Shown here: piece after piece, positions 1-64,000 of the stretch
Numbering within the stretch: position 1 is the stretch's first letter
How the letters are laid out: every line of letters starts with the position of its first letter
NCBI RefSeq assembly: GCF_024502345.1
Contig: NZ_JALDNN010000001.1
Strand: one strand, 5' to 3'
Length of the DNA: 64,000 nucleotides
Source of the DNA: Escherichia coli
GTDB lineage: Bacteria > Pseudomonadota > Gammaproteobacteria > Enterobacterales > Enterobacteriaceae
The notes under the pieces: generated by a model
Databases searched by the model: none
What the model was told of the DNA's origin: nothing
Seen by the model: the letters and a program-made list of their open reading frames with translations, nothing else
Translations under genes and position numbers: made by a program

Positions 1-452
1 GCGCTGCCGGCGAGATACTGCCCGCCCTGCAGGGCGACATCAGAGAGTTTTTTCTGGATCTGCGCGGCGTTGGTCAGGTTGTGATCCGCCAGGAAGCCGC
101 TGGCCCAGTCAGGCAGATGGTTGAAGATGCTTGCCACCACTTCCGGGAACTGGGTGTTGTTCTCCTGAAGCTTCGTATAAACCACGTTCAGCTCAATGGC
201 GAGCGAGGAGAGGATCACCATCAGCGGGATAAAGACGATCAGGCAGATAATACCGATGGTCAACAGCGAGGCAAGCCCGTTGCGATCCCCCAGCGCGGTG
301 CGCAGCCTGTTTTTTACCGGGTTGAAGATGACGGTCAGAATGGCGGCCCACAGTATTGCGGAGAAGTAGGGCGACAGCACGTCGAAGAAGGCCCAGGTCA
401 CAAGGGCAAGAATAAAGATAAAGAAACCTTTGGTCAGTCCGTTAAAGCGCAT
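1..452 (-). CDS. AI-2E family transporter (UPF0118/PerM-like), N-terminal part; gene runs off the window start
   Basis: Reverse-strand ORF absent from the track because it has no stop inside the window. ATG at 450-452 (revcomp) translates to MRFNGLTKGFFIFILALVTWAFFDVLSPYFSAILWAAILTVIFNPVKNRL..., hydrophobic and TM-rich. Divergent from mmuP. Confidence 0.5.
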   Translation of the reverse strand, partial: MRFNGLTKGFFIFILALVTWAFFDVLSPYFSAILWAAILTVIFNPVKNRLRTALGDRNGLASLLTIGIICLIVFIPLMVILSSLAIELNVVYTKLQENNTQFPEVVASIFNHLPDWASGFLADHNLTNAAQIQKKLSDVALQGGQYLAGS

Positions 453-815
453 CAGTCAGTCCTGGTTACTAAGAAACTGTGTCGACTATAGAACTGATTG
501 TGAGAATTACCAACCTTGCGCCGGGTAGCGGCTGCGCCTTAACCGTCCTGCGGGCAGTGTTGCGGTATGAATCCGCTCTTCGCGGATACCACTTTCGACT
601 GACCGAAGATCGCCTTTTCCCGCACCATGCTGTAAGTATCTGCTTGCGGAGGTGCTTATGGCCTGGCGTCCGATTCTCTATGTGATCCTCACGACCCACC
701 CCAGACTCAGCGCGAGGCGTGCCCGTTTGCGTCTGGTCATCTAGCTTTTTATTAACAATCGCGGTATAACACACCTTCTTTGGATGTTTAGATGTCCATA
801 CGTATAGAAGGTAAT

Positions 816-2216
816 ATGCAAACACAACAAGAAAATGGGCAGCTTAAGCGCACCATGAAAACACGCCACCTGATTATGCTCTCGCTGGGTGGCGTGATTG
901 GGACAGGGTTATTCTTCAATACCGGATACATCATTTCAACCACCGGGGCGGCGGGCACGCTGCTGGCGTACCTGATAGGCGCGCTGGTGGTCTGGCTGGT
1001 GATGCAGTGTCTGGGCGAGCTTTCCGTGGCGATGCCGGAAACCGGCGCGTTCCACGTCTATGCCGCCCGCTATCTTGGCCCGGCGACGGGCTACACCGTG
1101 GCGTGGCTCTACTGGCTCACCTGGACGGTGGCGCTCGGCTCCAGCTTTACCGCCGCCGGGTTCTGCATGCAGTACTGGTTCCCCCAGGTGCCGGTCTGGG
1201 CCTGGTGCGTGGTCTTCTGCGTGGTGATTTTTGGCCTGAACGTCATCTCTACGCGCTTCTTTGCGGAAGGCGAATTCTGGTTCTCTCTGGTCAAAGTCAT
1301 CACCATTATCGCCTTTATTATTCTTGGCGGCGCGGCGGTCTTTGGCTTTATCCCTATGCAGGACGGTTCACCCGCGCCGGGCTTAAGCAACATCACCGCC
1401 GAGGGCTGGTTCCCGCACGGCGGCCTGCCGATCCTGATGACCATGGTGGCGGTGAACTTTGCCTTCTCCGGGACGGAGCTCATCGGCATCGCGGCGGGGG
1501 AAACGGAAAATCCGCACAAGGTGATTCCGGTTGCGATCCGCACCACCATTGCGCGCCTGATTATCTTCTTTATCGGCACCGTGTTTGTGCTGGCGGCGCT
1601 GATCCCGATGCAGCAGGCGGGCGTGGAAAAGAGCCCGTTCGTGCTGGTGTTTGAAAAGGTCGGTATTCCTTACGCGGCGGATATTTTTAACTTTGTGATC
1701 CTGACGGCGATCCTCTCGGCGGCGAACTCGGGCCTGTACGCTTCCGGGCGCATGCTGTGGTCGCTATCGAATGAGAAAACGCTGCCGCGCTGCTTTGCCC
1801 GCGTGAACAAAAACGGCGTGCCGCTGACGGCGCTCTCGGTCTCTATGCTCGGCGGCGTGCTGGCGCTGTTCTCAAGCGTCGTGGCCCCGGACACGGTGTT
1901 TGTCGCGCTCTCGGCGATTTCTGGCTTTGCGGTGGTGGCGGTGTGGATCAGCATCTGCGCGTCGCACTTCGTTTTCCGCCGCCGTCATCTGCAGTCCGGG
2001 CAGCCGCTCTCTGCGCTGCAGTACCGCGCGCCGTGGTATCCGCTGGTGCCGGTGCTTGGTTTTATCCTCTGCGTGGTGGCCTGTGTCGGCCTGTGGTTTG
2101 ACCCGAGCCAGCGCATTGCCCTTTATTGCGGGCTTCCGTTTGTCGCCCTGTGTTATGGTGCGTACTACCTGACCCGAAATATGACATCGCAGGAGCCTGA
2201 ACATGTCGCAGAATAA
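816..2216 (+). CDS. mmuP: S-methylmethionine permease (APC family amino-acid permease)
   Basis: Track ORF 792-2216; start moved to the ATG at 816 ([34 protein letters not shown]...), preceded by aggt. 12-TM APC permease; 3' end overlaps mmuM by 14 bp. Confidence 0.85.
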
Positions 2217-3135
2217 CCCGCTTACCGCCATCCTTGAAAAACAGCCGTTTGTGGTGCTGGATGGCGCGATGGCGACGGAGCTGGAAGCGCGCGGCTGTAA
2301 CCTGGCAGACAGCCTCTGGTCAGCCAAAGTGCTGGTGGAAAACCCGGAACTCATCCGCGAAGTGCATCTCGATTACTACCGCGCGGGCGCGCAGGTGGCG
2401 ATCACCGCCAGCTATCAGGCCACGCCTGCGGGATTTGCGGCGCGCGGTCTGGACGAAGCGCAGTCCCGCGCGCTAATCGGTAAAAGCGTGGAGCTGGCGC
2501 GCAAGGCGCGCGAAGCGTATCTGGCTGAAAATCCGCATGCCGGCACGCTGCTGGTGGCGGGATCCGTTGGGCCGTACGGCGCCTATCTGGCGGATGGCTC
2601 AGAGTATCGCGGCGACTACGTGCGTAGCGCCGGGGAGTTTACGGCCTTCCATCGCCCGCGCGTGGAAGCGCTGCTGGATGCGGGCGCTGACCTGCTGGCC
2701 TGCGAAACGCTGCCCTCGTTTACCGAGATTAAGGCGCTGGCGGCGCTTCTGGCCGAGTACCCCCGCGCCCGGGCGTGGTTCTCCTTTACCCTGCGGGACA
2801 GCGAACACCTGAGCGACGGTACGCCTCTGCGTGAGGTGGTCAGCGCGCTGGCAAACTCTCCGCAGATTGTCGCGCTGGGCATTAACTGCATCGCACTGGA
2901 AAACACTACGGCGGCGCTGAAGCATCTGCAAAGCCTGACGTCGCTGCCGCTGGTGGTCTATCCGAACTCGGGCGAGCATTATGATGCGGTCACCAAAACC
3001 TGGCACCACCACGGCGGAGCGTGCGAGACGCTGGCGGGGTATCTACCGCAGTGGCTGGAGGCTGGGGCCAAATTAATCGGTGGATGCTGTCGCACCACGC
3101 CGAAAGATATTGCTGAGCTGAACGCGCAGCGCTGA
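2203..3135 (+). CDS. mmuM: homocysteine S-methyltransferase
   Basis: 310-aa ORF with C-terminal GGCCRTTP zinc-binding motif typical of Hcy methyltransferases; coupled to mmuP. Confidence 0.9.
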
Positions 3136-3195
3136 GTGCTTTGCCGGGTGGCGGCTACGCCTTACCCGGCCTATATCTAAGGTTTCGTGCGCCTG

Positions 3196-3300
3196 ATGCC
3201 CTCACCCTGACCCTCTCCAACGGGGCTGAGGGACCCCCACATAATAATACCTCCACGGACGGCTCCCTCTCCCTCAAGGGAGAGGGCTGGGGTGAGGGGG
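3196..3300. repeat. REP-like palindromic repeat units (ccctcaccc / ccctctccctcaagggagagggctggggtgaggggg)
   Basis: Inverted G/C-rich arms read directly in the 670-bp mmuM-tauA spacer; further palindromes at 3373-3405 and 3481-3501. Confidence 0.5.
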
Positions 3301-3808
3301 AACATACGGCTGTGGTGGTCATTCCGTTCACTTCATGTTCCTTGCTACTTTGTAACGACATTGCCTGTGAACGTGCCAGGGTGGCTCAGTCGCCACCACC
3401 CTGGCGACCCGGGCTCCCGGCGGTAAATCGCCGCTTCGCGGTGCCCTCAGCTTATTCCTTCAGGCTATCGGGTCGGGCATGAGCCTGCATCCATGCAGGC
3501 CACGCCCTCTCGGCGCATCCCTGCGCCTCGCCCCGGCCTTACGGAAACGCTTCGGCGATTTACAGCCGGACCAGGGCATCGCTGTAAGCCATTCACTTTC
3601 CTGAAACCACATGCATCACTTCAGGTGAAAAAATTACTGGGTAACCCTCCGCCCACGGGGAGAGGGAAAAAACGAACCGCACAAAATTCGCTATCCTTTC
3701 CCGCTTTTTATCTAAAAACGAATCGTTATGAGCGATTCATTTTTATTCCTTTATCAAAATTCCCGCGCCGGAAATACTGCCCTCATAACAACAAGGGGAG
3801 CAGGCACT

Positions 3809-4771
3809 ATGGCAATTTCATCGCGAATCACACTTCTCGGCGCACTGGCGCTGTGGGCATTTCAGGCGCAGGCGGTGGACGTCACCGTCGCGTATCAAAC
3901 CTCTGCGGAACCGGCGAAAGTCGCGCAGGCGGACAACACCTTTGCGAAAGAGAGCGGCGCGAAAGTCGACTGGCGCAAGTTCGACAGCGGCGCATCCGTG
4001 GTGCGTGCGTTAGCCTCCGGCGACGTGCAGATCGGCAATATCGGATCCAGCCCGCTGTCGGTGGCGGCCAGCCAGCAGGTGCCGATCGAGGTTTTCCTGC
4101 TCGCCTCGCAGCTCGGTAACTCAGAAGCGCTGGTAGTGAAGAAAAACATCACTAAACCGGAAGATCTGATCGGCAAACGCATCGCCGTGCCGTTTATCTC
4201 CACAACCCACTACAGCCTGCTGGCGGCGCTCAAACACTGGGGCATCAAGCCGGGTCAGGTACAAATCATCAACCTGCAGCCGCCGGCGATTATCGCAGCC
4301 TGGCAGCGCGGGGATATTGACGGGGCTTACGTCTGGGCACCGGCAGTGAACGAACTGGAAAAAGACGGCACCGTGCTGACCGACTCAGAAAAAGTGGGCC
4401 AGTGGGGCGCGCCAACCCTCGACGTGTGGGTCGTGCGCAAAGACTTCGCCGAGAAACATCCTGAGGTGGTGAAAGCCTTCGCCAAAAGCGCGATTGATGC
4501 CCAGCAGCCGTACATCTCTAACCCGGATGAATGGCTGAAGCAGCCCGCCAACCTGGAAAAACTCTCCCGCCTGAGCGGCGTGCCGGAAGCGGACGTGCCG
4601 GGGCTGGTGAAAGGCAATACCTATCTGACCCCCGCGCAGCAGGTGCAGCAGCTTACCGGGCCGGTAAACAAAGCGATTGTTGATACCGCCACCTTCCTGA
4701 AAGAGCAGGGCAAAGTGCCAGCGGTGGCGACGGATTACAGCCAGTACGTGACCGATCGTTTTGTGAAATAA
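3809..4771 (+). CDS. tauA: taurine ABC transporter substrate-binding protein
   Basis: Track ORF 3728-4771; start set to [22 protein letters not shown] (signal peptide), giving 320 aa. First gene of tauABCD. Confidence 0.9.
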
Positions 4772-4781
4772 GGAGTCCGCC

Positions 4782-5549
4782 ATGCTGAATATTACGAACC
4801 TGTACGCCGATTACGGCGGTAAGCCCGCGCTGGAGGACATCAACCTGACGCTGGACAGCGGTGAGCTGCTGGTGGTGCTGGGCCCGTCCGGGTGCGGAAA
4901 AACCACGCTGCTGAATCTGATCGCCGGGTTTGTCCCTTATCAGCATGGCACCATCCAACTGGAAGGCAAAAAGGTGGAAGGCCCGGGCGCCGAGCGCGGC
5001 GTGGTCTTCCAGAACGAAGGATTGCTTCCCTGGCGCAACGTGCAGGAAAACGTGGCGTTTGGGCTACAGCTTGCGGGCGTCAATCGCGAACAGCGGCTGG
5101 AAACGGCACGGACGATGCTGAAAAAAGTGGGGCTGGAAGGGGCGGAAAAACGCTTTATCTGGCAGCTTTCCGGCGGCCAGCGGCAGCGCGTGGGTATTGC
5201 CCGCGCGCTGGCCGCGAATCCGCAGCTGTTGCTGCTGGACGAGCCGTTCGGGGCGCTGGATGCCTTCACCCGCGAGCAGATGCAAACCCTGCTGCTGCGC
5301 CTGTGGCACGAGACGGGCAAGCAGGTGCTGTTGATTACCCACGATATCGAAGAGGCGGTGTTTATGGCGACGGAGCTGGTGCTGCTCTCGCCGGGGCCGG
5401 GCCGCGTGCTGGAGCGCTTGCCGCTGGATTTCGCCCGCCGCTTCATCGCGGGAGAACCCGTGCGCAGCATCAAATCCGATCCGCTGTTTATCGAACAGCG
5501 TGAATACGTCTTAAGCCGCGTGTTTGAACAACGGGAGGCTTTCTCATGA
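4782..5549 (+). CDS. tauB: taurine ABC transporter ATP-binding protein
   Basis: Walker [10 protein letters not shown] and ABC signature LSGGQRQR. Confidence 0.9.
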
Positions 5550-6373
5550 GCATCGTCTTCAGTGAAAAAACGCGCCGCACGCGTCTGGCGCTGCGCTGGC
5601 CTTTCTCGCGCCAAATCACGTTGAGCGTCGGTACGCTGCTGTTGCTGCTGGCGGTGTGGTGGGCGGTTGCTGCCCAGCAGTGGGTCAGCCCGCTGTTTCT
5701 GCCGCCGCCGGGCCAGGTGCTGGCCAAACTCATTACCATCGCCGGGCCGCAGGGCTTTATGGATGCCACGCTCTGGCAGCACTTAGGTGCAAGTCTGGCG
5801 CGTATTCTGGTGGCGCTTCTGGCAGCGGTAATTATCGGGATACCGGTCGGGATCGCGATGGGCTTAAGCCCGACGGTGCGCGGCATACTCGACCCGCTGA
5901 TTGAGCTTTACCGTCCGGTGCCGCCGCTGGCCTGGCTGCCGCTGGTGGTTATCTGGTTCGGCATAGGTGAAACGCCCAAAGTTTTACTCATCTATCTGGC
6001 GATCTTTGCGCCGGTTGCAATGTCAACGCTGGAAGGCGTGAAGAGCGCCCAGCAGGTGCGGATCCGCGCGGCGCAGTCGCTGGGAGCCAACCGCACGCAG
6101 GTGCTGCTGTTCGTGATTTTACCGGGCGCGCTGCCGGAAATTTTAACCGGGCTGCGCATCGGCCTCGGCGTGGGCTGGTCCACGCTGGTGGCGGCAGAGC
6201 TGATTGCGGCCACGCGCGGCCTTGGGTTTATGGTGCAGTCGGCGGGAGAGTTCCTGGCGACTGACGTGGTGCTGGCAGGGATCGCGGTGATCGCCGCGAT
6301 CGCCTTCGGATTAGAACTGGGGCTACGCGCGTTACAGCGCCGCCTGACGCCCTGGCATGGAGAAATACAATGA
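5546..6373 (+). CDS. tauC: taurine ABC transporter permease
   Basis: 275-aa multi-TM protein; 4-bp overlaps with tauB and tauD. Confidence 0.9.
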
Positions 6374-7221
6374 GTGAACGTCTGACCATTACCCCGCTGG
6401 GGCCGTACATTGGCGCGCAGGTGTCGGGCCTGGATGTGACCCGTCCGCTGAGCGATAACCAGTTCGAGCAGCTGTACCACGCGGTGCTGCGTCATCAGGT
6501 CGTTTTCCTGCGCGAACAGGCGATCACCCCGCAGCAGCAGCGCGCGCTGGCCCTGCGCTTTGGCGATCTGCATATCCACCCCGTCTATCCGCATGCGGAA
6601 GGCGTGGAGGAGATTATCGTTCTGGACACCCACAACGATAACCCGCCGGACAACGACAACTGGCACACCGACGTGACCTTTATCGAGACGCCGCCCGCCG
6701 GGGCGATTCTGGCGGCGAAGCTGCTGCCGGAAACCGGCGGCGATACGCTGTGGACCAGCGGGATTGCGGCGTATGAGGCGCTCTCCGCGCCGTTCCGGAC
6801 GCTGCTGAGCGGGCTGCGGGCGGAGCACGACTTCAAAAAGTCGTTCCAAGAGTACAAGTACCGTAAAACGGAAGAGGAACATCAGCGCTGGCAGGAGGCG
6901 GTTGCGAAGCATCCTCCGCTGCTGCACCCGGTGGTGCGGACCCATCCTGTCACGGGCAAGCAGGCGCTGTTCGTGAATGAAGGGTTCACGACGCGCATCG
7001 TGGACGTGTCCGAGAAAGAGAGCGAGGCGCTGCTGGGATTCCTGTTCGCGCATATCACCAGGCCGGAGTTTCAGGTCCGCTGGCGCTGGCAGGAGAACGA
7101 CCTGGCGATCTGGGATAACCGCGTAACGCAGCACTATGCCAATGCGGACTATCTGCCGCAGCGCCGGATTATGCAGCGGGCGACGATTTTGGGGGATAAG
7201 CCGTTTTATCGTGCGCCTTGA
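6370..7221 (+). CDS. tauD: taurine dioxygenase (alpha-ketoglutarate-dependent)
   Basis: 283 aa, TauD/TfdA family; contains HTD (WHTDVTF) iron-binding motif. Confidence 0.9.
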
Positions 7222-7318
7222 TCCCCTCACCCTAACCCTTTCCCAAAGGGGCGAGGGGACTGCCCGGGCGGTTTTCACCCTCTCCCTTTTAGGGAGAGGG
7301 CTGGGGTGAGGGTATTAA
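7222..7318. repeat. REP-like palindromic element (cccctcaccc...ccctctcccttttagggagagggctggggtgaggg)
   Basis: Same repeat family as at 3196-3300; sits between convergent tauD and the acyltransferase gene and overlaps the latter's 3' end. Confidence 0.5.
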
Positions 7319-9013
7319 ATGCGCCTCAATATACCGCTGATAGCGGTTCGCCTTCAGGTAACACAAATCCACCAGCACCAGTCCGTCGACGCAGTCGTTA
7401 AACGCCGGGTCGCTGCCAAAATCAATAAACTGCACGCCGCCGGGTTCACACAGCTCGGAATACTGCTTGTAGAGCGGCGGAATGCCGCAGCCCAGATTGC
7501 CGAGCAGGGATTTCAGCTTTGTCAGGTCATCCACGTAATCCACGCCGCCAAACTGCGCGAGCACGTCCGGCAGCGATGCGGGATACGGCTGACGTGACGC
7601 GGCCAGCGGATGCGTTGCCGGGAACCACAGGCGGTAAAAGGCCACCAGCAGATCCCGTGCGGCAGGCGGTAAGCCACCGGAAATGGAGACCGGGCCAAAC
7701 AGGTAGCGGTAGTTCGGATAACGCGCCAGGTAGGCTCCAATGCCGGACCATAAATAGTCCAGGCCGCGGCGTCCCCAGTAGCGCGGCTGAATAAAGCTGC
7801 GCCCCAGCTCAATGCCGTGCTCCAGTACGTCCTGCATTTTGTCGTCGTAGTGGAACAGGCTATAGCTGTACAACCCCTCAACGCCGCGCTTTTCGATCTG
7901 CATGGCCGTCGGCATAAAGCGATACGCCCCGACGATCTCCAGATCGTCCTCATCCCACAGGATCAGGTGCAGATAATCATCGTCGTAGCTGTCGGTGTCC
8001 CGACGTTTGCCGCTCCCTTCCTCGACCGCGCGAAAGGCAATCTCGCGCAGGCGGCCCAGCTCGCGCAGCAGCGGGGCGTCTTCCTGCCCGTTGCGCTGCC
8101 AAAGATAGATGGTTTTACCGTCGCTGGTATTGCCCAGACATTCGGCCTGCGCCAGCGCGCGTTTCAGGGTGGCGCGGTCTTCCGGGCGGGCAATGGCGCA
8201 CTGGGTTTTAAAGACGCCAGGCAATCCCTTGCCAAGACGCATCACGTGCTGACGGCACTGTTCGGCCATCTCACGCGACGAAAGGCTGGCGCTGTGCCAG
8301 TGATGCCAGGCAATCTGCTGGCCGATCTTAATCGGCAGCTGTCTGTGGCGGCGGCGGAACATCTGCTGCATGAGTAACAGCATTGACAGCGTCGGGGAGA
8401 CCAGCGTGCTGGCATAGAAGAGCAGGCTGTTATGCGCCTGAATATGCACCGGCAGCAGCGGGGCGCGCAGCTTGCTGGCGAGTTTGATAAAGCCAGAGTG
8501 CCACTTTTTGTCGCGAATGCCTTTGCGCGTGGGGCGGGAAACTTCTCCGGCCGGGAAGAAGATCAGCACGCCCGCGTTTTGCAGATGCTGTTCCATCTGC
8601 ACCAGGGACGATTTCGCTGTCCTGCCGCCCATATTATCCACCGGAATAAACAGCGAGCTGAGGGGCTCAAGGTGGGTCAGCATCCGGTTGGTCACGACTT
8701 TAACATCGCGCCTCACGCGGGAAACGGCGTACATCAGCGCCAGGCCGTCCAGCGTACCCGTCGGGTGGTTGGCAATAATGACCAGCGGGCCATGTTCGGG
8801 GATTTGTTCAAGATCGCGGGCGGAAACGGTGCAGAGAATATCAAGGTGTTCCAGAACTTGCTCCACCATATCCAGTCCTTTCAGGTGGCGGTGTGCTGCG
8901 GCAAATTGCTGAAATTCGTCTTCGTAAAACAGTCTTTTTAACAGACTTTTTTGCCAGGGTGCAGGCCTCGCCTGAGGCCAAAGATCGTCGAGAACGCTAT
9001 CGAGGCTAAACAT
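7289..9013 (-). CDS. bifunctional acyltransferase (PlsC-like HX4D domain + GNAT/OlsB-like domain), 'hemolysin-like'
   Basis: 574-aa ORF; NHPTGTLD matches the H(X)4D motif of lysophospholipid acyltransferases. Functional assignment is from motif and architecture only. Confidence 0.55.
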   Translation of the reverse strand: MFSLDSVLDDLWPQARPAPWQKSLLKRLFYEDEFQQFAAAHRHLKGLDMVEQVLEHLDILCTVSARDLEQIPEHGPLVIIANHPTGTLDGLALMYAVSRVRRDVKVVTNRMLTHLEPLSSLFIPVDNMGGRTAKSSLVQMEQHLQNAGVLIFFPAGEVSRPTRKGIRDKKWHSGFIKLASKLRAPLLPVHIQAHNSLLFYASTLVSPTLSMLLLMQQMFRRRHRQLPIKIGQQIAWHHWHSASLSSREMAEQCRQHVMRLGKGLPGVFKTQCAIARPEDRATLKRALAQAECLGNTSDGKTIYLWQRNGQEDAPLLRELGRLREIAFRAVEEGSGKRRDTDSYDDDYLHLILWDEDDLEIVGAYRFMPTAMQIEKRGVEGLYSYSLFHYDDKMQDVLEHGIELGRSFIQPRYWGRRGLDYLWSGIGAYLARYPNYRYLFGPVSISGGLPPAARDLLVAFYRLWFPATHPLAASRQPYPASLPDVLAQFGGVDYVDDLTKLKSLLGNLGCGIPPLYKQYSELCEPGGVQFIDFGSDPAFNDCVDGLVLVDLCYLKANRYQRYIEAHLIPSPQPSP

Positions 9014-9140
9014 GGTTACTCCTCCTGCCGTCTTGCGAAGACAGTAGAAGGCGCAGATGTCGGTTGTATTGCAGTTTGGTGAAGATTAGCGCAGAGAGCA
9101 GGCCGGGTAAGGCGAAGCCGCCACCCGGCGCTAAAGCGGA

Positions 9141-10115
9141 TTAACGCAGAATTTTCTTCTCGGCCAGATCCAGCGCGAAGTAGCTGAAGATCAGATCCGC
9201 GCCTGCGCGTTTGATGGCGCCGAGGCTTTCGAGGACCACTTTCTCTTCGTCAATCGCACCGGCCAGCGCGGCGAATTTGATCATCGCGTACTCGCCGCTG
9301 ACCTGGTAAGCGCCCAGCGGCAACTCGGTGCGCTCGCGGATGTCGCGCAGGATATCAAGGTACGCGCCCGCAGGTTTCACCATCAGGCAGTCTGCGCCCT
9401 GGGCTTCATCGAGCAGGGATTCACGAATCGCTTCGCGGCGGTTCAGCGGGTTCATCTGATAGGTTTTACGATCGCCCTTCAGCGCCGTGCCCGCAGCTTC
9501 ACGGAACGGGCCGTAGAAGGAGGAGGCAAATTTGGTGGAGTAAGACATGATGGCGGTGTCGGTAAAGCCCGCCGCGTCCAGCGCCTGACGGATCGCCTGA
9601 ACCTGTCCGTCCATTGCGGCAGAGGGCGCGATGAAGTCCGCACCCGCAGCGGCAGCCACGACCGCCTGTTTGCCGAGGTTCAGCAGGGTGGAATCGTTAT
9701 CCACGCCGTGATCGCACAGCACGCCGCAGTGGCCGTGGGAGGTATATTCGCAGAAGCAGGTGTCTGACATAACCACCATTTCCGGCACGGTCTCTTTGCA
9801 GATGCGGGACATGCGGGCGACGAGGCCATCTTCTTTCCACGCGTCGCTGCCGGTGGCATCGGTATGGTGAGAGATGCCGAAGGTCATCACCGAGCGGATC
9901 CCCGCGTTGGCGATGCGTTCAATCTCACGTGCCAGATATTTCTCCGGAATGCGCATTACGCCCGGCATGGCTTCGATGGCTTTGTAGTCATCGATCTCTT
10001 CTTCGACAAAAATCGGCAACACCAGATCGTTTAAGGTCAGGGTTGTCTCTTCAAACATAGCGCGCAGTGCAGGTGACTTGCGCAGGCGGCGGGGACGTGC
10101 AATTAAATCGGTCAT
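9141..10115 (-). CDS. hemB: porphobilinogen synthase (delta-aminolevulinate dehydratase)
   Basis: Track ORF extends to a GTG at 10316; true start taken at [26 protein letters not shown] (324 aa). Confidence 0.9.
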
Positions 10116-10150
10116 GGTATGCCTGATGTTTGTGGAACAAAGAAGGCTAG

Positions 10151-11346
<1,196 letters not shown>

Positions 11347-11485
11347 TAAGCTAAAAATGTGATTTAAGTCAAATCAGCAATCGGGGAGTGAAACAGATAA
11401 TGTTTTTATTGCCCGGCAGAAATCCTTCTCCGGGATGTCTCTCTGGAGCTGAAAAGGATGAATCGTATCTACCGGTTGGTCTGGA

Positions 11486-21127: not shown

Positions 21128-24100
21128 CTAGAGGTGCCCTCCAACCCCTTTAAATTTTTCGATAAACGCCCCAATTTTCTGGAATACGGTCTGCTTTTTC
21201 GTTTTGTACTGAGGATTCAGCGGACTGAGCTTTGGTAGCGTCTCATTTAGCTCAGTGCCATTTTCGGTAGCATACTCCCGTTTGAGTGATGTGCGGATAT
21301 AGCGCCTTGCAGCCTCTTCATTGAGGTTTTCTTCCTTAATCAACGCCTCTGCTTCCCGTTGCTGTTCACGCTGAGCATAGGTAAAGAATGCATCAATGAT
21401 ACTGGCCTTGTCCGGCATGTCATCAAGGTTAGTTTGCTGAATAAAGTCAACAATCAGACCTTCTTTGGCACGGTTGCCCAGACTTGAGCGGATTAAGCGT
21501 CTGACCTCTTCAGTCAGGGCTTCTTTACCTTTTTTCTCTCTGTTGTGGTCGAAAATCAGGCCAAGGATGTAATCCAGGTTAATTTCCTGCGACTTCAGCA
21601 GGTCAATTTCAAACACCACGTCATCCCAGTCTGTGGTTGATTTATCCCTGTCGTTTGATGCTTTTTCGCGTCGCTGCCAGTCCCGGATATCATTGTATGC
21701 TGAGCGATAGTCCTGAACTTTACGTTCTGCCGGGAGACGAATGGTTTGTAATTCAGCAAATTTTTCATCATCCACATAGTGCTCTGCTTTAAAGGTTTCT
21801 ACCGCTTCCGGGTCACTAATATCAACCTTCTGCAGGGCTTTCAGCGTGGCAAATTCATCATAGTTTTGCAGGATGTTTTCTGCCCGCAGATATTCACCAA
21901 ACAGTTTGACGAAGGCTTTTTTCTCTTTTTCACTGTCGATACTGGCAGGGTCAGGGAAGCGCTGCTCCAGCTCCGAAACAACAGCCATAAAACCTCGTTT
22001 AGCCTCACCGGTTGCCGCATCGGTAAAGCCCTGCATGTACTCTTCGTAGCTTTTTTCCAGCACCACATTCTTGGTGTTTTTGTCGCCAAAAAGTGTGATG
22101 GCATCAATGGTCGGACGCTCCAGGTCCCTGAAAGTCACGATATTGCCGAAGGTTTTGGTTGCATCATAGATACGGTTGGTGCGTGAGAATGCCTGCATCA
22201 GACCGTGATAACGCAGGTTTTTGTCAACGAACAGAGTATTGAGCGTCGGGGCATCAAAGCCGGTTAAGAACATTCCCACCACGATGAGAAGGTCGATATC
22301 CTGATTTTTCACTCGTTGAGCTAAATCGCGGTAGTAGTTCTGGAAGCCGTTACTGTCGGTACTGAAATTGGTTTTAAAGTGGTTGTTATAGTCATCAATG
22401 GCTGAATCCAGGAATTCCTTTGCGCTGCTGTTCATTGCGCTGGTATCAAAGCTTTCGTCAGTAATATCACCAATGGCGCTTTGCTCTTCATTAGCAGCAA
22501 AAGAGAAGATGGTTGCCACACGAAGACGTTTATAGCTGCCAGATTTCTTCTCAGCTTCTTCCTGTAGCATTTTAAATGTCGTGTAATAAGCTTTTGCCGC
22601 GTCCACGCTGCTCACTGCTAACATGGCATTGAAGCCTTTTGCTCCCGGGAAGGTACGATGCGTTTTCTGGCGGAAGTTATTGAGAATGTATTGCGTTATT
22701 TCCTGGATACGCAGTGGGTGCAGAAAGGCCTGCTGGTTTTCAGCCGCGCTGAGTTTTTTCTCGTCTGTTTCCGTTTCAAGGGACTTAAACTGTGGGCGGA
22801 CATCGTTATAGTCCACCTTAAACTTCAGCACTTTTTCATCACGAATCGCATCAGTAATTACGTAAGAATGTAATTCACGCCCGAAGACGCTGGCGGTGGT
22901 TTCTGCCCCCAGTGCATTTTCCGGGAAAATAGGCGTACCGGTAAAACCAAACTGATAAAAGCGTCTGAATTTCTTTTTGAGGTTTTTCTGGGCCTCACCA
23001 AACTGGCTGCGGTGACACTCATCAAAGATAAACACCACCTGCTGCTGATAGACGGGCAGGTCAGCTTCGGCTTTCATCAGGTTATTGAGTTTCTGAATGG
23101 TTGTGACGATAATTTTGTTATCGTCCTTATCCAGGTTTCTTCTGAGGCCAGCTGTATTATCCGAACCATTCACACTGTCCGGAGAGAAGCGCTGATACTC
23201 CTTCATGGTCTGGTAATCGAGGTCTTTCCTGTCGACCACGAAGAAGACTTTATCAATAAAGTCCAGCTCGGTTGCCAGTCGTGCGGCCTTAAAACTGGTC
23301 AGGGTTTTTCCTGACCCTGTGGTATGCCAGATAAACCCGCCGCTTTCGGGTTTTGACCAGTTCTTCGCTTTAAAAGAGCTGTTGATTTTCCAGAGAATGC
23401 GCTCAGTGGCCGCTATCTGATAGGGACGCATGACCAGCAGTGTCTGGCTGCTGTCAAACACGCTGTAATTAAACAGAACATTCAGCAGGGTATGCTTCTG
23501 GAAGAAAGTGGCGGTAAAGTCCTTCAGGTCCTTTATCAGGGTGTTATCCGATTTCGCCCAGTTCATGGTGAAATCAAAGCTGTTTTTATCCCGCTTAGTG
23601 GTACTGGCAAAGTACCGGGTATCAGTCCCGTTGGAAATCACGAAGAGTTGCAGGTATTTAAACAGGGAGTTATCGCTGTTAAAGCTTTCCTTGCTGTAAC
23701 GGTGTATCTGGTTAAAGGCTTCACGAATCGCCACGCCGCGCTTTTTGAGTTCGATTTGCACCAGTGGCAGGCCGTTGACCAGAATGGTGACGTCATAACG
23801 GTTAGCGTGTGAGCCGGTCTGCTCAAACTGCTGAATGACCTGCACCTTATTGCGCAGCAGGTTCTTTTTATCTATCAGATAGATGTTTTCCAGACGACCA
23901 TCATCAAACGTAAAATCACAGATATAGTCGATATGGATTTTACGGGTTTTGTCCAGGCTGCTGTCACTGGGGCTGTCCAGATACTGCTCTGCGAAGCGCC
24001 GCCATTCACTTTCGTTAAACTCCACACCATTAAGACGCTGAAGCTGGTCCCGCACATTCGCCAGCATCGCAGTCGGTGACTTAACGGAGATAAACTCATA

Positions 24101-24244
24101 CCCCTGATTAAGAAGGTCCTGAATCAGCTCCCGCTCAAGGTCCAATTCGCTCTGGTAGCTGTCACCGGTATCCATAACTTTTGTGTATTTATCAAGGACG
24201 ATAAAGTTATTGGATTCAGCAATGGTGTGTGTCTGTTGTGTCAT
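21128..24244 (-). CDS. hsdR: type I restriction enzyme R subunit (HsdR), type IC-like size
   Basis: 1038 aa; Walker [18 protein letters not shown]-box helicase motifs (FDECHRSQ), N-terminal nuclease region; RBS present. Confidence 0.9.
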
Positions 24245-24360
24245 GGAGCATCCTGTGCGTCATCTGGCAAAGTCCGGAAGGGTATCAGAAGCATCTTCCG
24301 GCATTCATAAAACCTGATACCGGACGGGTGAGAACAAACCCTGCCGGTATCAATGGTCCG

Positions 24361-25569
24361 TCAGTTGCTAGTTGTTTCGTGCTTCGGGAAGCTGAACAAC
24401 AAGTCGCGATAGTACTCGTACTGCTTCTGGCGTAGTTCTATTTCACGGGGTAAGCCTTCGGTGATAGAGCTTGTTAATGTGTCGAATTTATCGAGTATGG
24501 TGACAATCCTAACTTGCTCTGACTTTGAAGGGATTGGTAGTAAAAGGTCCTCCATTTGTTTTTTGGATACGGCAGGAATACCTCCTTTCTGCTGAATACC
24601 CGTTAATTTGGTCTCGGATTGTTTCAGATAGTAATAGACATACATCCAATGCAACTGTTCAGTGCTTCTAACAGAGATGGAATAGCAACTATTGCCTGCC
24701 CAGTAAGGAGTGGAACTCTTATTTACAAATCCTGCATTTGCTCCACGCGCACTCACAATAATCTTATCGCCATCATTGTTGAAGTCTTCGTAGTAACCTG
24801 TAGGAGTCCGCCCTCCGTTGTAGACCGGATAATCTGCGTCAGGATTCTGCTTGTCCTTACGGACAAACGCACCAATTGTAATTATTGCTACTTCCCCCAG
24901 ACTCTTCCACTCAACACTCCCCCCCTCAAAACTCAGCAATTGGTTACGATAGTAATTGTACTGCTTTTTACGCATGGTAAGCTCAGCTGTAAGCTCAGCT
25001 GTAAGAGCAGTAAATTTATCCAGAATTCGGACGATTTCAGACTGGATGGTCAGAGACTTTTCAGGATTTTCCGGGCAAGGAATGGGGGCTTTATATGCTG
25101 AAATCATTTGAAGATTCAGCCCACCACGCCCGCTGTTCCCAGATGATATCTGACGTAGATTATCATACTGGGTTTCCAAAAAGTGGAAAATATAATCTGA
25201 ATTGATCTTCCGCTCATCAAATGTAATGGCTGCAAGTGATTGATTGGTGGTTAATTTAATGCGGGTTCTTGCTACTTTACCACGAGTTTTACCCTGACCT
25301 GCTAATGCCATAACAATGGAATTTTCAGGAACAAATTTAGCACTTGAGTTATTTAATCCATCCTCAGTAATGAATGTCTCAGTTTCTTTGATGGTTTTTA
25401 AATTTACTTCACCTGAACTCATCCAGGGGATAGTTCCATGCTCCCAATATTCTGTTTTTTTAGTATCAGGGGTGCCACCAGAATAAATTTTTTTTGCAAC
25501 CTTACCGAGAGGGAACCACTCAACCTCAATCCCCTCCAGCAGTTTTTCCAGATAATTTAGCTTACTCAT
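24361..25569 (-). CDS. hsdS: type I restriction-modification specificity subunit (HsdS)
   Basis: 402 aa with two target-recognition domains separated by a central conserved region containing TAELTAEL; start overlaps the hsdM stop (ATGA). Confidence 0.85.
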
Positions 25570-27122
25570 GCCTGCGCCTCGTAGCCTTCAATTTCTGCCA
25601 CAATCGCATCAATGTCTTTGCGTAACTGGTCGATTTTGCTGACCGTGGTTTTAAGCTCAACATTCAGTTCGGTGATATCGACGATTTCACGGGTATCTTT
25701 TGCTTCGACGTAGCTACTGACAGACAGATTGTAGTCATTACCAGCAACAGTCTCTAATGGCACCGTTTTCGCCAGATGGTCAGTATCTGCCTTACTGTTG
25801 AACACATCCATAATCTGCTTAATATGACCATCAGTCAGGATATTGTTATTGGTTTCTTTCTTAAACAACCCGCTGGCGTCAATAAACTGAACGCGGGTAT
25901 CTGTTTTGTGCTTGGACAACACTAGTATGTTAACGGCAATGGTGGTGCCGAAGAACAGATTTGGTGCCAGAGAAATCACCGTTTCAACATAGTTGTTGTC
26001 GACCAGGTACTGGCGGATTTTCTGCTCTGCTCCGCCACGGTAGAAAATACCGGGGAAGCAAACTATTGCTGCACGCCCTTTAGCTGACAGGTAGTTTAGT
26101 GCATGTAGCACAAACGCAAAGTCAGCTTTTGATTTCGGGGCCAGTACGCCAGCAGGAGCAAAGCGCTCATCGTTAATCAGGGTCGGATCATCACTACCAA
26201 TCCACTTAACCGAGTACGGTGGGTTAGAAACAATCGCATCGAACGGTTTTTCATCGCCAAAGTGAGGCTCAGTCAGGGTATTCCCCAACCTGATATCAAA
26301 CTTATCGTAGTTGATGTTGTGCAGGAACATATTCATACGCGCCAGGTTAAACGTCGTATGATTTATCTCTTGTCCGAAAAAACCTTCTTCAATGATATGA
26401 TTATCAAAGTGCTTCTTCGCCTGAAGCAGCAGTGAGCCAGAGCCTGCGGCAGGGTCATAGATTTTGTTGACGTGAGTCTGACCATGCATCGCAAGCTGAG
26501 CAATCAGCTTAGAGACGTGCTGTGGTGTGAAGAACTCCCCGCCAGACTTACCGGCATTCGCCGCATAGTTTGAAATCAGGAACTCGTAGGCATCACCGAA
26601 AAGGTCAATCTGGTGCTCATTAAAATCCCCGAGCTTTAGCCCCTCAACGCCTTTCAGAACGGCAGCGAGGCGGCTGTTTTTGTCTTTGACGGTGTTACCC
26701 AGTCGATTGCTGGTCGTATCGAAATCGGCAAACAGACCTTTGATGTCGGCCTCAGACGGATAGCCGTAGGCAGAGCTTTCAATAGCGACGAAGATACTGT
26801 TTAAATCAGCATTCAGCCTGTCGTTGGTGTTCGCTTTAGCGGCAACGTTGCAGAACAGCTGGCTCGGATAGATGAAATAGCCTTTAGTCCTGATGGCATC
26901 ATCTTTGATGTCATCGGTAATGATGCTGTCATCAAGTGCTGCATAATGTATGCTCTCATCCCCTGCTTCCATGTAGCTGGAAAAATTCTCACTGATGAAG
27001 CGGTAGAAAAGGGCACCGAGTACATACTGTTTAAAATCCCATCCATCTACTGAGCCCCTGACATCATTGGCAATGGCCCAGATTTGACGGTGTAGTTCTG
27101 CACGTTGTTGAAGACTGGTCAT
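25566..27122 (-). CDS. hsdM: type I restriction-modification N6-adenine DNA methyltransferase (HsdM)
   Basis: 518 aa; catalytic NPPY motif ([10 protein letters not shown]) and AdoMet-binding motif. Confidence 0.9.
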
Positions 27123-27710
27123 TTTTATCCTGTTATCGATTCTTGGTTTCGGCTATTGCTGCGATTTTATCGCAATTTTACTTCTTTGACAGGTTTGAGT
27201 GATGCCTGATAGCCTCCCCAATGAAGGTTAAAATGGTTAATGAAATGTACAGAGAATCAATCGGATATGCTGTTTCGATTTCTGGAGCATCATTAGCGGT
27301 GTTTAGGGGCAGTTCATTACATTTCTGACCTTGTATAGATATGCCGTGATGAAATAAACGTTCACAGCCATCATCTGATCGGTGTGCAACAAAGGCGTCA
27401 TTCATTAAATACGCAGAGAGCCTGACTTATTGCGTCAACGGGTGAGTTACAATGTTGAATCTGGTAACGCCAAAACTGTGTAATTATCTACGCTAAATCA
27501 TTTCTGGTTAGCGTGACCGACGCCGGCGGTCTTAAGATGTACAATTCTTACTGTCTCCGAATGAATTTTATTTATTCAAACAGACTTGGGTGATATTATT
27601 ATCAAGTGAAAATGCCTGTTACCTACCTTGATGATATATACAGTGTTTTTACAGATGAATTTATATGTTTGTAATCAATGCGTGAGTTTGATGTTTTTAA
27701 GGTTAGTTAA

Positions 27711-28031
27711 ATGAAACAGCTATTGGATTTTATAATTGGAAGTTGTGTGGATAACAGAACCAAATTTCAGTTGCTTGCAGTTTGTTATCCAAAATGTAAG
27801 GATGATGAAGTGATGTTGATTTTGCGCTGGAGGGTAGCTGATTTGTATGCGCATGAACTGGAAGTTCAGAATTATCTTTTTAGAGAGCTGGAAGGTATCA
27901 TAGAGAAAATCACGGGCCTGCCTGAAACCTATTTTGTATCAAGCTATAAATCACTATTGACCGATGATTTTAGAGAACTCACAGCAGCGGGGGTTGATGT
28001 TTGTAAGTTTATTATGGAAAACAAAGGTTAG
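27711..28031 (+). CDS. hypothetical protein (106 aa), AT-rich orphan
   Basis: ORF in a low-GC segment, opposite orientation to its neighbours; no recognisable motif. Confidence 0.3.
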   Translation: MKQLLDFIIGSCVDNRTKFQLLAVCYPKCKDDEVMLILRWRVADLYAHELEVQNYLFRELEGIIEKITGLPETYFVSSYKSLLTDDFRELTAAGVDVCKFIMENKG

Positions 28032-28146
28032 TTGGATAAGAACCAACACATTTTCAGGTTCTGTTCTGGCTGAGGAACCTGAATATTCAATCAATGTGTT
28101 AGTTCTATTTTTGATGGTTAGATTTAAATGTGATTCTTTTGCGGTG

Positions 28147-28482
28147 TTATACTGCTGTTATGCATCTAAAAAGCTGACGGCTTTGTTTATGTTTTATGTT
28201 CGGATAGATTCTCATCGCAGCTGCACAGAGAGGTGAAACCTGCCTTGCTATATTTTTACCAAAGTTAACAAGAAGACCATGCTTGATCTTTTCACTATTC
28301 GTTCTGACTTTGATGACAAAGCTGAACTGATATACGATTACCTCAATGAGGTCATTGCCAAATGTTATACTGGCAGCGTTGTTTATTTCATGTTCATAAT
28401 TCCTCAGGTCAGTGTTAAGTCTTGCTGTTGCATCTACAAGTGCGTATTCTTTATCGATAATCATAACTTTCTCACTTATCAT
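28147..28482 (-). CDS. hypothetical protein (up to 111 aa), AT-rich orphan
   Basis: ORF 40 bp downstream of the HTH-WYL regulator on the same strand; start uncertain. Confidence 0.3.
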   Translation of the reverse strand: MISEKVMIIDKEYALVDATARLNTDLRNYEHEINNAASITFGNDLIEVIVYQFSFVIKVRTNSEKIKHGLLVNFGKNIARQVSPLCAAAMRIYPNIKHKQSRQLFRCITAV

Positions 28483-28522
28483 GTTAATGTGATTTAATCA
28501 TCACTAATAATATGTTGTGATT

Positions 28523-29236
28523 TTAATTGCGATTATTCGGTTGTTTTGCCCCGTAATGCATTATCTGATGAATAATGTTCATGTGGGGTAAGGCTTCCAT
28601 AAAGTCAGACTGTTCAATCAGCGAAATGAGTGTGTTATCGATCTCAAACGTTGTATCCGGTAATACCTCAACCAGCCTGATTCGGGACAGGGAAATAACG
28701 AACACGCCCGATGACGTACATCCGGCAAGAAACCACTCCGCATGGCTGCAAAGCAGACGGTAGGGATGAACGGTATGGCTGACGTTTTCGTCGGTTCTGA
28801 TACGCACCTGGGTCTGGTTAAGTATGGCGAGCGTCAGTCTGCTGAAATCACCGAAAAGGGTGGGTTTCTGGCGCGGCTCCGGTAGCATAATCCTGTATGG
28901 CGAGGGACGTTCCCCGTCAAGCATCAGGCTCAGTAGTTTGGCATCCATCGCGGGTAACAGACGGTCAAGATGCAGCAACCTCGCCAGTATCTTCATATCC
29001 CGTTCCGTGCGGCGACGAAAGTAATGTGAGGCAAGCTGATACACGCCGTTGCTCTGTTCAATATCAAGGTAGGTCAGACGGACGTTGAAATCCCGTCGCA
29101 GCGTTCGCGTCGTCACTCCAAATTCTTCTGCCAGCGTCCCGATATGCAGCTTTTCACCCTGAAACAAACGGCTCAGGATGATGGAAAGGCGGGTTGCCAG
29201 TCTGTCATGTTCGTTTTCTTGTGTTATCAGCGTCAT
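28523..29236 (-). CDS. HTH-WYL domain transcriptional regulator
   Basis: N-terminal HTH LAEEFGVTTRTLRRDF; central WYL-type segment HPYRLLCSHAEWFLAGCTSSGVFVISLSRIRLVEV. Confidence 0.7.
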   Translation of the reverse strand: MTLITQENEHDRLATRLSIILSRLFQGEKLHIGTLAEEFGVTTRTLRRDFNVRLTYLDIEQSNGVYQLASHYFRRRTERDMKILARLLHLDRLLPAMDAKLLSLMLDGERPSPYRIMLPEPRQKPTLFGDFSRLTLAILNQTQVRIRTDENVSHTVHPYRLLCSHAEWFLAGCTSSGVFVISLSRIRLVEVLPDTTFEIDNTLISLIEQSDFMEALPHMNIIHQIMHYGAKQPNNRN

Positions 29237-29338
29237 ACATCATTTCCGAATTTAGCCGGGAAATGATGCCAGCAGTAGCGGACAGGATTTGTCCGCCCTC
29301 TGAAGTTTTTTAAAGTCTGAATACCTTAAATGTAAGTG

Positions 29339-30088
29339 CTAAACGTCAGTATTCTCAGGTGAATAAAGATGCTTCTGGCGCATGTAGGCAATAAAAATGC
29401 AGGATGGTAGCGTCACCCGGTATGCGGGACCGGCTAAATCAATCAGCAGCCAGAGAGAACTGAGCACCCAGCCCACGGGACCGGCAAAAGCGCCCATGGT
29501 ACGCGTCAGCATGGCATTTCCTGCAACGGTCAGCCCTCTGCCTAACAGGGCTTTCGCCACACCATTTGTGACAACAAGTGCCATCTGATAGGCCGCAAAC
29601 CCGGATGTTTTAATCCCCGCCTGGATTGCCATGGTCAGCAGCTCCGGCGTGGGATTGCTGTAGCCTGTCTGCAATTCTTCCGCCACGGTCTTTAGCTGAG
29701 CGGGTGTCATCTTCTCAAGGCTTTTCTCCAGGATCTTCATCAGCAGATTCATTTCAATGGTTTCAACACTGGATTTGCTGTTGTAGTTCACCTTCATTTT
29801 ATCGCAGGCATCGGTAAGAATTTCCCGGTACAGCACCCCTTTACCCCAGCGGAGCAGCGTGGCAAAGCTGTTCGCCCCAAACGTCTGAACTTCGGCGGCA
29901 ATGGCATCCCAGTAGCGCGGGTGGTTGGGCTTGTGTTTTTTATACTGAGGATCATAGGTCAGCGTTTCCGTGATGCGTGCCAGTCCGTCTTTCGGATCGC
30001 AGATAAGCACAGAAACCAGTAAATCCAGATCGTCACGATGACAGTGGCGCAGAAACTCAAGGTCGGGGTCGTGTCGGTAGGTAGCCAT
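29339..30088 (-). CDS. hypothetical protein (249 aa) with C-terminal Gly-rich hydrophobic segment
   Basis: ...GAFAGPVGWVLSSLWLLIDLAGPAYRVTLPSC...; possibly YaaW/UPF0174-like (from memory, unverified). Confidence 0.5.
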   Translation of the reverse strand: MATYRHDPDLEFLRHCHRDDLDLLVSVLICDPKDGLARITETLTYDPQYKKHKPNHPRYWDAIAAEVQTFGANSFATLLRWGKGVLYREILTDACDKMKVNYNSKSSVETIEMNLLMKILEKSLEKMTPAQLKTVAEELQTGYSNPTPELLTMAIQAGIKTSGFAAYQMALVVTNGVAKALLGRGLTVAGNAMLTRTMGAFAGPVGWVLSSLWLLIDLAGPAYRVTLPSCIFIAYMRQKHLYSPENTDV

Positions 30089-30231
30089 ATTTCACCTCAT
30101 TGCAGATATTGGACCTGACAGTTTAAGGAAGCACCCGGACAGGGTTTGTCCGCCTGAAAAACAAAAAAGTAAAAAAAAACCTACCCGAAAGCAGGTTTCT
30201 GTTCACCGGATGGAGGTATAACGCGTCGGGA

Positions 30232-30618
30232 TTACTTTCCGCGCCATTCCTTTTCCACTTTATCCGCAAAGGCATCGCACTGCCGGGCATATTCCGGGTT
30301 ATACAGAAGCTCCGACTGCGAAAGCTGCATGGCGGTCATGCTGCCGTTACGGGCGTTCGATTCGAGCCAGGTTCTGCCATAGGTTTGGTTCATCACCTGA
30401 AGTACCCTGTTGAATACCGGTCCGTTGAAGCGGGCATTGAGATTAACGCCTTTTACCTGAAGGCCGCTGTCACTGGTCTGGGTCAGGCGGGTGGAGTACA
30501 TCGCGCAGAAGGTCGAATTGGTAATCATCTGAGCGTCAGCCTGCTCGTCGGCGAACGCGCTGTGGCTGAAGGCGGAAAGCAGAATTGCGGCGGTTAACAG
30601 TTTTAAAGTTTTCATCAT
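30232..30618 (-). CDS. secreted/periplasmic hypothetical protein (128 aa)
   Basis: Signal peptide MMKTLKLLTAAILLSAFSHSAFA; two Cys residues in the mature part. Confidence 0.55.
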   Translation of the reverse strand: MMKTLKLLTAAILLSAFSHSAFADEQADAQMITNSTFCAMYSTRLTQTSDSGLQVKGVNLNARFNGPVFNRVLQVMNQTYGRTWLESNARNGSMTAMQLSQSELLYNPEYARQCDAFADKVEKEWRGK

Positions 30619-30692
30619 GTTCCCTTATGGATTGAAAAGCGGAGACAGCCTGCCATACGGGGTGGTCAGGAGATGTCCGGCAGAGAAAAAAG

Positions 30693-30932
30693 TCAGGGTT
30701 TCAGCGAGGGAGCCAGTCGCCAGCGGTGAGGGCCAGCGGATTCCAGCACAAAGGCCAGTTGAGCGAGGTCCCGTCTTGCTGTGCGGGGAGAGACGTCAAA
30801 CTGCCGGATGATGTAGCGAACAGATATTGTCTGACCGTAAAACAGGGCCATGGTCAGCCGGATAAGCCGTTCTCCCTGTCCGGTGACACGTTGCCTGCAA
30901 CGGCTGGCTTTCATCGTTGCCATACGCGCCAT
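30693..30932 (-). CDS. small HTH protein (79 aa)
   Basis: Motif FDVSPRTARRDLAQL resembles the HTH of DeoR/WYL-type regulators, but the protein has no C-terminal domain; overlaps the upstream gene by 22 bp. Confidence 0.45.
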   Translation of the reverse strand: MARMATMKASRCRQRVTGQGERLIRLTMALFYGQTISVRYIIRQFDVSPRTARRDLAQLAFVLESAGPHRWRLAPSLKP

Positions 30933-31375
30933 CGGTCCCCTTTCTGAAAAGAATCGAGGTGTCTGGCAAGCCAGATATCAGGGCACGAATCGCCGGTAAC
31001 GCAGCGGGCAGTAAACCGGTGGCAGTTAAAGTCGAGCAGGCTATAAGGATAGCGCTGACCCACTGCCGCCTTTGCCCGTTCAGCGGCCTGTGCACAACCC
31101 TGAGGCGTCAAATCCATACAGTCGGTATACACCGAGATAGCGGAGTTCCAGCCATCGAGCCGGTCAAGAAACCCTTTGGCCTTACTTTTGATAACGGTTC
31201 CATCGCCATCAAGATGAACAATATCGCCGTTACCCACATAGATACCGCTGTGTGCGGCAAGGCCAAAAAGCAGTTCGCACTGCACGATACCACCGTAAGC
31301 CGGTTCATCGACGCAGGAGAGAATGCAGTTATCGATAAATGAATCCACGAAGTTCAGCAGCAGAAGCCGGTACAT
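30911..31375 (-). CDS. LRAT/NlpC-P60-like papain-fold protein (putative acyltransferase/phospholipase)
   Basis: Track ORF 30911-31546 trimmed to MYRLLLLNF...; motifs HSGIYVGNGDIVH (catalytic His) and YSLLDFNCHRFTARCVTG (NCEHF-like nucleophile Cys), as in LRAT/PLAAT family. Confidence 0.55.
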   Translation of the reverse strand: MYRLLLLNFVDSFIDNCILSCVDEPAYGGIVQCELLFGLAAHSGIYVGNGDIVHLDGDGTVIKSKAKGFLDRLDGWNSAISVYTDCMDLTPQGCAQAAERAKAAVGQRYPYSLLDFNCHRFTARCVTGDSCPDIWLARHLDSFQKGDRWRVWQR

Positions 31376-31433
31376 AACATTCAGTTCCTTACTACGGGGG
31401 AGAGGGGGGATGCGGGGGAAACGTTGTGAACAC

Positions 31434-31862
31434 TCAGCTTTGCCACAACGTACGGACCGTGAAAACCCCCATATCGTGGTAAGCCATAAAGTTACTTTCC
31501 CACAGCGACCAGAACTCACGGGCGTCGACATGAGAGATATCGCCACAACGGGAAAGCCACGTGTATTGTTGCGTCCAGCTCACATCGACATCTTTTTCAA
31601 GCTCAGGCCATGGATGCCCTGCATAGTGAAAATCGGTGACGTAATCGAGCTGCCAGTCTTCTCCGGCAGGGATGAGGCGTATTTCGACCGGATGCCAGCC
31701 GCCCTTTTCCGGTGAGTATTCAGGGTCACGAAAGTTAATGGTTAATCCGGTGATGGGGTGACGATGAGGCGGTTTTTGCGCGAGGATATCCAGAAGCAGT
31801 TGGGTGAACGACCGGGAGAGCGGCAGCACATAGCCGCCCTGCAATATTACGGGTGATGACAT
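31434..31862 (-). CDS. hypothetical protein (142 aa)
   Basis: ORF in the co-directional array; no confident family assignment. Confidence 0.45.
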   Translation of the reverse strand: MSSPVILQGGYVLPLSRSFTQLLLDILAQKPPHRHPITGLTINFRDPEYSPEKGGWHPVEIRLIPAGEDWQLDYVTDFHYAGHPWPELEKDVDVSWTQQYTWLSRCGDISHVDAREFWSLWESNFMAYHDMGVFTVRTLWQS

Positions 31863-31908
31863 AGTGAATTTCCTGATTTTTGGTTAACAGAACACAGAAA
31901 AAGCGGGG

Positions 31909-32340
31909 TTAGTCCTGGCTGAGCGTAGCAAGCTGCGTCATACGATGCTGCCAGTCGGCATAGCAGCGGTGCATAAAGAGTCTGCTGCTGTCCGCTTCGA
32001 TAAGGCAGATATCCGGACTTCTGAGCACAGCAGCAAGAAACCCGGCGTTGTTGGTACTGCCCTGACCAAACAGTGGGCGAAATACACGGGACGGGAAGCT
32101 GTCCTGCTGCTGTTCCAGAATGGCGTGAATCGCATCAAGCGCTATCCATTCACGGGAGAACAGGCCCCCTTCGCCATTGGCGGTTAAGCGCAGGGCAAGA
32201 CTCCCGGTTTCACCCTCTTTACCCAGCTCATACGTCAGCAGTCCTTTACTGTGGGGGCTGATTTTCTCGGCTTCCCCCATGTAGAACACGGTATAGCTTT
32301 CGGTGACGGCGGCTTCGGTAGCGATTTTTTTCTTACTCAT
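31909..32340 (-). CDS. hypothetical protein (143 aa)
   Basis: Start overlaps the upstream gene's stop by 8 bp, suggesting translational coupling. Confidence 0.45.
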   Translation of the reverse strand: MSKKKIATEAAVTESYTVFYMGEAEKISPHSKGLLTYELGKEGETGSLALRLTANGEGGLFSREWIALDAIHAILEQQQDSFPSRVFRPLFGQGSTNNAGFLAAVLRSPDICLIEADSSRLFMHRCYADWQHRMTQLATLSQD

Positions 32341-32713
32341 GGTTCAGCGCCTCAATCAGGTTCCGGAGTTGAGTGATAACGGTCGTGTCCGGGAACACCA
32401 GATAGATACCCTGTCCGTTATCGCAGACGATACCGAGCAGGAGATACCAGCCATCATCAAGTGCGGTGACGTATTCCGGGTTAGCCAGTGCCACTGCCAG
32501 CAGCGGGTCTTCGGGGAGGGTGTCATCGTGGTTGAGATGCCAGAGCAGGGTTCCCGTTTCGTTCCAGAAGGTGGTAAACAGGTCGATATCATCGACAGGG
32601 CCAAGGATTTCATTGCTGAGGGCCGCCAGTGCGGAGGCGGGCAGGTTGAGAAGGGGAAGACTGGTGGGGGTCGTGAGTTTAAACATGATTATCTCCATAA
32701 ATGATTGATTCAT
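32333..32713 (-). CDS. hypothetical acidic protein (116-126 aa)
   Basis: First gene of the minus-strand array; downstream of an AT-rich divergent promoter region (32714-33204). Confidence 0.45.
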   Translation of the reverse strand: MNQSFMEIIMFKLTTPTSLPLLNLPASALAALSNEILGPVDDIDLFTTFWNETGTLLWHLNHDDTLPEDPLLAVALANPEYVTALDDGWYLLLGIVCDNGQGIYLVFPDTTVITQLRNLIEALNHE

Positions 32714-33204
32714 ATTGATAATATGTTTTCAAATGACTTTTAGTTACATTTTATTTACGTTGTTTGCTTTTTCTGGATTATGCCCTTAAATTTAGTTCTA
32801 ACCTGGCATTAAATCCCGTTTTTTTTAGATTTTTAGAGTTTTATAAAGAAATTAGCATGTGCTGTTTTAACTGAAAATGAGAGAAGGCTTGCGCACAATT
32901 GCTATTGATTTTCTTACTTATTTTCTCAATCACAAAACGCCTTAAATAGTTCAAAAAACAATCAACACCCCATAATCGATATTATTTATGGGGAGAAACG
33001 ACGTTTAAGCCTGAAAGTGGGGGAGTGGCACTTTCAGGAGATTAAGGAGGCAAACAGGCCTCTTTAACGCGTGTTTTTCTCACCAAAATGTCAGAGTCGG
33101 TGATTTGCACTTCAGTATTTCTGCCAATACTATTCGCTCCATGTGCTGGCCAGCATCTAACTCAATACCCTTAATCTGTATTAATTGAGCGAGATGTATG
33201 CATT

Positions 33205-34515
33205 ATGAAACCCGATAGTTCTTTAAACCAAATAACGCAGACAATGAAACGGAATGATGTTGATTCTGTGGATAGTCGCTTTTTTGAGTCAGCGCAAAAC
33301 ATGAAAACCAGCGTTGACGTTGAAGATTGCTGCGTTGAAGTGATGGTTCGACATCACAGCCCAAAGAATCAAAGAGAGGCATTCACTAAAGCTTTTTTTG
33401 ATGAGTGTAAAATCCGTGCAGTACAAACTGGCCGGACTATCGAAGCCAGCGATACAAAATGTACCGGGCTTAAGGCTATATTCCACTCATCCGGACGCAT
33501 TAAGTTTATTGTCCGCAAAAGTATTCGCGGAAAGAATGTTTACGTTGCAGTAGGAAGTTACCCTGAATTTTCCATTAATAACGCAAGGGAACATGCCTTT
33601 AAAATAATTCAGGAGCTTAAGGCTTCCGTTGAGACTTATGGTGAGCGTTTTCTTACTCACAGTAAAATGACGTTTAATGAGCTTGTGGATGAGTATGAGA
33701 AAAGCGTACTCAGCACGGGCGTTAAGCGTTCAGCTAACACCGATCTTTCTAAGATCCGTAAATACCTGCGCCCTCTTCTCGGTGCCAAAAAGCTGGCAGG
33801 TATGACGGAGGCAGATATTCTGAGCTATCTGCATAATCTCGATCTCAAGCCTGCCACCCGCAACCGCCATCTGGCGCTCATTAAAGCGGTGTTTACCAGG
33901 GCAATACGCATGGGATACATCAGCCGCTCTCCGGCGCTTTATATCAAAGCGCTGCCTGAAGTGACGTCAGATCGCCGTGCCATGGATGACTCCCAGCTTC
34001 AGCGCTGGATGGACGTCTGTGAGCGCTGGCGTAATGGTAAACCCGATCATGAAGCCCTTGCTCTTCTCATGTTCCTTGCCCTGACGGGGCTGCGTCTGGG
34101 GGAAACCCGTCACCTTCGTCTTGAAGATGTGGACTGGAGCCGCAAGGTTATCACCCTTCGCCATACCAAAAACGGCAAACTACGCCGTGTACCGGTATGT
34201 GATAAGGCTTTCGTTCTTCTGACAGAACAGCGTCAGCATCTGGGTGATGAAGGCTGGGTATTTCCGGGCAAGGGAACCGACAATCCGGTTGCTGAGCCGC
34301 GTCGCCTGCAAAAACGACTTTGTGAGGCTGCGGGTATTCCACCGTTCACCATCCATGAGATGCGTCATACCTTTGCGACAAAGCTCATTGAGAGCGGGGC
34401 CGACATTCACACCGTCAAAGACTTATTGGGTCACAGCACTATCAAAGTAACGGAGCTTTACTTGCACGCTTCCCCGGCGCGTTACCACGAAGTCGTTAAC
34501 CGGGCGATGGGGTAA
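33205..34515 (+). CDS. tyrosine recombinase/integrase (P4-like arm-binding N-terminus)
   Basis: 436-aa ORF; C-terminal catalytic region ...HEMRHTFATKLIESGADIHTVKDLLGHSTIKVTELYLH (HxxR...Y). Confidence 0.75.
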   Translation: MKPDSSLNQITQTMKRNDVDSVDSRFFESAQNMKTSVDVEDCCVEVMVRHHSPKNQREAFTKAFFDECKIRAVQTGRTIEASDTKCTGLKAIFHSSGRIKFIVRKSIRGKNVYVAVGSYPEFSINNAREHAFKIIQELKASVETYGERFLTHSKMTFNELVDEYEKSVLSTGVKRSANTDLSKIRKYLRPLLGAKKLAGMTEADILSYLHNLDLKPATRNRHLALIKAVFTRAIRMGYISRSPALYIKALPEVTSDRRAMDDSQLQRWMDVCERWRNGKPDHEALALLMFLALTGLRLGETRHLRLEDVDWSRKVITLRHTKNGKLRRVPVCDKAFVLLTEQRQHLGDEGWVFPGKGTDNPVAEPRRLQKRLCEAAGIPPFTIHEMRHTFATKLIESGADIHTVKDLLGHSTIKVTELYLHASPARYHEVVNRAMG

Positions 34516-34584
34516 CAACCTTCACTCAACGGTATGGTTTTTAACTATGGTTCTGATGCACCCGTTTTCTGACGGTGGCGTAAT

Positions 34585-36513
34585 TTGATGGTAATACACA
34601 TGAATAAAAAAGTGACAACTAATGTTCCTAAGGTTTCCGGGATTAAGCGTATTCGCGCTTTTGCTGACCGCGATAAAAATTTCAACAAAATGTCGGAAGC
34701 AATTATCAGGCGTGCTGAAAACACTGAGGTCGGTGAAGATGATATCGCTTCACTCGGTATTGGTGATGGGCTGCCACGGCATTATGTGAATACGGCTAAT
34801 GGCCTTTTCTACATCGGTGGACAGAAACCTGTGCAGGTTTGCACCACGCCAGTTGTGCCTGTCGCCCTGTTTTGTGGAAAAGATAAGGAGTCCGGTCTTG
34901 GGATCAGCCTGATGACCGGTAACGGGCTGGGTAAGTATGTTAAGGCCCTGGTACGCTTTGAGGATATTGTTCAGAGCGGTGCTCAGGTAGTAGGCAAACT
35001 GGCAGATCGTGGATTTTGTGTTGGCTCCTCTCCACAGCAGTTTGCCCTTTTTGACCGTTTTCTTCAGCGCTGCCGGAGTTTACCGCTGCCTGTCTATCTG
35101 ATGGCAGATGCGATGGGATTCGTTTCGGAGGATATGGCCTTTTTACATGGTCATGAGCCCGTTGTGACCTCTCTGACCGGGTTTGATTATCTACTGCCGG
35201 GATTCCGCGTGCGTCCCGGACTGCACAAAGGTGGGGCCCTGGAGGAGTGGATTAACCTCATCCGGGAAAATGTCCATGGCTGGGCGCAGACCTTTGCACT
35301 GAGTGCGTCCTTTGCTTCGATGCTTCTGGTTCCTGCCGGTATGGATGTGGGCATGTTTCATTTTCACGGCGTATCCACCACCGGTAAAACGCTTCTCCTG
35401 ATGCTGGCTGCATCGGTCCATGGTGATGGCAGCGAGCCGGGTAGTGGGGGGAATGTAAATATTATTCGCTGGAATACCACGCCTAACGCGATGGAGCGCC
35501 TTCTCGCTGACTATTCCGGTCTGGTCGCCTGCGTCGATGAACTGGGTGCGAGTAATCATAAGCAACTTTCCTCACTGCTTTACAACATTACGTCAGGTAC
35601 GGCAAAAGAGCGCCTGAACCGTGGCCTGACGGCAGATGAGCCGTTTAAATGGCGCATGTTTATTCTCTCCACCGGTGAGATGTCAATCTCCGAAAAGCTG
35701 GCTGAACAGAAAGCCGTGTTACAGGGAGGGCAGGAGCACAGGGCCATCAGTATGGAACTGTTGCCTGAGGATGCTCAAAAACCGGATGAACCGGTATCAG
35801 AAACACGTGCCCGTGCAGATGCACTGAAGACGGGGCTGGCAGAGGCTTATGGTCATGCCGGGCCTGCATTTATCGGCAAACTGTTATCCGGGAAAAATAC
35901 GGCTGGCGGTCTTCGCACCTACGCAGAGTTTTCATCCTGGCTCCAGGAACAGACAGATGATTGCTGTAACGCACTGGAAGAGGCCCTGAGGGATGAGGGG
36001 CGTGATATTACCCGCGTTCAGCGGCGCGGACTGAAAAGATTTGCGCTGGTATGGCTGGCAGGAGAGAAGGCGCTGAAATATGGCCTTTTACCTTTCGAAA
36101 GCGATGCGGTGGCTGAATCCGTTATGTCCGCTGCACGACGCTGGCTGGATGATAACCAGAATCAGTATAACCCGGTGCGTAACATGCTGGAGGAGCTTCA
36201 GCTGACGCTGGTGACAAAAAGCAGCAGGCACTTTATCACCCTGCGTGACGAACATGCCCGATGCCCGGGAGATATGTGGGGATTCGTCCATTACAAAACC
36301 GGCGACTTCCTGATTTATGAATCGGTGTTTGAAAAGCTCTGTTCTGAAAAGGGACTTAAGACCGTTGATGTGGCCAGACCGTTAGAGCGTTCCGGTTATC
36401 TGCTTGGCGAAAGTGCCGGACACTATAAAAAAAGAGCGCTGAAGACGATGGCGCAGTCTTACTACCAGGTCAAAAAAGCGTTTCTGAAATGCAATGTGAT
36501 GACCGAATTTTAA
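34585..36513 (+). CDS. DUF927-like P-loop NTPase, putative replication/primase-helicase protein
   Basis: 642 aa; Walker A GVSTTGKT, Walker B-like VACVDELG; positioned after the integrase as in satellite-like elements. Confidence 0.55.
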   Translation: MMVIHMNKKVTTNVPKVSGIKRIRAFADRDKNFNKMSEAIIRRAENTEVGEDDIASLGIGDGLPRHYVNTANGLFYIGGQKPVQVCTTPVVPVALFCGKDKESGLGISLMTGNGLGKYVKALVRFEDIVQSGAQVVGKLADRGFCVGSSPQQFALFDRFLQRCRSLPLPVYLMADAMGFVSEDMAFLHGHEPVVTSLTGFDYLLPGFRVRPGLHKGGALEEWINLIRENVHGWAQTFALSASFASMLLVPAGMDVGMFHFHGVSTTGKTLLLMLAASVHGDGSEPGSGGNVNIIRWNTTPNAMERLLADYSGLVACVDELGASNHKQLSSLLYNITSGTAKERLNRGLTADEPFKWRMFILSTGEMSISEKLAEQKAVLQGGQEHRAISMELLPEDAQKPDEPVSETRARADALKTGLAEAYGHAGPAFIGKLLSGKNTAGGLRTYAEFSSWLQEQTDDCCNALEEALRDEGRDITRVQRRGLKRFALVWLAGEKALKYGLLPFESDAVAESVMSAARRWLDDNQNQYNPVRNMLEELQLTLVTKSSRHFITLRDEHARCPGDMWGFVHYKTGDFLIYESVFEKLCSEKGLKTVDVARPLERSGYLLGESAGHYKKRALKTMAQSYYQVKKAFLKCNVMTEF

Positions 36514-36562
36514 CCCTGAATAAAACCATTTTGACTGAATAACAACGAATAGAAGGTGATGT

Positions 36563-36919
36563 ATGATTTTTGAATCAGACCAGTACTATGACGGTTTTCC
36601 TCACGCTATCAGCAGCGAAAATGAAGAAAAAACCTCATTCAATGATTACGCTCTGGTTAACACACTGGCGGAGTGCCTGTATCACGACATTTCTCGTGAA
36701 ATCTTCGATGGCAGTGAGCCGGCGCTCCGGGCCGTCATTGCCAACGGTCAGATTAAATTCCTGGCTCGTTATACGCTTAGAGGGGCCTGCTATTATGAAC
36801 CCCTCGGCACATTTCCACGTATGCCCGTTAACGTCGCGCGTGAACGAGCACGTGAACTCTATAACAGATTTGATGATCACCGGGTGCCGGATGAAGAATA
36901 TGGGGCCATCCCGTTCTGA
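36563..36919 (+). CDS. hypothetical protein (118 aa)
   Basis: ORF following the replication gene; no motif. Confidence 0.4.
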   Translation: MIFESDQYYDGFPHAISSENEEKTSFNDYALVNTLAECLYHDISREIFDGSEPALRAVIANGQIKFLARYTLRGACYYEPLGTFPRMPVNVARERARELYNRFDDHRVPDEEYGAIPF

Positions 36920-36930
36920 CTGATGGCTGA

Positions 36931-36965
36931 ACAGTAAAAAAAAGCAGGGGCACTTGCCTCTGCTT
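36931..36965. terminator. bidirectional terminator between convergent genes
   Basis: aaaaaaaa-gcaggggcacttgcctctgc-ttttctgtt hairpin flanked by A- and T-runs. Confidence 0.4.
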
Positions 36966-36973
36966 TTCTGTTA

Positions 36974-38158
36974 TCACAAGGACGGTAGCTGAGCCGTTAT
37001 CCTTTCCGCCAGTAACTGACTGGTGTTCTGTAAGCGCTGAGGATGAAGATGCGCATACCGTTGTGAAGACTGACTGCTGCGGTGCCCCAGTTGAGCCTGA
37101 ACGTCATACAGTGTTCCGCCGTAGGACACGATGAGGGCGGCAACCGAATGGCGGCAGGTATGAATACACACTTCTTTGTCGAAAATTCCCGCCCGACGAA
37201 CGATACGCTGAAAGGCTTTAACGGGGTTATTCAGCGGCATTCCTTGTTTTTTACCGATAAACAACCACGGATTTCCACGCTGTGTTGGCAGTGTTCTGAT
37301 TACGTCCATCGCCAGTGAATTAAGATGAACAATCCGTCCATAGCCATTCTTGGTTTCCGGGAGCCATAGGGTGCGTTTAACCGGGTCAACATGCTCCCAC
37401 TTAGCCAGACGCAGTTCATCACGACGAAGGCCGGTCAGTAACAGCAGTTTGACATAGCGGGCAGCTACGGGGCTGGTATCGTTATCGGCGGAGAGAAAAA
37501 TACGACGAATTTCGTCCTCGGTAAAATAACGCTGTCGGGCGTTGTTCTCCCTGAGTAGCTGTACCACCCTTGCCGGATGAACAGAGGTCATGCTTTGCCT
37601 TCCGGCCCATGTAAAGACGGCTTTAATGAGTACGATGACACGGTTACAGGTAGCCGCTGACAGGGAAGTACTTAACGTCTGCTGAAGGCGCAGAATGCTC
37701 GCTGGTGTGATATCGCTCAGCAGCCTCTGACCAATGGCGGGACGGATATGATCGCGGTAGCGCTGAACATCCTTTCCCCAACTGCGTTTAGCGGATTTTG
37801 CCCATGGCAGATAATGCTGATTAAAGAGTTCATCGAACGTCAGCTCCATTCTCTTGTTTTCACGCTCCTGCTTAGGGTCAGTGCCGGTGGCAAGGGAACG
37901 TTTGTGTTCTATGGCAATCTGACGAGCAAGATTGACGTCCACTTCAGGCCAGTGACCAATGGCGATGGCGCGTTTTCGTCCATGATAAAGGTAGCGTAGC
38001 AAAAACTTTTTACGACCTTCTCTTCTGCTGACCAGACACTTGAGGCCGGAAATCTCAGTGTCGCTGTATTCGGCATCGGTACTGCGTGCATCGGATGTGT
38101 TAGGGGGCAGGGATTTAATGAGCTGATTAGTAAAACGGAAGCGTTTGGGGGTGGACAT
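36974..38158 (-). CDS. tyrosine integrase (P4-type), the one nearest the intact tRNA-Phe
   Basis: 394 aa; DUF4102-like N-terminus (...EISGLKCLVSRREGRKKFLLRYLYHGRKRAIAIGHWPEVDVNLAR...) and C-terminal catalytic region HTCRHSVA...LGHRSSQSSQRYAHL. Confidence 0.8.
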   Translation of the reverse strand: MSTPKRFRFTNQLIKSLPPNTSDARSTDAEYSDTEISGLKCLVSRREGRKKFLLRYLYHGRKRAIAIGHWPEVDVNLARQIAIEHKRSLATGTDPKQERENKRMELTFDELFNQHYLPWAKSAKRSWGKDVQRYRDHIRPAIGQRLLSDITPASILRLQQTLSTSLSAATCNRVIVLIKAVFTWAGRQSMTSVHPARVVQLLRENNARQRYFTEDEIRRIFLSADNDTSPVAARYVKLLLLTGLRRDELRLAKWEHVDPVKRTLWLPETKNGYGRIVHLNSLAMDVIRTLPTQRGNPWLFIGKKQGMPLNNPVKAFQRIVRRAGIFDKEVCIHTCRHSVAALIVSYGGTLYDVQAQLGHRSSQSSQRYAHLHPQRLQNTSQLLAERITAQLPSL

Positions 38159-38503
38159 ATAACCTCCTGTGACTGGTGTAAAGAACGTCAGGGTTGCCCC
38201 ATCCCCGGCACGGCGCTGTTAATGGCTGAGTTGATTTTCTGGTGTGGCTAAGGGAATGCTGGTGCCACATGGGATGAATGAAGACGAGAAATACAGCAAA
38301 AACAGGCGTTACGGTCTGCTTCTGGTCTTAAGGGGAAGATTGCCGTTGGGGAAGAGTTCACAGAAATAATATGTGTTTCAGTCGGGTATAATTACATGTG
38401 ATAAGGGCAAAGAGCGTGCTTTGCTAAAATTTGACATGTTGAAGTCCACTCTTTTTAACGATGTCGTTATGGACGACATGGCGAGTCTTGCTTAGATAAT
38501 TAA

Positions 38504-39091
38504 TCAAAATACTGTGACTTTGGACCCACGTTTACCACATTTCGAGCACTTGAGCCGAGTTTTAAGGTCTTCTAGAGTTACTCCCATTGCAACATACTGC
38601 TTAAGGTCGTTCAAAGTAAGGATTGTGGGGAGACGACAAAAAAATCCAGAGGCGCAACATACCAGCATCTCCGAGCCGTTTTTTAACCAGTCCTCAAGAT
38701 TATCGTGCGATCTCGTTAGTCGTTCGATATCCGCTCTCCACTGCTGGATTTCATTACCGTTCCAGTCGATATTTAGCTCGATTTGTTTGGCAACGAACCG
38801 GTGTTTACCTCTGTTAACTGTGGGTTCATAGTCCTTACGTTGATCTTTGATGAGATCAGCCTCATAGAGGAAATCATCGTTTTTGTTGTCGGTATAATCA
38901 AAAATTACCTTAATTAAATCAATATCAACGTTTTGTTTTTTGATGAATAAACCCTGTGTTCCGCTTCCGTTCAAGTCCCGGCTAAAGTTAATGTTGAGAT
39001 GGCGGCGGAGTGAGAAGAAATAGCTGTGGCCGTGCATAGCCAATGCAAGTCTGGCTATGTCATTGCAGTTGTAGGGTGTGTGTGTATCCAT
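38504..39091 (-). CDS. hypothetical protein (195 aa) with C-terminal CxxC-like tail
   Basis: ORF between integrase and att region; ends ...LKCSKCGKRGSKVTVF. Confidence 0.4.
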   Translation of the reverse strand: MDTHTPYNCNDIARLALAMHGHSYFFSLRRHLNINFSRDLNGSGTQGLFIKKQNVDIDLIKVIFDYTDNKNDDFLYEADLIKDQRKDYEPTVNRGKHRFVAKQIELNIDWNGNEIQQWRADIERLTRSHDNLEDWLKNGSEMLVCCASGFFCRLPTILTLNDLKQYVAMGVTLEDLKTRLKCSKCGKRGSKVTVF

Positions 39092-39805
39092 GATGTTACC
39101 TTTAATTCATATTCGGTCGAGAGCGTCAGGAAACTATCCTAATATACCTTTTTTCTACACCAGTATTTGGATCAATTTTCATCCCTTTGGCCTGCTTCTT
39201 GTTGATTAACTCTCAGCGATGTTTGAAATAGGCCATCAGTGGTCAGAATCATTTTTTACTTCCACTTTTTGCTCAGATTTGACCCTAAGGTCTAAGTTCC
39301 AATACGTTTCGCTCAATTACTATCACCCCTGATAAATTATTCTATGATGACGTGGAGGGCGGGGGATTCAGGCAATGTTAAGAAATGAAAGGTTTAAATG
39401 CGAATATTACAGGTGGAGGAGGTGGTGGATACCCCCGACTGACAAGGGGAGTTGATGGCGCTGAGTTCACCCCCTTGCCTGAAGAGGAGTCTCCCCGGTC
39501 TTCCCCCGGGGGGGATGGCAGGTAATTTGTTGTTAAATAAAGTAAATTATGAAATCCCCCATTTCCCCCGTATTCTCTGCTTCATTATGAATAATCTTAG
39601 AGAAAGGAACCGTAAAGGACCGTAGAAAGACCGTAGCTGTGAGGTGAGGGAAGGCACATCAGAGGATGTTGAGGTGTCTAAAAGTAACGAACATCTGCAA
39701 AAATGGTGAAAAATCCAGCAAGAAAATAACGTGTTGCAACGACCAGAAATCTACCGTAGCTAAGAAAGGAAAAAGCCCCGCTTTTCAGCGAGGCCTTATG
39801 AATAT

Positions 39806-39881
39806 TGGTGCCCGGACTCGGAATCGAACCAAGGACACGGGGATTTTCAATCCCCTGCTCTACCGACTGAGCTATCCGGGC
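39806..39881 (-). tRNA. pheV: tRNA-Phe (GAA anticodon)
   Basis: Revcomp reads gcccggatagctcagtcggtagagcaggggattgaaaatccccgtgtccttggttcgattccgagtccgggcacca, a canonical 76-nt tRNA-Phe with CCA end; next to yqgA-speC. Confidence 0.95.
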
Positions 39882-39986
39882 AACGGGGCGCATTAAACCT
39901 GATTCGCCTCGTCTCGTCAATCAAATTTCTTCAATTTACTGCAGACTGCACAATCTATCATCACTTTGCCGCTATTGCACGCATTG

Positions 39987-40694
39987 TCAGGCAAACCAGG
40001 CGGTCCAGGCGGCGGAAAGCGGCATTGCCAGAAGGAGTGCTGGAAGCATGTTGACCACCGGGAACATTTTAATGCCACAGATGCGTAATCCGGTTGCCAG
40101 CAGCAATAAACCGCCTACGGCGCTGAAGTCTGCCATCATCGACGGTGTGGTCAGCGGTAATATCAGCGCGGCAGCCCACGCCAGCGTTAACTGGATGATC
40201 AGTAATGGGATACTAATTACCGACACCGCAATACCCAGCGAGCAGGCGAAGATCATCGCCGTAAAGAAATCAAGAAATGACTTGGCGATTAAAATACTCG
40301 GATCGCCGGTCATCCCTTCGTTCATCGCCCCGAAGATCCCGGTGCCGCTGGCGCAAAACAGGACAATAATCGCGACATAATTCTGAATAAAAGATTCATG
40401 CGCTGGCTTCTTACGTGAGTGACGAAACAGATTTTGTGCTTTGGCGACTGCTGTATTGACACCTTTCTCCAGCAAACAAATTTCGCCAATTAGAGCGCCA
40501 AGTAGCGTAGCTAAAACCATCGCTGGAAGGTTGGCGCATTTCACAACCAGTAAAATACCAATCCCCAGCGATGCCAGACCAAAAATAGATGTCATGGAGA
40601 CGCGGATACGTTCCGGTAAGCGTTGGCTGAGCAGTGCGCCGAGAACGCCACCCAGTAAGACTGCACTAGCGTTGATAAAAGGGCCGATGACCAC
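39987..40694 (-). CDS. yqgA: DUF554 family inner membrane protein
   Basis: 235-aa multi-TM protein; position between pheV and speC as in E. coli. Confidence 0.8.
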   Translation of the reverse strand: MVIGPFINASAVLLGGVLGALLSQRLPERIRVSMTSIFGLASLGIGILLVVKCANLPAMVLATLLGALIGEICLLEKGVNTAVAKAQNLFRHSRKKPAHESFIQNYVAIIVLFCASGTGIFGAMNEGMTGDPSILIAKSFLDFFTAMIFACSLGIAVSVISIPLLIIQLTLAWAAALILPLTTPSMMADFSAVGGLLLLATGLRICGIKMFPVVNMLPALLLAMPLSAAWTAWFA

Positions 40695-41091
40695 AAGAGT
40701 TCCTGTTAGCTGTATTGTTTGATTTTCTTATTATGAACTTTTTGCCTTGTTGATGGCTTGTCTGGTCGCAAAGTCCTGGCTTGCACGCTTTAGCGAAAGG
40801 TGCCATGATTGCGCGAATTTTCTCCTCTCTGTACGGAGTTTGCCCGATGCACGCCATCTCCTTACATTCTCTCGCTTATCGCCGTTTCGCGCGAAACGTT
40901 TCCCTTTCTATGTTACTGCTCATGCGGTGAAGTTAACGCACGCTCACTGCAGGACAACAGTAAAATCAGAGCGTTTCTGCTTTTACTGATGTCTGGCGGT
41001 CGGAGCTGGTGACCAGTTTGACCCATATCTCATGGGGCAGGGTTTTCCACCTTGTCCGGTATTCTTACTTCCCCGAAACGGGTTTGCGCTT

Positions 41092-43227
41092 ATGAAATCA
41101 ATGAATATTGCCGCCAGTAGTGAACTGGTATCCCGACTTTCTTCTCATCGTCGCGTGGTGGCGTTGGGAGATACTGATTTTACGGACGTCGCGGCAGTCG
41201 TCATTACCGCTGCGGATAGTCGCAGTGGCATTCTTGCGTTGCTTAAGCGCACCGGTTTTCATCTACCGGTGTTTTTGTATTCCGAACATGCTGTTGAATT
41301 ACCTGCGGGCGTTACGGCGGTAATCAACGGCAACGAGCAGCAGTGGCTGGAGCTGGAATCCGCAGCCTGTCAGTATGAAGAGAATTTGCTGCCACCGTTT
41401 TATGACACGCTGACGCAGTACGTTGAGATGGGCAACAGCACCTTTGCTTGCCCTGGACATCAACATGGTGCGTTTTTTAAAAAGCATCCTGCCGGACGCC
41501 ATTTTTACGATTTCTTTGGTGAGAACGTCTTTCGCGCCGATATGTGTAACGCTGACGTAAAATTGGGCGATCTGCTTATTCATGAAGGATCGGCGAAAGA
41601 TGCGCAGAAATTCGCAGCCAAAGTCTTTCATGCCGATAAAACCTATTTTGTCCTGAACGGCACATCGGCAGCGAATAAAGTGGTGACGAATGCGCTGTTA
41701 ACGCGTGGCGATCTGGTGCTCTTCGACCGTAACAACCATAAGTCGAATCATCACGGCGCGCTGATTCAGGCGGGGGCGACGCCGGTCTATCTGGAAGCTT
41801 CACGCAACCCGTTTGGTTTCATTGGCGGTATTGATGCGCACTGTTTTAATGAAGAGTATCTGCGCCAGCAAATTCGCGACGTTGCGCCAGAAAAAGCCGA
41901 GCTGCCGCGCCCGTTTCGCCTGGCGATTATTCAGCTGGGAACCTATGACGGAACTGTCTATAACGCCCGTCAGGTGATCGATACCGTTGGGCATCTGTGT
42001 GATTACATTCTGTTTGATTCCGCGTGGGTCGGTTACGAACAGTTTATCCCGATGATGGCGGATAGCTCGCCGCTGCTATTAGAACTTAACGAAAACGATC
42101 CGGGGATCTTTGTGACTCAGTCGGTGCACAAACAGCAGGCGGGATTCTCACAGACGTCGCAGATCCATAAAAAAGATAACCATATCCGCGGACAGGCGCG
42201 TTTTTGCCCGCATAAGCGGTTGAATAACGCCTTTATGCTCCATGCTTCTACCAGCCCTTTCTATCCGCTGTTTGCTGCACTGGATGTTAACGCCAAAATT
42301 CATGAAGGGGAGAGTGGGCGTCGGCTGTGGGCTGAGTGCGTTGAGTTGGGTATTGAGTCGCGCAAGGCTATTCTTGCGCGCTGTAAGCTGTTCCGCCCGT
42401 TTATCCCGCCCGTTGTTGATGGCAAATTGTGGCAGGATTATCCGACATCTGTGTTAGCCAGCGACCGCCGTTTTTTCAGTTTTGAGCCGGGGGCGAAGTG
42501 GCACGGCTTTGAAGGATATGCCGCGGATCAGTATTTTGTTGATCCGTGCAAGCTGTTACTCACTACACCAGGTATCAATGCCGAAACCGGCGAATATAGC
42601 GACTTTGGCGTTCCGGCGACGATTCTGGCGCACTATCTGCGTGAGAACGGCATTGTGCCGGAGAAGTGCGATCTCAACTCCATTCTGTTCTTATTAACTC
42701 CGGCGGAAAGCCACGAGAAGCTGGCACAACTGGTAGCGATGTTGGCGCAGTTTGAACAGCATATTGAGGATGACTCGCCGCTGGCTGAGGTGTTGCCGAG
42801 CGTTTATAACAAATATCCGGTGCGCTATCGCGACTACACCCTGCGCCAGTTGTGTCAGGAGATGCACGATCTGTATGTCAGTTTCGACGTCAAAGACCTA
42901 CAAAAAGCGATGTTCCGCCAGCAGAGTTTCCCGTCAGTGGTGATGAACCCCCAGGATGCGCATAGCGCTTATATTCGCGGTGAAGTGGAGTTGGTGCGGA
43001 TTCGTGATGCCGAAGGGCGAATTGCGGCAGAAGGGGCGTTGCCTTATCCACCTGGCGTGCTTTGCGTGGTACCCGGGGAAGTCTGGGGTGGGGCGGTTCA
43101 ACGTTATTTCCTTGCACTGGAAGAAGGGGTGAATTTGTTGCCGGGATTTTCGCCGGAGCTGCAAGGTGTTTATAGCGAAACCGATGCGGATGGCATGAAA
43201 CGGTTGTACGGTTATGTGTTGAAGTAA
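41092..43227 (+). CDS. speC: ornithine decarboxylase (constitutive), PLP-dependent
   Basis: Track ORF 41032-43227; start set to MKSMNIAASSELVSRL (711 aa); contains SVHKQQAGFSQTSQIHKKD PLP-lysine region. Confidence 0.9.
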   Translation: MKSMNIAASSELVSRLSSHRRVVALGDTDFTDVAAVVITAADSRSGILALLKRTGFHLPVFLYSEHAVELPAGVTAVINGNEQQWLELESAACQYEENLLPPFYDTLTQYVEMGNSTFACPGHQHGAFFKKHPAGRHFYDFFGENVFRADMCNADVKLGDLLIHEGSAKDAQKFAAKVFHADKTYFVLNGTSAANKVVTNALLTRGDLVLFDRNNHKSNHHGALIQAGATPVYLEASRNPFGFIGGIDAHCFNEEYLRQQIRDVAPEKAELPRPFRLAIIQLGTYDGTVYNARQVIDTVGHLCDYILFDSAWVGYEQFIPMMADSSPLLLELNENDPGIFVTQSVHKQQAGFSQTSQIHKKDNHIRGQARFCPHKRLNNAFMLHASTSPFYPLFAALDVNAKIHEGESGRRLWAECVELGIESRKAILARCKLFRPFIPPVVDGKLWQDYPTSVLASDRRFFSFEPGAKWHGFEGYAADQYFVDPCKLLLTTPGINAETGEYSDFGVPATILAHYLRENGIVPEKCDLNSILFLLTPAESHEKLAQLVAMLAQFEQHIEDDSPLAEVLPSVYNKYPVRYRDYTLRQLCQEMHDLYVSFDVKDLQKAMFRQQSFPSVVMNPQDAHSAYIRGEVELVRIRDAEGRIAAEGALPYPPGVLCVVPGEVWGGAVQRYFLALEEGVNLLPGFSPELQGVYSETDADGMKRLYGYVLK

Positions 43228-43230
43228 GAA

Positions 43231-43270
43231 TAAAAAAAACGGGTCGCCTTCTGGCGACCCGTTTTTCTTT
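43231..43270. terminator. bidirectional terminator between speC and nupG
   Basis: aaaaaaaa-cgggtcgcc-ttct-ggcgacccg-ttttt. Confidence 0.6.
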
Positions 43271-43276
43271 GCGTAA

Positions 43277-44533
43277 TTAGTGGCTAACCGTCTGTGTGCC
43301 TGTCGGGACACGAACGTGTTTATATTTGAACATCGCCATGAACGCGAAGGCCAGAACCACGGAGTAACCAGCGAAAATCAACCATACGGTCTGCCAGTCG
43401 GTAATGCCGTTTTGGGTGTACATCTCAACAACTTTACCGCTCACGATGCCGCCGAGGATACAGCCGAAGCCGTTAGTCATCATCAGGAACATCCCTTGTG
43501 CACTGGCGCGAATTGCCGGGCTAACTTCTTTTTCGACAAACACCGAACCAGAGATGTTGAAGAAGTCGAATGCGCAACCGTAAACGATCATCGACAGTAC
43601 CAGCAGTACAGTACCGAACGGAGTCGGGTCGCCGTAAGCAAACAGCGCAAAACGCAGGATCCACGCCACAATACTGATCATCATTACGTTCTTAATACCG
43701 TAGCGGCTTAAGAAGAACGGGATGGTCAGAATGAACAGGGTTTCAGAGATCTGCGAAATCGACATGATGATTGACGCATGCTGCACAATAAAGCTGCTGG
43801 CAAACATCGGATCTTTGTCGAAGCTGTGCAGGAAGGTATTACCGAACATGTTGGTAATCTGCAGTTCCGCGCCCAGCAGCATTGAGAAGATAAAGAAGAT
43901 TGCCATACGCTTGTTTTTAAACAGCGCGAATGCATCGAGGCCCAGCAGGGTTGTCCAGCTCTGATTCGCTTGCTGTTTAGCAACCGGAATATGCGGCAGA
44001 GTCAGGGTAAACAGAACCAGAATGGCGGAAAGTGCTGCGCCAATATACAGCTGCATGTGGCTTAATTCGAAGCCAGACAGGCTCACCACCCACATTGCCA
44101 TGATAAAGCCGATGGTGCCCCAGATACGGATTGGCGGGAAGTCAGTAACGATATCCATCCCGGCATTTTGCAGGCGATAGTAAGAGATGGTGTTGATTAA
44201 CCCAAGCGTTGGCATATAAGCAAACGAGTTAATCAATATCACAAGGAACATCGCCTCCGGTGTCGTGACCTGTGCCGCCATGAACAGCGTGATAGCGCCA
44301 ATGGTGTGGCAAATGGCATATACCCATTTCGCACTTAACCATTTGTCGGCCACAATCCCCAGCAGCGCAGGCATAAAGACCGCTGCGATACCCAGTGAGC
44401 TATAAACTGCGCCAATAGAAGCACCGTCAAACTTCAGGGTAACAAACATATAGGAGCCGAGGGTCGTCAGCCAACTTCCCCACAGACAGAACTGCAGAAA
44501 AGAGAGGATTTTCAGCTGCAGCTTAAGATTCAT
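43277..44533 (-). CDS. nupG: nucleoside:H+ symporter (MFS)
   Basis: Start set to MNLKLQLKILSFLQF... (418 aa); 12-TM MFS protein. Confidence 0.9.
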   Translation of the reverse strand: MNLKLQLKILSFLQFCLWGSWLTTLGSYMFVTLKFDGASIGAVYSSLGIAAVFMPALLGIVADKWLSAKWVYAICHTIGAITLFMAAQVTTPEAMFLVILINSFAYMPTLGLINTISYYRLQNAGMDIVTDFPPIRIWGTIGFIMAMWVVSLSGFELSHMQLYIGAALSAILVLFTLTLPHIPVAKQQANQSWTTLLGLDAFALFKNKRMAIFFIFSMLLGAELQITNMFGNTFLHSFDKDPMFASSFIVQHASIIMSISQISETLFILTIPFFLSRYGIKNVMMISIVAWILRFALFAYGDPTPFGTVLLVLSMIVYGCAFDFFNISGSVFVEKEVSPAIRASAQGMFLMMTNGFGCILGGIVSGKVVEMYTQNGITDWQTVWLIFAGYSVVLAFAFMAMFKYKHVRVPTGTQTVSH

Positions 44534-44734
44534 GTTAATTTCCTCACATCGTGATGCGGATGAGTGTTTGAAAAAGCACATTTGACCGTGCGAGATGATG
44601 GGATTCTATCAACTTCGCGGACTGGTTTTTTGTTACCTGTGGCAAATAATTGCAAACATTCCCAATTTGCAAAACGAAATTGTGATGTGGATAACATTTT
44701 TGCCCCTGAGTATCGTCAGGGGCGGTTAATGGAA

Positions 44735-45814
44735 TTATCGGCGGCGGTAGGATTTTTGCGCGGTATTCACTTTATAAAGATAACGGCGAGATTCCGCAGA
44801 GGGATGGCGGGTCGTCAGCGTCTGATAAACATCGCCCGGCGTCATGGTGTTAATAATATTGGCAGCCTGAATCTTATCATTCGAAAAGACTCGCAGCACG
44901 CTGCCTGCGCCGCCGTTATAGGCGGTGATGACGGCATAACGCCGCGATGTTGGGTTATCAATTCCGCCGAGATAAACATTGTTCAGCATCGCCAGATACG
45001 CGGTGCCGGTATCAATATTGCTGGCAGGATCAAACAAGAAACTGCGGCTCGGCGTGCCGGATTTCCCCTGCGAGCGGAACACATCTTTCCCGGCAGTATG
45101 TTGTACCACCTGCATTAATCCCAGCGCATCGGAACGGCTGACCGCATACGGGTTAAAGGAAGATTCGGTCTGCATAATTGCCAGAATCAGCGACTCATCA
45201 ACGCCATATTTCCGTGACGCCTGGCGGACCATGCCGAGATATTTGTGCGCACGTTTATCAAGGTGGTTCGGTACCATGTTAATGGTGACGCTGTAGATGA
45301 TACGCAGCCCGTTACTGCGGCTTTGCAGACGGTTTTTCAGCAGATAATCCGCGAAGTTGCTTGCGCGACCTTCCCAGCGAATCGGCTGCCCGGTGTTGTC
45401 CACCACCTGACCGTAAAGGAAAGGTTCTTTCGAACTCGTAATATCATCAACGTCGGAATAGAGATCGACCGAACTCGGATCGTCACCCATCAGCAACGTT
45501 TTGATAATTGCCCGGCGCAAATGCGCGGCAGGTTCTGTCCCGGCGATAGTTTCGATAGTAATCGTACCGTCATCGAAGTTGATGTGGCTGCGGGTCTGAT
45601 ATTGATCGGTGTATTTCACGTAGTCCTTAGGACCGGCGATCACCACCTCTTTGAATCCCCAGATGTTCTCAATATTGTGGGCAAATTGCCCCATCAGAAT
45701 ATCAAAACCGTTGGTATCTTTGACCCAGGCTTCGTTATAGGTATCGCCTTTTTTGGTCGTCGAACAGGAGATGAGCAACGGCGCAATCAAAGCCAGCGCG
45801 AGATATTTTTTCAT
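44735..45814 (-). CDS. mltC: membrane-bound lytic murein transglycosylase C
   Basis: 359 aa; lipoprotein signal [20 protein letters not shown] domain with catalytic ...MQTESSFNP... region. Confidence 0.9.
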
Positions 45815-45878
45815 CATTCCGGGTGCGTGTTGTGTTTGTTTTTATGCAAGTTGCCGGAGGCGTGCTCCGGCACTGTTT

Positions 45879-46157
<279 letters not shown>

Positions 46158-46181
46158 TCATCCTCTTTATCGACTCACGCG

Positions 46182-47234
46182 CTAAACCGGCGCGCCAGTG
46201 CGTAACTGCTGTAACAAACGCTCCACGGGAGCCGCCAGGCCAACTGACGGCGGTTGCGCTAAGTTATACCAGAGCGCATTGCCTTCATCCATGCAGCCGG
46301 TGAATGACGACACGGGAAGCCACATAGGCACAATATCTAAGTGGAAATGGCTGAAGGTATGCCGAAACGCGGTCAGTTGCGTCAGGTTATCGGCAGCAAT
46401 CTGCCGTTGCGCCAGCCACTGCCGCAAACTTTCTTCGTCGGCAAACTGCGGGAAACAGTATAAACCGCCCCACAATCCGCTCGGCGGACGCTGCGCCAGC
46501 AATACTTCATCTTCGTGCTGTAATAGCAAAAAGTAGCCGGTGCGCTCCGGCAGCGTCTGTTTCGGTTTTTTGCCCGGATAAAGCGCCCAGCTATTGTTGG
46601 CGGCGGCAATACATCCGTTTTGTAGCGGACAGAGCGAACATTTCGGTTTCGAGCGCGTACAAATCATCGCGCCCAAATCCATCATCGCCTGATTAAACCG
46701 TTCCACGCCGACCGCGGGCGTCACCTGCTCGCTCAAACTCCATAATTTATTCTCGACCTCTTTTTTCCCAGGCCAGCCGCTTACAGCATAGCAGCGCGCC
46801 AGCACGCGTTTGACGTTACCGTCGAGAATCGGAAAGTGCTTACCCAGAGAAAGCGAGAGAATCGCGCCTGCGGTGGAACGCCCGACGCCCGGTAACGCCG
46901 CGACTTCTTCAAAGGTTTCCGGGAATTTACCGCCGTGTAAGGTCGCCACTTGTTGTGCCGCTTTATGCAGATTGCGCGCGCGGGCGTAATAGCCAAGCCC
47001 GGTCCACAAGTGGAGAACTTCGTCCAGCGGCGCATTGGCGAGATCGGTCACCGTCGGGAAGCGCGCCATAAAGCGTTCAAAATAGGGGATAACGGTCGCA
47101 ACCTGAGTTTGTTGCAACATCACTTCTGAGAGCCATACTTTGTAGGGCGTCTTGTCAATTTGCCAGGGTAGAGTTTTTCGCCCGTATTTATCGTACCAGT
47201 CCAGAACCTGGGCTGAAAATTGCGACGCTTGCAT
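46182..47234 (-). CDS. mutY: adenine DNA glycosylase
   Basis: Start set to [25 protein letters not shown] (350 aa); HhH-GPD and FeS cluster cysteines ([17 protein letters not shown]). Confidence 0.9.
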
Positions 47235-47394
47235 GGTCACCGAATTCACTGTTGTTGGGGGCAAGATTGCAGCACAGCGACGGCAGGGTGTAAACCGGAA
47301 CTTTCCGCAGCCACGGCCTTATCATGCTTGCATCCGGCAACTAACTTTGGATAATGCCCGTTTTCAGAACACTTTCACAAGCGACTAAACCTTT

Positions 47395-48114
47395 ATGAAA
47401 AACGACGTCATTTCACCGGAATTTGATGAAAACGGCCGCCCACTGCGCCGTATCCGTAGTTTTGTGCGCCGCCAGGGGCGACTGACCAAAGGCCAGGAAC
47501 ATGCGCTGGAAAACTACTGGCCGGTGATGGGCGTTGAGTTCAGCGAAGATATGCTGGATTTCCCCGCGCTTTTTGGCCGTGAAGCGCCGGTGACGCTTGA
47601 GATTGGTTTTGGCATGGGGGCGTCGCTGGTGGCAATGGCTAAAGATCGCCCTGAGCAGGACTTCCTCGGCATTGAAGTGCATTCACCGGGCGTTGGTGCG
47701 TGCCTAGCTTCTGCGCATGAAGAAGGTTTAAGCAACCTGCGCGTGATGTGTCACGATGCGGTTGAAGTGCTGCATAAAATGATTCCTGACAATTCATTGC
47801 GCATGGTGCAGCTCTTTTTCCCTGACCCGTGGCACAAAGCGCGCCATAATAAACGCCGTATCGTTCAGGTGCCGTTTGCCGAACTGGTAAAAAGCAAACT
47901 GCAGCTGGGGGGCGTATTCCATATGGCGACCGACTGGGAACCTTATGCGGAACATATGCTTGAAGTGATGTCTTCTATTGACGGTTATAAAAACCTGTCA
48001 GAGAGCAATGATTACGTACCGCGTCCGGCATCACGTCCGGTGACGAAATTTGAACAACGTGGTCATCGTCTTGGTCACGGAGTATGGGACTTAATGTTCG
48101 AGAGGGTGAAATAA
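47395..48114 (+). CDS. trmB: tRNA (guanine46-N7)-methyltransferase
   Basis: 239 aa, ...[29 protein letters not shown]... AdoMet-binding fold. Confidence 0.9.
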
Positions 48115-48440
48115 TGGCAAAGAACCGTAGCCGTCGTCTGCGTAAAAAAATGCACATCGACGAATTCCAGGAATTAGGATTTTCGGTGGCATGGCGATTC
48201 CCGGAAGGTACATCGGAAGAACAGATTGATAAAACCGTTGATGATTTTATTAACGAGGTTATCGAACCGAACAAACTGGCCTTTGACGGCAGCGGTTATC
48301 TGGCCTGGGAAGGTCTGATCTGCATGCAGGAAATCGGCAAATGCACCGAAGAACATCAGGCGATTGTGCGTAAGTGGCTGGAAGAGCGCAAACTGGATGA
48401 GGTACGCACCAGCGAACTTTTCGACGTTTGGTGGGACTAA
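48114..48440 (+). CDS. yggL: DUF469 family protein
   Basis: Start set to [23 protein letters not shown] (108 aa); overlaps the trmB stop. Confidence 0.85.
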   Translation: MAKNRSRRLRKKMHIDEFQELGFSVAWRFPEGTSEEQIDKTVDDFINEVIEPNKLAFDGSGYLAWEGLICMQEIGKCTEEHQAIVRKWLEERKLDEVRTSELFDVWWD

Positions 48441-48472
48441 GAAAGCATACGGGCGATGACAAATGCAAAACT

Positions 48473-48552
48473 GCCTGATGCGCTACGCTTATCAGGCCTG
48501 GAAAGATGCACGATCGAGTAGGCGGGATAAGGCGTTTACGCCGCATCCGGCA
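48473..48552. repeat. REP/BIME palindromic units, E. coli type
   Basis: gcctgatgcgctacgcttatcaggcc and gtaggcgggataaggcgtttacgccgcatccggca read directly. Confidence 0.7.
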
Positions 48553-48623
48553 TGGAAAACGCGTACTTTGTTATCAATCTGGGGCCAGCAAATGCTGGCC
48601 TGATTTGTTCTTGAGGGAAGACT

Positions 48624-49343
48624 ATGATGCGCAAAATGCTGCTGGCGGCAGCACTTTCAGTGACGGCAATTACCGCTCACGCCGACTACCAGTGCAGCGT
48701 CACGCCGCGTGACGATGTGATTGTCAGCCCGCAAACCGTGCAGGTGAAGGGCGAAAACGGCAATCTGGTGATCACGCCAGACGGCAACGTGATGTATAAC
48801 GGTAAGCAATATTCCCTGAATGCCGCCCAGCGCGAGCAGGCGAAGGATTATCAGGCTGAACTACGCAGCACGCTGCCGTGGATTGATGAAGGCGCGAAAA
48901 GCCGCGTCGAAAAAGCCCGTATTGCTCTGGATAAAATTATCGTTCAGGAGATGGGCGAAAGCAGCAAAATGCGCAGCCGTCTGACCAAACTTGATGCGCA
49001 GCTGAAAGAGCAGATGAACCGCATTATCGAAACGCGCAGCGATGGCCTGACGTTCCACTATAAAGCCATTGATCAGGTTCGCGCTGAAGGCCAGCAATTA
49101 GTGAATCAGGCAATGGGCGGAATTTTACAGGACAGCATTAATGAAATGGGCGCGAAAGCGGTGCTGAAAAGCGGCGGCAACCCATTACAGAATGTGCTGG
49201 GAAGTTTGGGCGGTCTGCAATCCTCAATCCAAACCGAGTGGAAAAAGCAGGAAAAAGATTTCCAGCAGTTTGGCAAAGATGTTTGTAGCCGCGTTGTGAC
49301 TCTGGAAGATAGCCGCAAAGCCCTGGTCGGGAATTTAAAATAA
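48624..49343 (+). CDS. yggN: DUF2884 family periplasmic protein
   Basis: 239 aa with signal peptide MMRKMLLAAALSVTAITAHA. Confidence 0.8.
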   Translation: MMRKMLLAAALSVTAITAHADYQCSVTPRDDVIVSPQTVQVKGENGNLVITPDGNVMYNGKQYSLNAAQREQAKDYQAELRSTLPWIDEGAKSRVEKARIALDKIIVQEMGESSKMRSRLTKLDAQLKEQMNRIIETRSDGLTFHYKAIDQVRAEGQQLVNQAMGGILQDSINEMGAKAVLKSGGNPLQNVLGSLGGLQSSIQTEWKKQEKDFQQFGKDVCSRVVTLEDSRKALVGNLK

Positions 49344-49518
49344 TCCTCTATTTTAAGACGGCATAATACTTTTTTATGCCGTTTAATTCTTCGTTTTGTT
49401 ACCTGCCTCTAACTTTGTAGATCTCCAAAATATATTCACGTTGTAAATTGTTTAACGTCAAATTTCCCATACAGAGCTAAGGGATAATGCGTAGCGTTCA
49501 CGTAACTGGAGGAATGAA

Positions 49519-50565
49519 ATGGAGTTTTTCAAAAAGACGGCACTTGCCGCACTGGTTATGGGTTTTAGTGGTGCAGCATTGGCATTACCCAATATCACCA
49601 TTTTAGCAACCGGCGGGACCATTGCCGGTGGTGGTGACTCCGCAACCAAATCTAACTACACAGCGGGTAAAGTTGGCGTAGAAAATCTGGTTAATGCGGT
49701 GCCGCAACTAAAAGACATTGCGAACGTTAAAGGCGAGCAGGTAGTGAATATCGGCTCCCAGGACATGAACGATAATGTCTGGCTGACACTGGCGAAAAAA
49801 ATTAACACCGACTGCGATAAAACCGACGGCTTCGTCATTACCCACGGTACCGACACGATGGAAGAAACCGCTTACTTCCTCGACCTGACGGTGAAATGCG
49901 ACAAACCGGTGGTGATGGTCGGCGCAATGCGCCCGTCCACGTCCATGAGCGCAGACGGTCCATTCAACCTGTATAACGCGGTAGTGACCGCAGCTGATAA
50001 AGCCTCCGCTAATCGTGGCGTGCTGGTGGTGATGAACGACACCGTACTGGACGGTCGCGATGTCACCAAAACCAACACCACCGACGTAGCGACCTTCAAG
50101 TCTGTTAACTACGGTCCTCTGGGATACATTCACAACGGTAAGATTGACTACCAACGTACCCCGGCACGTAAGCACACCAGCGATACGCCATTCGATGTCT
50201 CTAAGCTGAATGAGCTGCCGAAAGTCGGCATCGTTTATAACTACGCTAACGCATCCGATCTTCCGGCTAAAGCACTGGTAGATGCGGGCTATGATGGCAT
50301 CGTTAGCGCTGGTGTGGGTAATGGTAACCTGTATAAATCCGTGTTCGACACCCTGGCAACCGCCGCGAAAAACGGCACTGCAGTAGTGCGTTCTTCCCGC
50401 GTACCGACGGGTGCTACCACTCAGGATGCTGAAGTGGATGATGCGAAATACGGCTTCGTCGCCTCTGGCACGCTGAACCCGCAAAAAGCGCGCGTCCTGC
50501 TGCAGCTGGCTCTGACGCAAACCAAAGATCCGCAGCAGATCCAGCAGATCTTCAATCAGTACTAA
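49519..50565 (+). CDS. ansB: L-asparaginase 2 (periplasmic)
   Basis: 348 aa; signal peptide plus active-site TGGTIAG and HGTDTMEET motifs. Confidence 0.9.
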   Translation: MEFFKKTALAALVMGFSGAALALPNITILATGGTIAGGGDSATKSNYTAGKVGVENLVNAVPQLKDIANVKGEQVVNIGSQDMNDNVWLTLAKKINTDCDKTDGFVITHGTDTMEETAYFLDLTVKCDKPVVMVGAMRPSTSMSADGPFNLYNAVVTAADKASANRGVLVVMNDTVLDGRDVTKTNTTDVATFKSVNYGPLGYIHNGKIDYQRTPARKHTSDTPFDVSKLNELPKVGIVYNYANASDLPAKALVDAGYDGIVSAGVGNGNLYKSVFDTLATAAKNGTAVVRSSRVPTGATTQDAEVDDAKYGFVASGTLNPQKARVLLQLALTQTKDPQQIQQIFNQY

Positions 50566-50572
50566 TCACCTC

Positions 50573-50598
50573 GCCCCGGTATCGTGCCGGGGCTTTTT
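50573..50598 (+). terminator. rho-independent terminator after ansB
   Basis: gccccggtatcgtgccggggc hairpin + ttttt. Confidence 0.6.
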
Positions 50599-50681
50599 CA
50601 CTTCAGACTTACGTCCATTGCCAATTTTCATTACCCTAATGATAATCACCGGAATAAATTATTCCGCGTGAGGTTTTTCGG

Positions 50682-51689
50682 GTGAAAAAGCAATGGATTG
50701 TTGGCACGGCACTGCTTATGTTGATGACTGGTAATGCCTGGGCAGATGGCGAACCGCCAACTGAAAATATCTTAAAAGATCAATTCAAAAAGCAGTATCA
50801 CGGCATTCTCAAGCTTGATGCTATCACCTTAAAAAATCTTGATGCTAAGGGTAATCAGGCCACCTGGTCAGCGGAAGGCGATGTCACTTCCAGTGACGAT
50901 CTCTATACCTGGGTCGGTCAGTTGGCAGATTACGAACTGCTCGAACAGACCTGGACGAAAGATAAACCGGTAAAATTCTCGGCGATGTTAACCAGTAAAG
51001 GAACGCCCGCGTCTGGCTGGTCGGTGAACTTTTACTCTTTTCAGGCGGCAGCCAGCGATCGTGGGCGGGTGGTCGACGATATCAAAACGAATAATAAATA
51101 TCTGATCGTGAATAGCGAAGATTTCAATTATCGCTTTAGTCAGCTTGAATCTGCGTTGAATACCCAGAAGAACTCGATTCCTGCGCTGGAAAAGGAAGTG
51201 AAAGCGCTTGATAAGCAAATGGTGGCGGCGCAGAAAGCAGCGGATGCATATTGGGGAAAAGATGCAAACGGTAAGCAAATGACCCGCGAAGAAGCCTTTA
51301 AAAAAATTCACCAACAGCGTGATGAGTTTAATAAACAGAACGATAGCGAGGCGTTCGCGGTTAAATATGACAAAGAGGTTTATCAACCGGCGATTGCGGC
51401 ATGTCATAAACAGAGTGAAGAGTGTTATGAAGTGCCGATTCAGCAGAAACGAGATTTCGATATCAACGAACAACGGCGACAGACTTTTCTGCAATCACAA
51501 AAACTCAGCCGTAAATTGCAGGATGACTGGGTAACGCTTGAAAAAGGGCAATATCCGTTAACGATGAAAGTTTCAGAAATAAACAGTAAAAAAGTCGCGA
51601 TTTTGATGAAAATTGACGATATCAACCAGGCTAATGAACGCTGGAAAAAAGATACCGAACAACTGCGGCGCAATGGGGTGATTAAGTAA
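50682..51689 (+). CDS. yggM: DUF1202 family periplasmic protein
   Basis: 335 aa; signal peptide MKKQWIVGTALLMLMTGNAWA. Confidence 0.8.
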   Translation: MKKQWIVGTALLMLMTGNAWADGEPPTENILKDQFKKQYHGILKLDAITLKNLDAKGNQATWSAEGDVTSSDDLYTWVGQLADYELLEQTWTKDKPVKFSAMLTSKGTPASGWSVNFYSFQAAASDRGRVVDDIKTNNKYLIVNSEDFNYRFSQLESALNTQKNSIPALEKEVKALDKQMVAAQKAADAYWGKDANGKQMTREEAFKKIHQQRDEFNKQNDSEAFAVKYDKEVYQPAIAACHKQSEECYEVPIQQKRDFDINEQRRQTFLQSQKLSRKLQDDWVTLEKGQYPLTMKVSEINSKKVAILMKIDDINQANERWKKDTEQLRRNGVIK

Positions 51690-51706
51690 CTCATGTTAGG
51701 TACCTT

Positions 51707-51746
51707 TGCCGGATAATATAAAAAGTTATCCGGCAAATTATTTTTT
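51707..51746. terminator. bidirectional terminator between yggM and the TRAP operon
   Basis: ttgccggataa...ttatccggcaa hairpin followed by a T-run. Confidence 0.5.
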
Positions 51747-53046
51747 ACATTAGCCCTAGTAGCTGTGGAATGAACAAGGATATTTGCGGGATGTAAGTGA
51801 TCATCATCAACGCGATTAACAATGCGGCATAAAATGGCAGCAATGGTTTGATCAAATGTTGAATCTTCACACCTGAAATAGAACAACCAACAAATAGCGC
51901 ACTACCCACCGGCGGTGTTAACAGCCCAATACAAAGGTTAGCCACCATCATAATACCGAAATGTACCGGATCCATTCCCAGCTCTTGTGCAATCGGCAAG
52001 AAGATTGGTGTGAAGATTAGTACAGCCGGTGTCATGTCCATAAAGATGCCGATAATTAATAAGACGATATTAATCAGCAGCAATATGATCAGTGGGTTAT
52101 CAGAAATCCCCATCAACGCGTCGCTGATCATATAAGGAATATCAGCATTAGTCATTGCCCAGGACATGCCCACGGAAAAACCGATCAACAGTAATACAAT
52201 CGAAGTGGTAACAACCGACTCCAGAATCAGTTTGGGTAAATGGCGCCATTTTACTTCCCGGTAAATCAGCACCGAGAGAATAAATGTGTAGACAACGGCA
52301 ATTGCTGACGCTTCAGTTGCGGTAAAAATGCCGCCCAGAATGCCGCCCATCACAATGAACACCAGAAGCAAACTTGGTAAGGCATCCAGAAACGCTTTAC
52401 AGGCCTGAGCAAAGGTTGCTCTTTCTGAAAGTGGGTAGCCACGGCGTTTAGCAATAATGCCGCAGACTATCATTACCGCGAGACCCATTAAGATCCCTGG
52501 CAAATATCCCGCCATAAATAGCGATGCTACAGAAACGCCGCCAGCTGTCAGGGAAAACACAATTAACACGTTTGAGGGCGGTATCAGTAATCCAGTAATA
52601 CAAGATGAGACGTTTACAGCGGTAGAAAATGCCGGATCATAACCTTGTTTGGTCTGAATGGGATTCAGTGTGCCACCAACGGCAGCAGCTGCCGCAACGG
52701 CTGAACCGGAAATAGAACCAAACATCATATTCGCCAGGACGTTCACATGACCAAGTGAACCCGGAACCCGGCCAACCATTACCTGGGCGAGGTTAATCAA
52801 ACGTATCGCAATACCGCCGCTGTTCATCAGCGTTCCGGCAAAGATGAAAAAGGGGATTGCTAACAGGGCAAAGTTATCCAGTCCATTAGCCAGTCGCTGC
52901 GAAACAGTGATTGCCGCGATATCCCAGGGAAACATCAAAAGCATTGAAGCTACAGTGGCAATACCGATTGAGAACGAAATGGGCACACCAATAAAGACCA
53001 GCACAAAAAAACAGCCAAACAGTGTAATCGCGATATAACTATCCAT
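51745..53046 (-). CDS. TRAP transporter large permease (DctM family)
   Basis: 433-aa polytopic membrane protein; 1-bp overlap with the upstream small-permease gene. Confidence 0.8.
   Translation of the reverse strand: MDSYIAITLFGCFFVLVFIGVPISFSIGIATVASMLLMFPWDIAAITVSQRLANGLDNFALLAIPFFIFAGTLMNSGGIAIRLINLAQVMVGRVPGSLGHVNVLANMMFGSISGSAVAAAAAVGGTLNPIQTKQGYDPAFSTAVNVSSCITGLLIPPSNVLIVFSLTAGGVSVASLFMAGYLPGILMGLAVMIVCGIIAKRRGYPLSERATFAQACKAFLDALPSLLLVFIVMGGILGGIFTATEASAIAVVYTFILSVLIYREVKWRHLPKLILESVVTTSIVLLLIGFSVGMSWAMTNADIPYMISDALMGISDNPLIILLLINIVLLIIGIFMDMTPAVLIFTPIFLPIAQELGMDPVHFGIMMVANLCIGLLTPPVGSALFVGCSISGVKIQHLIKPLLPFYAALLIALMMITYIPQISLFIPQLLGLM

Positions 53047-64000: not shown

Follow-up and report, generated by a model that had tools for sequence, protein, structure and literature searches.

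The window, the whole 64,000-nucleotide stretch of E. coli DNA analysed here, consists of a left block of metabolic genes ending at an IS5-family element, the rest of the genomic island that carries this block (island 1), a second island (island 2) and E. coli core chromosome (Table 1). The GC content was 0.600 for positions 1-10150 and 0.505 for 39796-64000. Foreign DNA begins before the first base of the window, rather than at 3141 where the sequence-only reading had placed its start, and the right break lies at 10150/10151 as that reading had it. In E. coli G3/10, a component of the probiotic Symbioflor 2 that carries the same block, the segment is 12.7 kb long and has its start approximately 2.57 kb to the left of the window. 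Outside the window, its left end adjoins a low-GC TetR-HTH piece, with no IS directly at this joint. The olsF product matched its profile with 806.5 bits (cutoff, 620) over positions 1-570 of 570, and is predicted to be a full-length two-domain acyltransferase. Upstream of its start codon, hemB retains no more than 35 bp of original sequence before the end of the IS5-family element is reached.

Table 1. Coordinates of features in the window and the evidence for each
Feature	Position	Strand	Evidence or remark
Chromosomal segment, probably Enterobacter-derived	1-10150		collinear with Enterobacter at 92-95% identity; GC 0.600
AI-2E family transporter gene, 5′ part, cut by window edge	1-452	-	G3/10 annotation (L001 18343-19452) mapped over
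mmuP, S-methylmethionine permease	816-2216	+	NCBIfam NF008484, 976 bits, full length; GC3 0.78
mmuM, homocysteine S-methyltransferase	2203-3135	+	NCBIfam NF007020, 449 bits
Enterobacter-type REP (GCCGGGTGGCG...TTACCCGGCCTA)	3141-3175		sequence
BoxC/TMECO inverted pair	3196-3300		exact consensus at 3265-3298
MITE-like structured repeat, ~260 bp, mmuM-tauA spacer	3315-3582		also in other genera
tauABCD, taurine ABC transporter and taurine dioxygenase	3809-7221	+	annotation of identical G3/10 DNA
tauA	3809-4771	+	NF008553, 674 bits
tauB	4782-5549	+	
tauC	5546-6373	+	
tauD	6370-7221	+	
BoxC/TMECO inverted pair	7222-7318		exact consensus at 7278-7312; overlaps last olsF codons
olsF, bifunctional ornithine lipid synthase, intact	7289-9013	-	NF052615 equivalog
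hemB, porphobilinogen synthase, second foreign copy	9141-10115	-	NF009923, 551 bits
IS5-family element, ISKpn26-like, 1196 bp	10151-11346	-	terminal inverted repeats; transposase 10298-11278
AIDA-I/Ag43-type autotransporter, island backbone gene	11486-14536	+	autotransporter beta-barrel families
Complete IS30	15651-16871	-	transposase 15658-16809; inverted repeats at both ends; NF033563
isrC, island-encoded sRNA	17025-17147	-	Rfam RF01387, 140 bits
IS1 fragment	18015-18689	+	right end present, left end missing
Island 1 tyrosine integrase	18782-20044	-	NF007246, 246 bits, below curated cutoff of 434
50-bp repeat: 49 nt of pheV 3′ part and 1 nt beyond	20241-20290	-	100% identical to 39805-39854; matches K-12 pheV
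Island 2, 19.5 kb	20291-39804		GC 0.47; flanked by 50-bp direct repeats
Island 2 type I restriction-modification: hsdR, hsdS, hsdM	21128-24244, 24361-25569, 25566-27122		Pfam
Island 2 WYL/DeoR regulator			Pfam
Island 2 DUF927 protein	34585-36513		Pfam
Island 2 integrases	33205-34515, 36974-38158		Pfam
Intact tRNA-Phe (pheV)	39806-39881	-	ARAGORN, Rfam, K-12 pheV
E. coli core, K-12 order yqgA, speC, nupG ... yggI	39795-64000		99.0% and 98.1% to K-12

The 50-bp repeat at 20241-20290 serves island 2 as its left attachment-site repeat and also forms the tRNA-proximal end of island 1. The integrase of island 2 at 36974-38158, a Pfam Phage_integrase match, lies near the intact pheV, and the integrases of the two islands are only 24% identical. 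A relative of island 2 with 96% similarity is present in G3/10 at another place, and the exact tandem of islands 1 and 2 was reproduced in no complete E. coli genome. The K-12-like gene order previously noted on the right side was borne out, as pheV-yqgA-speC-nupG...yggI is collinear with K-12 at 98-99% identity, save for a 3.2-kb TRAP-transporter insertion (51690-54893). Positions 39001-64000 were covered to at least 80% in 4475 of 5426 complete genomes.

Homology and repeats of the left block

The block aligns collinearly with chromosomes of the Enterobacter cloacae complex at 92-95% nucleotide identity (94.8% for E. asburiae TN152), its identity to Citrobacter and Raoultella is 77-81%, and the annotation of E. 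hormaechei shows the same gene order, mmuPM-tauABCD-olsF-hemB. Identity to the native E. coli genes was 80.1% for tau and 82.6% for hemB. This higher identity to Enterobacter (92-95%) than to native E. coli (80-82.6%), together with the donor synteny, is the pattern of a xenolog. The olsF gene, natively located between tauD and hemB in Enterobacter, has no counterpart between these two genes at the native E. coli locus, and its product shares 98% identity with the proteins of E. asburiae, E. vonholyi and E. chuandaensis. In a search with one genome per species, no donor nearer than approximately 95% was found, and by homology the probable origin is assigned at the level of the genus, Enterobacter.

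Positions 1-10300 were found at 100% identity in 17 of the 5426 complete E. coli genomes, and the remaining genomes contained only the native tau-hemB region, approximately 80-82% identical to the block. As the carrier G3/10 also retains an intact native tauABCD-hemB-ehaB locus in the normal lac-mhp-frm-yai context, the block represents an additional copy of foreign origin.

The intergenic palindromes of the left side, from which an Enterobacter/Klebsiella-type origin had been proposed, are real, each being an inverted BoxC/TMECO pair. With the TMECO consensus CCCTCNCCC N3-6 GGGNGAGGG N3 GGGNGAGGG (PMC4666352), two exact matches were obtained against a chance expectation of 0 (100 shuffles), and GGGTGAGGG arms occur in the whole 64 kb only at 3199, 3290, 7224 and 7304. 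The inverted pairing resembles that of the BoxC/PIT/TMECO family of intrastrand-triplex repeats (PMC4666352) at five K-12 sites, and several Enterobacter loci have the pair of 7222-7318 at the corresponding position. The presence of this family is no marker of Enterobacter, however: the highest number found was 143 copies in E. asburiae LF7a, and K-12 itself has 23 copies, one of them within the native tauD-hemB spacer. Because BoxC/TMECO is also a native E. coli family, this part of the repeat argument is weak, and of the earlier proposal it is the Enterobacter genus that holds, by homology, and not the use of BoxC as its sign. The case for a foreign origin rests instead on REP type, GC3 and direct homology. 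The GCCGGGTGGCG...TTACCCGGCCTA class of REP is frequent in Enterobacter loci and nearly absent from the sampled E. coli core, and no E. coli-type REP was found in 1-10150. E. coli-type REP motifs were confined to 48473-48552 and 59228-59352, where REP/BIME units had been recognized from the letters alone, and to one CCTGATGCG match at 61163. The ~260-bp structured repeat has a copy with 91.8% identity in the matching mmuM-tauA spacer of E. cloacae M-7; elsewhere, a Leclercia locus has two copies, in both orientations, and copies also occur in Silvania.

Island context and proposed capture of the block

The integrase at 18782-20044 adjoins the pheV 3′ remnant at 20241-20290. The collinear gene is annotated by PGAP as a tyrosine-type recombinase/integrase beside intact tRNA-Phe in G3/10, ST536, ECONIH4, 0H26 and 2273-PO3; the insertion site is pheV in G3/10 and pheU in the other four genomes. 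In ECONIH4 the island is approximately 39 kb long, and at its far end 17 bp of the tRNA 3′ part are repeated, which was observed only in this genome. Three features of a tRNA island are present: an integrase by the tRNA, tRNA 3′ repeats, and presence or absence between strains at alternative att sites. Neither the Enterobacter loci nor native EhaB showed a relative of the autotransporter gene, which is not the neighbour of Enterobacter hemB and is 97-100% identical in other island carriers. Homology to these carriers stops within IS30, at 16411. The window differs from G3/10 by 5 mismatches in the ~18.7 kb of the island, and by 119 in 11893 and 174 in 9107 positions of adjacent core; such close agreement of the island in strains that are 1-2% apart in their adjacent core points to its recent spread.

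Homology to each Enterobacter locus stops at 10150, the outer end of the IS5-family element, and Enterobacter reads CTAG|TGTACC... where the window carries the IS. As anticipated, the junctions fall at the IS5-family element and the island. The element is flanked by CTAG and TAAG, and hence by no target-site duplication. G3/10 has two ISKpn26 copies, 95.9% identical, with the flanks TTAG, CAAG, CTAG and TAAG. In that strain the 12.7-kb Enterobacter segment and the low-GC TetR-HTH piece are contained in a 14.2-kb stretch between IS1 and an ISKpn26 copy; with this pair of unlike elements and no matching duplication among the four flanks, the stretch does not have the structure of a composite transposon. 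Islands of the G3/10 type contain other IS-bounded patches next to the block, namely an appC'BA-etk' fragment, 98-99% identical to native E. coli, and another foreign piece, for lactate utilisation, and their patchwork make-up is also seen in the GC values of the segments. We infer that the Enterobacter piece was captured by IS, for which IS-IS recombination, cointegrate resolution or adjacent deletion may be proposed; as neither a target duplication nor a composite-transposon signature was found, the evidence for the mechanism is circumstantial.

We consider, with a probability of roughly 85%, that the left ~10 kb is a stretch of Enterobacter chromosome present as an extra copy inside a mobile tRNA-Phe island. 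The donor piece would have come from an E. cloacae complex chromosome with the native order DGC - AI-2E transporter - mmuPM - tauABCD - olsF - hemB, and would have been captured within a tyrosine-integrase island that inserts into tRNA-Phe genes at their 3′ ends. This island would later have been dispersed among E. coli lineages by site-specific integration at either pheV or pheU and, in the strain of the window, would have come to lie (left of 20241) in tandem with the unrelated island 2 (20291-39804). The foreign repeats, GC and neighbours of the left block appear anomalous because the block is island cargo from another genus.

An improbable, though not negligible, alternative is that the island was built in an Enterobacter host with the Enterobacter DNA inside and reached E. 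coli as a finished unit, for example after an island near the block region recombined or was excised imprecisely. An island end module of the CbtA/YeeU-antirestriction-RadC type does lie only approximately 5 kb from the DGC-AI-2E-mmuPM genes of E. hormaechei, and a homologous module is found at the far end of the E. coli island. However, the orientation of the module relative to the block is opposite in the two hosts, the 10-20 kb around the block in the Enterobacter loci contained no tRNA gene, and all contigs on which the exact OlsF protein was found had the E. coli island context. The island also holds the appCBA-etk fragment beside the block, and since this fragment is E. coli-derived, the patchwork arose at least partly in E. 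coli.

An assembly or construction chimera of Enterobacter and E. coli DNA is very unlikely. Neither 10151-20300 nor 10301-35000 is covered to at least 80% at a single location in any complete E. coli genome, and positions 16412-18014 were reproduced in none of them and lie between IS30 and the IS1 fragment, repeats prone to mis-joins. Nevertheless, the joints Enterobacter DNA-ISKpn26-autotransporter (10150, IS, 11347 onward) recur at 99.7-100% identity in 15-17 independently assembled complete genomes, representing, by name and size, approximately 11 distinct strains, and at two different tRNA-Phe loci. Attachment-site repeats bound the island, whose integrase is beside tRNA-Phe, the borders of island 2 are exact 50-bp tRNA repeats, and 2022CK-00450 has an analogous arrangement with another element replacing the tRNA after the integrase. 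That the strain's own tau-hemB region was shifted beside pheV by intrachromosomal rearrangement is scarcely credible: the gene names match the native 8-min locus and IS elements capable of mediating such an event are present, but the identities favour Enterobacter, olsF and the adjacent mmuPM are an Enterobacter trait absent from E. coli, the GC3 of the block genes (0.72-0.80) exceeds that of the native E. coli tau/hemB genes (0.58-0.64), and retention of the native locus refutes it for G3/10. Among the three explanations offered by the sequence-only reading (a large rearrangement, a horizontally acquired core-like segment, or an assembly or construction joint), only the second survives. Both halves of the window occur collinearly in G3/10, the outcome that the sequence-only reading had named as its refutation; this disposes of an artefact or a rearrangement, and the evolutionary origins of the halves still differ. 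The transfer behind the left block is ordinary horizontal transfer, neither rearrangement nor assembly error.

Cargo and comparison with known systems

The most notable cargo is the intact olsF. Ornithine lipids, which are phosphorus-free membrane lipids, are not known as products of E. coli. Carriers of the island would also acquire an additional set of hemB, tauABCD and mmuPM. In published work, ornithine lipids were studied in E. coli by heterologous expression (PMC11001654). We tentatively raise the possibility, itself rather doubtful, that the island gives a few natural E. coli lineages ornithine lipids through Enterobacter olsF and serves as an IS-capture shuttle of core blocks between enterobacterial genera. 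If olsF is expressed, carrier strains would have a membrane lipid that standard E. coli lacks, with consequences for phosphate-limited growth, stress tolerance or polymyxin tolerance. The block also shows that tRNA-Phe islands are able to move intact housekeeping and metabolic operons between genera, leading to duplicated essential genes such as hemB.

Island-borne, IS5-associated mmuPM in E. coli has a parallel in the CP4-6 cryptic prophage region of K-12, which has mmuPM beside an IS5 copy. Unlike the block, CP4-6 is at the tRNA site thrW and is not known to carry tau, olsF or hemB, and K-12 mmuPM-type sequence, compared through plasmid-borne copies, is approximately 82% identical to mmuPM of the window.

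The closest known system is the GI-pheV group of tRNA-Phe islands with P4-type tyrosine integrases (PMC11537424). Island 1 shares with these the integrase by tRNA-Phe, the direct tRNA 3′ repeats, the interchangeable use of pheV and pheU, tandem occupancy, and a mosaic IS-rich interior with an Ag43/AIDA-type autotransporter, isrC and the CbtA/YeeU-antirestriction-RadC module at the far end. The 2024 GI-pheV paper (PMC11537424) mentions none of tauA, taurine, hemB, mmuP or Enterobacter. In contrast to the virulence or defence cargo of those islands, the cargo here is 12.7 kb of core metabolism genes of another genus.

Enterobacter origin of the left block

The left block of the window (1-10150, gene order mmuPM-tauABCD-olsF-hemB, continuing past the left edge) is collinear with Enterobacter chromosomes at 88-95% nucleotide identity (94.8% in E. 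asburiae TN152, 93.7% in E. vonholyi, 92.8% in genomospecies O). By the coordinates of G3/10, a complete E. coli genome carrying the same DNA, the stretch homologous to Enterobacter is 12.7 kb long (L001 16428-29150, GC 0.598), and to its left lie a TetR-HTH piece of low GC (0.42) and then IS1. The OlsF-like protein, scanned against one genome per bacterial species, showed 98% identity in E. asburiae, E. vonholyi and E. chuandaensis, 94-96% in other E. cloacae complex members, 88-92% in Leclercia, Lelliottia and Silvania, and 75-83% in Citrobacter and Raoultella. The block genes have a GC3 of 0.72-0.80; in their native orthologues of E. coli it is 0.58-0.64. All block genes are intact, and mmuP, mmuM, tauA, olsF and hemB match NCBIfam equivalogs over their full length. 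The adjacency of mmuPM and tauA, which the sequence-only reading had remarked on as unlike K-12, is real but no anomaly, being the native Enterobacter order (annotated in E. hormaechei as DGC - AI-2E transporter - mmuP - mmuM - tauABCD - acyltransferase (olsF) - hemB - autotransporter - ampH - sbmA).

That reading had left three explanations for the mismatch between the two sides of the window: a horizontally acquired core-like segment, a rearrangement, or an assembly or construction joint. The first is correct, as indicated by Enterobacter homology, GC3 and REP type. A rearrangement is rejected: G3/10, which carries the block, still has its native lacZ-mhp-frm-yaiO-tauABCD-hemB-ehaB-ampH-sbmA locus, intact, at 3.81-3.84 Mb, to which the window is only 80.1% (tau) and 82.6% (hemB) identical and from which olsF is missing; the block is thus a second copy, not a relocation. 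An artefactual joint is rejected, since the joint running from Enterobacter DNA through the IS5-family element to the autotransporter gene recurs in 15-17 complete genomes, at two tRNA-Phe loci. Of 5426 complete E. coli genomes, 17 (about 11 distinct strains as judged from strain name and size) contain window 1-10300 at 100% identity; the others match at tau-hemB only, at approximately 80-82%.

A plasmid origin of the block was also considered; no high-identity plasmid was found, the best match being an E. hormaechei "plasmid" at 88% with chromosomal gene order. An exact-protein look-up for OlsF outside E. coli returned only short metagenome contigs with island context, breaking at IS copies. 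No tRNA gene that might have allowed co-excision was present near the block in the Enterobacter loci fetched.

Coordinates of features in the window
Feature	Position (strand)	Remarks
REP, form GCCGGGTGGCG...TTACCCGGCCTA	3141-3175	
TMECO consensus, exact matches	3265-3298; 7278-7312	0 expected (100 shuffles)
Repeat of ~260 bp	3315-3582	mmuM-tauA spacer, highly structured
olsF	7289-9013 (-)	bifunctional ornithine lipid synthase
Native DNA upstream of island hemB	10116-10150	35 bp
IS5-family element, ISKpn26-like	10151-11346	1196 bp, 16-bp terminal repeats
Autotransporter gene	11486-14536	in-frame repeat-number difference at 13483-13555
Complete IS30	15651-16871	downstream of isrC
Segment differing from other carriers	16412-18014	right part of IS30, isrC, MCP-like fragment, start of IS1 fragment
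isrC sRNA	17025-17147 (-)	Rfam, 140 bits
Island 1 integrase	18782-20044 (-)	
Identical 50-bp repeats	20241-20290; 39805-39854	49 nt of pheV 3′ part and one base beyond
Island 2	20291-39804	hsdR, hsdS, hsdM (type I restriction-modification), WYL/DeoR regulator, DUF927 protein with Cch-type HTH, two integrases
Island 2 tyrosine integrases	33205-34515; 36974-38158	
tRNA-Phe	39806-39881 (-)	only tRNA gene in the window
Classical E. coli REP/BIME	48473-48552; 59228-59352	right side only
TRAP-transporter cluster	51690-54893	3.2 kb, three genes, GC 0.43, yggM-hemW site

Repeat families on the two sides

The palindromes noticed on the left exist, and each consists of BoxC units in an inverted pair, with exact matches to the TMECO consensus CCCTCNCCC-N3-6-GGGNGAGGG-N3-GGGNGAGGG (PMC4666352). 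Arms of the form GGGTGAGGG were not found in the 64-kb window outside these two palindromes, and an Rfam scan of the window for structured RNA gave only isrC and tRNA-Phe above threshold. The proposed value of the palindromes as an Enterobacter/Klebsiella signature holds in part: BoxC is enriched in Enterobacter but is not diagnostic, because K-12 MG1655 has 23 BoxC/TMECO copies while the highest count, 143, is in E. asburiae LF7a (PMC4666352). One of the MG1655 copies, no. 5 (388,664-388,699; PMC4666352, Table 1), is in the spacer between native tauD and hemB, and the same element was observed in that spacer of G3/10. The right side alone carries classical E. coli REP/BIME motifs, as had been stated, and these number 0 in 239 kb of fetched Enterobacter loci and 0 in the left block. 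REPs of the GCCGGGTGGCG type are common in the fetched Enterobacter loci, which are orthologues of the block and hence no independent genome sample, and rare in the E. coli core sampled. The case for a foreign block therefore rests on REP type, GC3 and direct homology, not on BoxC.

E. cloacae M-7 has the repeat of the mmuM-tauA spacer at the corresponding position (92%), but most Enterobacter representatives do not. Two copies in both orientations occur at one Leclercia locus, and there are copies in Silvania; the repeat resembles a MITE that belongs to the Enterobacter/Leclercia clade.

A mosaic island at tRNA-Phe

Enterobacter homology stops at window 10150 in every Enterobacter locus compared, where the IS5-family element begins, 35 bp upstream of the hemB start codon. 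No target-site duplication was found at this element (flanks CTAG and TAAG), and Enterobacter reads CTAG followed by TGTACCTCAAAG at this position. The autotransporter gene beyond it is 97-100% identical among other island carriers; it was considered as the usual hemB neighbour (an EhaB/YaiT orthologue), but neither the Enterobacter loci nor the native locus yielded a relative by tblastn. Given this unrelated gene and the lack of a duplication, the IS is a recombination joint of unrelated DNAs, not a simple insertion. A composite transposon ending in two ISKpn26 copies was rejected: their flanks show no target duplications that match, and identity between the copies is 95.9%. Island hemB, left with so little native upstream DNA, is probably no longer under its own promoter and would need transcription out of or through the IS. 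The autotransporter product is 1016 aa in the window and, by annotated CDS lengths, 1073, 1043 and 1049 aa in G3/10, ST536 and ECONIH4, respectively.

G3/10 is collinear with window 1-16411 and 18015-20290 at ≥99.9%, ending at the integrase of island 1 (the tRNA-Phe island carrying the block) next to an intact pheV-yqgA-speC. In ST536 (a mussel isolate), ECONIH4, 0H26 and O15:H12 2273-PO3, island 1 is located at pheU, adjoining dicD-dsbD-cutA. The entire island of ECONIH4 lies between cadC and pheU (approximately 39 kb); its far end has a CbtA/YafW - antirestriction - RadC-like module and 17 bp repeated from the 3′ part of the tRNA. Islands of the G3/10 type contain further IS-bounded patches, including a gntP'-lutCBA-dld-lctP patch found in only 11 genomes and an appC'BA-etk' fragment that matches native E. 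coli DNA at 98-99%, so the island has captured host core DNA as well. In G3/10 this duplicate lies at L001 1174-5578, left of the window equivalent, and is cut off at an ISKpn26 copy. Island 1 is a collage of chromosomal fragments with joints at IS copies, from which we infer that the block may have been captured by an IS-mediated process. The window is thus truly mosaic, in a way that is ordinary in itself: it contains a genomic island at tRNA-Phe, whose unusual cargo is core genes of another genus. The 2024 paper on GI-pheV evolution (PMC11537424) makes no mention of tau, hemB, mmuP or Enterobacter.

The window and G3/10 differ at 5 positions in ~18.7 kb of island versus 119 in 11,893 and 174 in 9,107 of adjacent core. 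These counts, the closest core match among complete genomes (99.2%) and the two att sites indicate that island 1 has moved between lineages recently. None of the complete genomes searched has a counterpart of 16412-18014 beside the island; at this position the IS30 of other carriers is truncated and ~10 kb of IS debris follows, which looks like ordinary IS-mediated variation. In K-12, isrC directly precedes the Ag43 gene flu; in the window the complete IS30 follows it instead, so isrC seems to have lost the autotransporter partner it would be expected to have.

The 50-bp repeats enclose island 2, and either copy could have been a target on island arrival. The pheV-proximal integrase of island 2 is only 24% identical to that of island 1. 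An element 96% similar to island 2 lies elsewhere in G3/10, and 2022CK-00450 is arranged in a comparable way, another element coming after the island 1 integrase where the tRNA would be. The two tyrosine integrases and the DUF927 protein of island 2 suggest a composite or satellite-like element beside its type I restriction-modification system.

GC is 0.600 (1-10150), 0.509 (10151-20240), 0.473 (20291-39795) and 0.505 (39796-64000). From pheV to yggI the window is collinear with K-12 (39795-51689, 99.0%; 54894-64000, 98.1%). The TRAP cluster is an insertion that replaces the yggM-hemW spacer, which is short in K-12 and G3/10 (154 bp in K-12, containing a copy of the REP/BIME repeat seen at window 59238-59335), and it is also present in the genomes best matching the window. 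No complete genome was identical over the whole window, and none of those searched covered its middle in one place.

An intact ornithine lipid synthase gene

In this E. coli strain olsF is intact, its product scoring 806 bits where the cutoff is 620. The BoxC unit at 7278-7312 reaches into the final codons of the gene. Enterobacter orthologues differ from one another at the C-terminus, with matches that end at residue 565-574; the ECONIH4 copy is frameshifted. We regard olsF as the most interesting part of island 1, and its natural carriers merit lipid analysis. One study reports a link between ornithine lipids formed in E. coli and abiotic stress resistance (PMC11001654), and E. cloacae, despite having no olsBA, builds up aminolipids when phosphate is limiting (bioRxiv 10.1101/2024.09.11.612458).

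What the first reader, a model, noticed from the sequence alone, without database searches (positions are those of the whole stretch)
24361..25569. hsdS carries a 12-bp tandem duplication (TAEL x2) in its central conserved region
At 24977-25000 the unit gtaagctcagct occurs twice in tandem, encoding TAELTAEL between the two target-recognition domains. In the EcoR124I/EcoR124II type IC systems the copy number of this 12-bp unit (2 vs 3) changes the spacer length of the recognition sequence. The HsdR/HsdM/HsdS sizes here (1038/518/402 aa) are close to that family. The repeat is a natural slipped-strand or unequal-crossover site that could switch specificity.
Basis: partly seen in the sequence, partly recalled or inferred. 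Interest (0 to 1): 0.5.

Follow-up and report, generated by a model that had tools for sequence, protein, structure and literature searches.

The report
Type IC hsdS with standard TAEL×2 ruler
The 12-bp repeat is real, but it is the normal, long-known "ruler" of EcoR124-family (type IC) restriction enzymes, here in its commonest two-copy state, in an E. coli chromosomal island carrying an uncharacterised combination of DNA-recognition domains.

Summary
A perfect 12-bp unit (coding strand ACAGCTGAGCTT) occurs 2.4 times at 24977-25005 and encodes TAELTAEL (aa 190-197) in the central conserved helix of a 402-aa HsdS.

HsdR, HsdM and HsdS are close homologues of the EcoR124 proteins, in the order hsdM-hsdS-hsdR, and the central region matches EcoR124I residue for residue around the repeat.

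Two copies is the family norm, not a fresh duplication:
- 114 of the 120 closest HsdS proteins have two units.
- 14 of 20 alleles in a copy-number-neutral DNA scan of species-representative genomes have two, and 6 have three.

Copy-number change does occur in nature:
- Two protein pairs differ only by one TAEL unit.
- E. coli TUM2820 carries three units with the same C-terminal recognition domain in a closely related island.
- Units are identical within an allele but differ synonymously between alleles, which indicates concerted evolution.

No 1- or 3-copy variant of this particular allele was found. The gene is a mosaic: TRD1 resembles an IncN plasmid allele and TRD2 a chromosomal E. coli allele.

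Verdict: a known mechanism in a new, uncharacterised family member. The spacing is predicted to be EcoR124I-like (N6-type). The half-sites could not be assigned. Interest is low.

The parts
25566..27122 (-). hsdM, 518 aa, the type IC modification (m6A methyltransferase) subunit. Its stop codon overlaps the hsdS start by 4 nt (ATGA).
   Evidence: ORF and translation. PDB 7bst_D, EcoR124 M protein: 1089 bits over residues 1-517, against a self-score of 1167. NCBIfam TIGR00497 hsdM, 3.3e-192.
24361..25569 (-). hsdS, 402 aa, the type IC specificity subunit.
   Evidence: PDB 7bst_A, EcoR124 S subunit, E=6.8e-88. PADLOC Specificity_I, 9.4e-123. An identical protein is on record as E. coli 'restriction endonuclease subunit S' (P0001).
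25516..25569 (-). N-terminal conserved segment of HsdS (aa 1-18, [18 protein letters not shown]).
   Evidence: Conserved in the alignment with the EcoR124 S subunit and three other alleles.
25087..25515 (-). TRD1 (aa about 19-161), the first target-recognition domain. It is 98-100% identical at DNA level to the hsdS of a Shigella dysenteriae IncN plasmid (L005) and unrelated at DNA level to the alleles of E. coli MRY15-117 and TUM2820.
   Evidence: (H58).
24889..25086 (-). Central conserved region (aa 162-227, [12 protein letters not shown]...[32 protein letters not shown]...SLGEV). This is helix D1 of the coiled coil that sets the distance between the TRDs. The apparent recombination junction between the plasmid-like and chromosome-like halves lies at its 5' edge, about window 25030-25089.
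   Evidence: Invariant columns. Residue-for-residue match to the EcoR124 S subunit. Binned identity.
24977..25005 (-). The 12-bp tandem repeat: ACAGCTGAGCTT x2, flanked by partial copies (CTT before, AC after). The TAELTAEL codons span 24979-25002.
24541..24888 (-). TRD2 (aa about 228-343), the second target-recognition domain. It is about 100% identical to the chromosomal E. coli alleles of MRY15-117 (two TAEL) and TUM2820 (three TAEL), and about 96% identical to the K. pneumoniae pKPHS2-type plasmid alleles.
24364..24540 (-). C-terminal conserved region (aa 344-402, LPIPS...[36 protein letters not shown]...). This is helix D2, the homologous partner of D1. Its linker between LDKFxxL and xRxKQY is 13 aa, against 9 aa in D1 here.
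21128..24244 (-). hsdR, 1038 aa, the type IC restriction/translocase subunit. It lies 116 nt downstream of hsdS, with no prrC-like gene in between.
   Evidence: PDB 2w00 (EcoR124I HsdR): 2125 bits over residues 1-1037, against a self-score of 2316. TIGR00348 hsdR, 2.4e-220.

Best explanation
Window 21128-27122 (minus strand) encodes an apparently intact EcoR124-family (type IC) restriction-modification system in the order hsdM-hsdS-hsdR. It sits in a genomic island next to tRNA-Phe on an E. coli chromosome.

The 12-bp repeat is the family's canonical tetra-amino-acid (TAEL) repeat in helix D1 of HsdS. D1 and the C-terminal helix D2 form the antiparallel coiled coil that holds the two target-recognition domains apart. 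The number of TAEL units therefore sets the spacing and rotation between the two half-sites and between the two methylated adenines.

With two units, as in EcoR124I (GAAN6RTCG), this enzyme should recognise a bipartite site with EcoR124I-like spacing. That means N6 if the half-sites are 3 and 4 bp. Gain or loss of one unit by slippage or unequal crossing-over would shift the spacer by +1 or -1 bp and create a new specificity.

The two-copy state is inherited and typical, not a new duplication. Unit turnover happens on evolutionary time scales in the family, and nothing shows it to be a fast switch in this strain.

The allele is a recombinant of a plasmid-type TRD1 and a chromosomal-type TRD2, joined in the conserved region.

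Shown: the anatomy, the homology, the family-wide copy-number variation and the mosaicism. Inferred: activity of the system, the N6-type spacing, and the ability of this allele to switch.
For: Repeat and reading frame.

Family membership:
- Searches show near-identity of R and M to the EcoR124 proteins, and a central region of S identical to EcoR124I including TAELTAEL.
- One search gives the gene order and sizes.
- Searches give the family models.

Mechanism from the literature:
- PMC3874165: two versus three TAEL units give N6 versus N7; the change arises by unequal crossing-over in D1; EcoDXXI and EcoPrrI have three; hybrids with changed repeat numbers behaved as predicted.
- PMC10644984: deleting one unit converts EcoR124II to EcoR124I.
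- PMC6789123: natural N. gonorrhoeae strains with 1 versus 2 LEAT units in the type IC NgoAV methylate GACN6TGC versus GACN7TGC.

Two copies is typical:
- 114 of the 120 nearest HsdS proteins have two units.
- 14 of 20 true hits have two units, and 6 have three, in a degenerate DNA scan of species-representative genomes that did not constrain copy number between 1 and 5.

Turnover is real:
- P0066 versus P0037, and P0024 versus P0014, differ only by one TAEL unit.
- E. coli TUM2820 has three units with the same TRD2 in a closely related island: the flank at window 28170-51690 is 98% identical.
- Twelve distinct synonymous unit sequences occur among 22 alleles. Units within an allele are almost always identical: mean 0.11 differences within versus 1.98 between alleles, permutation p<5e-5.

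Mosaic structure.
Against: - No methylome or restriction data exist for this strain, so activity and the recognised sequence are untested.
- No 1- or 3-copy variant of this exact TRD combination was found. P0001, P0002 and P0003 all have two copies, as do the three contigs that encode P0001 itself.
- With only two 12-bp units, the switching rate is expected to be low.
- Spacer length in type IC enzymes also depends on where the methylated adenine sits within each half-site, so 'N6' is a prediction of spacing class, not of the literal N count.
- The top-120 protein list is ranked by similarity to a two-copy query, so it may slightly over-represent two-copy alleles.
Confidence: 0.9

Rival explanations
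1. The repeat is an active contingency locus. Within populations of this strain it switches between 1, 2 and 3 units at a frequency high enough to create subpopulations with different restriction and methylation specificities, that is, phase-variable specificity.
For: - The two units are 100% identical at DNA level over 29 nt.
- Family-wide concerted evolution, and pairs differing only by one unit, show that gain and loss recur.
- EcoR124I and EcoR124II are reported to differ through unequal crossing-over at this repeat (PMC3874165).
Against: - Only two units of 12 bp are present, far fewer repeat units than I would expect, from general knowledge, at a classical phase-variable simple-sequence tract.
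- 114 of 120 nearest relatives sit at exactly two units.
- Every recovered copy of this allele and its 90-91% relatives has two.
- No read-level data were available.
Confidence: 0.08
2. The repeat is a recent de novo duplication specific to this strain. A one-copy ancestor gained a unit, as the finding's title implies.
For: The two units are perfectly identical, as expected just after a duplication.
Against: - The identical two-copy central region, with 100% DNA identity from about nt 540 of the gene onward, is shared with many other E. coli chromosomal alleles such as MRY15-117.
- EcoR124I has the same TAELTAEL at protein level.
- One-copy alleles are the rare state, 2 of 120.
- Perfect identity of units is the rule across the family because of homogenisation.
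Confidence: 0.02
3. The repeat is a chance repeat or an assembly artefact with no functional meaning.
For: None found.
Against: - The chance expectation is about 4e-6 per 64 kb.
- The repeat is in frame, at the homologous position of a functionally characterised repeat.
- The same protein is recovered from three independent assemblies.
Confidence: 0.01

Closest known systems
EcoR124I (type IC prototype, plasmid R124; GAAN6RTCG; PDB 7bst/2w00)
   Same: - Same gene order, hsdM-hsdS-hsdR.
- HsdR is 1038 aa in both, and HsdM is 518 versus 520 aa.
- HsdR and HsdM reach about 92-93% of the self bit score.
- The HsdS conserved regions are nearly identical, including exactly two TAEL units.
   Different: - Both TRDs differ. 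TRD1 aligns only weakly with EcoR124I TRD1, and its best local match within that protein is to TRD2, so the half-sites are not GAA/RTCG.
- The system is chromosomal, in an island next to tRNA-Phe, rather than on a plasmid.
- The repeat unit is ACAGCTGAGCTT rather than ACCGCTGAGCTT.
- The residue after the repeat is T, not N.
EcoR124II (EcoR124/3), EcoDXXI and EcoPrrI: type IC enzymes with three TAEL units (N7 spacers)
   Same: Same family and the same repeat at the same place. These enzymes show what a +1 unit change would do (PMC3874165).
   Different: - They have three units where the window has two.
- EcoPrrI has the anticodon nuclease gene prrC embedded in its operon. Here the hsdS-hsdR gap is only 116 nt and holds no gene.
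Chromosomal type IC hsdS alleles of E. coli TUM2820 (L004) and MRY15-117 (L006)
   Same: - TUM2820 shares the island flank to the right of the hsd genes, and both strains have the same hsdM-hsdS-hsdR arrangement.
- TRD2 and the C-terminal region are about 100% identical.
   Different: - TRD1 is different in both.
- TUM2820 has three units (ACAGCTGAACTT x3) and MRY15-117 has two.
NgoAV of Neisseria gonorrhoeae (type IC with LEAT repeats)
   Same: It has a tetra-amino-acid tandem repeat in the central conserved region. Natural between-strain copy-number variation there changes the methylated motif's spacer by 1 bp per unit (PMC6789123).
   Different: - The repeat peptide is different (LEAT).
- NgoAV also has a poly-G tract that truncates hsdS. 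No such tract or truncation is present here.

Membership tests
Type IC restriction-modification (EcoR124 family) | HsdR and HsdM amino-acid sequence similarity to the family prototypes. Families are defined by complementation, antibody cross-reaction and sequence (PMC3874165). | tested here: met
   HsdR scores 2125 bits against EcoR124I HsdR over residues 1-1037 (self-score 2316). HsdM scores 1089 bits against the EcoR124 M protein over residues 1-517 (self-score 1167). The next-best solved M subunit scores 320 bits and EcoKI (type IA) 68 bits.
Type IC restriction-modification (EcoR124 family) | Gene order hsdM-hsdS-hsdR. That this order is typical of the family is my own knowledge, not tested. 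| tested here: met
   On the minus strand: hsdM 27122-25566, hsdS 25569-24361 (4-nt overlap with hsdM), hsdR 24244-21128.
Type IC restriction-modification (EcoR124 family) | HsdS architecture: N-terminal, central and C-terminal conserved regions flanking two variable TRDs, with D1 and D2 similar to each other. | tested here: met
   Alignments. D1 (ILDKFTAL...[16 protein letters not shown]) and D2 (ILDKFDTL...[16 protein letters not shown]) are visibly homologous.
Type IC restriction-modification (EcoR124 family) | Tandem tetra-amino-acid repeats (TAEL, LEAT, SEAL or TSEL) in the central conserved region (Adamczyk-Poplawska 2003, as cited in PMC10030836). | tested here: met
   TAEL x2 at aa 190-197.
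Type IC restriction-modification (EcoR124 family) | Genetic complementation with, or antibody cross-reaction to, EcoR124 subunits. | not testable with these tools
   Requires experiments.
Type IC restriction-modification (EcoR124 family) | Repeat number sets the spacer of the recognised sequence for this allele. | not testable with these tools
   Requires a methylome of the strain and of engineered 1-, 2- and 3-unit variants. It is supported only by analogy.
Phase-variable type I systems (repeat-mediated switching, 'phasevarions') | Within-population, high-frequency length variation of the repeat tract. | not tested
   No read data were available. The indirect evidence is against it: only two units, and all recovered copies of this allele have two.

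The most novel reading that the evidence does not exclude
The TAEL tract is kept perfectly homogeneous at DNA level in nearly every allele. This holds in Enterobacterales, Acinetobacter, several Bacteroidota (Cyclobacteriaceae, Chryseobacterium, Paludibacter and an unclassified genome) and Gracilibacteria, while the unit sequence differs synonymously between alleles. That pattern implies frequent, ongoing unit loss and re-gain. The chromosomal allele here could therefore still toggle between N5-, N6- and N7-type specificities within E. coli lineages, as a slow specificity switch layered on top of TRD shuffling.
Probability: 0.3. Interest if true: 0.3.

Novelty: new member of a known kind. Interest (0 to 1): 0.15.

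Why it matters
The mechanism, helix length as a molecular ruler for a bipartite DNA site, has been known since 1989, so this case adds little conceptually. The practical value is modest. It identifies an apparently intact EcoR124-type system with an uncharacterised pair of recognition domains in an E. coli tRNA-Phe island. It predicts the spacing class of the recognised site. The family survey also shows that 1-, 2- and 3-unit alleles and concerted evolution of the unit are widespread, which supports repeat turnover as a general route to new type I specificities alongside TRD recombination.

Tried and rejected
- Half-site assignment. I tried to assign the half-sites recognised by TRD1 and TRD2 from the literature. 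Searches for Klebsiella and E. coli methylome papers and the K. pneumoniae motif table list type I motifs, but none can be linked to these TRDs without REBASE sequences. Abandoned.
- Primary sources on repeat-number mutants and switching frequency. Gubler & Bickle 1991 (PMC452739) and Youell & Firman 2008 (PMC2415743) are not held. I therefore make no claim about what 1- or 4-unit enzymes do, or about measured switch rates.
- Metagenome scan with this allele's exact flanks and a variable gap. It found only two alleles (L029 with three units, L030 with two). Both have other TRDs, so it gives no within-lineage variant of this allele.
- Promoter and terminator consensus scan of the operon. It found no more sites than in shuffled sequence, so no regulatory claim is made.
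- Fresh duplication, chance repeat and assembly artefact were considered and rejected (see the rival explanations).
- A prrC-like insertion, as in EcoPrrI, was considered. There is no room for one in the 116-nt hsdS-hsdR gap.

Full report
**1. The observation**

The window reads GTAAGCTCAGCT GTAAGCTCAGCT GTAAG at 24977-25005. Tandem Repeats Finder reports period 12, 2.4 copies, 100% matches and score 58.

The ORF 24361-25569 on the minus strand is 402 aa. In its frame the repeat is ACAGCTGAGCTT x2, encoding TAELTAEL at aa 190-197 within ...[40 protein letters not shown]....

A perfect array of this kind is expected about 4e-6 times in 64 kb of random sequence. The identical protein is encoded on three independent public contigs and is on record as an E. 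coli protein (P0001).

**2. What the genes are**

The three adjacent minus-strand ORFs are hsdM (25566-27122, 518 aa), hsdS (24361-25569, 402 aa, overlapping hsdM by 4 nt) and hsdR (21128-24244, 1038 aa, 116 nt downstream of hsdS).

Against solved structures:
- HsdR matches EcoR124I HsdR (2w00) over residues 1-1037 with 2125 bits. Its self-score is 2316.
- HsdM matches the EcoR124 M protein (7bst_D) with 1089 bits, against a self-score of 1167. The next-best solved M subunit scores 320 bits and EcoKI 68 bits.
- HsdS's best match is the EcoR124 S subunit (7bst_A, E=6.8e-88). The conserved N-terminal, central and C-terminal regions are near-identical and the TRDs divergent. The central stretch [23 protein letters not shown] is identical in both proteins.

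NCBIfam and PADLOC models agree. This is a bona fide EcoR124-family (type IC) system, apparently intact, with no prrC-like gene inserted.

**3. What the repeat does, from the literature**

Loenen et al. (PMC3874165) summarise the classical work.
[quoted passage not shown] - It encodes TAEL, and one extra unit moves the domains by about one base-pair step.
- EcoDXXI and EcoPrrI have three units, and hybrids with altered repeat numbers behaved as predicted.

Two later papers add direct tests. Removing one unit converts EcoR124II into an EcoR124I-type enzyme (PMC10644984). In natural N. gonorrhoeae strains, 1 versus 2 LEAT units in the type IC NgoAV go with GACN6TGC versus GACN7TGC methylation (PMC6789123).

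The window itself shows that the D1 linker between LDKFxxL and xRxKQY is 9 aa (TAELTAELT). The homologous D2 linker is 13 aa ([13 protein letters not shown]). A three-unit D1 would therefore equal D2 in length, consistent with the review's remark that three units look 'optimal' in alignments.

**4. Is two copies unusual?**

No.
- Among the 120 closest HsdS proteins returned by the protein search, 114 have two units. These include variants such as TNELTNEL, TDELTDEL and TAELSAEL. Two have one unit (P0024, P0066), two have three imperfect units (P0041, [13 protein letters not shown]0085, TVELTAKLTAEL), and two (P0012, P0024-like exceptions aside) could not be scored cleanly as two units.
- This list is ranked by similarity to a two-copy query. 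I therefore also scanned one genome per species with a degenerate DNA pattern anchored on LDKF and KKQY. The pattern accepts 1 to 5 units and does not require the units to be alike.
- Of 22 matches, 20 are genuine hsdS central regions. Fourteen have two units and six have three.
- They come from Enterobacterales, Acinetobacter, Cyclobacteriaceae, Chryseobacterium, Paludibacter, Gracilibacteria and others.

'Tandem duplication' is therefore the ordinary, inherited state of the family.

**5. Is there length polymorphism?**

Yes, between strains.
- P0066 (K. pneumoniae, 394 aa) differs from P0037 (398 aa) only by one TAEL unit.
- P0024 (396 aa) differs from P0014 (Salmonella, 400 aa) in the same way.
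- E. coli TUM2820 carries three units (ACAGCTGAACTT x3), together with a TRD2 about 100% identical to the window's, in a closely related island: the flank at window 28170-51690 is 98% identical.
- A metagenome allele with an EcoR124-like TRD1 has three units (L029).

For the window's own TRD combination, only two-unit copies were found. P0001, P0002 and P0003 all have two units, as do the three contigs that encode P0001.

**6. Concerted evolution**

Across 22 alleles there are 12 different unit sequences, mostly differing at synonymous sites (ACA, ACC or ACG; GCT, GCA, GCC or GCG; GAG or GAA). Units within one allele are almost always identical.
- Mean differences are 0.11 within alleles and 1.98 between alleles.
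- None of 20,000 permutations was as low as the observed within-allele value (p<5e-5).
- The amino-acid variants TNELTNEL and TDELTDEL show the same pattern.

This means units are repeatedly lost and regenerated from a neighbour. That is what slippage or unequal crossing-over predicts. It says nothing about the rate in this strain.

**7. The allele is a mosaic**

In 60-nt bins, nt 1-480 of the gene (TRD1) are 93-100% identical to the hsdS of a Shigella dysenteriae IncN plasmid (L005). The same stretch is 43-67% identical to the E. coli MRY15-117 allele. From about nt 540 to nt 1140 the gene is 100% identical to the MRY15-117 allele, falling to 85% in the last bin, and from about nt 600 to the end it is 100% identical to the TUM2820 allele; it diverges from the plasmid allele.

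The switch lies at the 5' edge of the central conserved region. This is the classical site of TRD reassortment in type I families (PMC3874165). No record in the E. coli complete-genome or plasmid collections covers 80% or more of the gene. Relatives with the same TRD pair at 90-91% identity exist in Salmonella and in a metagenome.

**8. Context**

The window is E. coli.
- The right flank (speC, nupG, mltC) and the island match E. coli chromosomes at about 98%.
- A tRNA-Phe lies at 39806-39881.
- A tyrosine integrase lies just below it at 36974-38158.
- The hsd operon lies in this island, next to a JukA-like gene and a WYL-domain gene.
- A second integrase lies immediately downstream of hsdR.

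**9. Mechanism and verdict**

The most likely reading (confidence about 0.9) is a functional type IC system whose HsdS carries the standard two-unit TAEL ruler. It is predicted to recognise a bipartite target with EcoR124I-type spacing. The literal number of N depends on where the methylated adenine sits in each half-site.

The half-sites could not be assigned without REBASE. Unit gain or loss would alter the spacer by one base pair.

A fast, phase-variable switch is unlikely (about 0.08), given only two units and uniform two-copy recoveries. A strain-specific fresh duplication, chance and artefact are effectively excluded.

The finding is correct but describes a textbook feature. The only new elements are an uncharacterised TRD combination and the family-wide picture of unit turnover. 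Interest is low.

Noticed in passing
window 28523-30088 (-): Two genes lie upstream of hsdM. A 249-aa protein matches PADLOC JukA (1.5e-72). The adjacent 237-aa protein is WYL-domain-like (4e-15). The type IC system therefore sits in a small defence island. No JukB partner was looked for.
   Followed up: partly
window 13493-13555 (+), inside the autotransporter ORF 11486-14536: A perfect 9-bp unit (ACACCTACA) is repeated 7.0 times in frame in an AIDA-I/MisL-type autotransporter gene. With seven units, it is a more plausible length-variable tract than the two-unit TAEL repeat.
   Followed up: no
window 20611-20891, inside ORF 20568-20912 (-): A 48-bp unit is repeated 5.9 times at 84% identity, with a 144-bp super-period. 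It fills most of a 114-aa ORF between hsdR and the integrase. RefSeq records list a '5-fold beta-flower protein' among the features under the matching stretch, which probably corresponds to this ORF.
   Followed up: no
window 1-10300: The block mmuP-mmuM-tauABCD-(OlsF-like acyltransferase)-hemB has 58-62% G+C, against about 44-54% for the rest of the window. It is 100% identical in only 17 of 5426 complete E. coli genomes and 80-90% identical in nearly all the others. It looks like a divergent or foreign version of a core region.
   Followed up: partly
window 10298-20044: This stretch holds a cluster of mobile-element genes and gene fragments: an IS5 transposase whose ORF overlaps the extended hemB ORF by 19 nt (10298-10316), IS30, an IS1 fragment, a C-terminal fragment of a methyl-accepting chemotaxis protein, and an integrase. 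In E. coli G3/10 the left block lies at 0.87 Mb and the hsd island at 4.45 Mb (H92, H76). Their adjacency here may therefore reflect an IS-mediated rearrangement.
   Followed up: no
window 33205-39881: This is the tRNA-Phe end of the island. It holds tRNA-Phe (39806-39881), a tyrosine integrase (36974-38158), a second tyrosine recombinase (33205-34515), and a 642-aa protein with a Cch-type replicative-helicase match (34585-36513; RefSeq relatives are annotated DUF927).
   Followed up: no
window 24313-24353, the hsdS-hsdR intergenic gap: An imperfect inverted repeat (GATACCGGACGGG ... CCCTGCCGGTATC) is visible in the 116-nt spacer between hsdS and hsdR. It could be an attenuator or processing hairpin. 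The consensus terminator scan did not flag it.
   Followed up: no
L029 5210-6383 (metagenome contig Ga0308167_1005073): An hsdS allele has an N-terminal TRD closely resembling that of EcoR124I (the GAA half-site domain), three TAEL units and a different TRD2. It is a natural EcoR124II-like N-terminal half recombined with another C-terminal domain.
   Followed up: no

Follow-up and report, generated by a model that had tools for sequence, protein, structure and literature searches.

The locus at 28523-29236 raises the question of which genes are controlled by a WYL-type regulator that lies in a defence island beside restriction genes. WYL regulators increasingly look like general switches of immunity in bacteria, and to our knowledge the types studied so far (BrxR, CapW, DriD and PafBC) all bear a WCX domain. 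A sequence-only reading of this locus had placed its regulator with BrxR and CapW, and had proposed that the AT-rich DNA next to it, with two unassigned ORFs, forms a small regulated cargo module. All elements it named lie where it put them, save the start of the minus-strand ORF. Our analysis leads to another answer: the WYL regulator most likely switches its own small operon, which includes the anti-jumbo-phage sensor JukA, rather than the adjacent AT-rich genes.

A pipolin-like defence island at tRNA-Phe

The window, that is, the whole 64-kb stretch of Escherichia coli DNA that was analysed, contains a 19.6-kb island at a tRNA-Phe site, bounded by an exact 25-nt repeat at 20242 and 39806. 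Its limits, cargo and AT-rich part are as follows.

20242..20266, distal att copy, 25 nt identical to the 3' end of tRNA-Phe
39806..39830, proximal att copy, inside tRNA-Phe (39806-39881)
21128..27122 (-), type I restriction-modification (RM), the distal cargo module: hsdM 25566-27122, hsdS 24361-25569, hsdR 21128-24244
27197..28157, AT-rich segment, 961 bp, GC 0.375, in the HEC-05/DUF262 slot of sister islands
27178..27405 (-), 75-aa ORF, intact in the Kluyvera copy
27711..28031 (+), ORF B, 106 aa, acidic, a narrow orphan, always convergent to the 105-aa gene

The island carries the core set described for pipolins (PMC11551731), with IntSXT, IntP2, DUF2787, WYL and two orphans near the tRNA and variable defence cargo distally. 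In a blastp comparison with a true pipolin (L040), identities were 46% for the IntSXT-type integrase, 26% for the second integrase IntP2, 45% for DUF2787, 53% and 39% for the two orphans and 32% for WYL, the last over the HTH and WYL domains. The bimodular layout of core plus type I RM cargo is also shared. Unlike pipolins, the island lacks a gene for primer-independent PolB (piPolB); a 642-aa DUF927 protein, here the replication gene, lies between the two integrases in place of piPolB, and jukA, LRAT, a small HTH gene and a secreted protein are added. The order int-DUF927-int ... sp128-jukA-WYL-105aa is kept in E. coli, Enterobacter, Pseudocitrobacter, Kluyvera, Morganella and Edwardsiella. 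This is a pipolin-like, piPolB-less mobile defence island integrated at tRNA-Phe, and the WYL gene is part of its fixed core; the earlier picture of an HTH-WYL protein amid defence genes, adjoining restriction genes, is borne out.

The cargo slot can be called hypervariable only in part, as most islands share HEC-05 and type I RM. Variants comprise the AT-rich segment found here, a direct junction to hsdM in Edwardsiella, type II RM in Morganella and IS-disrupted forms. The Pectobacterium and Kluyvera ascorbata loci (L008 and L039) are degraded remnants and were uninformative.

The GC dip reported for 27400-28500 is real. No stretch of the 64 kb is poorer in GC: 400-nt windows across 27400-28600 give 0.345-0.372, and the ten lowest-GC windows of 961 bp all start between 27251 and 27701 (minimum 0.351; mean over the 64 kb 0.511, sd 0.056). 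A HEC-05 (DUF262) defence gene holds this slot in almost all sister islands, and the 961-bp segment is a replacement of that gene. Recombination would account for the exchange; one of its junctions falls within the 105-aa gene.

Whether the replacement contains genes is a closer question. ORF B and the 75-aa ORF, a third small ORF that the sequence-only reading did not list, may not be genes at all, in which case the segment would be non-coding filler or debris left after the recombination that removed HEC-05. We give this possibility a chance just short of even. Relatives of ORF B form only four protein clusters, all at least 92% identical, it has no match in Pfam, PADLOC, PHROG or NCBIfam, the segment has no match to plasmids, and the differences in ORF B are spread over codon positions as 2/7/7, without a third-position bias. 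Against this, the Kluyvera copy, which is 92% identical, keeps both ORFs intact, with mismatches per 100 nt of 5.0 and 7.1 in the two ORFs versus 10.4-11.5 in the flanking spacers. Their dN/dS is 0.33-0.37, from small numbers of 16 differences each. These data weakly suggest that ORF B is a narrow orphan under constraint. The AT-rich orphan ORFs carry much less weight than the regulator: they stem from a rare local exchange in which HEC-05 was replaced, and a function for them lacks support.

A shortened WYL protein and its 105-aa neighbour

The core genes next to the AT-rich segment are all on the minus strand.

28147..28464 (-), 105-aa gene, basic (pI 9.5), conserved, directly after the WYL gene
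28523..29236 (-), winged-HTH-WYL regulator, 237 aa, identified by Pfam, PADLOC, AlphaFold2 (AF2) with Foldseek against the PDB, alignment A2 and identity to YfjR and the pipolin WYL protein
29339..30088 (-), JukA (YaaW/DUF3944) homologue, first gene of the proposed unit, identified by PADLOC and by Pfam on orthologues
30232..30618 (-), sp128, 128-aa protein with an N-terminal signal peptide by its translation, with a box before and a terminator after

The product of 28523-29236 contains the HTH and the WYL segment that had been recognised in it, including the peptide EWFLAGC...SLSRIRLVEV. It aligned with WYL models rather than with a non-WYL family: Pfam matched HTH_DeoR at residues 16-51 (E 6e-6, the HTH_DeoR/HTH_11 region) and WYL at residues 131-190 (E 4.6e-4), and the PADLOC WYL model PDLC01457 covered residues 12-229 (E 4e-15). 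The AF2 model (pLDDT 82.5) has an N-terminal winged HTH, made of helices at 5-53 and a beta hairpin at 59-68, and a WYL domain, an Sm-like beta-barrel with five strands at 142-196. This domain structurally matches the DriD C-domain and the Hfq and Sm folds in Foldseek, and the whole model is closest to PafBC, CapW, BrxR and DriD in the PDB (E 2e-7 to 1e-4). The chain ends 41 residues past the WYL domain, a stretch that comprises two helices. The C-terminal tail has the conserved motif F[IM]xALPH(F), which short relatives keep in alignment A2. Relatives of 290-310 aa have about 70 additional C-terminal residues in the same alignment. The protein is a real but shortened, WCX-less winged-HTH/WYL transcription-factor-like protein.

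The proposed BrxR/CapW affiliation did not hold. BrxR and CapW are HTH-WYL-WCX repressors of BREX and CBASS, and they share with the protein described here the two N-terminal domains and the overall fold class (ranking next after PafBC among the Foldseek matches in the PDB, E about 1e-6), as well as a genomic association with restriction-type defence. However, they are only 14-18% identical to it and are larger (285-330 aa versus 237 aa), and they carry the WCX domain that is missing here: of the two domains for which a Pfam check had been suggested, WYL was found, whereas WCX (PF25583) gave no match, although the relative P0097 has one. Neither phmmer with the protein nor hmmsearch with the A2 profile retrieved BrxR or CapW from all PDB sequences (including 7qfz, 7t8k and 7tb5) at E≤1, and the homology criterion for BrxR of Picton et al., BLASTP E<1e-5, excludes the protein. 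We rejected membership on these two grounds, the missing WCX domain and the lack of a sequence match. In addition, the gene lies inside an operon 3' of jukA and not at the head of a defence operon. Phage proteins gave a single weak match, and we also rejected the idea that the WYL gene is a phage gene.

By sequence similarity, the protein instead groups with the clade of YfjR and the pipolin-core WYL proteins. K-12 YfjR (b2634, of the CP4-57 cryptic prophage) is 36-37% identical over the full length (E 2e-38, residues 7-223 aligned) and similar in size (233 versus 237 aa), and shares the HTH-WYL-short-tail architecture, the ALPHF motif and a core place in a tRNA-type island beside defence cargo (abpAB, rnlAB). 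Its neighbours differ: upstream are the YfjP GTPase and YfjQ (DUF932) rather than JukA, and downstream is ypjK rather than the 105-aa gene. The pipolin WYL protein differs in its length of 308 aa, its C-terminal WCX-like extension and its place after piPolB. YfjR itself is functionally uncharacterised; Ishihama's group lists it as regulating a single target, its own operon, while K-12 ChIP-exo gave no YfjR binding sites under the conditions used.

The 105-aa gene had been described as an orphan ORF at 28147-28482. An ORF is present, although its start is the ATG at 28464 (105 aa, MIIDKEY...); this ATG and its Shine-Dalgarno sequence are kept in Edwardsiella, and most homologues start there. 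Of the two ORFs taken to be downstream on the strand of the regulator, this one is, whereas ORF B is convergent to it. The expectation of conservation likewise held for one of the pair: the ORF at 28147-28464 is a real, conserved, fast-evolving core gene, whereas ORF B is narrow and only weakly constrained. The 105-aa protein has a ferredoxin-like beta-alpha-beta-beta-alpha(-beta) core that is closest to the IS200/IS605 TnpA fold. It is 6-11% identical to three solved structures of HUH Y1 enzymes (IS200/IS605 TnpA and REP-associated tyrosine transposases), and unlike them it is short (105 versus 130-165 aa), has no Pfam Y1_Tnp match and lacks His-hydrophobic-His on strand 3. This strand (48-54) reads SFVIKVR, or FSFIIxVR, in 20 of 20 aligned homologues. 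H62 is the only invariant His and stands alone, and an invariant Y87 follows helix 62-85 in a region of low pLDDT (54-72). We rejected an active HUH transposase, as there is neither an HUH motif nor a Pfam match.

A palindromic box upstream of sp128, jukA and the WYL gene

The spacers of the core contain a recurrent palindrome, GGACA-N5-TGTCC, and further inverted repeats.

29280..29294, box of 15 bp, 43 nt upstream of the WYL start codon, candidate operator and also the stem of hairpin 1
30137..30151, second exact box copy, 48 nt upstream of the jukA start codon
30664..30678, third box copy with one mismatch, 45 nt upstream of the sp128 start codon
29238..29268 (-), perfect 10-nt inverted repeat CATCATTTCC-N11-GGAAATGATG, abutting the WYL ATG and, as RNA, burying the Shine-Dalgarno sequence
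28039..28106, long hairpin that separates the 105-aa gene from the convergent ORF B (-27.9 kcal/mol, z -5.6)

At up to one mismatch, the 64 kb hold only these three box sites, upstream of sp128, jukA and WYL. The same scan found none near hsdM, ORF B, the AT-rich segment, either integrase, DUF927 or the AT-rich divergent region 32714-33204. All three are kept in Edwardsiella despite otherwise diverged spacers. Eleven distant loci (119 kb) contain 13 sites at the same threshold; ten of these, in eight loci, lie within 200 nt upstream of a WYL gene or a jukA-WYL operon, where about 0.07 would be expected by chance. The yfjQ-yfjR spacer of K-12 holds the sole such site in its 10 kb, at genome positions 2769516-2769530, and the pipolin WYL gene has copies 64 and 149 nt upstream. 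No box was found at up to one mismatch in the distant loci L025 and L045, with complete upstream sequence, or in L043, where the upstream region ends at a contig end. The WYL gene is the sole gene common to all box-bearing loci. These patterns point to the box as a candidate operator of the WYL protein; its geometry, an inverted repeat with a 5-bp spacer, is that of the BrxR R-boxes. A sigma-70 promoter scan gave counts at chance level and nothing convincing beside the boxes. Within this island, a stand-alone HTH protein (30693-30932) could bind the box instead, which speaks against its pairing with the WYL protein.

The box may also act as an RNA hairpin, since it is the stem of a stable structure. 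If the palindromes worked as RNA, as hairpins for processing, stability or attenuation within a polycistronic transcript, the WYL protein would have its targets elsewhere or would not be a DNA-binding regulator in vivo. Both hairpins in the spacer upstream of the WYL gene fold stably (z -4.3), the second shows G-U-compatible changes and the first, the box stem, one compensatory pair, and the missing YfjR sites in ChIP-exo fit as well. The single compensatory change in the box stem is compatible with both the DNA-operator and the RNA reading. We nevertheless consider an RNA role for the box unlikely. Its core stem has just 5 bp, and conservation extends to the 5-nt spacer (yAACC), as would not be needed for a loop. 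In distant clades it precedes the first gene of the operon by 56-190 nt, a place for which one expects a promoter and not an intercistronic hairpin. We rejected the 10-nt repeat at the WYL start as an operator that recurs in the island; no other copy of its half-site is present there, and the G-U-type changes favour an RNA hairpin. No known RNA family matched 26900-30300 at E≤1.

What the regulator may control

JukA was absent from the sequence-only reading and is relevant to the interpretation. The product of 29339-30088 (-), encoded upstream of the WYL gene, is a full-length homologue (PADLOC 1.5e-72, residues 3-241), and its orthologues match DUF3944 and Ubiq_cyt_C_chap (a Cbp3-like chaperone domain) in Pfam. 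Unlike the Juk system, this locus has no JukB homologue by PADLOC: the WYL protein, the 105-aa protein and ORF B gave no match, and we rejected JukB at the WYL or 105-aa position. The WYL gene has jukA immediately 5' of it in 5 of 10 clades. Among jukA neighbours, WYL is the most frequent defence-associated one and RM components are also among the commonest, and certain JukA proteins protect alone (bioRxiv 10.1101/2022.09.17.508391); that preprint is silent on the role of the WYL partner.

The WYL gene would be the middle gene of a unit jukA - WYL - 105-aa gene. On the sp128 side, a terminator-like site follows sp128 at 30200-30175. On the other side, the hairpin at 28039-28106 is a probable bidirectional terminator that ends the unit, and Edwardsiella has a perfect hairpin at the matching position after the 105-aa gene. 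The idea of a small regulated cargo module therefore needs to be divided. The 105-aa ORF is apparently co-transcribed with the regulator, although it is a conserved core gene and not cargo, while ORF B and the rest of the AT-rich DNA drop out: they belong to the HEC-05/DUF262 replacement, beyond the strong hairpin and without a copy of the candidate operator.

A BrxR/CapW-like arrangement would have the WYL protein repress the downstream cargo on its strand (the 105-aa gene, HEC-05 or the AT-rich ORFs, and hsdMSR) until infection frees it. Its gene does head the cargo module and is read in that direction; the gaps in canonical islands are short (58 nt from WYL to 105aa, about 70 nt from 105aa to DUF262), and type I and IV restriction systems co-localise with BrxR homologues. 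We find this improbable given the missing WCX domain and sequence match, the box-free surroundings of hsdM, ORF B and the AT-rich segment, and the strong hairpins after the 105-aa gene here and in Edwardsiella. Moreover, hsdM retains a conserved 74-nt region upstream that is its own and contains a separate palindrome, and in the true pipolin and in YfjR-type islands the WYL gene either lies apart from the cargo or does not face it. The downstream restriction cargo is probably outside the direct control of the WYL protein.

A mobility switch, in which the WYL protein is a master regulator that senses helper phage or DNA damage and controls excision or replication (integrases, DUF927) like phage-satellite repressors, would suit a core, non-exchanged gene of three island families with different cargo (pipolins, the DUF927 island and CP4-57-like islands) and the known DNA damage response of PafBC and DriD, yet it is more doubtful still, as the integrases, DUF927 and the divergent region have no box and all boxes flank sp128, jukA and WYL.

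Taken as a whole, the best explanation, which we hold with somewhat better than even confidence, is a WCX-less YfjR/pipolin-core WYL regulator that acts on its own jukA-WYL-105aa unit via the box. If the box is the operator of the WYL protein, as we infer, the regulator controls its own unit and not the restriction cargo. A WYL dimer would bind the 15-bp GGACA-N5-TGTCC in front of its own gene as well as of sp128 and jukA, and binding would autoregulate a Juk-type module; the direction of regulation at the box is also one that we infer. The WYL domain, whose pocket would include P158, Y159, W168 and L170, would receive a signal of infection or DNA damage that alters DNA binding. Its ligand may be a nucleic acid such as ssDNA, by analogy with CapW, DriD and PafBC, relatives that are only 14-20% identical. 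An RNA hairpin that hides the Shine-Dalgarno sequence of the WYL gene could add a second layer.

A broader conjecture, to which we assign very little probability, is that JukA or a YfjP-type GTPase together with a short WYL protein, marked by the box, forms a self-contained sensor-regulator module common to pipolins, CP4-57-like islands and this family. The HUH-less 105-aa protein would then be a nucleic-acid-handling output, for example one that binds a hairpin or ssDNA at the core/cargo junction and promotes cargo swaps whose junctions fall repeatedly inside its own gene.

The locus belongs to a shorter WYL clade that includes the uncharacterised K-12 yfjR and the pipolin-core WYL gene, judging by sequence similarity. 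The preferred reading makes a testable prediction, a common 15-bp operator and autoregulation of a unit that contains JukA or a GTPase. If true, it would explain the reported but unexplained association of jukA with WYL and give a K-12 y-gene a function; it would also suggest that, in 'hitchhiker' defence islands, a core sensor module is regulated apart from the exchangeable cargo.

A piPolB-less pipolin-like island at tRNA-Phe

The 25-nt 3' end of the tRNA-Phe gene at 39806-39881 (minus strand) recurs without a mismatch at 20242-20266 (chance expectation, 0 matches), and we therefore took these copies as the limits of an island of 19.6 kb. On its tRNA side, the island starts with an integrase (394 aa), a DUF927 protein and a second integrase (436 aa). 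The minus-strand array that follows comprises a 126-aa ORF, a 143-aa ORF, DUF2787, LRAT, a 79-aa HTH protein, sp128 (a 128-aa secreted protein, 30232-30618), JukA, the 237-aa WYL regulator (28523-29236), a 105-aa gene, hsdM-hsdS-hsdR and a beta-flower repeat protein. The end of the cargo module encodes a 114-aa protein (20568-20912, minus strand) with six tandem copies of KDDRLRTIATFDGKTL; its relatives are annotated '5-fold beta-flower protein', and a 388-aa hypothetical protein substitutes for it in other islands. The island backbone occurs in about 113-116 of 5426 complete E. coli genomes and also in Enterobacter, Pseudocitrobacter, Kluyvera, Morganella and Edwardsiella.

Pipolins are bimodular, combining exchangeable defence cargo, frequently type I restriction-modification (RM), with a fixed core defined as IntSXT, IntP2, DUF2787, WYL and two orphans (Mateo-Caceres and Redrejo-Rodriguez, PMC11551731). 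The true pipolin of E. coli 23AR1101 shares its core with the window's island, including the tRNA-proximal integrase (46% identity), two orphans (39% and 53%), DUF2787 (45%) and the WYL protein (32%), whereas piPolB stands at the place of DUF927. The island is thus a piPolB-less pipolin-like island of the kind mentioned in passing in PMC11551731. Just beyond the distal att copy lies a P4-type integrase (18782-20044, minus strand), with IS elements and a 1016-aa autotransporter leftwards to about 11486. Given the position of this integrase just outside the repeat, this looks like a second island integrated in tandem at the same tRNA-Phe site.

The WYL regulator and its conserved partners

The ORFs named in the sequence-only reading are present in the window, and the HTH and WYL regions it saw in the 237-aa protein were confirmed by Pfam, PADLOC and structure matches. 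Pfam HTH_DeoR covers residues 16-51 (E 6e-6; HTH_11 also matched) and WYL residues 131-190 (E 4.6e-4), while the PADLOC WYL model spans residues 12-229 (E 4e-15). The top structural matches to an AlphaFold2 model built from 29 homologues (mean pLDDT 82.5) were all wHTH-WYL regulators, namely PafBC, CapW, BrxR and DriD (E 2e-7 to 1e-4, 14-20% identity).

Membership of the BrxR/CapW type was not borne out. The protein has no WCX domain, and neither it nor its family profile retrieved BrxR or CapW among PDB sequences at E <= 1, the sole match being the PafBC WYL domain. Since no BrxR or CapW match was obtained by sequence or profile, the published criterion places the protein outside the BrxR family. 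Only 22 close clusters exist, and an exhaustive HMMER search gave 537 relatives. An alignment splits into a long group (290-310 aa) with a WCX-type extension (WIP...ILSP) and a short group (about 230-240 aa), to which the query belongs, ending in a conserved F[IM]xALPHF tail. YfjR of CP4-57 is 36-37% identical over its full length (K-12 and a variant island). YfjR is uncharacterised; ChIP-exo detected no binding sites in K-12 in the conditions used, and a gSELEX-based review lists a single target for it, its own operon. The regulator is genuine and its general kind is familiar; its WCX-less clade (YfjR and the pipolin core) is unstudied.

Its upstream neighbour at 29339-30088 (minus strand), overlooked in the sequence-only reading, is a JukA/DUF3944 homologue (PADLOC 1.5e-72). 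We compared ten short-group WYL clades, each a separate 50%-identity representative and including the window family and the YfjR type. JukA is the immediate upstream neighbour of WYL, co-directional with it and 10-102 nt away, in five clades (window family, P0103, P0108, P0115 and P0111), and a YfjP-type GTPase lies upstream in the other five (P0096, P0110, P0114, P0131 and the YfjR type). The third gene, which follows WYL, differs from clade to clade, the 105-aa gene being restricted to the window's island family. According to the Juk preprint (bioRxiv 10.1101/2022.09.17.508391), no defence-associated genes adjoin jukA more often than WYL genes and RM components, JukA-GTPase fusions exist, and some JukA proteins protect alone.

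The 105-aa gene and the AT-rich cargo slot

The minus-strand ORF after the regulator is real, although its start lies at 28464, further in than first placed, giving 105 aa (28147-28464). It alone is co-directional with the regulator; ORF B (27711-28031, 106 aa) is on the plus strand. The 105-aa gene has 75 homologue clusters across Enterobacterales (50-97% identity), 22 invariant alignment columns and a median dN/dS of 0.23 (91 pairs). Its median dN is 0.08, versus 0.015 for WYL and 0.005 for JukA, and it is a real, fast-evolving core gene. The protein is basic (pI 9.5) and lacks a Pfam match and an HUH motif; its model (pLDDT 78, pTM 0.71) has a ferredoxin-like beta-alpha-beta-beta-alpha fold.

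Down to 28406 the window is about 100% identical to the canonical sister islands; from there the match falls off to 75%, and below about 28160 the sequences no longer align, which places a recombination junction inside the 105-aa gene. The low-GC dip noted here was confirmed (0.345-0.372 across 27400-28600), and when 961-bp windows across the 64 kb are ranked by GC, the ten lowest all begin between 27251 and 27701. The segment 27197-28157 (961 bp) stands in for the 622-aa DUF262 gene of the canonical slot (PADLOC HEC-05, E 1.9e-230). Strain AREA_C483 is the only complete E. coli genome to share the window's arrangement, and the segment also occurs in Kluyvera-type islands at 92% identity. ORF B has only four protein clusters, all at least 92% identical, and no family match in Pfam, PADLOC, PHROG or NCBIfam. 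Both ORF B and a 75-aa ORF (27178-27405, minus strand) are intact in the Kluyvera copy, with a mismatch density about half that of the flanking spacers. Their dN/dS of 0.33-0.37 rests on small counts, with an unconvincing codon-position pattern. The segment is a rare replacement of doubtful coding value. Of the regulated cargo module proposed for these AT-rich ORFs, one member is thus a core gene beside the regulator and the rest is a HEC-05 replacement.

In Morganella morganii (loci L009/L010, 10375-12330), the 105-aa gene is followed by a type II RM system in opposite orientation (C-protein-like HTH, 187-aa ORF, C5 methyltransferase) in place of HEC-05 and type I RM. Matches to the 105-aa protein also occur on 257 plasmids from Klebsiella, most of them non-mobilizable and about 110 kb in size; on the one IncFIB plasmid examined (p3347684I_2, 7041-14183), a remnant of the 105-aa gene precedes HEC-05 and hsdMSR. 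In conjugative plasmids of E. coli (pQnrS1_005237), Zorya II is neighboured by a truncated WYL gene, IS1, the 105-aa gene and HEC-05. The block moves between replicons, in line with the exchange of cargo reported in pipolins.

A candidate operator and the putative core transcription unit

The jukA-WYL spacer forms two stable hairpins (z -4.3). The first contains the 15-bp palindrome GGACA-N5-TGTCC, of which a second copy was seen in the alignment upstream of jukA. At one mismatch or fewer, the 64-kb window holds only three such boxes.

Boxes in the window
29280-29294, 43 nt upstream of the WYL start codon
30137-30151, 48 nt upstream of the jukA start codon
30664-30678, 45 nt upstream of the sp128 start codon

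Edwardsiella keeps all three despite otherwise diverged spacers. In the window, hsdM, ORF B, the integrases and DUF927 have no copy in their vicinity. A second AT-rich gap (32714-33204, GC 0.35), which separates the 436-aa integrase from the divergent small-gene array and probably serves as the island's divergent promoter region, is box-free as well.

Eleven loci with distant WYL relatives (119 kb) contained 13 boxes at the same threshold, 10 of them within 200 nt upstream of a WYL gene or jukA-WYL operon, where about 0.07 are expected by chance (2.96e-5 per position). These well-placed boxes fall in eight loci (L004, L020, L022, L024, L028, L030, L044 and the pipolin, L040). No box was found in L025 and L045, whose upstream sequence is complete, or in L043, whose upstream region ends at the contig end. 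The K-12 MG1655 region 2762000-2772000 has a single exact box in 10 kb (site 7517-7531), in the yfjQ-yfjR spacer 173 nt upstream of yfjR. CP4-57 has the same layout as the window's island, its defence cargo abpAB and rnlAB adjoining the core yfjP-yfjQ-yfjR. The consensus in gene orientation is GGACA-yAACC-TGTCC, and BrxR R-boxes share its geometry (inverted repeat, 5-bp spacer).

Since WYL is the only gene common to all box-bearing loci, we infer that the box is the operator of the WYL protein. Possibly the stand-alone 79-aa HTH protein (30693-30932, minus strand) binds it instead; its HTH is similar to the one in the WYL protein (37% over 27 aa), and the two could compete for the same box. 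Lying within a spacer hairpin, the box may alternatively act as an RNA hairpin. The gene of the 79-aa protein overlaps the LRAT gene end. In the pipolin, another core gene, unrelated and encoding 130 aa, also has an exact box (13165-13179) upstream, at a distance of 65 nt, which suggests a small regulon there too.

A terminator-like site follows sp128 (30200-30175, 11-bp stem and T-run), and none was found between jukA, WYL and the 105-aa gene. Past the latter lies a long hairpin (28039-28106, -27.9 kcal/mol, z -5.6), at whose equivalent position Edwardsiella has a perfect hairpin with a T-rich tail, and hsdM retains its own conserved 74-nt upstream region. From these positions, jukA, WYL and the 105-aa gene read as one putative unit, with the RM genes expressed separately. 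The palindrome TGCGATTTTATCGCA at 27160-27174, about 40 nt upstream of hsdM, is kept in Edwardsiella though the surrounding spacer differs, and may be a control element in its own right for the type I RM operon. In the second spacer hairpin (29238-29268), the WYL Shine-Dalgarno sequence is base-paired and G-U-type changes are tolerated, which suggests translational damping of the regulator. Through the conserved box, the WYL protein would most likely autoregulate the JukA-containing core unit and not control the adjoining AT-rich ORFs or RM cargo. This reading predicts an operator for K-12 yfjR as well, and it offers a reason why jukA and WYL are reported as linked.

What the first reader, a model, noticed from the sequence alone, without database searches (positions are those of the whole stretch)
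30232..32713. Compact co-directional array of six small unknown genes including an LRAT/NlpC-P60-like enzyme and a mini-HTH protein: candidate undescribed system
Six minus-strand genes (32713 down to 30232) are tightly packed, with 8-bp and 22-bp overlaps and 46-74 bp gaps. They comprise three uncharacterised proteins, a papain-fold LRAT-like protein carrying His (HSGIYVGNGDIVH) and Cys (NCHRF) catalytic signatures, a 79-aa HTH-only protein and a signal-peptide protein. LRAT/PLAAT-type enzymes are phospholipid acyltransferases or phospholipases; inside an island next to an R-M system such an enzyme could be a membrane-targeting effector of a defense or toxin-immunity module. None of the partners is confidently assignable.
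Basis: partly seen in the sequence, partly recalled or inferred. Interest (0 to 1): 0.75.

Follow-up and report, generated by a model that had tools for sequence, protein, structure and literature searches.

The report
Pipolin-like island core array with LRAT
The six small genes are real and conserved, but they are the backbone gene array of a 19.6-kb mobile island at a tRNA-Phe gene in E. coli, shared with elements called pipolins, with a lipid-enzyme (LRAT-like) gene inserted into it; they are not a self-contained new defence system, and what they do is still unknown.

Summary
There are six co-directional minus-strand genes with 8-bp and 22-bp overlaps and 46-, 58- and 74-bp gaps. All are under purifying selection (dN/dS 0.09-0.26). 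The array ends at an intrinsic terminator just before jukA. The LRAT-like protein keeps a His-His-Cys triad that aligns with human PLAAT enzymes.

The genes do not behave as one six-part system. They lie in a 19,564-bp element bounded by perfect 50-bp tRNA-Phe repeats. Gene order is IntB, DUF927 primase-helicase, IntA, the six genes, JukA, a WYL regulator, then restriction-modification cargo. g1, g2 and DUF2787 match the published pipolin core ("DUF2787 and 2 orphan proteins"). A bona fide E. coli pipolin has the same order (Int, g1, g2, DUF2787, mini-HTH, small secreted protein) but no LRAT. In relatives, DUF2787, LRAT, the mini-HTH and g6 are each lost or gained independently.

New points:
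- LRAT-family genes of two subfamilies sit beside or near DUF2787 on mobile elements of four gammaproteobacterial orders.
- Distant LRAT homologues sit beside type III and type IV CRISPR accessory genes, Hma and helicase-type defence genes.
- g2 is predicted to contain a winged-helix domain.

Function is untested. The finding is of moderate interest, as a variant of a known element type.

The parts
32333..32713 (-). g1: 117-126-aa orphan protein (pipolin-core orphan 1; phrog_32947)
   Evidence: ORF. PHROG hit 5e-14. Homologues lie next to an integrase in every related locus, with 27-89% identity in the g1 alignment (39% by tblastn to the pipolin L010). dN/dS 0.13-0.28.
31909..32340 (-). g2: 143-aa orphan protein (pipolin-core orphan 2; phrog_28971), predicted N-terminal beta-sheet plus C-terminal winged-helix domain
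31434..31862 (-). g3: DUF2787 protein (VC0508 fold)
30911..31375 (-). g4: 154-aa LRAT/PLAAT-like Cys-His-His enzyme (H42, H54, C118)
   Evidence: Pfam PF04970 at 6.9e-9. A profile of the family hits PLAAT2/3/4 structures with the triad aligned. H42 and N117-C118-H119 are invariant over 46 homologues, and H54 is invariant among the 12 closest. 581 cluster representatives at E<=1e-3.
30693..30932 (-). g5: 79-aa HTH-only protein, resembles the N-terminal HTH of WYL regulators; overlaps g4 by 22 bp
   Evidence: HTH_DeoR/HTH_11. PADLOC WYL model, N-terminal part only, 1.8e-6. Local similarity to the neighbouring WYL regulator. An unannotated homologue (41%) is present in the pipolin L010.
30232..30618 (-). 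g6: 128-aa secreted protein (Sec signal peptide, 2 Cys); narrow family restricted to Enterobacterales
   Evidence: ORF. Homologues are all at least 59% identical and only ever occur in this full context. No family, PDB or PADLOC hit.
30165..30200 (-). intrinsic terminator-like hairpin plus U-run that closes the six-gene unit before jukA
   Evidence: Terminator scan, sequence, RNA fold of -17.2 kcal/mol with z = -3.5.
29339..30088 (-). JukA/YaaW (DUF3944) homologue, directly downstream, same strand
   Evidence: PADLOC JukA 1.5e-72. Pfam DUF3944.
28523..29236 (-). HTH-WYL transcriptional regulator (a pipolin-core type gene)
   Evidence: PADLOC WYL 4e-15. Pfam WYL and HTH. 32% identical to the pipolin WYL gene.
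28147..28482 (-). orf111: backbone orphan that directly follows the LRAT gene in relatives lacking g5-g6-JukA-WYL
   Evidence: tblastn synteny in L004, L005 and L008.
33205..34515 (+). IntA tyrosine recombinase, divergent from g1
   Evidence: phrog_1 integrase 1.1e-66. Conserved next to g1 in L002, L004, L009 and L011-L020.
34585..36513 (+). DUF927 primase/helicase-type replication protein (present in the element where pipolins carry piPolB)
   Evidence: phrog_8841 DNA primase/helicase 1e-41. Annotated DUF927 in the E. coli relative.
36974..38158 (-). IntB tyrosine recombinase at the tRNA end; 46% identical to the integrase that flanks g1 in the pipolin
39805..39854 (.). attR: 50-bp direct repeat within tRNA-Phe (39806-39881, minus strand)
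20241..20290 (.). attL: identical 50-bp direct repeat; the element is 19,564 bp
21128..27122 (-). cargo: type I restriction-modification genes hsdR-hsdS-hsdM
   Evidence: NCBIfam hsdR 2.4e-220 and hsdM 3.3e-192.

Best explanation
The six genes form one transcription unit. It diverges from intA and is closed by an intrinsic terminator upstream of jukA. It makes up most of the conserved backbone of a 19.6-kb integrative element in the pheV tRNA-Phe gene of E. coli. That element is a piPolB-less relative of the pipolins and carries a DUF927 primase-helicase.

The unit is a mosaic, not a six-part machine.
(i) g1, g2 (predicted winged-helix DNA binder) and DUF2787 are the integrase-proximal core genes shared with true pipolins.
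(ii) A mini-HTH protein followed by a small secreted protein is also part of that ancestral array.
(iii) An LRAT/PLAAT-type Cys-His-His enzyme gene has been inserted between DUF2787 and the mini-HTH.

Inferred mechanism. The ancestral array serves the element itself: two of its five products are predicted DNA-binding proteins, which suggests control of the divergent integrase, replication and cargo genes. The LRAT-like protein is a catalytically competent cytoplasmic thiol acyl-hydrolase or acyl-transferase that forms a Cys118 thioester and acts on a membrane (phospho)lipid, as its eukaryotic relatives do. I take it to be an accessory conflict-related effector that travels with DUF2787 on mobile elements.

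Shown: the anatomy, conservation, synteny, modular gain and loss, and catalytic-residue alignment. Inferred: lipid substrate, DNA binding, and any role in phage or mobile-element conflict.
For: Element boundaries: perfect 50-bp repeats of the tRNA-Phe 3' part at 20241 and 39805.

Backbone versus cargo. The order IntB-DUF927-IntA-g1..g6-JukA-WYL-orf111 is constant in Buttiauxella, Pseudocitrobacter, Enterobacter, Kluyvera, Hafnia and metagenome relatives, while the genes beyond orf111 differ. In E. coli the g1-to-WYL block is at least 80% covered in 109-112 genomes. The integrase/replicase module reaches that in 59 genomes and the cargo in none.

Pipolin link. PMC11551731 defines the gammaproteobacterial pipolin core as piPolB, IntSXT, IntP2, DUF2787 and 2 orphans, plus WYL. 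A piPolB-carrying E. coli element (L010) has Int (46% to IntB), g1 (39%), g2 (53%), DUF2787 (45%), a mini-HTH (41%) and a 130-aa signal-peptide protein, with no LRAT.

Modularity. DUF2787 is absent in Citrobacter L002. g5, g6, JukA and WYL are absent in Tatumella L004 and in L008, where LRAT abuts orf111. LRAT and g5 occur without g6 or JukA in L019 and L020. Synonymous divergence is mosaic against L060: g1-g3 0.3-0.4, g4-g5 0.05-0.10, g6-JukA-WYL 1.0-1.75.

Catalysis. H42, H54 and C118 align with His23, His35 and Cys113 of PLAAT2/3 and are conserved.

g2: winged-helix model.

Terminator after g6.

LRAT-DUF2787 linkage. The two are adjacent or nearly adjacent in Enterobacterales, Thalassotalea (L034), a Pseudoalteromonas plasmid (L055) and an Aeromonas plasmid (L062). 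The Aeromonas LRAT belongs to a different, NCEHF-type subfamily.
Confidence: 0.6

Rival explanations
1. One reading: the six genes together form one undescribed defence or toxin-immunity system. The LRAT-like enzyme would be a membrane-targeting effector, and the other five proteins would sense, regulate or neutralise it.
For: The genes are tightly packed and co-directional, with coupled overlaps. The array is conserved as a block in 112 E. coli genomes and several genera. It lies in an island with R-M and next to jukA. Distant LRAT homologues sit next to CARF effectors, Hma, Csf4 and UvrD/NERD helicases (PMC12825302).
Against: Components are lost and gained independently. The same array without LRAT exists in pipolins. 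No partner is conserved across 29 distant LRAT loci. There are no PADLOC hits. The array is in the backbone, not in the variable cargo slot.
Confidence: 0.12
2. Establishment or anti-defence module. g1-g3 and LRAT would belong to the class of small-gene arrays (RadC, AlpA, Gp2-like, GTPase, YeeU) that integrative and conjugative elements express on entering a new host to blunt host responses. LRAT and DUF2787 would act on a host factor.
For: DUF2787, alone or with LRAT, lies in such arrays on plasmids: Aeromonas p1 has AlpA, Gp2, then three hypothetical genes, LRAT-DUF2787, then further genes including RadC and YeeU; Proteus pHFK418-NDM has RadC-DUF2787x2-AlpA-GTPase, one hypothetical gene, then Gp2; Pseudoalteromonas has RadC-DUF2787x2-LRAT. 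The pipolin also carries a GTPase family gene near the array. There is a weak local DUF2787/PsiB motif match at the same position in proteins of the same length.
Confidence: 0.15
3. g6, JukA and the WYL regulator form a three-gene Juk-type defence unit, with the secreted g6 protein as the lineage-specific partner or effector. On this reading only g1-g5 belong to the pipolin-type array.
For: g6 homologues were found only in loci that also carry jukA. g6, jukA and WYL share a high-dS block against L060. The Juk preprint reports variable partners, and uncharacterised proteins such as DUF2541 (E. coli YaaI-like by my own recollection, not tested here) in putative operons with jukA.
Against: A good intrinsic terminator lies between g6 and jukA. 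g6 is exported, while JukA acts in the cytoplasm according to the preprint. The pipolin has a positional analogue of g6 without jukA. g6 does not match the JukB models.
Confidence: 0.15
4. g4-g5 is a reversed type II toxin-antitoxin pair. The LRAT enzyme would be the toxin and the translationally coupled HTH protein the antitoxin and autorepressor.
For: There is a 22-bp overlap, with the toxin gene first as in higBA, mqsRA and hicAB (established knowledge). g4 and g5 share one recombination block. They co-occur in L002, L019, L020, L059 and L060.
Against: LRAT occurs without g5 in L004, L007, L008, L034 and all distant loci. A g5-like gene occurs without LRAT in pipolins L010 and L057.
Confidence: 0.06

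Closest known systems
Gammaproteobacterial pipolins (piPolB-encoding integrative elements; PMC11551731)
   Same: tRNA-integrated and flanked by direct repeats. Two tyrosine recombinases. The integrase-proximal array g1-g2-DUF2787-miniHTH-secreted protein, a WYL regulator, and a bimodular layout with a conserved core and a variable defence cargo (type I R-M). Protein identities to an E. coli pipolin are 39-53% for g1-g3 and 46% for IntB.
   Different: No piPolB; a DUF927 primase/helicase is present instead. Integrated in tRNA-Phe rather than tRNA-Leu. An extra integrase (IntA) lies next to g1. The LRAT gene is inserted in the array. jukA is part of the backbone. The pipolin authors noted possible 'piPolB-less, pipolin-like islands' but did not characterise them.
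Eukaryotic LRAT/PLAAT (HRASLS) phospholipid acyltransferases and phospholipases A1/2 (PDB 4dpz, 4fa0, 4dot)
   Same: Pfam PF04970. Permuted papain-like order with His-His before Cys. The triad aligns (H42/H54/C118 with His23/His35/Cys113), with the same 12-residue His-His spacing and an NCxxF motif.
   Different: NCHRF instead of NCEHF. No C-terminal membrane anchor. About 20-25% identity only. Bacterial and carried on a mobile element. Substrate unknown.
VC0508 (DUF2787) of Vibrio cholerae VSP-II island (PDB 2w56, 2v1l)
   Different: No function is known for VC0508 either. I could not examine the VSP-II context with these tools.
Juk (JukA/JukB) anti-jumbo-phage system (bioRxiv 10.1101/2022.09.17.508391)
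   Same: The gene directly downstream of the array is a strong JukA match and is followed by a WYL regulator. The preprint reports this association as frequent.
   Different: No JukB. None of the six genes matches a Juk component. A terminator separates the array from jukA.
RadC/AlpA/Gp2/GTPase/YeeU small-gene arrays of enterobacterial and Aeromonas islands and plasmids
   Same: Long co-directional runs of small unknown genes near an integrase or AlpA, which include DUF2787 and sometimes an LRAT-family gene.
   Different: The window's array has no RadC, AlpA, Gp2 or YeeU homologue. These arrays have themselves not been assigned a function.

Membership tests
Pipolin (sensu PMC11551731) | Encodes a primer-independent family-B DNA polymerase (piPolB) | tested here: not met
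   Every ORF of at least 90 aa inside the 19.6-kb element is accounted for, and none is of piPolB size or type. The replication gene is a DUF927 primase/helicase.
Pipolin (sensu PMC11551731) | Core genes DUF2787 plus two orphans next to an SXT-type integrase, and a WYL regulator | tested here: met
   g1, g2 and g3 are 39%, 53% and 45% identical to the genes flanking the integrase in a piPolB-carrying E. coli element. WYL is 32% identical and IntB 46%.
Pipolin (sensu PMC11551731) | Integrative element flanked by direct repeats at a tRNA gene | tested here: met
   50-bp perfect repeats at 20241-20290 and 39805-39854, the latter inside tRNA-Phe.
LRAT/PLAAT family (Pfam PF04970, NlpC/P60 superfamily) | Significant match to the family profile | tested here: met
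   PF04970 at 6.9e-9. A profile of homologues hits PLAAT2/3/4 structures at 1.6e-6 to 3.5e-4.
LRAT/PLAAT family (Pfam PF04970, NlpC/P60 superfamily) | Catalytic Cys in an NCxxF motif preceded by two His residues (permuted Cys-His-His triad) | tested here: met
   H42, H54 and C118 align with the PLAAT2 HWAIYVG…VVHL…NCEHF motifs. H42 and N117-C118-H119 are invariant in 46 homologues, and H54 is invariant in the 12 closest.
LRAT/PLAAT family (Pfam PF04970, NlpC/P60 superfamily) | Membrane anchor (C-terminal TM in PLAATs; N- and C-terminal in LRAT) | tested here: not met
   No hydrophobic C-terminus. Only a borderline hydrophobic N-terminal 19-mer (Kyte-Doolittle 1.65). 18 of 126 bacterial homologues have a clear N-terminal hydrophobic segment.
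LRAT/PLAAT family (Pfam PF04970, NlpC/P60 superfamily) | Acyl-enzyme chemistry on phospholipids | not testable with these tools
   Needs a purified protein assay.
Known anti-phage defence systems (PADLOC-DB v2) | A component matches a defence-system HMM | tested here: not met
   No hit for g1, g2, g3, g4 or g6. g5 matches only the HTH part of a WYL model. Only the neighbouring JukA and WYL genes match.
Juk system | JukA sensor together with a JukB effector | tested here: not met
   JukA is present at 29339-30088 (1.5e-72). No JukB match among the eight proteins scanned.
Type II toxin-antitoxin pair (g4-g5) | Obligate co-occurrence of toxin and cognate antitoxin | tested here: not met
   LRAT occurs without g5 in L004, L007, L008, L034 and distant loci. 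A g5-like gene occurs without LRAT in L010 and L057.
PsiB (SOS inhibitor) as a relative of DUF2787 | Shared fold | tested here: not met

The most novel reading that the evidence does not exclude
Probability: 0.15. Interest if true: 0.7.

Novelty: new variant of a known kind. Interest (0 to 1): 0.4.

Why it matters
Pipolin-type islands are recognised reservoirs of defence genes, yet none of their conserved core genes apart from the integrases and piPolB has a known role. This locus shows three things.
- The core array survives when piPolB is replaced by a different replicase, so the array, not the polymerase, may be the more stable signature of this element family in E. coli (about 2% of complete genomes).
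- One 'orphan' is probably a winged-helix DNA binder.
- A catalytically intact LRAT/PLAAT-type enzyme has been recruited into the array and recurs beside DUF2787 and beside CRISPR-associated and other defence genes.

If the LRAT enzyme proves to act on membrane lipids in phage or mobile-element conflicts, it would extend a eukaryotic lipid-enzyme family, which picornaviruses also exploit, to bacterial immunity. If not, the locus remains an ordinary island backbone.

Tried and rejected
1. PsiB-like function for DUF2787. Weak hits to the same 27 residues in three searches were not supported by the fold comparison. Rejected as homology and kept only as a motif resemblance.
2. g6 as a homologue of the pipolin's 130-aa secreted protein. 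There is no similarity beyond the signal peptide by BLASTP or hhalign. It is a positional analogue only.
3. A universal partner gene for LRAT. Clustering the neighbours of 35 loci (L019-L053) found none outside the Int-g1-g2-DUF2787 context, apart from genus-level synteny in alphaproteobacterial metagenome-assembled genomes.
4. Informative domain fusions in long LRAT homologues. Pfam found only LRAT/NlpC_P60. The extensions are Gly/Ala-rich, coiled-coil or, by eye, Sel1-like.
5. A phage origin. LRAT has no match in 50,697 phage records and DUF2787 has only two IMG/VR loci, despite PHROG families existing for g1-g3.
6. Structured RNAs. Rfam found only the tRNA in 20-40 kb.
7. Solved-structure sequence searches for g1, g2 and g6 found nothing significant.
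8. Two related-loci runs failed because the alignments were too diverse and were repeated with narrower alignments.
9. The simple sigma-70 scan found no promoter upstream of g1, so the operon's promoter is not located.
Full report
OBSERVATION. For g4 I use the ATG at MYRLLL, which RefSeq homologues also use; the mechanical GTG ORF runs to 31546. The overlaps are 8 bp (g1/g2) and 22 bp (g4/g5), and the gaps are 46, 58 and 74 bp. Pfam assigns DUF2787 to g3 (1.8e-32), LRAT PF04970 to g4 (6.9e-9) and HTH_DeoR/HTH_11 to g5. g1, g2 and g3 match PHROG families of unknown function, and g6 matches nothing. Pairwise dN/dS against four relatives that are 34-98% identical at the protein level is 0.09-0.26 for every one of the six, so these are real protein-coding genes. 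A hairpin followed by a U-run lies about 30 bp after the g6 stop codon and before jukA. It folds at -17.2 kcal/mol with z = -3.5.

THE ELEMENT AROUND IT. The window is E. coli; its speC flank is 99.8% identical to E. coli genomes. A tRNA-Phe gene lies at 39806-39881. Its 3' 50 bp are repeated perfectly at 20241-20290. The repeats delimit a 19,564-bp element with this order, starting from the tRNA: orf195, IntB (36974-38158), a fragment of an integrase arm-binding domain, a DUF927 protein that matches phage primase/helicase families (34585-36513), IntA (33205-34515), the six genes, a strong JukA/YaaW match (29339-30088; PADLOC 1.5e-72), an HTH-WYL regulator (28523-29236), orf111, and a type I restriction-modification operon (21128-27122). 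No ORF of piPolB size is present.

BACKBONE, NOT CARGO. The stretch from g1 to WYL is found at 94-99% identity and at least 80% coverage in 109-112 of 5,426 complete E. coli genomes. The integrase/replicase side reaches that coverage in only 59 genomes, and the cargo side in none. In other genera (Buttiauxella, Pseudocitrobacter, Enterobacter, Kluyvera, Citrobacter, Hafnia and metagenomes) the order IntB-DUF927-IntA-g1…WYL-orf111 is kept. The DUF927 allele varies from 38 to 95% identity, and the genes beyond orf111 are unrelated from locus to locus. The six genes therefore belong to the conserved core of an island family whose variable end carries defence genes.

RELATION TO PIPOLINS. The only substantial literature on DUF2787 is the pipolin study PMC11551731. 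It defines the gammaproteobacterial pipolin core as piPolB, an SXT-type and a P2-type integrase, DUF2787 and two orphan proteins, with a WYL gene. It also mentions possible piPolB-less pipolin-like islands. I tested this directly. A weak DNA hit led to an E. coli element at tRNA-Leu that encodes a family-B polymerase (L010). Next to its integrase (46% identical to IntB) lie homologues of g1 (39%), g2 (53%) and DUF2787 (45%). These are followed by an unannotated but intact mini-HTH ORF (41% to g5) and a 130-aa protein with a signal peptide. That last protein shows no detectable similarity to g6 and is a positional analogue only. An LRAT gene is absent there and in a second pipolin-like locus, L057. 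So five of the six positions of the array are ancestral to this element family, and the LRAT gene occupies a slot between DUF2787 and the mini-HTH.

THE SIX GENES ARE NOT OBLIGATE PARTNERS.
- Citrobacter L002 lacks DUF2787.
- Tatumella L004 and metagenome L008 lack g5, g6, JukA and WYL, and there the LRAT gene directly abuts an orf111 homologue.
- Limnobaculum and Cedecea (L019, L020) have g1-g2-DUF2787-LRAT-g5 but no g6 or JukA.
- L007 and Thalassotalea L034 have extra genes inside the array.
- g6 has only close homologues (at least 59% identity) and occurs only where jukA is present.
- Synonymous divergence against Hafnia L060 is mosaic: g1-g3 0.3-0.4, g4-g5 0.05-0.10, g6-JukA-WYL 1.0-1.75. 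This indicates recombination between sub-modules.

This pattern argues against a single six-component machine and against an obligate LRAT/HTH toxin-antitoxin pair.

THE LRAT-LIKE PROTEIN. An exhaustive search found 581 cluster representatives at E<=1e-3. In an alignment of 46 homologues, H42 and N117-C118-H119 are invariant; H54 is invariant among the 12 closest. A profile of the family matches the solved PLAAT2, PLAAT3 and PLAAT4 structures (best 1.6e-6). In the alignment, HSGIYVG…IVHL…NCHRF lies on HWAIYVG…VVHL…NCEHF, so H42, H54 and C118 fall on the catalytic His23, His35 and Cys113. PMC10318531 lists PF04970 among the Cys-His-His papain-like families that act at the membrane-water interface. 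The protein lacks the PLAAT C-terminal anchor. Some bacterial homologues carry Gly/Ala-rich hydrophobic N-termini (18 of 126), and no informative fused domains were found.

CONTEXT OF LRAT HOMOLOGUES ELSEWHERE. Among 43 genome loci, the Int-g1-g2-DUF2787 context is confined to Enterobacterales and Thalassotalea. The others share no common neighbour. Several nevertheless lie directly beside defence genes:
- two CARF/Csx1-Csm6 genes in Alishewanella and Arsukibacterium,
- HmaA/HmaB in a Lachnospiraceae genome,
- a NERD/UvrD (GajB-like) helicase in a Cloacimonadota genome,
- the type IV CRISPR helicase Csf4 in Pusillimonas,
- a DEAD-box helicase on an Acinetobacter plasmid.

Independently, PMC12825302 describes an LRAT-like hydrolase next to CARF effectors in a Psychrobacter type III-B cluster. 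Other loci are housekeeping, for example between guaB and guaA. LRAT has no phage match. On plasmids, LRAT-family genes again sit beside or near DUF2787. A Pseudoalteromonas plasmid has RadC-DUF2787-DUF2787, an integrase fragment, then LRAT. An Aeromonas plasmid has LRAT-DUF2787 inside a long array that also includes AlpA, Gp2, RadC and YeeU. The Aeromonas enzyme belongs to a different, NCEHF-type subfamily (hhalign 95.6%, 24% identity). Close linkage of two LRAT subfamilies with DUF2787 in four orders is the most interesting new observation here. I found no paper that links them.

MECHANISM. Shown: the anatomy of the element, the synteny with pipolins, independent gain and loss of components, an intact Cys-His-His triad, a terminator-bounded unit, and the recurrent LRAT-DUF2787 and LRAT-defence-gene neighbourhoods. 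Inferred: the ancestral array (g1, g2, DUF2787, mini-HTH, secreted protein) works for the element itself, with g2 and g5 as DNA-binding regulators acting on the long AT-rich region shared with intA. The LRAT enzyme would be an accessory, conflict-related effector that forms a Cys118 acyl-thioester and acts on a membrane lipid, possibly together with DUF2787. I give this composite reading about 0.6. Most of that weight rests on the structural and evolutionary part and little on the biochemistry. Rivals: a dedicated six-gene defence or toxin-immunity system (0.12), an establishment or anti-defence array (0.15), g6 as the partner of JukA (0.15), and an LRAT/HTH toxin-antitoxin pair (0.06).

COMPARISON AND NOVELTY. 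The element fails the defining test for a pipolin because it has no piPolB, but it meets the tests for the pipolin core array and for tRNA integration with direct repeats. It is a piPolB-less, DUF927-type variant of that family. g4 meets the sequence tests for LRAT/PLAAT membership except the membrane anchor; its activity is untested. None of the six genes belongs to a known defence family, and the adjacent jukA lacks a JukB partner. I rate the locus a new variant of a known kind. Interest is moderate (0.4). It is not the undescribed multi-gene system that was proposed. It does add a concrete, testable link between LRAT-type enzymes, DUF2787 and bacterial conflict loci, and a first structural hint for one pipolin orphan.

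Noticed in passing
window 28523-30088: A strong JukA/YaaW homologue (PADLOC JukA 1.5e-72) is followed by an HTH-WYL regulator, and no JukB is present. The pair is part of the conserved backbone of this island family, not of its variable cargo. The Juk preprint reports that some JukA proteins protect on their own.
   Followed up: partly
window 20241-20290 and 39805-39854: Perfect 50-bp direct repeats of the 3' part of tRNA-Phe delimit a 19,564-bp integrative element. About 2% of complete E. coli genomes carry the same backbone.
   Followed up: yes
window 10298-20240: Directly left of attL lies a second integrase gene (18782-20044, P4-type). Further left are an IS30 transposase (15658-16809), a methyl-accepting chemotaxis protein fragment (17617-18225), an AIDA/MisL-type autotransporter (11486-14536) and an IS5 transposase (10298-11278). 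This looks like a second, decayed island in tandem. No further att repeat was found.
   Followed up: partly
window about 36563-36919: By transfer from the E. coli relative L001, a fragment encoding only an integrase arm-DNA-binding domain lies between the DUF927 gene and IntB. This suggests a third, truncated integrase and past accretion or recombination of elements. DUF927 alleles in otherwise near-identical islands are only 38-47% identical (L012, L013).
   Followed up: no
window 33010-33038: A perfect 10-bp inverted repeat, CCTGAAAGTG-N9-CACTTTCAGG, lies in the 490-bp AT-rich region between intA and g1. It is a candidate operator for one of the HTH proteins.
   Followed up: no
window 1-10316: The left end of the window has 58-62% G+C and ends with a porphobilinogen synthase (hemB) gene. 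The ORF sizes before it (255, 275 and 283 aa) look like tauBCD. In E. coli K-12 this region is far from pheV (from memory), so the window may span a rearrangement junction mediated by IS elements or islands.
   Followed up: no
L026 and L030 at about 5450-8440; L023 5-2704: Distant LRAT homologues lie immediately downstream of two CARF (Csx1/Csm6-type) genes in Alishewanella and Arsukibacterium, and immediately after a type IV CRISPR Csf4/DinG helicase in Pusillimonas. A published Psychrobacter type III-B cluster shows the same neighbour (PMC12825302).
   Followed up: partly
L062 5402-6426; L055 4220-6474; L061 5028-6411: Plasmids of Aeromonas, Pseudoalteromonas and Proteus carry DUF2787, often duplicated, next to RadC. 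Two of the three also have an LRAT-family gene beside or one gene fragment away from DUF2787. The Aeromonas and Proteus copies lie in arrays with AlpA and Gp2-like genes, plus a GTPase in Proteus and YeeU in Aeromonas.
   Followed up: partly
window 31434-31862 (g3) versus F plasmid PsiB (L063 9552-9986): DUF2787 and PsiB are the same length and share a short motif at the same position (YSxExGGxHPVEIRL versus EYGSEFGGFFPVQVRF; hhalign probability 56%). The predicted DUF2787 fold does not retrieve PsiB.
   Followed up: yes
window 20568-20912: A 114-aa ORF at the attL end of the element is in the same position as the '5-fold beta-flower protein' annotated in the E. coli relative L001. I did not examine it.
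   Followed up: no

Follow-up and report, generated by a model that had tools for sequence, protein, structure and literature searches.

A pheV island of Escherichia coli, probably built on a pipolin chassis, with an integrase and DUF927 helicase module in place of piPolB

Pipolins are integrative defence islands that encode piPolB, a primer-independent family-B DNA polymerase, and a conserved core has been published for those of the gammaproteobacteria (PMC11551731, PMC5695915). An att-proximal integrase, named IntSXT-type by the pipolin authors, is followed by two orphan genes and a DUF2787 gene, together with a small HTH gene and a WYL regulator. A second tyrosine recombinase lies beside the replication gene, and the same authors suggested that it was acquired from another mobile element (PMC11551731). 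Islands of a different arrangement, called 'piPolB-less, pipolin-like islands', receive only a passing mention (PMC11551731). Pipolins integrate in tRNA genes, are flanked by direct repeats, combine a conserved core with variable defence cargo such as type I restriction-modification (R-M), and have neither capsid nor conjugation genes. Apart from piPolB itself, these traits are all shared by the island described here, island A.

DUF927 proteins are known from other mobile elements. The self-loading helicases SaPIbov1 Rep and SCCmec Cch (PDB 8tch and 5dgk; PMC7581432) have a DUF927 region, an AAA+ core and a C-terminal winged-helix domain, and the helicase gene lies beside the recombinase of the element, as it does in island A. 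In mobilisable genomic islands (MGIs) of the MGIVchHai6 and MGIVflInd1-type families, a DUF927 gene is ubiquitous and lies beside recombination directionality genes, often with type I R-M (PMC7449626, PMC4958241). Deleting the DUF927 gene of Vibrio MGIs left excision, mobilisation and integration unaffected (PMC7449626).

The window, a stretch of 64,000 nucleotides of E. coli contig NZ_JALDNN010000001.1 (assembly GCF_024502345.1), contains island A at 20291-39804 (19,514 bp, 19.5 kb). It lies in pheV, between exact 50-nt direct repeats of the 3' half of tRNA-Phe, of which the only copies are at 20241-20290 and 39805-39854 (0 matches in 100 shuffles). The tRNA-Phe gene (39806-39881, minus strand; ARAGORN, Rfam tRNA model), whose 3'-terminal 50 nt (39805-39854) are the attL copy, was assigned to pheV from its yqgA-speC flank; the Rfam scan of the window returned only this tRNA and, in the neighbouring island B, isrC. 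The attR copy (20241-20290, minus strand) closes island A on its distal side. E. coli 2017.17.01CC has the same island cleanly between pheV and yghD, the 50-nt repeat abutting this core gene. Island B (1-20290), IS-ridden and in tandem to island A, matches at 100% identity an island linked to pheU in E. coli 0H24; it is unrelated to island A and docked on the attR repeat. Serial integration, one of two readings offered by an earlier note on this DNA, is thus real for the leftmost integrase (18782-20044): an exact tRNA-Phe copy separates two tandem islands, and this integrase belongs to island B.

All the open reading frames at issue were confirmed: 18782-20044 (minus), 33205-34515 (plus), 34585-36513 (plus), 36563-36919 (plus) and 36974-38158 (minus). 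The first, second and last of these encode integrases with arm-binding N-termini, as the earlier note had proposed: each matches phrog_1, an integrase family (E 1e-60 to 1e-67), as well as the arm-domain family phrog_3423. The three are intact, and at 23-31% pairwise identity they cannot be duplicates of one another. The catalytic residues R..K..HxxR..H..Y are readable in int1 and int2, and the orthologues of both carry Pfam Arm-DNA-bind_3 plus Phage_integrase. The one in island B, int3 (18782-20044, minus strand), is a classical P4/CP4-57-type integrase (NCBIfam PRK09692, 5e-73), 23-24% identical to the other two, and lies outside island A. The primary integrase of island A is int1 (36974-38158, minus strand), an orthologue of the att-proximal pipolin integrase: identity was 47% over 390 aa with that of a Yersinia pipolin (E 2e-118) and 33% with that of a Vibrio pipolin (E 1e-60), the match being made by orthology and not by class label.

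The second recombinase, int2 (33205-34515, plus strand; phrog_1, 1e-66), is 31% identical to int1 and is encoded in the same direction as the DUF927 gene. It matched the piPolB-proximal pipolin integrase at 30% identity (1e-43) and the att-proximal one at 26% (3e-34), so that it may be marginally closest to the former, and its orthology with the IntP2-type is weak. Between island types its arm-binding N-terminus is variable (28-43% identity) whereas the catalytic C-terminus is conserved (64-91%). Its true start is uncertain, since RefSeq annotation places it later and the first 50-60 or so codons of the 436-aa frame are not conserved between types. The AT-rich region between the divergent orphan 1 and int2 genes (32714-33204) lies within a second patch of variable sequence (32727 to 33382/33722), and might hold a promoter or operator.

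On the other side of this region lies a block (31434-32713) of three genes of the pipolin core, all on the minus strand: orphan 1 (32333-32713), orphan 2 (31909-32340) and DUF2787 (31434-31862), with matches to phrog_32947, phrog_28971 and phrog_13741. The trio is 27-52% identical (E 9e-6 to 4e-45) to the genes beside the att-proximal integrase in Vibrio and Yersinia pipolins, with the order shared; by gene, the ranges are 27-33% for orphan 1, 30-52% for orphan 2 and 38-45% for DUF2787. The upper values come from the Yersinia pipolin (orphan 1 33%, orphan 2 52%, DUF2787 45%, and 41% for a 79-aa HTH protein); chassis identities with the Vibrio pipolin, which carries DNA_pol_B_2, were 27-38%. 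Next comes a semi-conserved block (28147-31375, minus strand), found in most relatives, with an LRAT-family gene (30911-31375; Pfam labels of orthologues), the 79-aa HTH gene (30693-30932), a 128-aa ORF (30232-30618), JukA/DUF3944 (29339-30088; PADLOC JukA, 1.5e-72), an HTH-WYL regulator (28523-29236; PADLOC WYL, 4e-15) and a 111-aa ORF (28147-28482). No homology was detected between this regulator and the WYL gene of a pipolin.

Cargo occupies two hotspots. Distally, a type I R-M system is encoded on the minus strand by hsdR (21128-24244), hsdS (24361-25569) and hsdM (25566-27122), named from the RefSeq annotation of a 98%-identical island. Between islands hsdS is just 38-43% identical, hence R-M specificity has been swapped. 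The other hotspot (about 38406-39555), flanked by int1 and the att arm, holds a 195-aa ORF (38504-39091, minus strand; phrog_30162, function not assigned, E 4e-75) and, in relatives, SIR2-like gene pairs or nothing.

The gene that follows int2 (34585-36513, plus strand) encodes the 642-aa P-loop protein that the earlier note had described; the likely start, ATG 34600, gives 637 aa. It matches Pfam DUF927 (1.2e-33), with the winged-helix Cch HTH_56 at its C-terminus (5e-4), and phrog_8841 (E 1e-41). Walker A (GVSTTGKT) and Walker B (VDELG) are both invariant across the family. Against the NCBIfam Cch1 equivalog NF047345 it scored 79.3 bits (2e-22), the curated cutoff of 700 bits not being reached, and is a distant homologue of SCCmec Cch1, not an equivalog. 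Searches of PDB sequences with phmmer retrieved SCCmec Cch (5dgk, E 1e-14) and SaPIbov1 Rep (8tch, E 7e-12), and with Foldseek a model of the protein matched both structures (E 1e-11, about 605 columns). In this AlphaFold2 (AF2) model the ATPase core is poorly predicted (pLDDT under 50 for residues 275-382), and the model was therefore taken only as support for the sequence-level matches. The protein is homologous over its full length to SaPIbov1 Rep and SCCmec Cch, at an identity of only about 17-30%. It is presumably a replication initiator, with predicted ATPase/helicase activity and origin binding. Given that deletion had no effect in the Vibrio MGIs, a replication role can only be presumed for gammaproteobacterial DUF927 proteins. 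Of the label 'primase/helicase-like' that the protein had received, the helicase half holds, by homology to 8tch and 5dgk; Pfam found no Toprim or primase domain in it, and there is no primase or polymerase among the genes of island A. Unlike the SaPI and SCC systems, island A lacks both a neighbouring primase (SaPI pri) and a partner that binds ssDNA (SCC LP1413), and its recombinase is of the tyrosine type, versus the serine type (ccr) in SCCmec.

The small ORF downstream (36563-36919, plus strand; 118 aa) belongs to the DUF927 cassette. It encodes a stand-alone arm-type domain, which is conserved and predicted to bind DNA. The Pfam match is weak (Arm-DNA-bind_3, 2e-3). The core of its AF2 model reaches pLDDT 80-90, and its top three fold matches in the PDB are the arm-binding domains of the HAI7, P4-like and HPI integrases. 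Proteins of this kind, 113-122 aa long, occur in three cassette types at 34-41% identity, with a dN/dS of 0.3-0.9. A truncated integrase remnant is ruled out: the family is full-length, with an N-terminal segment of its own and a C-terminal IPF motif. The arm-type nature of this ORF had been absent from the first account of the locus.

A bidirectional intrinsic terminator (AAAAAAAGCAGGGGCA..TGCCTCTGCTTTT, 36936-36969; 13-nt arms, 92% complementary) separates the arm-only and DUF927 genes from the convergent int1. The hairpin facing this integrase, noticed earlier from the letters, is kept in all relatives, with compensatory changes. It is also the right breakpoint of a swappable cassette. Between otherwise near-identical islands the DUF927 and arm-only genes are exchanged as a unit with sharp breakpoints: nucleotide identity, otherwise 94-97%, drops to about 65% precisely in the stretch bounded by 34509/10 and 36907-36937, while int1 and the small genes of islands with a swapped cassette remain 92-100% identical. 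Linkage of the arm-only type to the int2 arm-domain type is ruled out by one locus (L003) that combines an int2 of the window's type with a type-B cassette. These allelic rep cassettes recall the rep-ori specificity types of SaPIs. No iteron array or origin was found in or beside the cassette, in contrast to the SaPIbov1 Rep and Cch systems, with their iteron origin; types A and B merely have 2-3 copies of CTGAAT after the DUF927 stop codon, and type C and the types without the small ORF have none. The attL-proximal arm (39555-39804, minus strand) contains the tRNA terminator hairpin and repeated motifs, CTACGGT, TTCTGGT(A/C)G and (A/G)CGGGGGAA, and is kept in all family members irrespective of the adjoining cargo. 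The motifs are candidate sites for arm-type binding or for an accessory factor. The G-rich repeats close to attL do not change along with the cassette type and are therefore unlikely to be Rep iterons.

The same architecture is found in loci L001-L011 and L015-L022, over which DUF927 identity ranges from 99% down to 39%. They come from seven enterobacterial genera (Escherichia, Enterobacter, Citrobacter, Kluyvera, Buttiauxella, Pseudocitrobacter and Mixta) and lie at pheV or pheU; an identical DUF927 protein was found at both sites. The island, which ferries restriction-modification, Juk-type and SIR2-type defence genes, is present in about 2% of complete E. coli genomes (116-143/5,426), and two family islands coexist in only 2/116 genomes, too few for a test of incompatibility. 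Two metagenomic loci, L012 and L028, have an int1-like gene, two orphans and DUF2787 and, further on, an integrase, an HTH_17 gene and DUF927. They are a bridging form, with the pipolin order and DUF927 where piPolB would be.

The closest known kin of island A are pipolins, not satellites. It differs from them in several respects. The hallmark piPolB (Pfam DNA_pol_B_2) is absent, and a DUF927/Cch-type helicase is present instead: all ORFs of at least 100 aa in 20291-39804 were accounted for and none is a piPolB candidate, the only protein above 650 aa being HsdR; PF03175, present in a true pipolin (L014), is absent from the gene tables of the relatives. The target is tRNA-Phe, versus tRNA-Leu in enterobacterial pipolins. 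The module of int2 and replicase is inverted and lies between int1 and the orphans, whereas in pipolins it lies beyond DUF2787. Finally, pipolins have an HTH_17 excisionase after the IntP2-type integrase; in the window-type island there is no recognisable excisionase and no HTH_17 gene after int2, and an arm-domain protein follows the replicase.

We conclude, with a probability of about 0.7, that 20291-39804 is one discrete island in pheV on a pipolin chassis, in which a module of int2, DUF927 and arm-only genes replaces piPolB. The int2-DUF927 pair is a conserved, swappable module, presumably for replication, of a mobile defence island; it is neither a nested element nor a remnant. The earlier note had suggested a P4-like or PICI-like satellite, or its remnant, inserted in a pre-existing pheV island, and this we regard as very improbable. 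An integrase beside a Rep of the SaPIbov1 family is indeed the core of PICI-type satellites, the module does interrupt, in inverted orientation, the pipolin run of int1, two orphans and DUF2787, and the pipolin authors' view of the second integrase would fit an arrival from outside. Satellites and island A further share tRNA linkage, a size of 10-20 kb with an integrase and a replication initiator of their own and, for the P4-like ones, defence cargo in hotspots. Beyond the integrase and the Rep-type protein, nothing P4-like or PICI-like was found, and the P4 alpha primase-helicase belongs to a different family. No att sites of its own were found for the unit: no direct repeat of at least 10 nt links 32600-33400 with 36450-37100 (shuffle mean 0.5), and scans of the whole window gave, besides the 50-nt tRNA-Phe repeat, only pairs of chance size. 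All the relatives, to as little as 39% identity, have the pair between int1 and the orphan/DUF2787 block, and it is never missing; its ORFs are intact. Unlike the satellites, which have AlpA, Psu/Delta/Sid or terS/ppi/cpm-like genes and cos, island A has two integrases and, by PHROG, NCBIfam and Pfam labels of its ORFs, no AlpA, packaging, capsid-size or redirecting, or interference genes; the PHROG matches of the neighbours of int2 and DUF927 are all of 'unknown function'. Neither P2/P4 cos (within 3 mismatches), lambda cos nor a LexA box was found in island A by pattern search. The helicase has no relatives in IMG/VR viral contigs, and its phage matches are all partial and at most 31% identical, none being P4-like among the matches listed.

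Another reading is that the two-integrase layout is an inert relic, formed when tandem pheV islands fused after loss of an internal att site, with int2 and DUF927 non-functional. Tandem accretion at tRNA-Phe is frequent, as illustrated by island B and by strain F11, where a family island lies distal to another island; moreover, int2 is truncated by IS elements at some loci, and int2 and the arm-only gene evolve faster than int1. All core genes tested are nevertheless under purifying selection (dN/dS about 0.06 for int1, 0.08 for orphan 2, 0.20 for DUF927 and 0.29 for int2), which also weighs against a satellite remnant. The layout persists to 39% DUF927 identity with full-length ORFs, int2 being intact in all loci that IS elements have spared, Walker and catalytic motifs are invariant, and cassette replacement leaves the reading frames and the terminator intact. 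Copies of the island in different genera are still 94-99% identical, which implies that it is mobile at present, so that an inert relic seems most unlikely. The same copies require some route of horizontal transfer, for which island A offers no explanation of its own, and this speaks for an MGI of the MGIVchHai6 or MGIVflInd1 kind, its excision triggered by a conjugative plasmid or an ICE, its transfer carried out by the machinery of that helper, and with a conserved but dispensable DUF927 gene. Like island A, MGIVchHai6, MGIVmi1 and MGIVflInd1 have a conserved DUF927 gene near recombination genes, frequent hsd cargo and a dependence on an external transfer apparatus. These MGIs, however, insert in trmE or yicC and have xis/rdfM, mobI and AcaCD or SetCD boxes, whereas island A lies in tRNA-Phe, and no mobI, relaxase or xis was found among its ORFs (NCBIfam, PHROG, Pfam labels). 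A degenerate AcaCD pattern, derived from two published sites, had no match in island A and one in the window outside it, at chance level. The chassis genes match pipolins and not MGIs. We therefore hold the MGI reading to be unlikely; it concerns transfer only and would be compatible with the structural conclusion on island A.

On the reading of island A as a pipolin chassis with an exchanged replication module, we propose the following. Int1 would act at the tRNA-Phe 3' end, where it integrates and excises the island; for the excised circle, a 75-nt attP junction pattern, for which exact identity was required, had no match in JGI metagenomes. The circle would be replicated from a cassette-specific origin opened by a DUF927 hexamer, host enzymes providing the primers and the DNA synthesis, and the cassette would exist in several allelic specificities, as do the rep-ori modules of SaPIs. 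Int2 could be an auxiliary recombinase, acting for example in multimer resolution or at a second site, and the arm-only protein might occupy arm-type sites and thereby modulate recombination or origin use. More tentatively, and with the odds rather against it, the pipolin chassis could serve as a general platform with an interchangeable replication module, either piPolB or a helicase of the Cch/SaPI-Rep type. Rep cassettes would then circulate, each with its own arm-type protein, possibly a new directionality or origin-accessory factor that occupies integrase arm sites or marks the origin.

The kinship with pipolins explains the recurrent annotation of 'two integrases plus DUF927' at pheV and pheU, and shows that the pipolin core is able to work with unrelated replication machinery. 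The rep cassettes, the integrase arm domains and the stand-alone arm-domain protein form a natural allelic series for origin and arm-site specificity, and the island provides a Gram-negative context for testing the role of the DUF927/Cch helicase, a question that SCCmec and the Vibrio MGIs raise as well. If the chassis is indeed such a general platform, piPolB would not be the defining feature of these defence islands without capsid or conjugation genes, and their replication and transfer would be testable in ordinary E. coli isolates.

The three tyrosine integrase genes that the earlier note had listed, int1 (36974-38158, minus strand), int2 (33205-34515, plus) and int3 (18782-20044, minus), were all confirmed as ORFs, as were the 642-aa ORF encoding a DUF927 protein (34585-36513, plus) and the 118-aa small ORF (36563-36919, plus) that follow int2. 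The hairpin said to face the third integrase was located as well: it is a terminator at 36936-36969 (AAAAAAAGCAGGGGCA..TGCCTCTGCTTTT), between the convergent small ORF and int1. In a PHROG search, all three integrases matched an integrase family and an arm-domain family. Pfam Arm-DNA-bind_3 and Phage_integrase were found on orthologues of int1 and int2, and the catalytic R, K, HxxR, H and Y residues could be read in both sequences. Pairwise identity among the three enzymes is only 23-31%, which rules out simple duplicates.

The sole tRNA gene in the window is tRNA-Phe (39806-39881, minus); its yqgA-speC surroundings in E. coli genomes of 98% identity show that it is pheV. Its 3′ 50 nt are present only twice in the window, in exact copies (39805-39854; 20241-20290), and these delimit an island of 19,514 bp, island A (20291-39804). 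In E. coli 2017.17.01CC, island A stands by itself, with pheV on one side and the core gene yghD on the other, and the 50-nt repeat bounds it there too. The int3 gene, encoding a CP4-57/P4-type enzyme (NCBIfam PRK09692, 5e-73), lies just beyond the distal repeat and heads a separate island rich in IS elements, island B (1-20290). Of the two histories proposed in the earlier note, serial integration is thus right for int3, while nesting of the int2-DUF927 pair was not upheld (see below).

A segment at pheU in E. coli 0H24 matches island B at 100% identity. In the window, island B is attached to the attR repeat of the pheV island, which implies either that the two tRNA-Phe loci exchanged DNA or that a large rearrangement took place. 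It carries mmuPM, tauABCD and hemB, normally far off in the core genome, and an AIDA-like autotransporter gene (11486-14536). Its 15316-18674 segment is IS debris, where an IS30 transposase gene (15658-16809, minus) is inserted in an IS3-like element with 85-91-nt inverted repeats; an Rfam match to the isrC sRNA (17025-17147, minus), a chemoreceptor C-terminal fragment (17617-18225, minus) and an IS1 fragment (18171-18674) follow.

Within island A, int2 and the DUF927 gene had been read as a possible satellite remnant nested in the larger element. Flanking att repeats were searched for, and no direct repeat of at least 10 nt was found around the int2-DUF927-small ORF unit. E. coli islands with diverged versions of these genes share one order: tRNA-Phe, optional cargo, int1 (minus), the small ORF (plus, optional), DUF927 (plus) and int2 (plus), beyond which come a minus-strand block of small genes, then cargo. 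This arrangement is unchanged in relatives whose DUF927 proteins are 59, 47, 46, 43 and 39% identical to that of the window, Citrobacter and Enterobacter included, whether the island sits at pheV or pheU; two genomes encode an identical DUF927 protein, one at pheV and the other at pheU. When one genome was scanned per species, eight loci were found, all in Enterobacterales, with 95-100% identical copies in Enterobacter, Buttiauxella, Kluyvera and Mixta, a 47% identical copy in Pseudocitrobacter and a 43% identical one in Citrobacter. At every locus spared by IS elements, int2, DUF927 and the neighbouring core ORFs are full length, and dN/dS is low (approximately 0.06 for int1, 0.08 for the conserved gene orphan 2, 0.20 for DUF927 and 0.29 for int2). 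With its place conserved, no repeats of its own, intact ORFs and low dN/dS, the int2-DUF927 pair is a maintained core module, neither a remnant nor, on a recent timescale, an independent insertion.

The replication-gene reading of the 642-aa protein is supported at the level of homology. The protein matches Pfam DUF927 (1.2e-33) and the C-terminal HTH_56 domain of Cch (5e-4), and PHROG 8841, "DNA primase/helicase", covers its full length (1e-41). In NCBIfam it matches only Cch1, the SCC "cassette chromosome replicative helicase", at 2e-22, far under the equivalog cutoff. A sequence search against solved structures gave only SCCmec Cch (5dgk, 1e-14) and SaPIbov1 Rep (8tch, 7e-12), and the same two alone were retrieved by the AF2 model (E 1e-11, about 605 columns), although this model is rather poor (pLDDT 64.6, below 50 in the ATPase core). 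Cch is related to SaPIbov1 Rep, a self-loading initiator helicase (PMC7581432). Walker A (GxSxTGKT) and Walker B (DE) motifs are invariant in all ten members compared of this family of putative helicases. No Toprim or AEP primase domain is present in the window's protein; such domains are fused in some distant homologues. DUF927 proteins are also common on small non-mobilisable plasmids, an occurrence consistent with a replicon function.

The island chassis (int1, orphan 1, orphan 2, DUF2787, a 79-aa HTH protein and a WYL protein) was found in 116 of 5,426 complete E. coli genomes, nearly always in single copy. On this chassis, the DUF927 gene and the small ORF form a cassette that is exchanged. 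Three related loci (L002, L003 and L021) match the window at 95-99% identity in int1 and 92-100% in the small genes, but at only 46-47% in DUF927 and 34-35% in the small ORF. Nucleotide alignment placed the breakpoints at 34509/10, in the last int2 codons, and at 36907-36937, at the end of the small ORF or in the terminator, whose hairpin is kept in all cassette types with compensatory substitutions. At least five DUF927 types occur (approximately 100, 59, 46-48, 43 and 39% identity to the window's). A second variable patch comprises the sequence ahead of int2 and the part of int2 that encodes the arm-binding N-terminus (28-43% identical between types, versus 64-91% for the catalytic part), and a third is the cargo site between int1 and the att arm. 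In SaPIs and lambdoid phages, rep-ori specificity modules are likewise swapped as a unit between otherwise identical elements; by this analogy, exchange of the rep gene as a unit lends indirect support to a cognate cis site travelling with DUF927. The published position of SaPI origins is immediately 3′ of rep (PMC7581432). No iteron array was found in or beside the cassette. The short AT-rich spacer right after the DUF927 stop (36514-36562; 25715-25810 in L002) holds two to three copies of CTGAAT(A) in cassette types A and B, not in type C, and these are weak candidates for origin iterons.

The small ORF has a weak Pfam Arm-DNA-bind_3 match (2e-3) and its nearest likeness is the int2 arm domain (37% over 52 aa). 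A truncated integrase is excluded by its conservation at full length, 113-122 aa, in three cassette types (34-41% identity, with common motifs from end to end). In its AF2 model, a helix comes after a beta-sheet in the core (residues 28-103, pLDDT 80-90), and the PDB structures that match best are three integrase arm-binding domains (HAI7, P4-like and HPI; probability 1.0, rmsd 1.5-1.8 Å). The small ORF evolves rapidly, at dN/dS 0.3-0.9; some cassette types lack it, and its type tracks that of DUF927, not that of the int2 arm. This arm-only protein might act at the arm sites of integrases, as a competitor or a modulator, or might be an origin-accessory protein.

The att arms were taken as 39555-39804 (attL) and 20291-20560 (attR). 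Throughout the family (the window and L001, L004, L005, L007, L009, L016, L019), the 250 nt of attL beside the tRNA stay conserved despite differing cargo. They contain CTACGGT in three to four copies; TTCTGGT(A/C)G, which recurs in inverted orientation around 20465, close to attR; and (A/G)CGGGGGAA repeats, in at least four tandem copies in L007. These motifs (CTACGGT, TTCTGGTAG and CGGGGGAA) are candidate arm-type or accessory binding sites. Two 21-nt segments match in inverted orientation (33179-33199 and 39302-39322; 86% complementary, core TAATTGAGCGA). The first immediately precedes int2 and the second is some 210 nt upstream of a 195-aa cargo ORF; the match could reflect a shared operator or chance. 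At the attR end, six tandem 48-nt units (20563-20946) fall within a 114-aa ORF (20568-20912, minus), whose identical protein is named "5-fold beta-flower protein" by RefSeq.

The cargo of island A includes a type I R-M system with a swapped specificity subunit on a common backbone: hsdS (24361-25569 in the window, 8793-9959 in L001) shares only 38-43% identity among islands with hsdR and hsdM 94-99% identical. Two further genes of L001 are missing from the window, one for an AAA ATPase, placed between hsdR and hsdS, and one for a DUF262 protein. Adjoining the WYL regulator is a homologue of JukA (PADLOC 1.5e-72), of the Juk system (bioRxiv 10.1101/2022.09.17.508391). The att-proximal hotspot holds the 195-aa ORF, with no assigned function, where relatives hold SIR2-type pairs.

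An integrase with a replication gene had suggested a phage satellite, and nothing satellite-like was found in island A beyond these two. Its ORFs include no AlpA, packaging or capsid-remodelling genes, and the check for packaging signals detected no match to the P2/P4 and lambda cos patterns used. IMG/VR viral contigs contained no relatives, and phage matches to the helicase are weak and partial. DUF927 genes are likewise ubiquitous among the Vibrio islands MGIVchHai6, MGIVmi1 and MGIVflInd1, where deleting them did not affect excision or mobilisation (PMC7449626, PMC4958241). Neither an AcaCD-like box nor mobI or xis was detected in island A, which is not a member of this group; its transfer by conjugative mobilisation is possible.

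The kinship of island A is with pipolins, integrative islands encoding piPolB. In gammaproteobacteria, their core comprises an att-proximal integrase, DUF2787, a WYL protein and orphan genes, together with a second integrase and an excisionase adjoining piPolB; "piPolB-less, pipolin-like islands" receive only a passing mention (PMC11551731). Pipolins for comparison were collected via DUF2787 and piPolB proteins, from Vibrio proteolyticus (L014), Yersinia enterocolitica (L025, beside tRNA-Leu) and locus L024. The int1 protein is 47% identical (E 2e-118) to the att-proximal integrase of the Yersinia pipolin, with 52% for orphan 2, 33% for orphan 1, 45% for DUF2787 and 41% for the 79-aa HTH protein; chassis identity to the Vibrio pipolin is 27-38%. 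The int2 protein is about equally distant from all integrases compared (30% to the piPolB-proximal, 26% to the att-proximal one). Neither island A nor its relatives encode a polymerase. Two metagenomic loci (L012 and L028) bridge both designs: an int1-like gene, two orphans, DUF2787, a 412-aa integrase, HTH_17 and DUF927 (38% identity) follow one another in one direction throughout, in the pipolin order, with the helicase where piPolB would stand. Relative to this order, the window's int2-DUF927 module is inverted and sits between int1 and the orphans.

Thus the earlier note's observation was accurate and its interpretation held in part, for serial integration and replication-gene homology, not for a nested satellite. 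Island A is an integrative defence island at tRNA-Phe, pipolin-like but lacking piPolB. Judged from sequence, its replication module would be a Cch/SaPI-Rep-type helicase cassette, with which come a second integrase and, in the cassette type found here, an arm-domain protein that stands alone.

Follow-up and report, generated by a model that had tools for sequence, protein, structure and literature searches.

What does a gene-free stretch of 714 bp do at the tRNA-proximal end of a genomic island? The question is raised by positions 39092-39805 of the window, the 64,000-nucleotide stretch of Escherichia coli DNA that we analyzed. The tRNA-Phe gene bordering this interval (39806-39881, minus strand) has yqgA and speC as neighbours, which identifies it as pheV. 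Its 3' 49 nt, from the anticodon stem-loop to CCA (39806-39854, minus strand), form an identity block, the att core, of which a second exact copy lies at 20242-20290. This direct repeat delimits a 19.5-kb island (20291-39805), which would have integrated in pheV through recombination within those 49 nt. Leftward of 20241 we found native pheV/pheU downstream DNA with its own terminator, present in essentially all E. coli genomes, and beyond it a second, older island of the intP4 type, with its own integrase (18782-20044); the two pheV islands stand in tandem. Islands are conventionally described with attL as the tRNA-proximal junction; the initial annotation had placed the interval near attR.

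Reading from the tRNA, the gene-free 714 bp give way to an ORF of 195 aa that matches no family (38504-39091, minus strand) and then to the tyrosine integrase gene int (394 aa; 36974-38158, minus strand), whose product combines Arm-DNA-bind_3, a central and a catalytic domain. Next come a stand-alone 118-aa ORF (36563-36919), a gene for a 642-aa DUF927/Cch-like protein with a Cch-type HTH, and a second integrase gene. Further genes encode a DUF2787 protein, an LRAT-like protein, a small HTH protein, a WYL regulator (28523-29236) and a type I restriction-modification system. Three of the proteins encoded by the island have arm-binding-like domains. No excisionase gene was identified in the island, the 79-aa HTH protein encoded at 30693-30932 being a candidate only.

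As the initial annotation had stated, there is no ORF of 60 aa or more inside 39092-39805. Two mechanical ORFs of 76 and 80 aa (39666-39896 on the plus strand and 39678-39920 on the minus strand) overlap the right end of the interval because they run through the tRNA gene, and RefSeq annotates nothing within the stretch in the 100 E. coli genomes that contain it in full. One could argue that a small protein is encoded here, either by the 46-aa ORF at 39385-39525 or as the 52-aa RefSeq product of strain ABWA45, given that several window-type sequences keep the same frame open (…NITGG…RLTRGVD…), one of them with a RefSeq annotation. But the starts and stops of this ORF vary among close relatives, frameshifting indels separate the window from sequence L002 and sequence L006 from L007, column entropy is lowest at third codon positions (0.73, 0.75, 0.63) and there is no Pfam match, which leaves a small protein gene with hardly any probability. 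The interval holds no credible gene.

The interval is composed of two parts joined together. The first, 39092-39271, is a cargo-specific 5' flank of the 195-aa ORF (minus strand) and lies outside the conserved module. It is not kept in relatives with other cargo, the DNA left of about 39272 varying with the neighbouring gene, and homology to other islands begins at query positions 141-248 of the stretch, with alignments starting near 39272. A promoter scan gave nothing convincing here, and nothing conserved; the RefSeq start of the homologous ORF is a later ATG, giving 177 aa instead of 195. The second part, 39272-39805, is a module of 534 bp that adjoins tRNA-Phe or its 49-nt 3' copy, and which we refer to as the integrase-side arm (attL arm) module.

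At least part of the stretch occurs in 221 of 5426 E. coli genomes, and the whole of it, at 96-99% identity, in 100. Conservation within E. coli is nested towards the tRNA: some genomes share the stretch only from query positions 141-248 onwards, and many junctions share only its last 240 or 160 bp. Beyond E. coli, a survey with an 18-nt pattern from the tRNA-proximal site, scanning one genome per species, found the module beside tRNA-Phe in Erwinia, Shimwellia, Enterobacter, Buttiauxella, Silvania, Citrobacter, Mixta, Pseudocitrobacter, Morganella and Kluyvera. In all, it stands at tRNA-Phe or the 49-nt 3' copy in at least 12 genera of Enterobacterales, and 36 more contigs with the module came from a metagenome scan. 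Eight Klebsiella IncFIB/HI1B plasmids also carry it, followed by the same 49-nt tRNA-Phe fragment; these matches consist of the att module plus the 49-nt core, two of them truncated by IS903B, and thus do not point to a plasmid function. An oriT, a cos site or a phage origin was considered and set aside, with no matches in phages or viral contigs. According to these results, the islands at tRNA-Phe with this module are an uncharacterised but widespread Enterobacterales family.

Next to the tRNA, the module contains an intrinsic terminator for tRNA-Phe (39772-39797, minus strand). Read from the sequence, its core is a 7-bp G+C-rich stem with a 6-nt loop followed by U5 (GCCUCGC-UGAAAA-GCGGGGC, then U5), and a terminator scan that allowed G-T pairs gave 11 pairs, 6 of them G-C, around a 4-nt loop. 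The terminator starts 8 nt past tRNA-Phe and lies on the tRNA-sense strand. Variant stems show changes from C-G to U-G and from U-G to U-A, which preserve pairing on the tRNA-sense strand only, since they produce C-A mismatches on the other. At the same position, Yersinia and loci L077, L085 and L043 have an unrelated hairpin with a T-run, and the native E. coli pheV locus has a hairpin terminator of its own. Its sequence, the strand-specific pair changes and the analogous hairpins elsewhere show that the island supplies a replacement terminator for the transcript of the interrupted tRNA. An interplay of tRNA promoter and terminator with int transcription is described for ICEKp1 and related ICEs; in ICEKp1 the tRNA terminator is displaced, and read-through, attenuated by leader stem-loops, expresses int (PMC13023037). 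In the island and in ICEKp1 alike, integration replaces the DNA downstream of the tRNA, and it is therefore the element that decides on read-through from the tRNA. Unlike ICEKp1, the island places a canonical terminator 8 nt past the tRNA, and its int lies 1.6 kb off behind cargo.

Further into the module there are two clusters of short direct repeats on the plus strand. A distal triple of ACCGTA (39609-39614, 39619-39624 and 39630-39635; spacing 10 and 11 nt) and a proximal pair formed by ACCAGA (39742-39747) and ACCGTA (39753-39758), 11 bp apart and at 64 and 53 nt from the tRNA-Phe 3' end, are putative arm-type sites. The ACCGTA(A/G) repeats are located where they had been reported before, at 39609, 39619, 39630 and 39753, and ACCGTAR, present four times in the 714 bp, averaged 0.08 copies in 5000 dinucleotide shuffles, with a maximum of 2. 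Since this short and degenerate motif (ACC-R-K-A) was picked after the sequence had been viewed, we also ran unbiased 6-mer tests. Some 6-mer occurred three times without overlap within 30 nt in 39 of 5000 shuffles, and a 6-mer reaching four copies was typical of shuffles. Four copies of some 6-mer are thus not unusual, and the significance of the repeats comes from their clustering, their phasing and, above all, their conservation. The two right-hand copies of the triple (GACCGTAGARAGACCGTAGC) are kept across genera, the first being weaker or deleted in some sequences. The proximal pair is invariant in the 7 aligned E. coli sequences, and it is unchanged save for one spacer base in every other full module that we aligned.

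Copies of the repeats are also found outside the module. The far arm has the pair ACCAGA and ACCATT (20411-20416 and 20422-20427, plus strand), again 11 bp apart and placed 121 nt inward of the direct repeat at that end (ACCAGAATCCTACCAT, 20411-20426). Strain PSJ-22, with other adjacent cargo, keeps this pair as ACCAGATAACTACCAT, and its resemblance to the far end of the island in the window begins right at the pair; this far-arm comparison covers two independent sequences. In the upstream/leader region of int we located an inverted composite site, GACCAGAAGCAGACCGTA (38310-38327, minus strand), and a further ACCAGAA half-site (38237-38243). The pattern GACCAGAANNNNACCGTA, with 14 specified bases, has exactly two perfect matches in the 64 kb, namely 38310-38327 and 39741-39758. 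Across four int alleles the half-sites upstream of int are invariant, save for one ACCAGA base in one of them, with a variable spacer. Other 7-mers shared by the int-upstream region and the module, beyond the arm motif, were discarded as they are not kept in relatives.

By following integrase homologues, we reached more distant islands. In Edwardsiella, with an integrase 83% identical, the proximal pair is ACCAGA/ACCGTA and the distal repeats are ACCGGA/ACCGTA; in Tatumella (70%), the pair is ACCATA/ACCATA, with three distal ACCGGA; and in Rosenbergiella (70%), it is ACCATA/ACCATG, with distal ACCGGA/ACCGTA. In all three the pair lies 64 and 53 nt from the tRNA. Yersinia enterocolitica (63%) has ACCAGA/ACCGGA at 63 and 52 nt, with two distal ACCGGA. 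Most of the arm is unalignable across islands with integrases 63-83% identical, and the motif class ACC-R-K-A, the 10-11 bp phasing and the distance to the tRNA are kept at integrase identities of 63-100%. The inverted composite upstream of int is found as well in Yersinia and a related contig, as TCCGGTCTATTTCTGGTC or TCCGGTCTTTCTCTGGTC (pattern TCCGGTCT(A/T)T(T/C)TCTGGTC). We had considered that motif and integrase change in strict concert and softened this to lineage-specific variants, because Edwardsiella and Rosenbergiella mix ACCGGA and ACCGTA in one pair.

The island's integrase matches PF13356 (Arm-DNA-bind_3) at residues 10-101 (E = 2.5e-13) and PF00589, and the short motif is repeated, separately from the core, on both arms, with five int-side and two far-arm sites. 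The conserved motif class, phasing and tRNA distance, together with the arm-binding domain, make integrase arm-type sites the best reading of the ACC-R-K-A repeats. The proposal of the initial annotation that they resemble such sites is in this way well supported on comparative grounds: conserved pairs, copies on the far arm and upstream of int, and Arm-DNA-bind_3. One alternative is that the ACCGTA-type repeats are bound by an excisionase, a regulator or the 118-aa protein and that the true integrase arm sites lie elsewhere, for example in the G/C boxes described below. Excisionase sites are likewise direct repeats one helical turn apart, a phasing on one face of the helix that suits cooperative DNA-binding proteins (PMC7498355); three island proteins have arm-binding-like domains; and the G/C boxes are equally conserved and phased. 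However, integrase arm sites are classically distributed in just the way of this pair, on each arm and again upstream of int, excisionase sites being usually confined to one arm; the geometry of the pair to the core is fixed across lineages; and the arm-binding-domain match of the 118-aa protein is weak (E = 0.0019, under the Pfam cut-off). We consider a binder other than the integrase unlikely and retain the integrase arm-type sites.

Conservation in the module peaks over the roughly 100 bp (39636-39741) that separate the two arm-site clusters. Most columns of this spacer are at least 90% conserved among 39 non-redundant sequences, with almost no indels, and it includes ACATC-N4-GATGT and a GTTGCAAC palindrome. 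Bending or accessory proteins presumably have their sites here. A scan with the IHF consensus showed no enrichment and no significant match, with none in 39600-39805, and no Xis or Fis sites were identified in the arm.

The heterobivalent tyrosine integrase of lambda uses its N-terminal domain to bind the arm-type sites P1, P2 and P'1-P'3 of attP. The island resembles lambda in its short repeats on both arms, three of them phased in tandem on the int side, in its separate core (here inside the identity block), in a dedicated arm-binding domain and in conserved spacers that may serve bending proteins. Unlike lambda, its motif is ACC-R-K-A, its core lies in a tRNA gene and no IHF, Xis or Fis sites were found; its arm is also much longer, since the distal triple stands some 170-200 nt away from the end of the tRNA, a greater distance than that between arm sites and core in lambda.

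In P4 and in intP4 islands, the identity block lies at the T-loop/3' end of the tRNA and measures about 20 bp. The label 'P4-family', previously given to the integrase, fits only loosely. It agrees with the DUF4102-type arm-binding N-terminus and with the tRNA 3' end as neighbour. The identity block departs from it, as the 49 nt of the island extend to the anticodon stem-loop, in contrast to the short block of about 20 bp. The integrase is 24% identical to the neighbouring P4-like pheV integrase and, as judged through this neighbour, probably not a close relative of P4 Int. Similarly, the island shares with the GI-pheV intP4 islands the target, the tRNA-then-int orientation and the direct repeats of the tRNA 3' end, but those islands have repeats of 19-23 bp and P4-type integrases (PMC11537424), instead of the 49-nt repeat and different integrase found here.

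On the other side of the distal triple, the module contains a G/C-box region (39340-39575) of invariant G- and C-tracts with variable spacers, as seen in the 39 non-redundant sequences. At its left are the inverted boxes ACGTGGAG/CGGGGGATT (39350-39368); at its right, there are direct CCCCC boxes at 39432, 39470, 39503, 39556 and 39565 and a CCCC box at 39493. The boxes are of the TTCCCCG/CGGGGAA type, and 4 of the 31 TYCCCCR matches in the window fall inside the 534-bp module. A tandem C-box pair, AATCCCCCATTTCCCCCGT (39553-39571), stands just outside the distal arm sites in every lineage, and an inverted tandem pair lies about 195-205 bp off (ACGTGGAGGGCGGGGGATT here, ACGGGGAAACGGGGA in Tatumella and Rosenbergiella). 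Homologous boxes are present in the Tatumella, Edwardsiella, Rosenbergiella and Yersinia islands, often as arrays phased at 8-11 bp; the Yersinia arrays comprise at least four boxes at intervals of 10-11 bp. In a cargo-bearing Yersinia island there is no G/C-box array next to the arm repeats; its C-boxes lie by the int-upstream site and inverted G-box arrays further towards the cargo, showing that the position of the boxes relative to the arm sites is not fixed. Elsewhere in the island, we found no convincing G/C boxes upstream of the second integrase gene or near 31395.

The initial annotation had described cccc/gggg stems in this region, possibly forming a small RNA or a recombination enhancer. 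The tracts are real, at 39350-39570. The plus strand of 39340-39600 folds only modestly better than its shuffles do (-90.7 kcal/mol, z = -2.17), and the minus strand no better (z = -0.85). A structured small RNA or a single-stranded DNA hairpin at 39340-39575, with the G-tracts pairing to downstream C-tracts, would be consistent with the plus-strand value, with a column-shuffle control of the alignment fold (z = -4 to -6) and with the left G-boxes and right C-boxes being inverted repeats about 195-205 nt apart in several lineages. There is also one possible compensatory change (GGGGGATT/AATCCCCC versus GGGGAATT/AATTCCCC), but the same pair is broken in other lineages (A-C in sequence L030). 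Consensus folding of both strands found no conserved secondary structure backed by covariation: RNAalifold credited covariation with only -0.87 kcal/mol, nearly every predicted pair being an invariant G-C. An Rfam scan of 36000-41000 at E <= 1 scored the tRNA alone, with nothing else at E < 0.1; no conserved promoter or terminator surrounds the region; a 9-bp inverted repeat that stabilises the fold of the window is missing in close relatives; and the boxes also form direct phased arrays, which a helix does not need. A structured RNA or hairpin is accordingly quite improbable, and the small-RNA proposal did not hold. The G/C region does not code for protein, nor is there support for it as an RNA.

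The boxes could instead be replication-origin iterons, used after excision by the DUF927/Cch-like helicase. The island does encode the DUF927 protein with its Cch-type HTH, and the iterated boxes adjoin an A+T-rich stretch (39521-39555) in window-type sequences. But this stretch is not conserved in the other sequence type, and Tatumella keeps the boxes even though gene calling over the 10 kb past its int gave neither a DUF927 gene nor a second integrase, which makes an origin for this helicase unlikely. Moreover, in every relative without cargo the boxes have the att arm on one side and the int promoter on the other, a location that fits recombination control better, and we give the origin very little credence.

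The G/C boxes look like phased protein-binding sites that belonged to the int-att control region before cargo insertion. The earlier suggestion of a recombination enhancer is close in spirit to this reading as accessory-protein boxes, which rests on sequence comparison. As in the recombination directionality factor (RDF) arrays of 186 Apl, lambda Xis and RdfS (PMC7498355, PMC11963761), the boxes are direct repeats at about one helical turn beside arm sites and the int promoter. Unlike those arrays, their sequence differs from known RDF sites, inverted boxes lie about 200 bp off and no excisionase gene was found. The boxes also resemble the tRNA-Phe anticodon-stem half-sites, the presumptive core-type sites (GGGGATT/AATCCCC). 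A pseudo-tRNA or pseudo-core in the module was rejected, the local alignment of module to tRNA-Phe being at chance, with 7-41% of shuffles scoring equally; because of this chance-level similarity, the resemblance to the anticodon stem is a lead or anecdote only. A bolder idea is that the G/C array, far from being a passive part of the arm, represents a second class of recombination site, in the form of core-like half-sites (TCCCCG, as in the anticodon stem of tRNA-Phe) or a folded single-strand structure. It would then mark, or even direct, cargo insertion, with anti-phage genes entering between the att arm and the int promoter. If this long shot were true, the island family would be a cassette-like acquisition platform.

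The history of the interval becomes clearer in relatives without cargo. There, the gap between tRNA and int measures 622 bp (Tatumella) or 758 bp (Edwardsiella), and its order is terminator, proximal pair, distal repeats, C-box pair, G/C region, G-box pair and int upstream region; the module is collinear with this entire spacer. An 18-mer, CACAGAAATAATATGTGT, is common to 38357-38374 of the window and to Tatumella. In the window, the conserved int-upstream region (242 bp) and the module (534 bp) together approximate the gap of the relatives, which indicates that the interval is most of an int-att control region split by cargo. The cargo occupies about 38400 to 39272 and separates the int promoter from the G/C boxes. 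In relatives, this slot is 1.6-7.3 kb long and contains an anti-phage dCTP deaminase together with a 152-aa ORF, an ABC-three-component system together with an LmuA-like gene, a protein of 472 aa that matches HEC-07 weakly, or two GmrSD genes.

This arrangement also bears on the expression of int. In prophage KplE1, attL overlaps the int promoter, and int is under negative control by Int and the excisionase (PMC2951348); P4 Int and Vis are reported to repress Pint (work cited in PMC7286903). As in P4 and KplE1, transcription of the island's int points away from the tRNA-proximal junction, the upstream/leader region of the gene contains a copy of the arm-site pair, and promoter region and arm are one unit of 620-760 bp in cargo-less relatives. 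Unlike in those elements, a cargo gene parts the promoter from most of the arm in the window. The continuity of promoter region and arm in cargo-less relatives, together with the inverted pair, points to a coupling between int expression and att-arm occupancy, and by analogy with P4 and KplE1 we infer that int may be autoregulated.

Taking all of this together, 39272-39805 is probably the integrase-side att arm of the pheV island, with a terminator, arm-type sites, an accessory spacer and G/C boxes. The 394-aa integrase would dock on the five phased ACC-R-K-A sites through its N-terminal arm-binding domain. Together with the matching far-arm pair, this would bridge the arms to the core and assemble an intasome able to carry out excision (attL x attR) and integration (attP x attB). 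The conserved spacer may serve bending or accessory proteins, and the G/C boxes (TCCCCG/CGGGGA, often one helical turn apart) may bind a recombination partner or regulator, that is, an excisionase-like factor or the integrase itself. Expression of int would be tied to att-arm occupancy, as in P4 and KplE1.

As a kind of element, the arm is textbook, with its arm-type sites, terminator and accessory boxes; the added interest lies in the split control region with its slot for defence cargo and in the G/C-box array. The arm sites offer concrete mutation targets for tests of island mobility. The islands of this family carry restriction-modification and other anti-phage genes, and the module is probably their attachment-site arm. 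Their ancestral int-att control region, of about 620-760 bp, is split by a slot in which the variable defence cargo sits. Searching this slot could reveal more candidate defence genes, of which the unannotated 195-aa ORF would be one.

Between the promoter region of the integrase gene (int, 36974-38158, minus strand) and the att module, the conserved integrase-side arm at 39272-39805, lies a cargo slot (38400-39272) whose contents vary between the window and its relatives L002, L006, L007, L040, L044 and L089. The window carries here a 195-aa ORF without a family match; in the relatives the slot is occupied by an anti-phage dCTP deaminase, by LmuA and an ABC-three-component system, by a HEC-07-like protein or by a GmrSD pair. 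Both this 195-aa ORF and a 152-aa ORF found in the slot of a relative are candidates for new defence genes.

The att module is also found, together with the 49-nt fragment of the 3' end of tRNA-Phe, on conjugative IncFIB/HI1B plasmids: Klebsiella pS141.1 (L049, 12001-12556) and seven similar ones, and also in L050. On these plasmids it is flanked by a DUF1778/GNAT toxin-antitoxin pair on one side and by ICE-type transfer genes on the other, and in two of them it is truncated by IS903B.

In the Rosenbergiella locus L093, the spacer from tRNA-Phe (7867-7942) to int (9001) contains a tandem duplication, about 440 bp in size, which takes in the pair of G boxes and the distal pair of arm sites. In two metagenome contigs, L077 and L085, a double arm site of 20 nt, GACCGTAGAGAGACCGTAGC, has been retained at a distance of about 280 bp from either tRNA-Phe or the 3' fragment of this gene. 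Its surroundings are otherwise unrelated and duplicated and include two different terminators; this arrangement looks like a decayed junction. At the far end of the island, the window shows a tandem arrangement (18782-20290): the partial tRNA copy (20242-20290) adjoins the native pheV/pheU terminator (about 20200-20241), which nearly all E. coli have, followed by a second island with a P4-like integrase of its own (18782-20044), which shares 24% identity with the integrase studied here.

Regarding proteins that may act on these sites, a stand-alone 118-aa ORF (36563-36919, plus strand), convergent with int, gives a weak match to an Arm-DNA-binding domain (E = 0.0019), and RefSeq annotates its counterparts in relatives as Arm DNA-binding domain proteins. 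At arm sites, its product could be a competitor of the integrase. A 79-aa DeoR-type HTH protein (30693-30932, minus strand), 37% identical to a counterpart located at the same position of the Yersinia island, after the LRAT-like gene, is a candidate for the role of excisionase or of a regulator acting at the G/C boxes.

Finally, the island encodes a second tyrosine integrase of 436 aa and, after it, a DUF927 protein that carries a Cch-type HTH (33205-36513). Gene calls gave the two of them in the islands of Yersinia, Rosenbergiella and Edwardsiella, and neither in the 10 kb past int of the Tatumella island. Their presence points to possible replication of the island after its excision.
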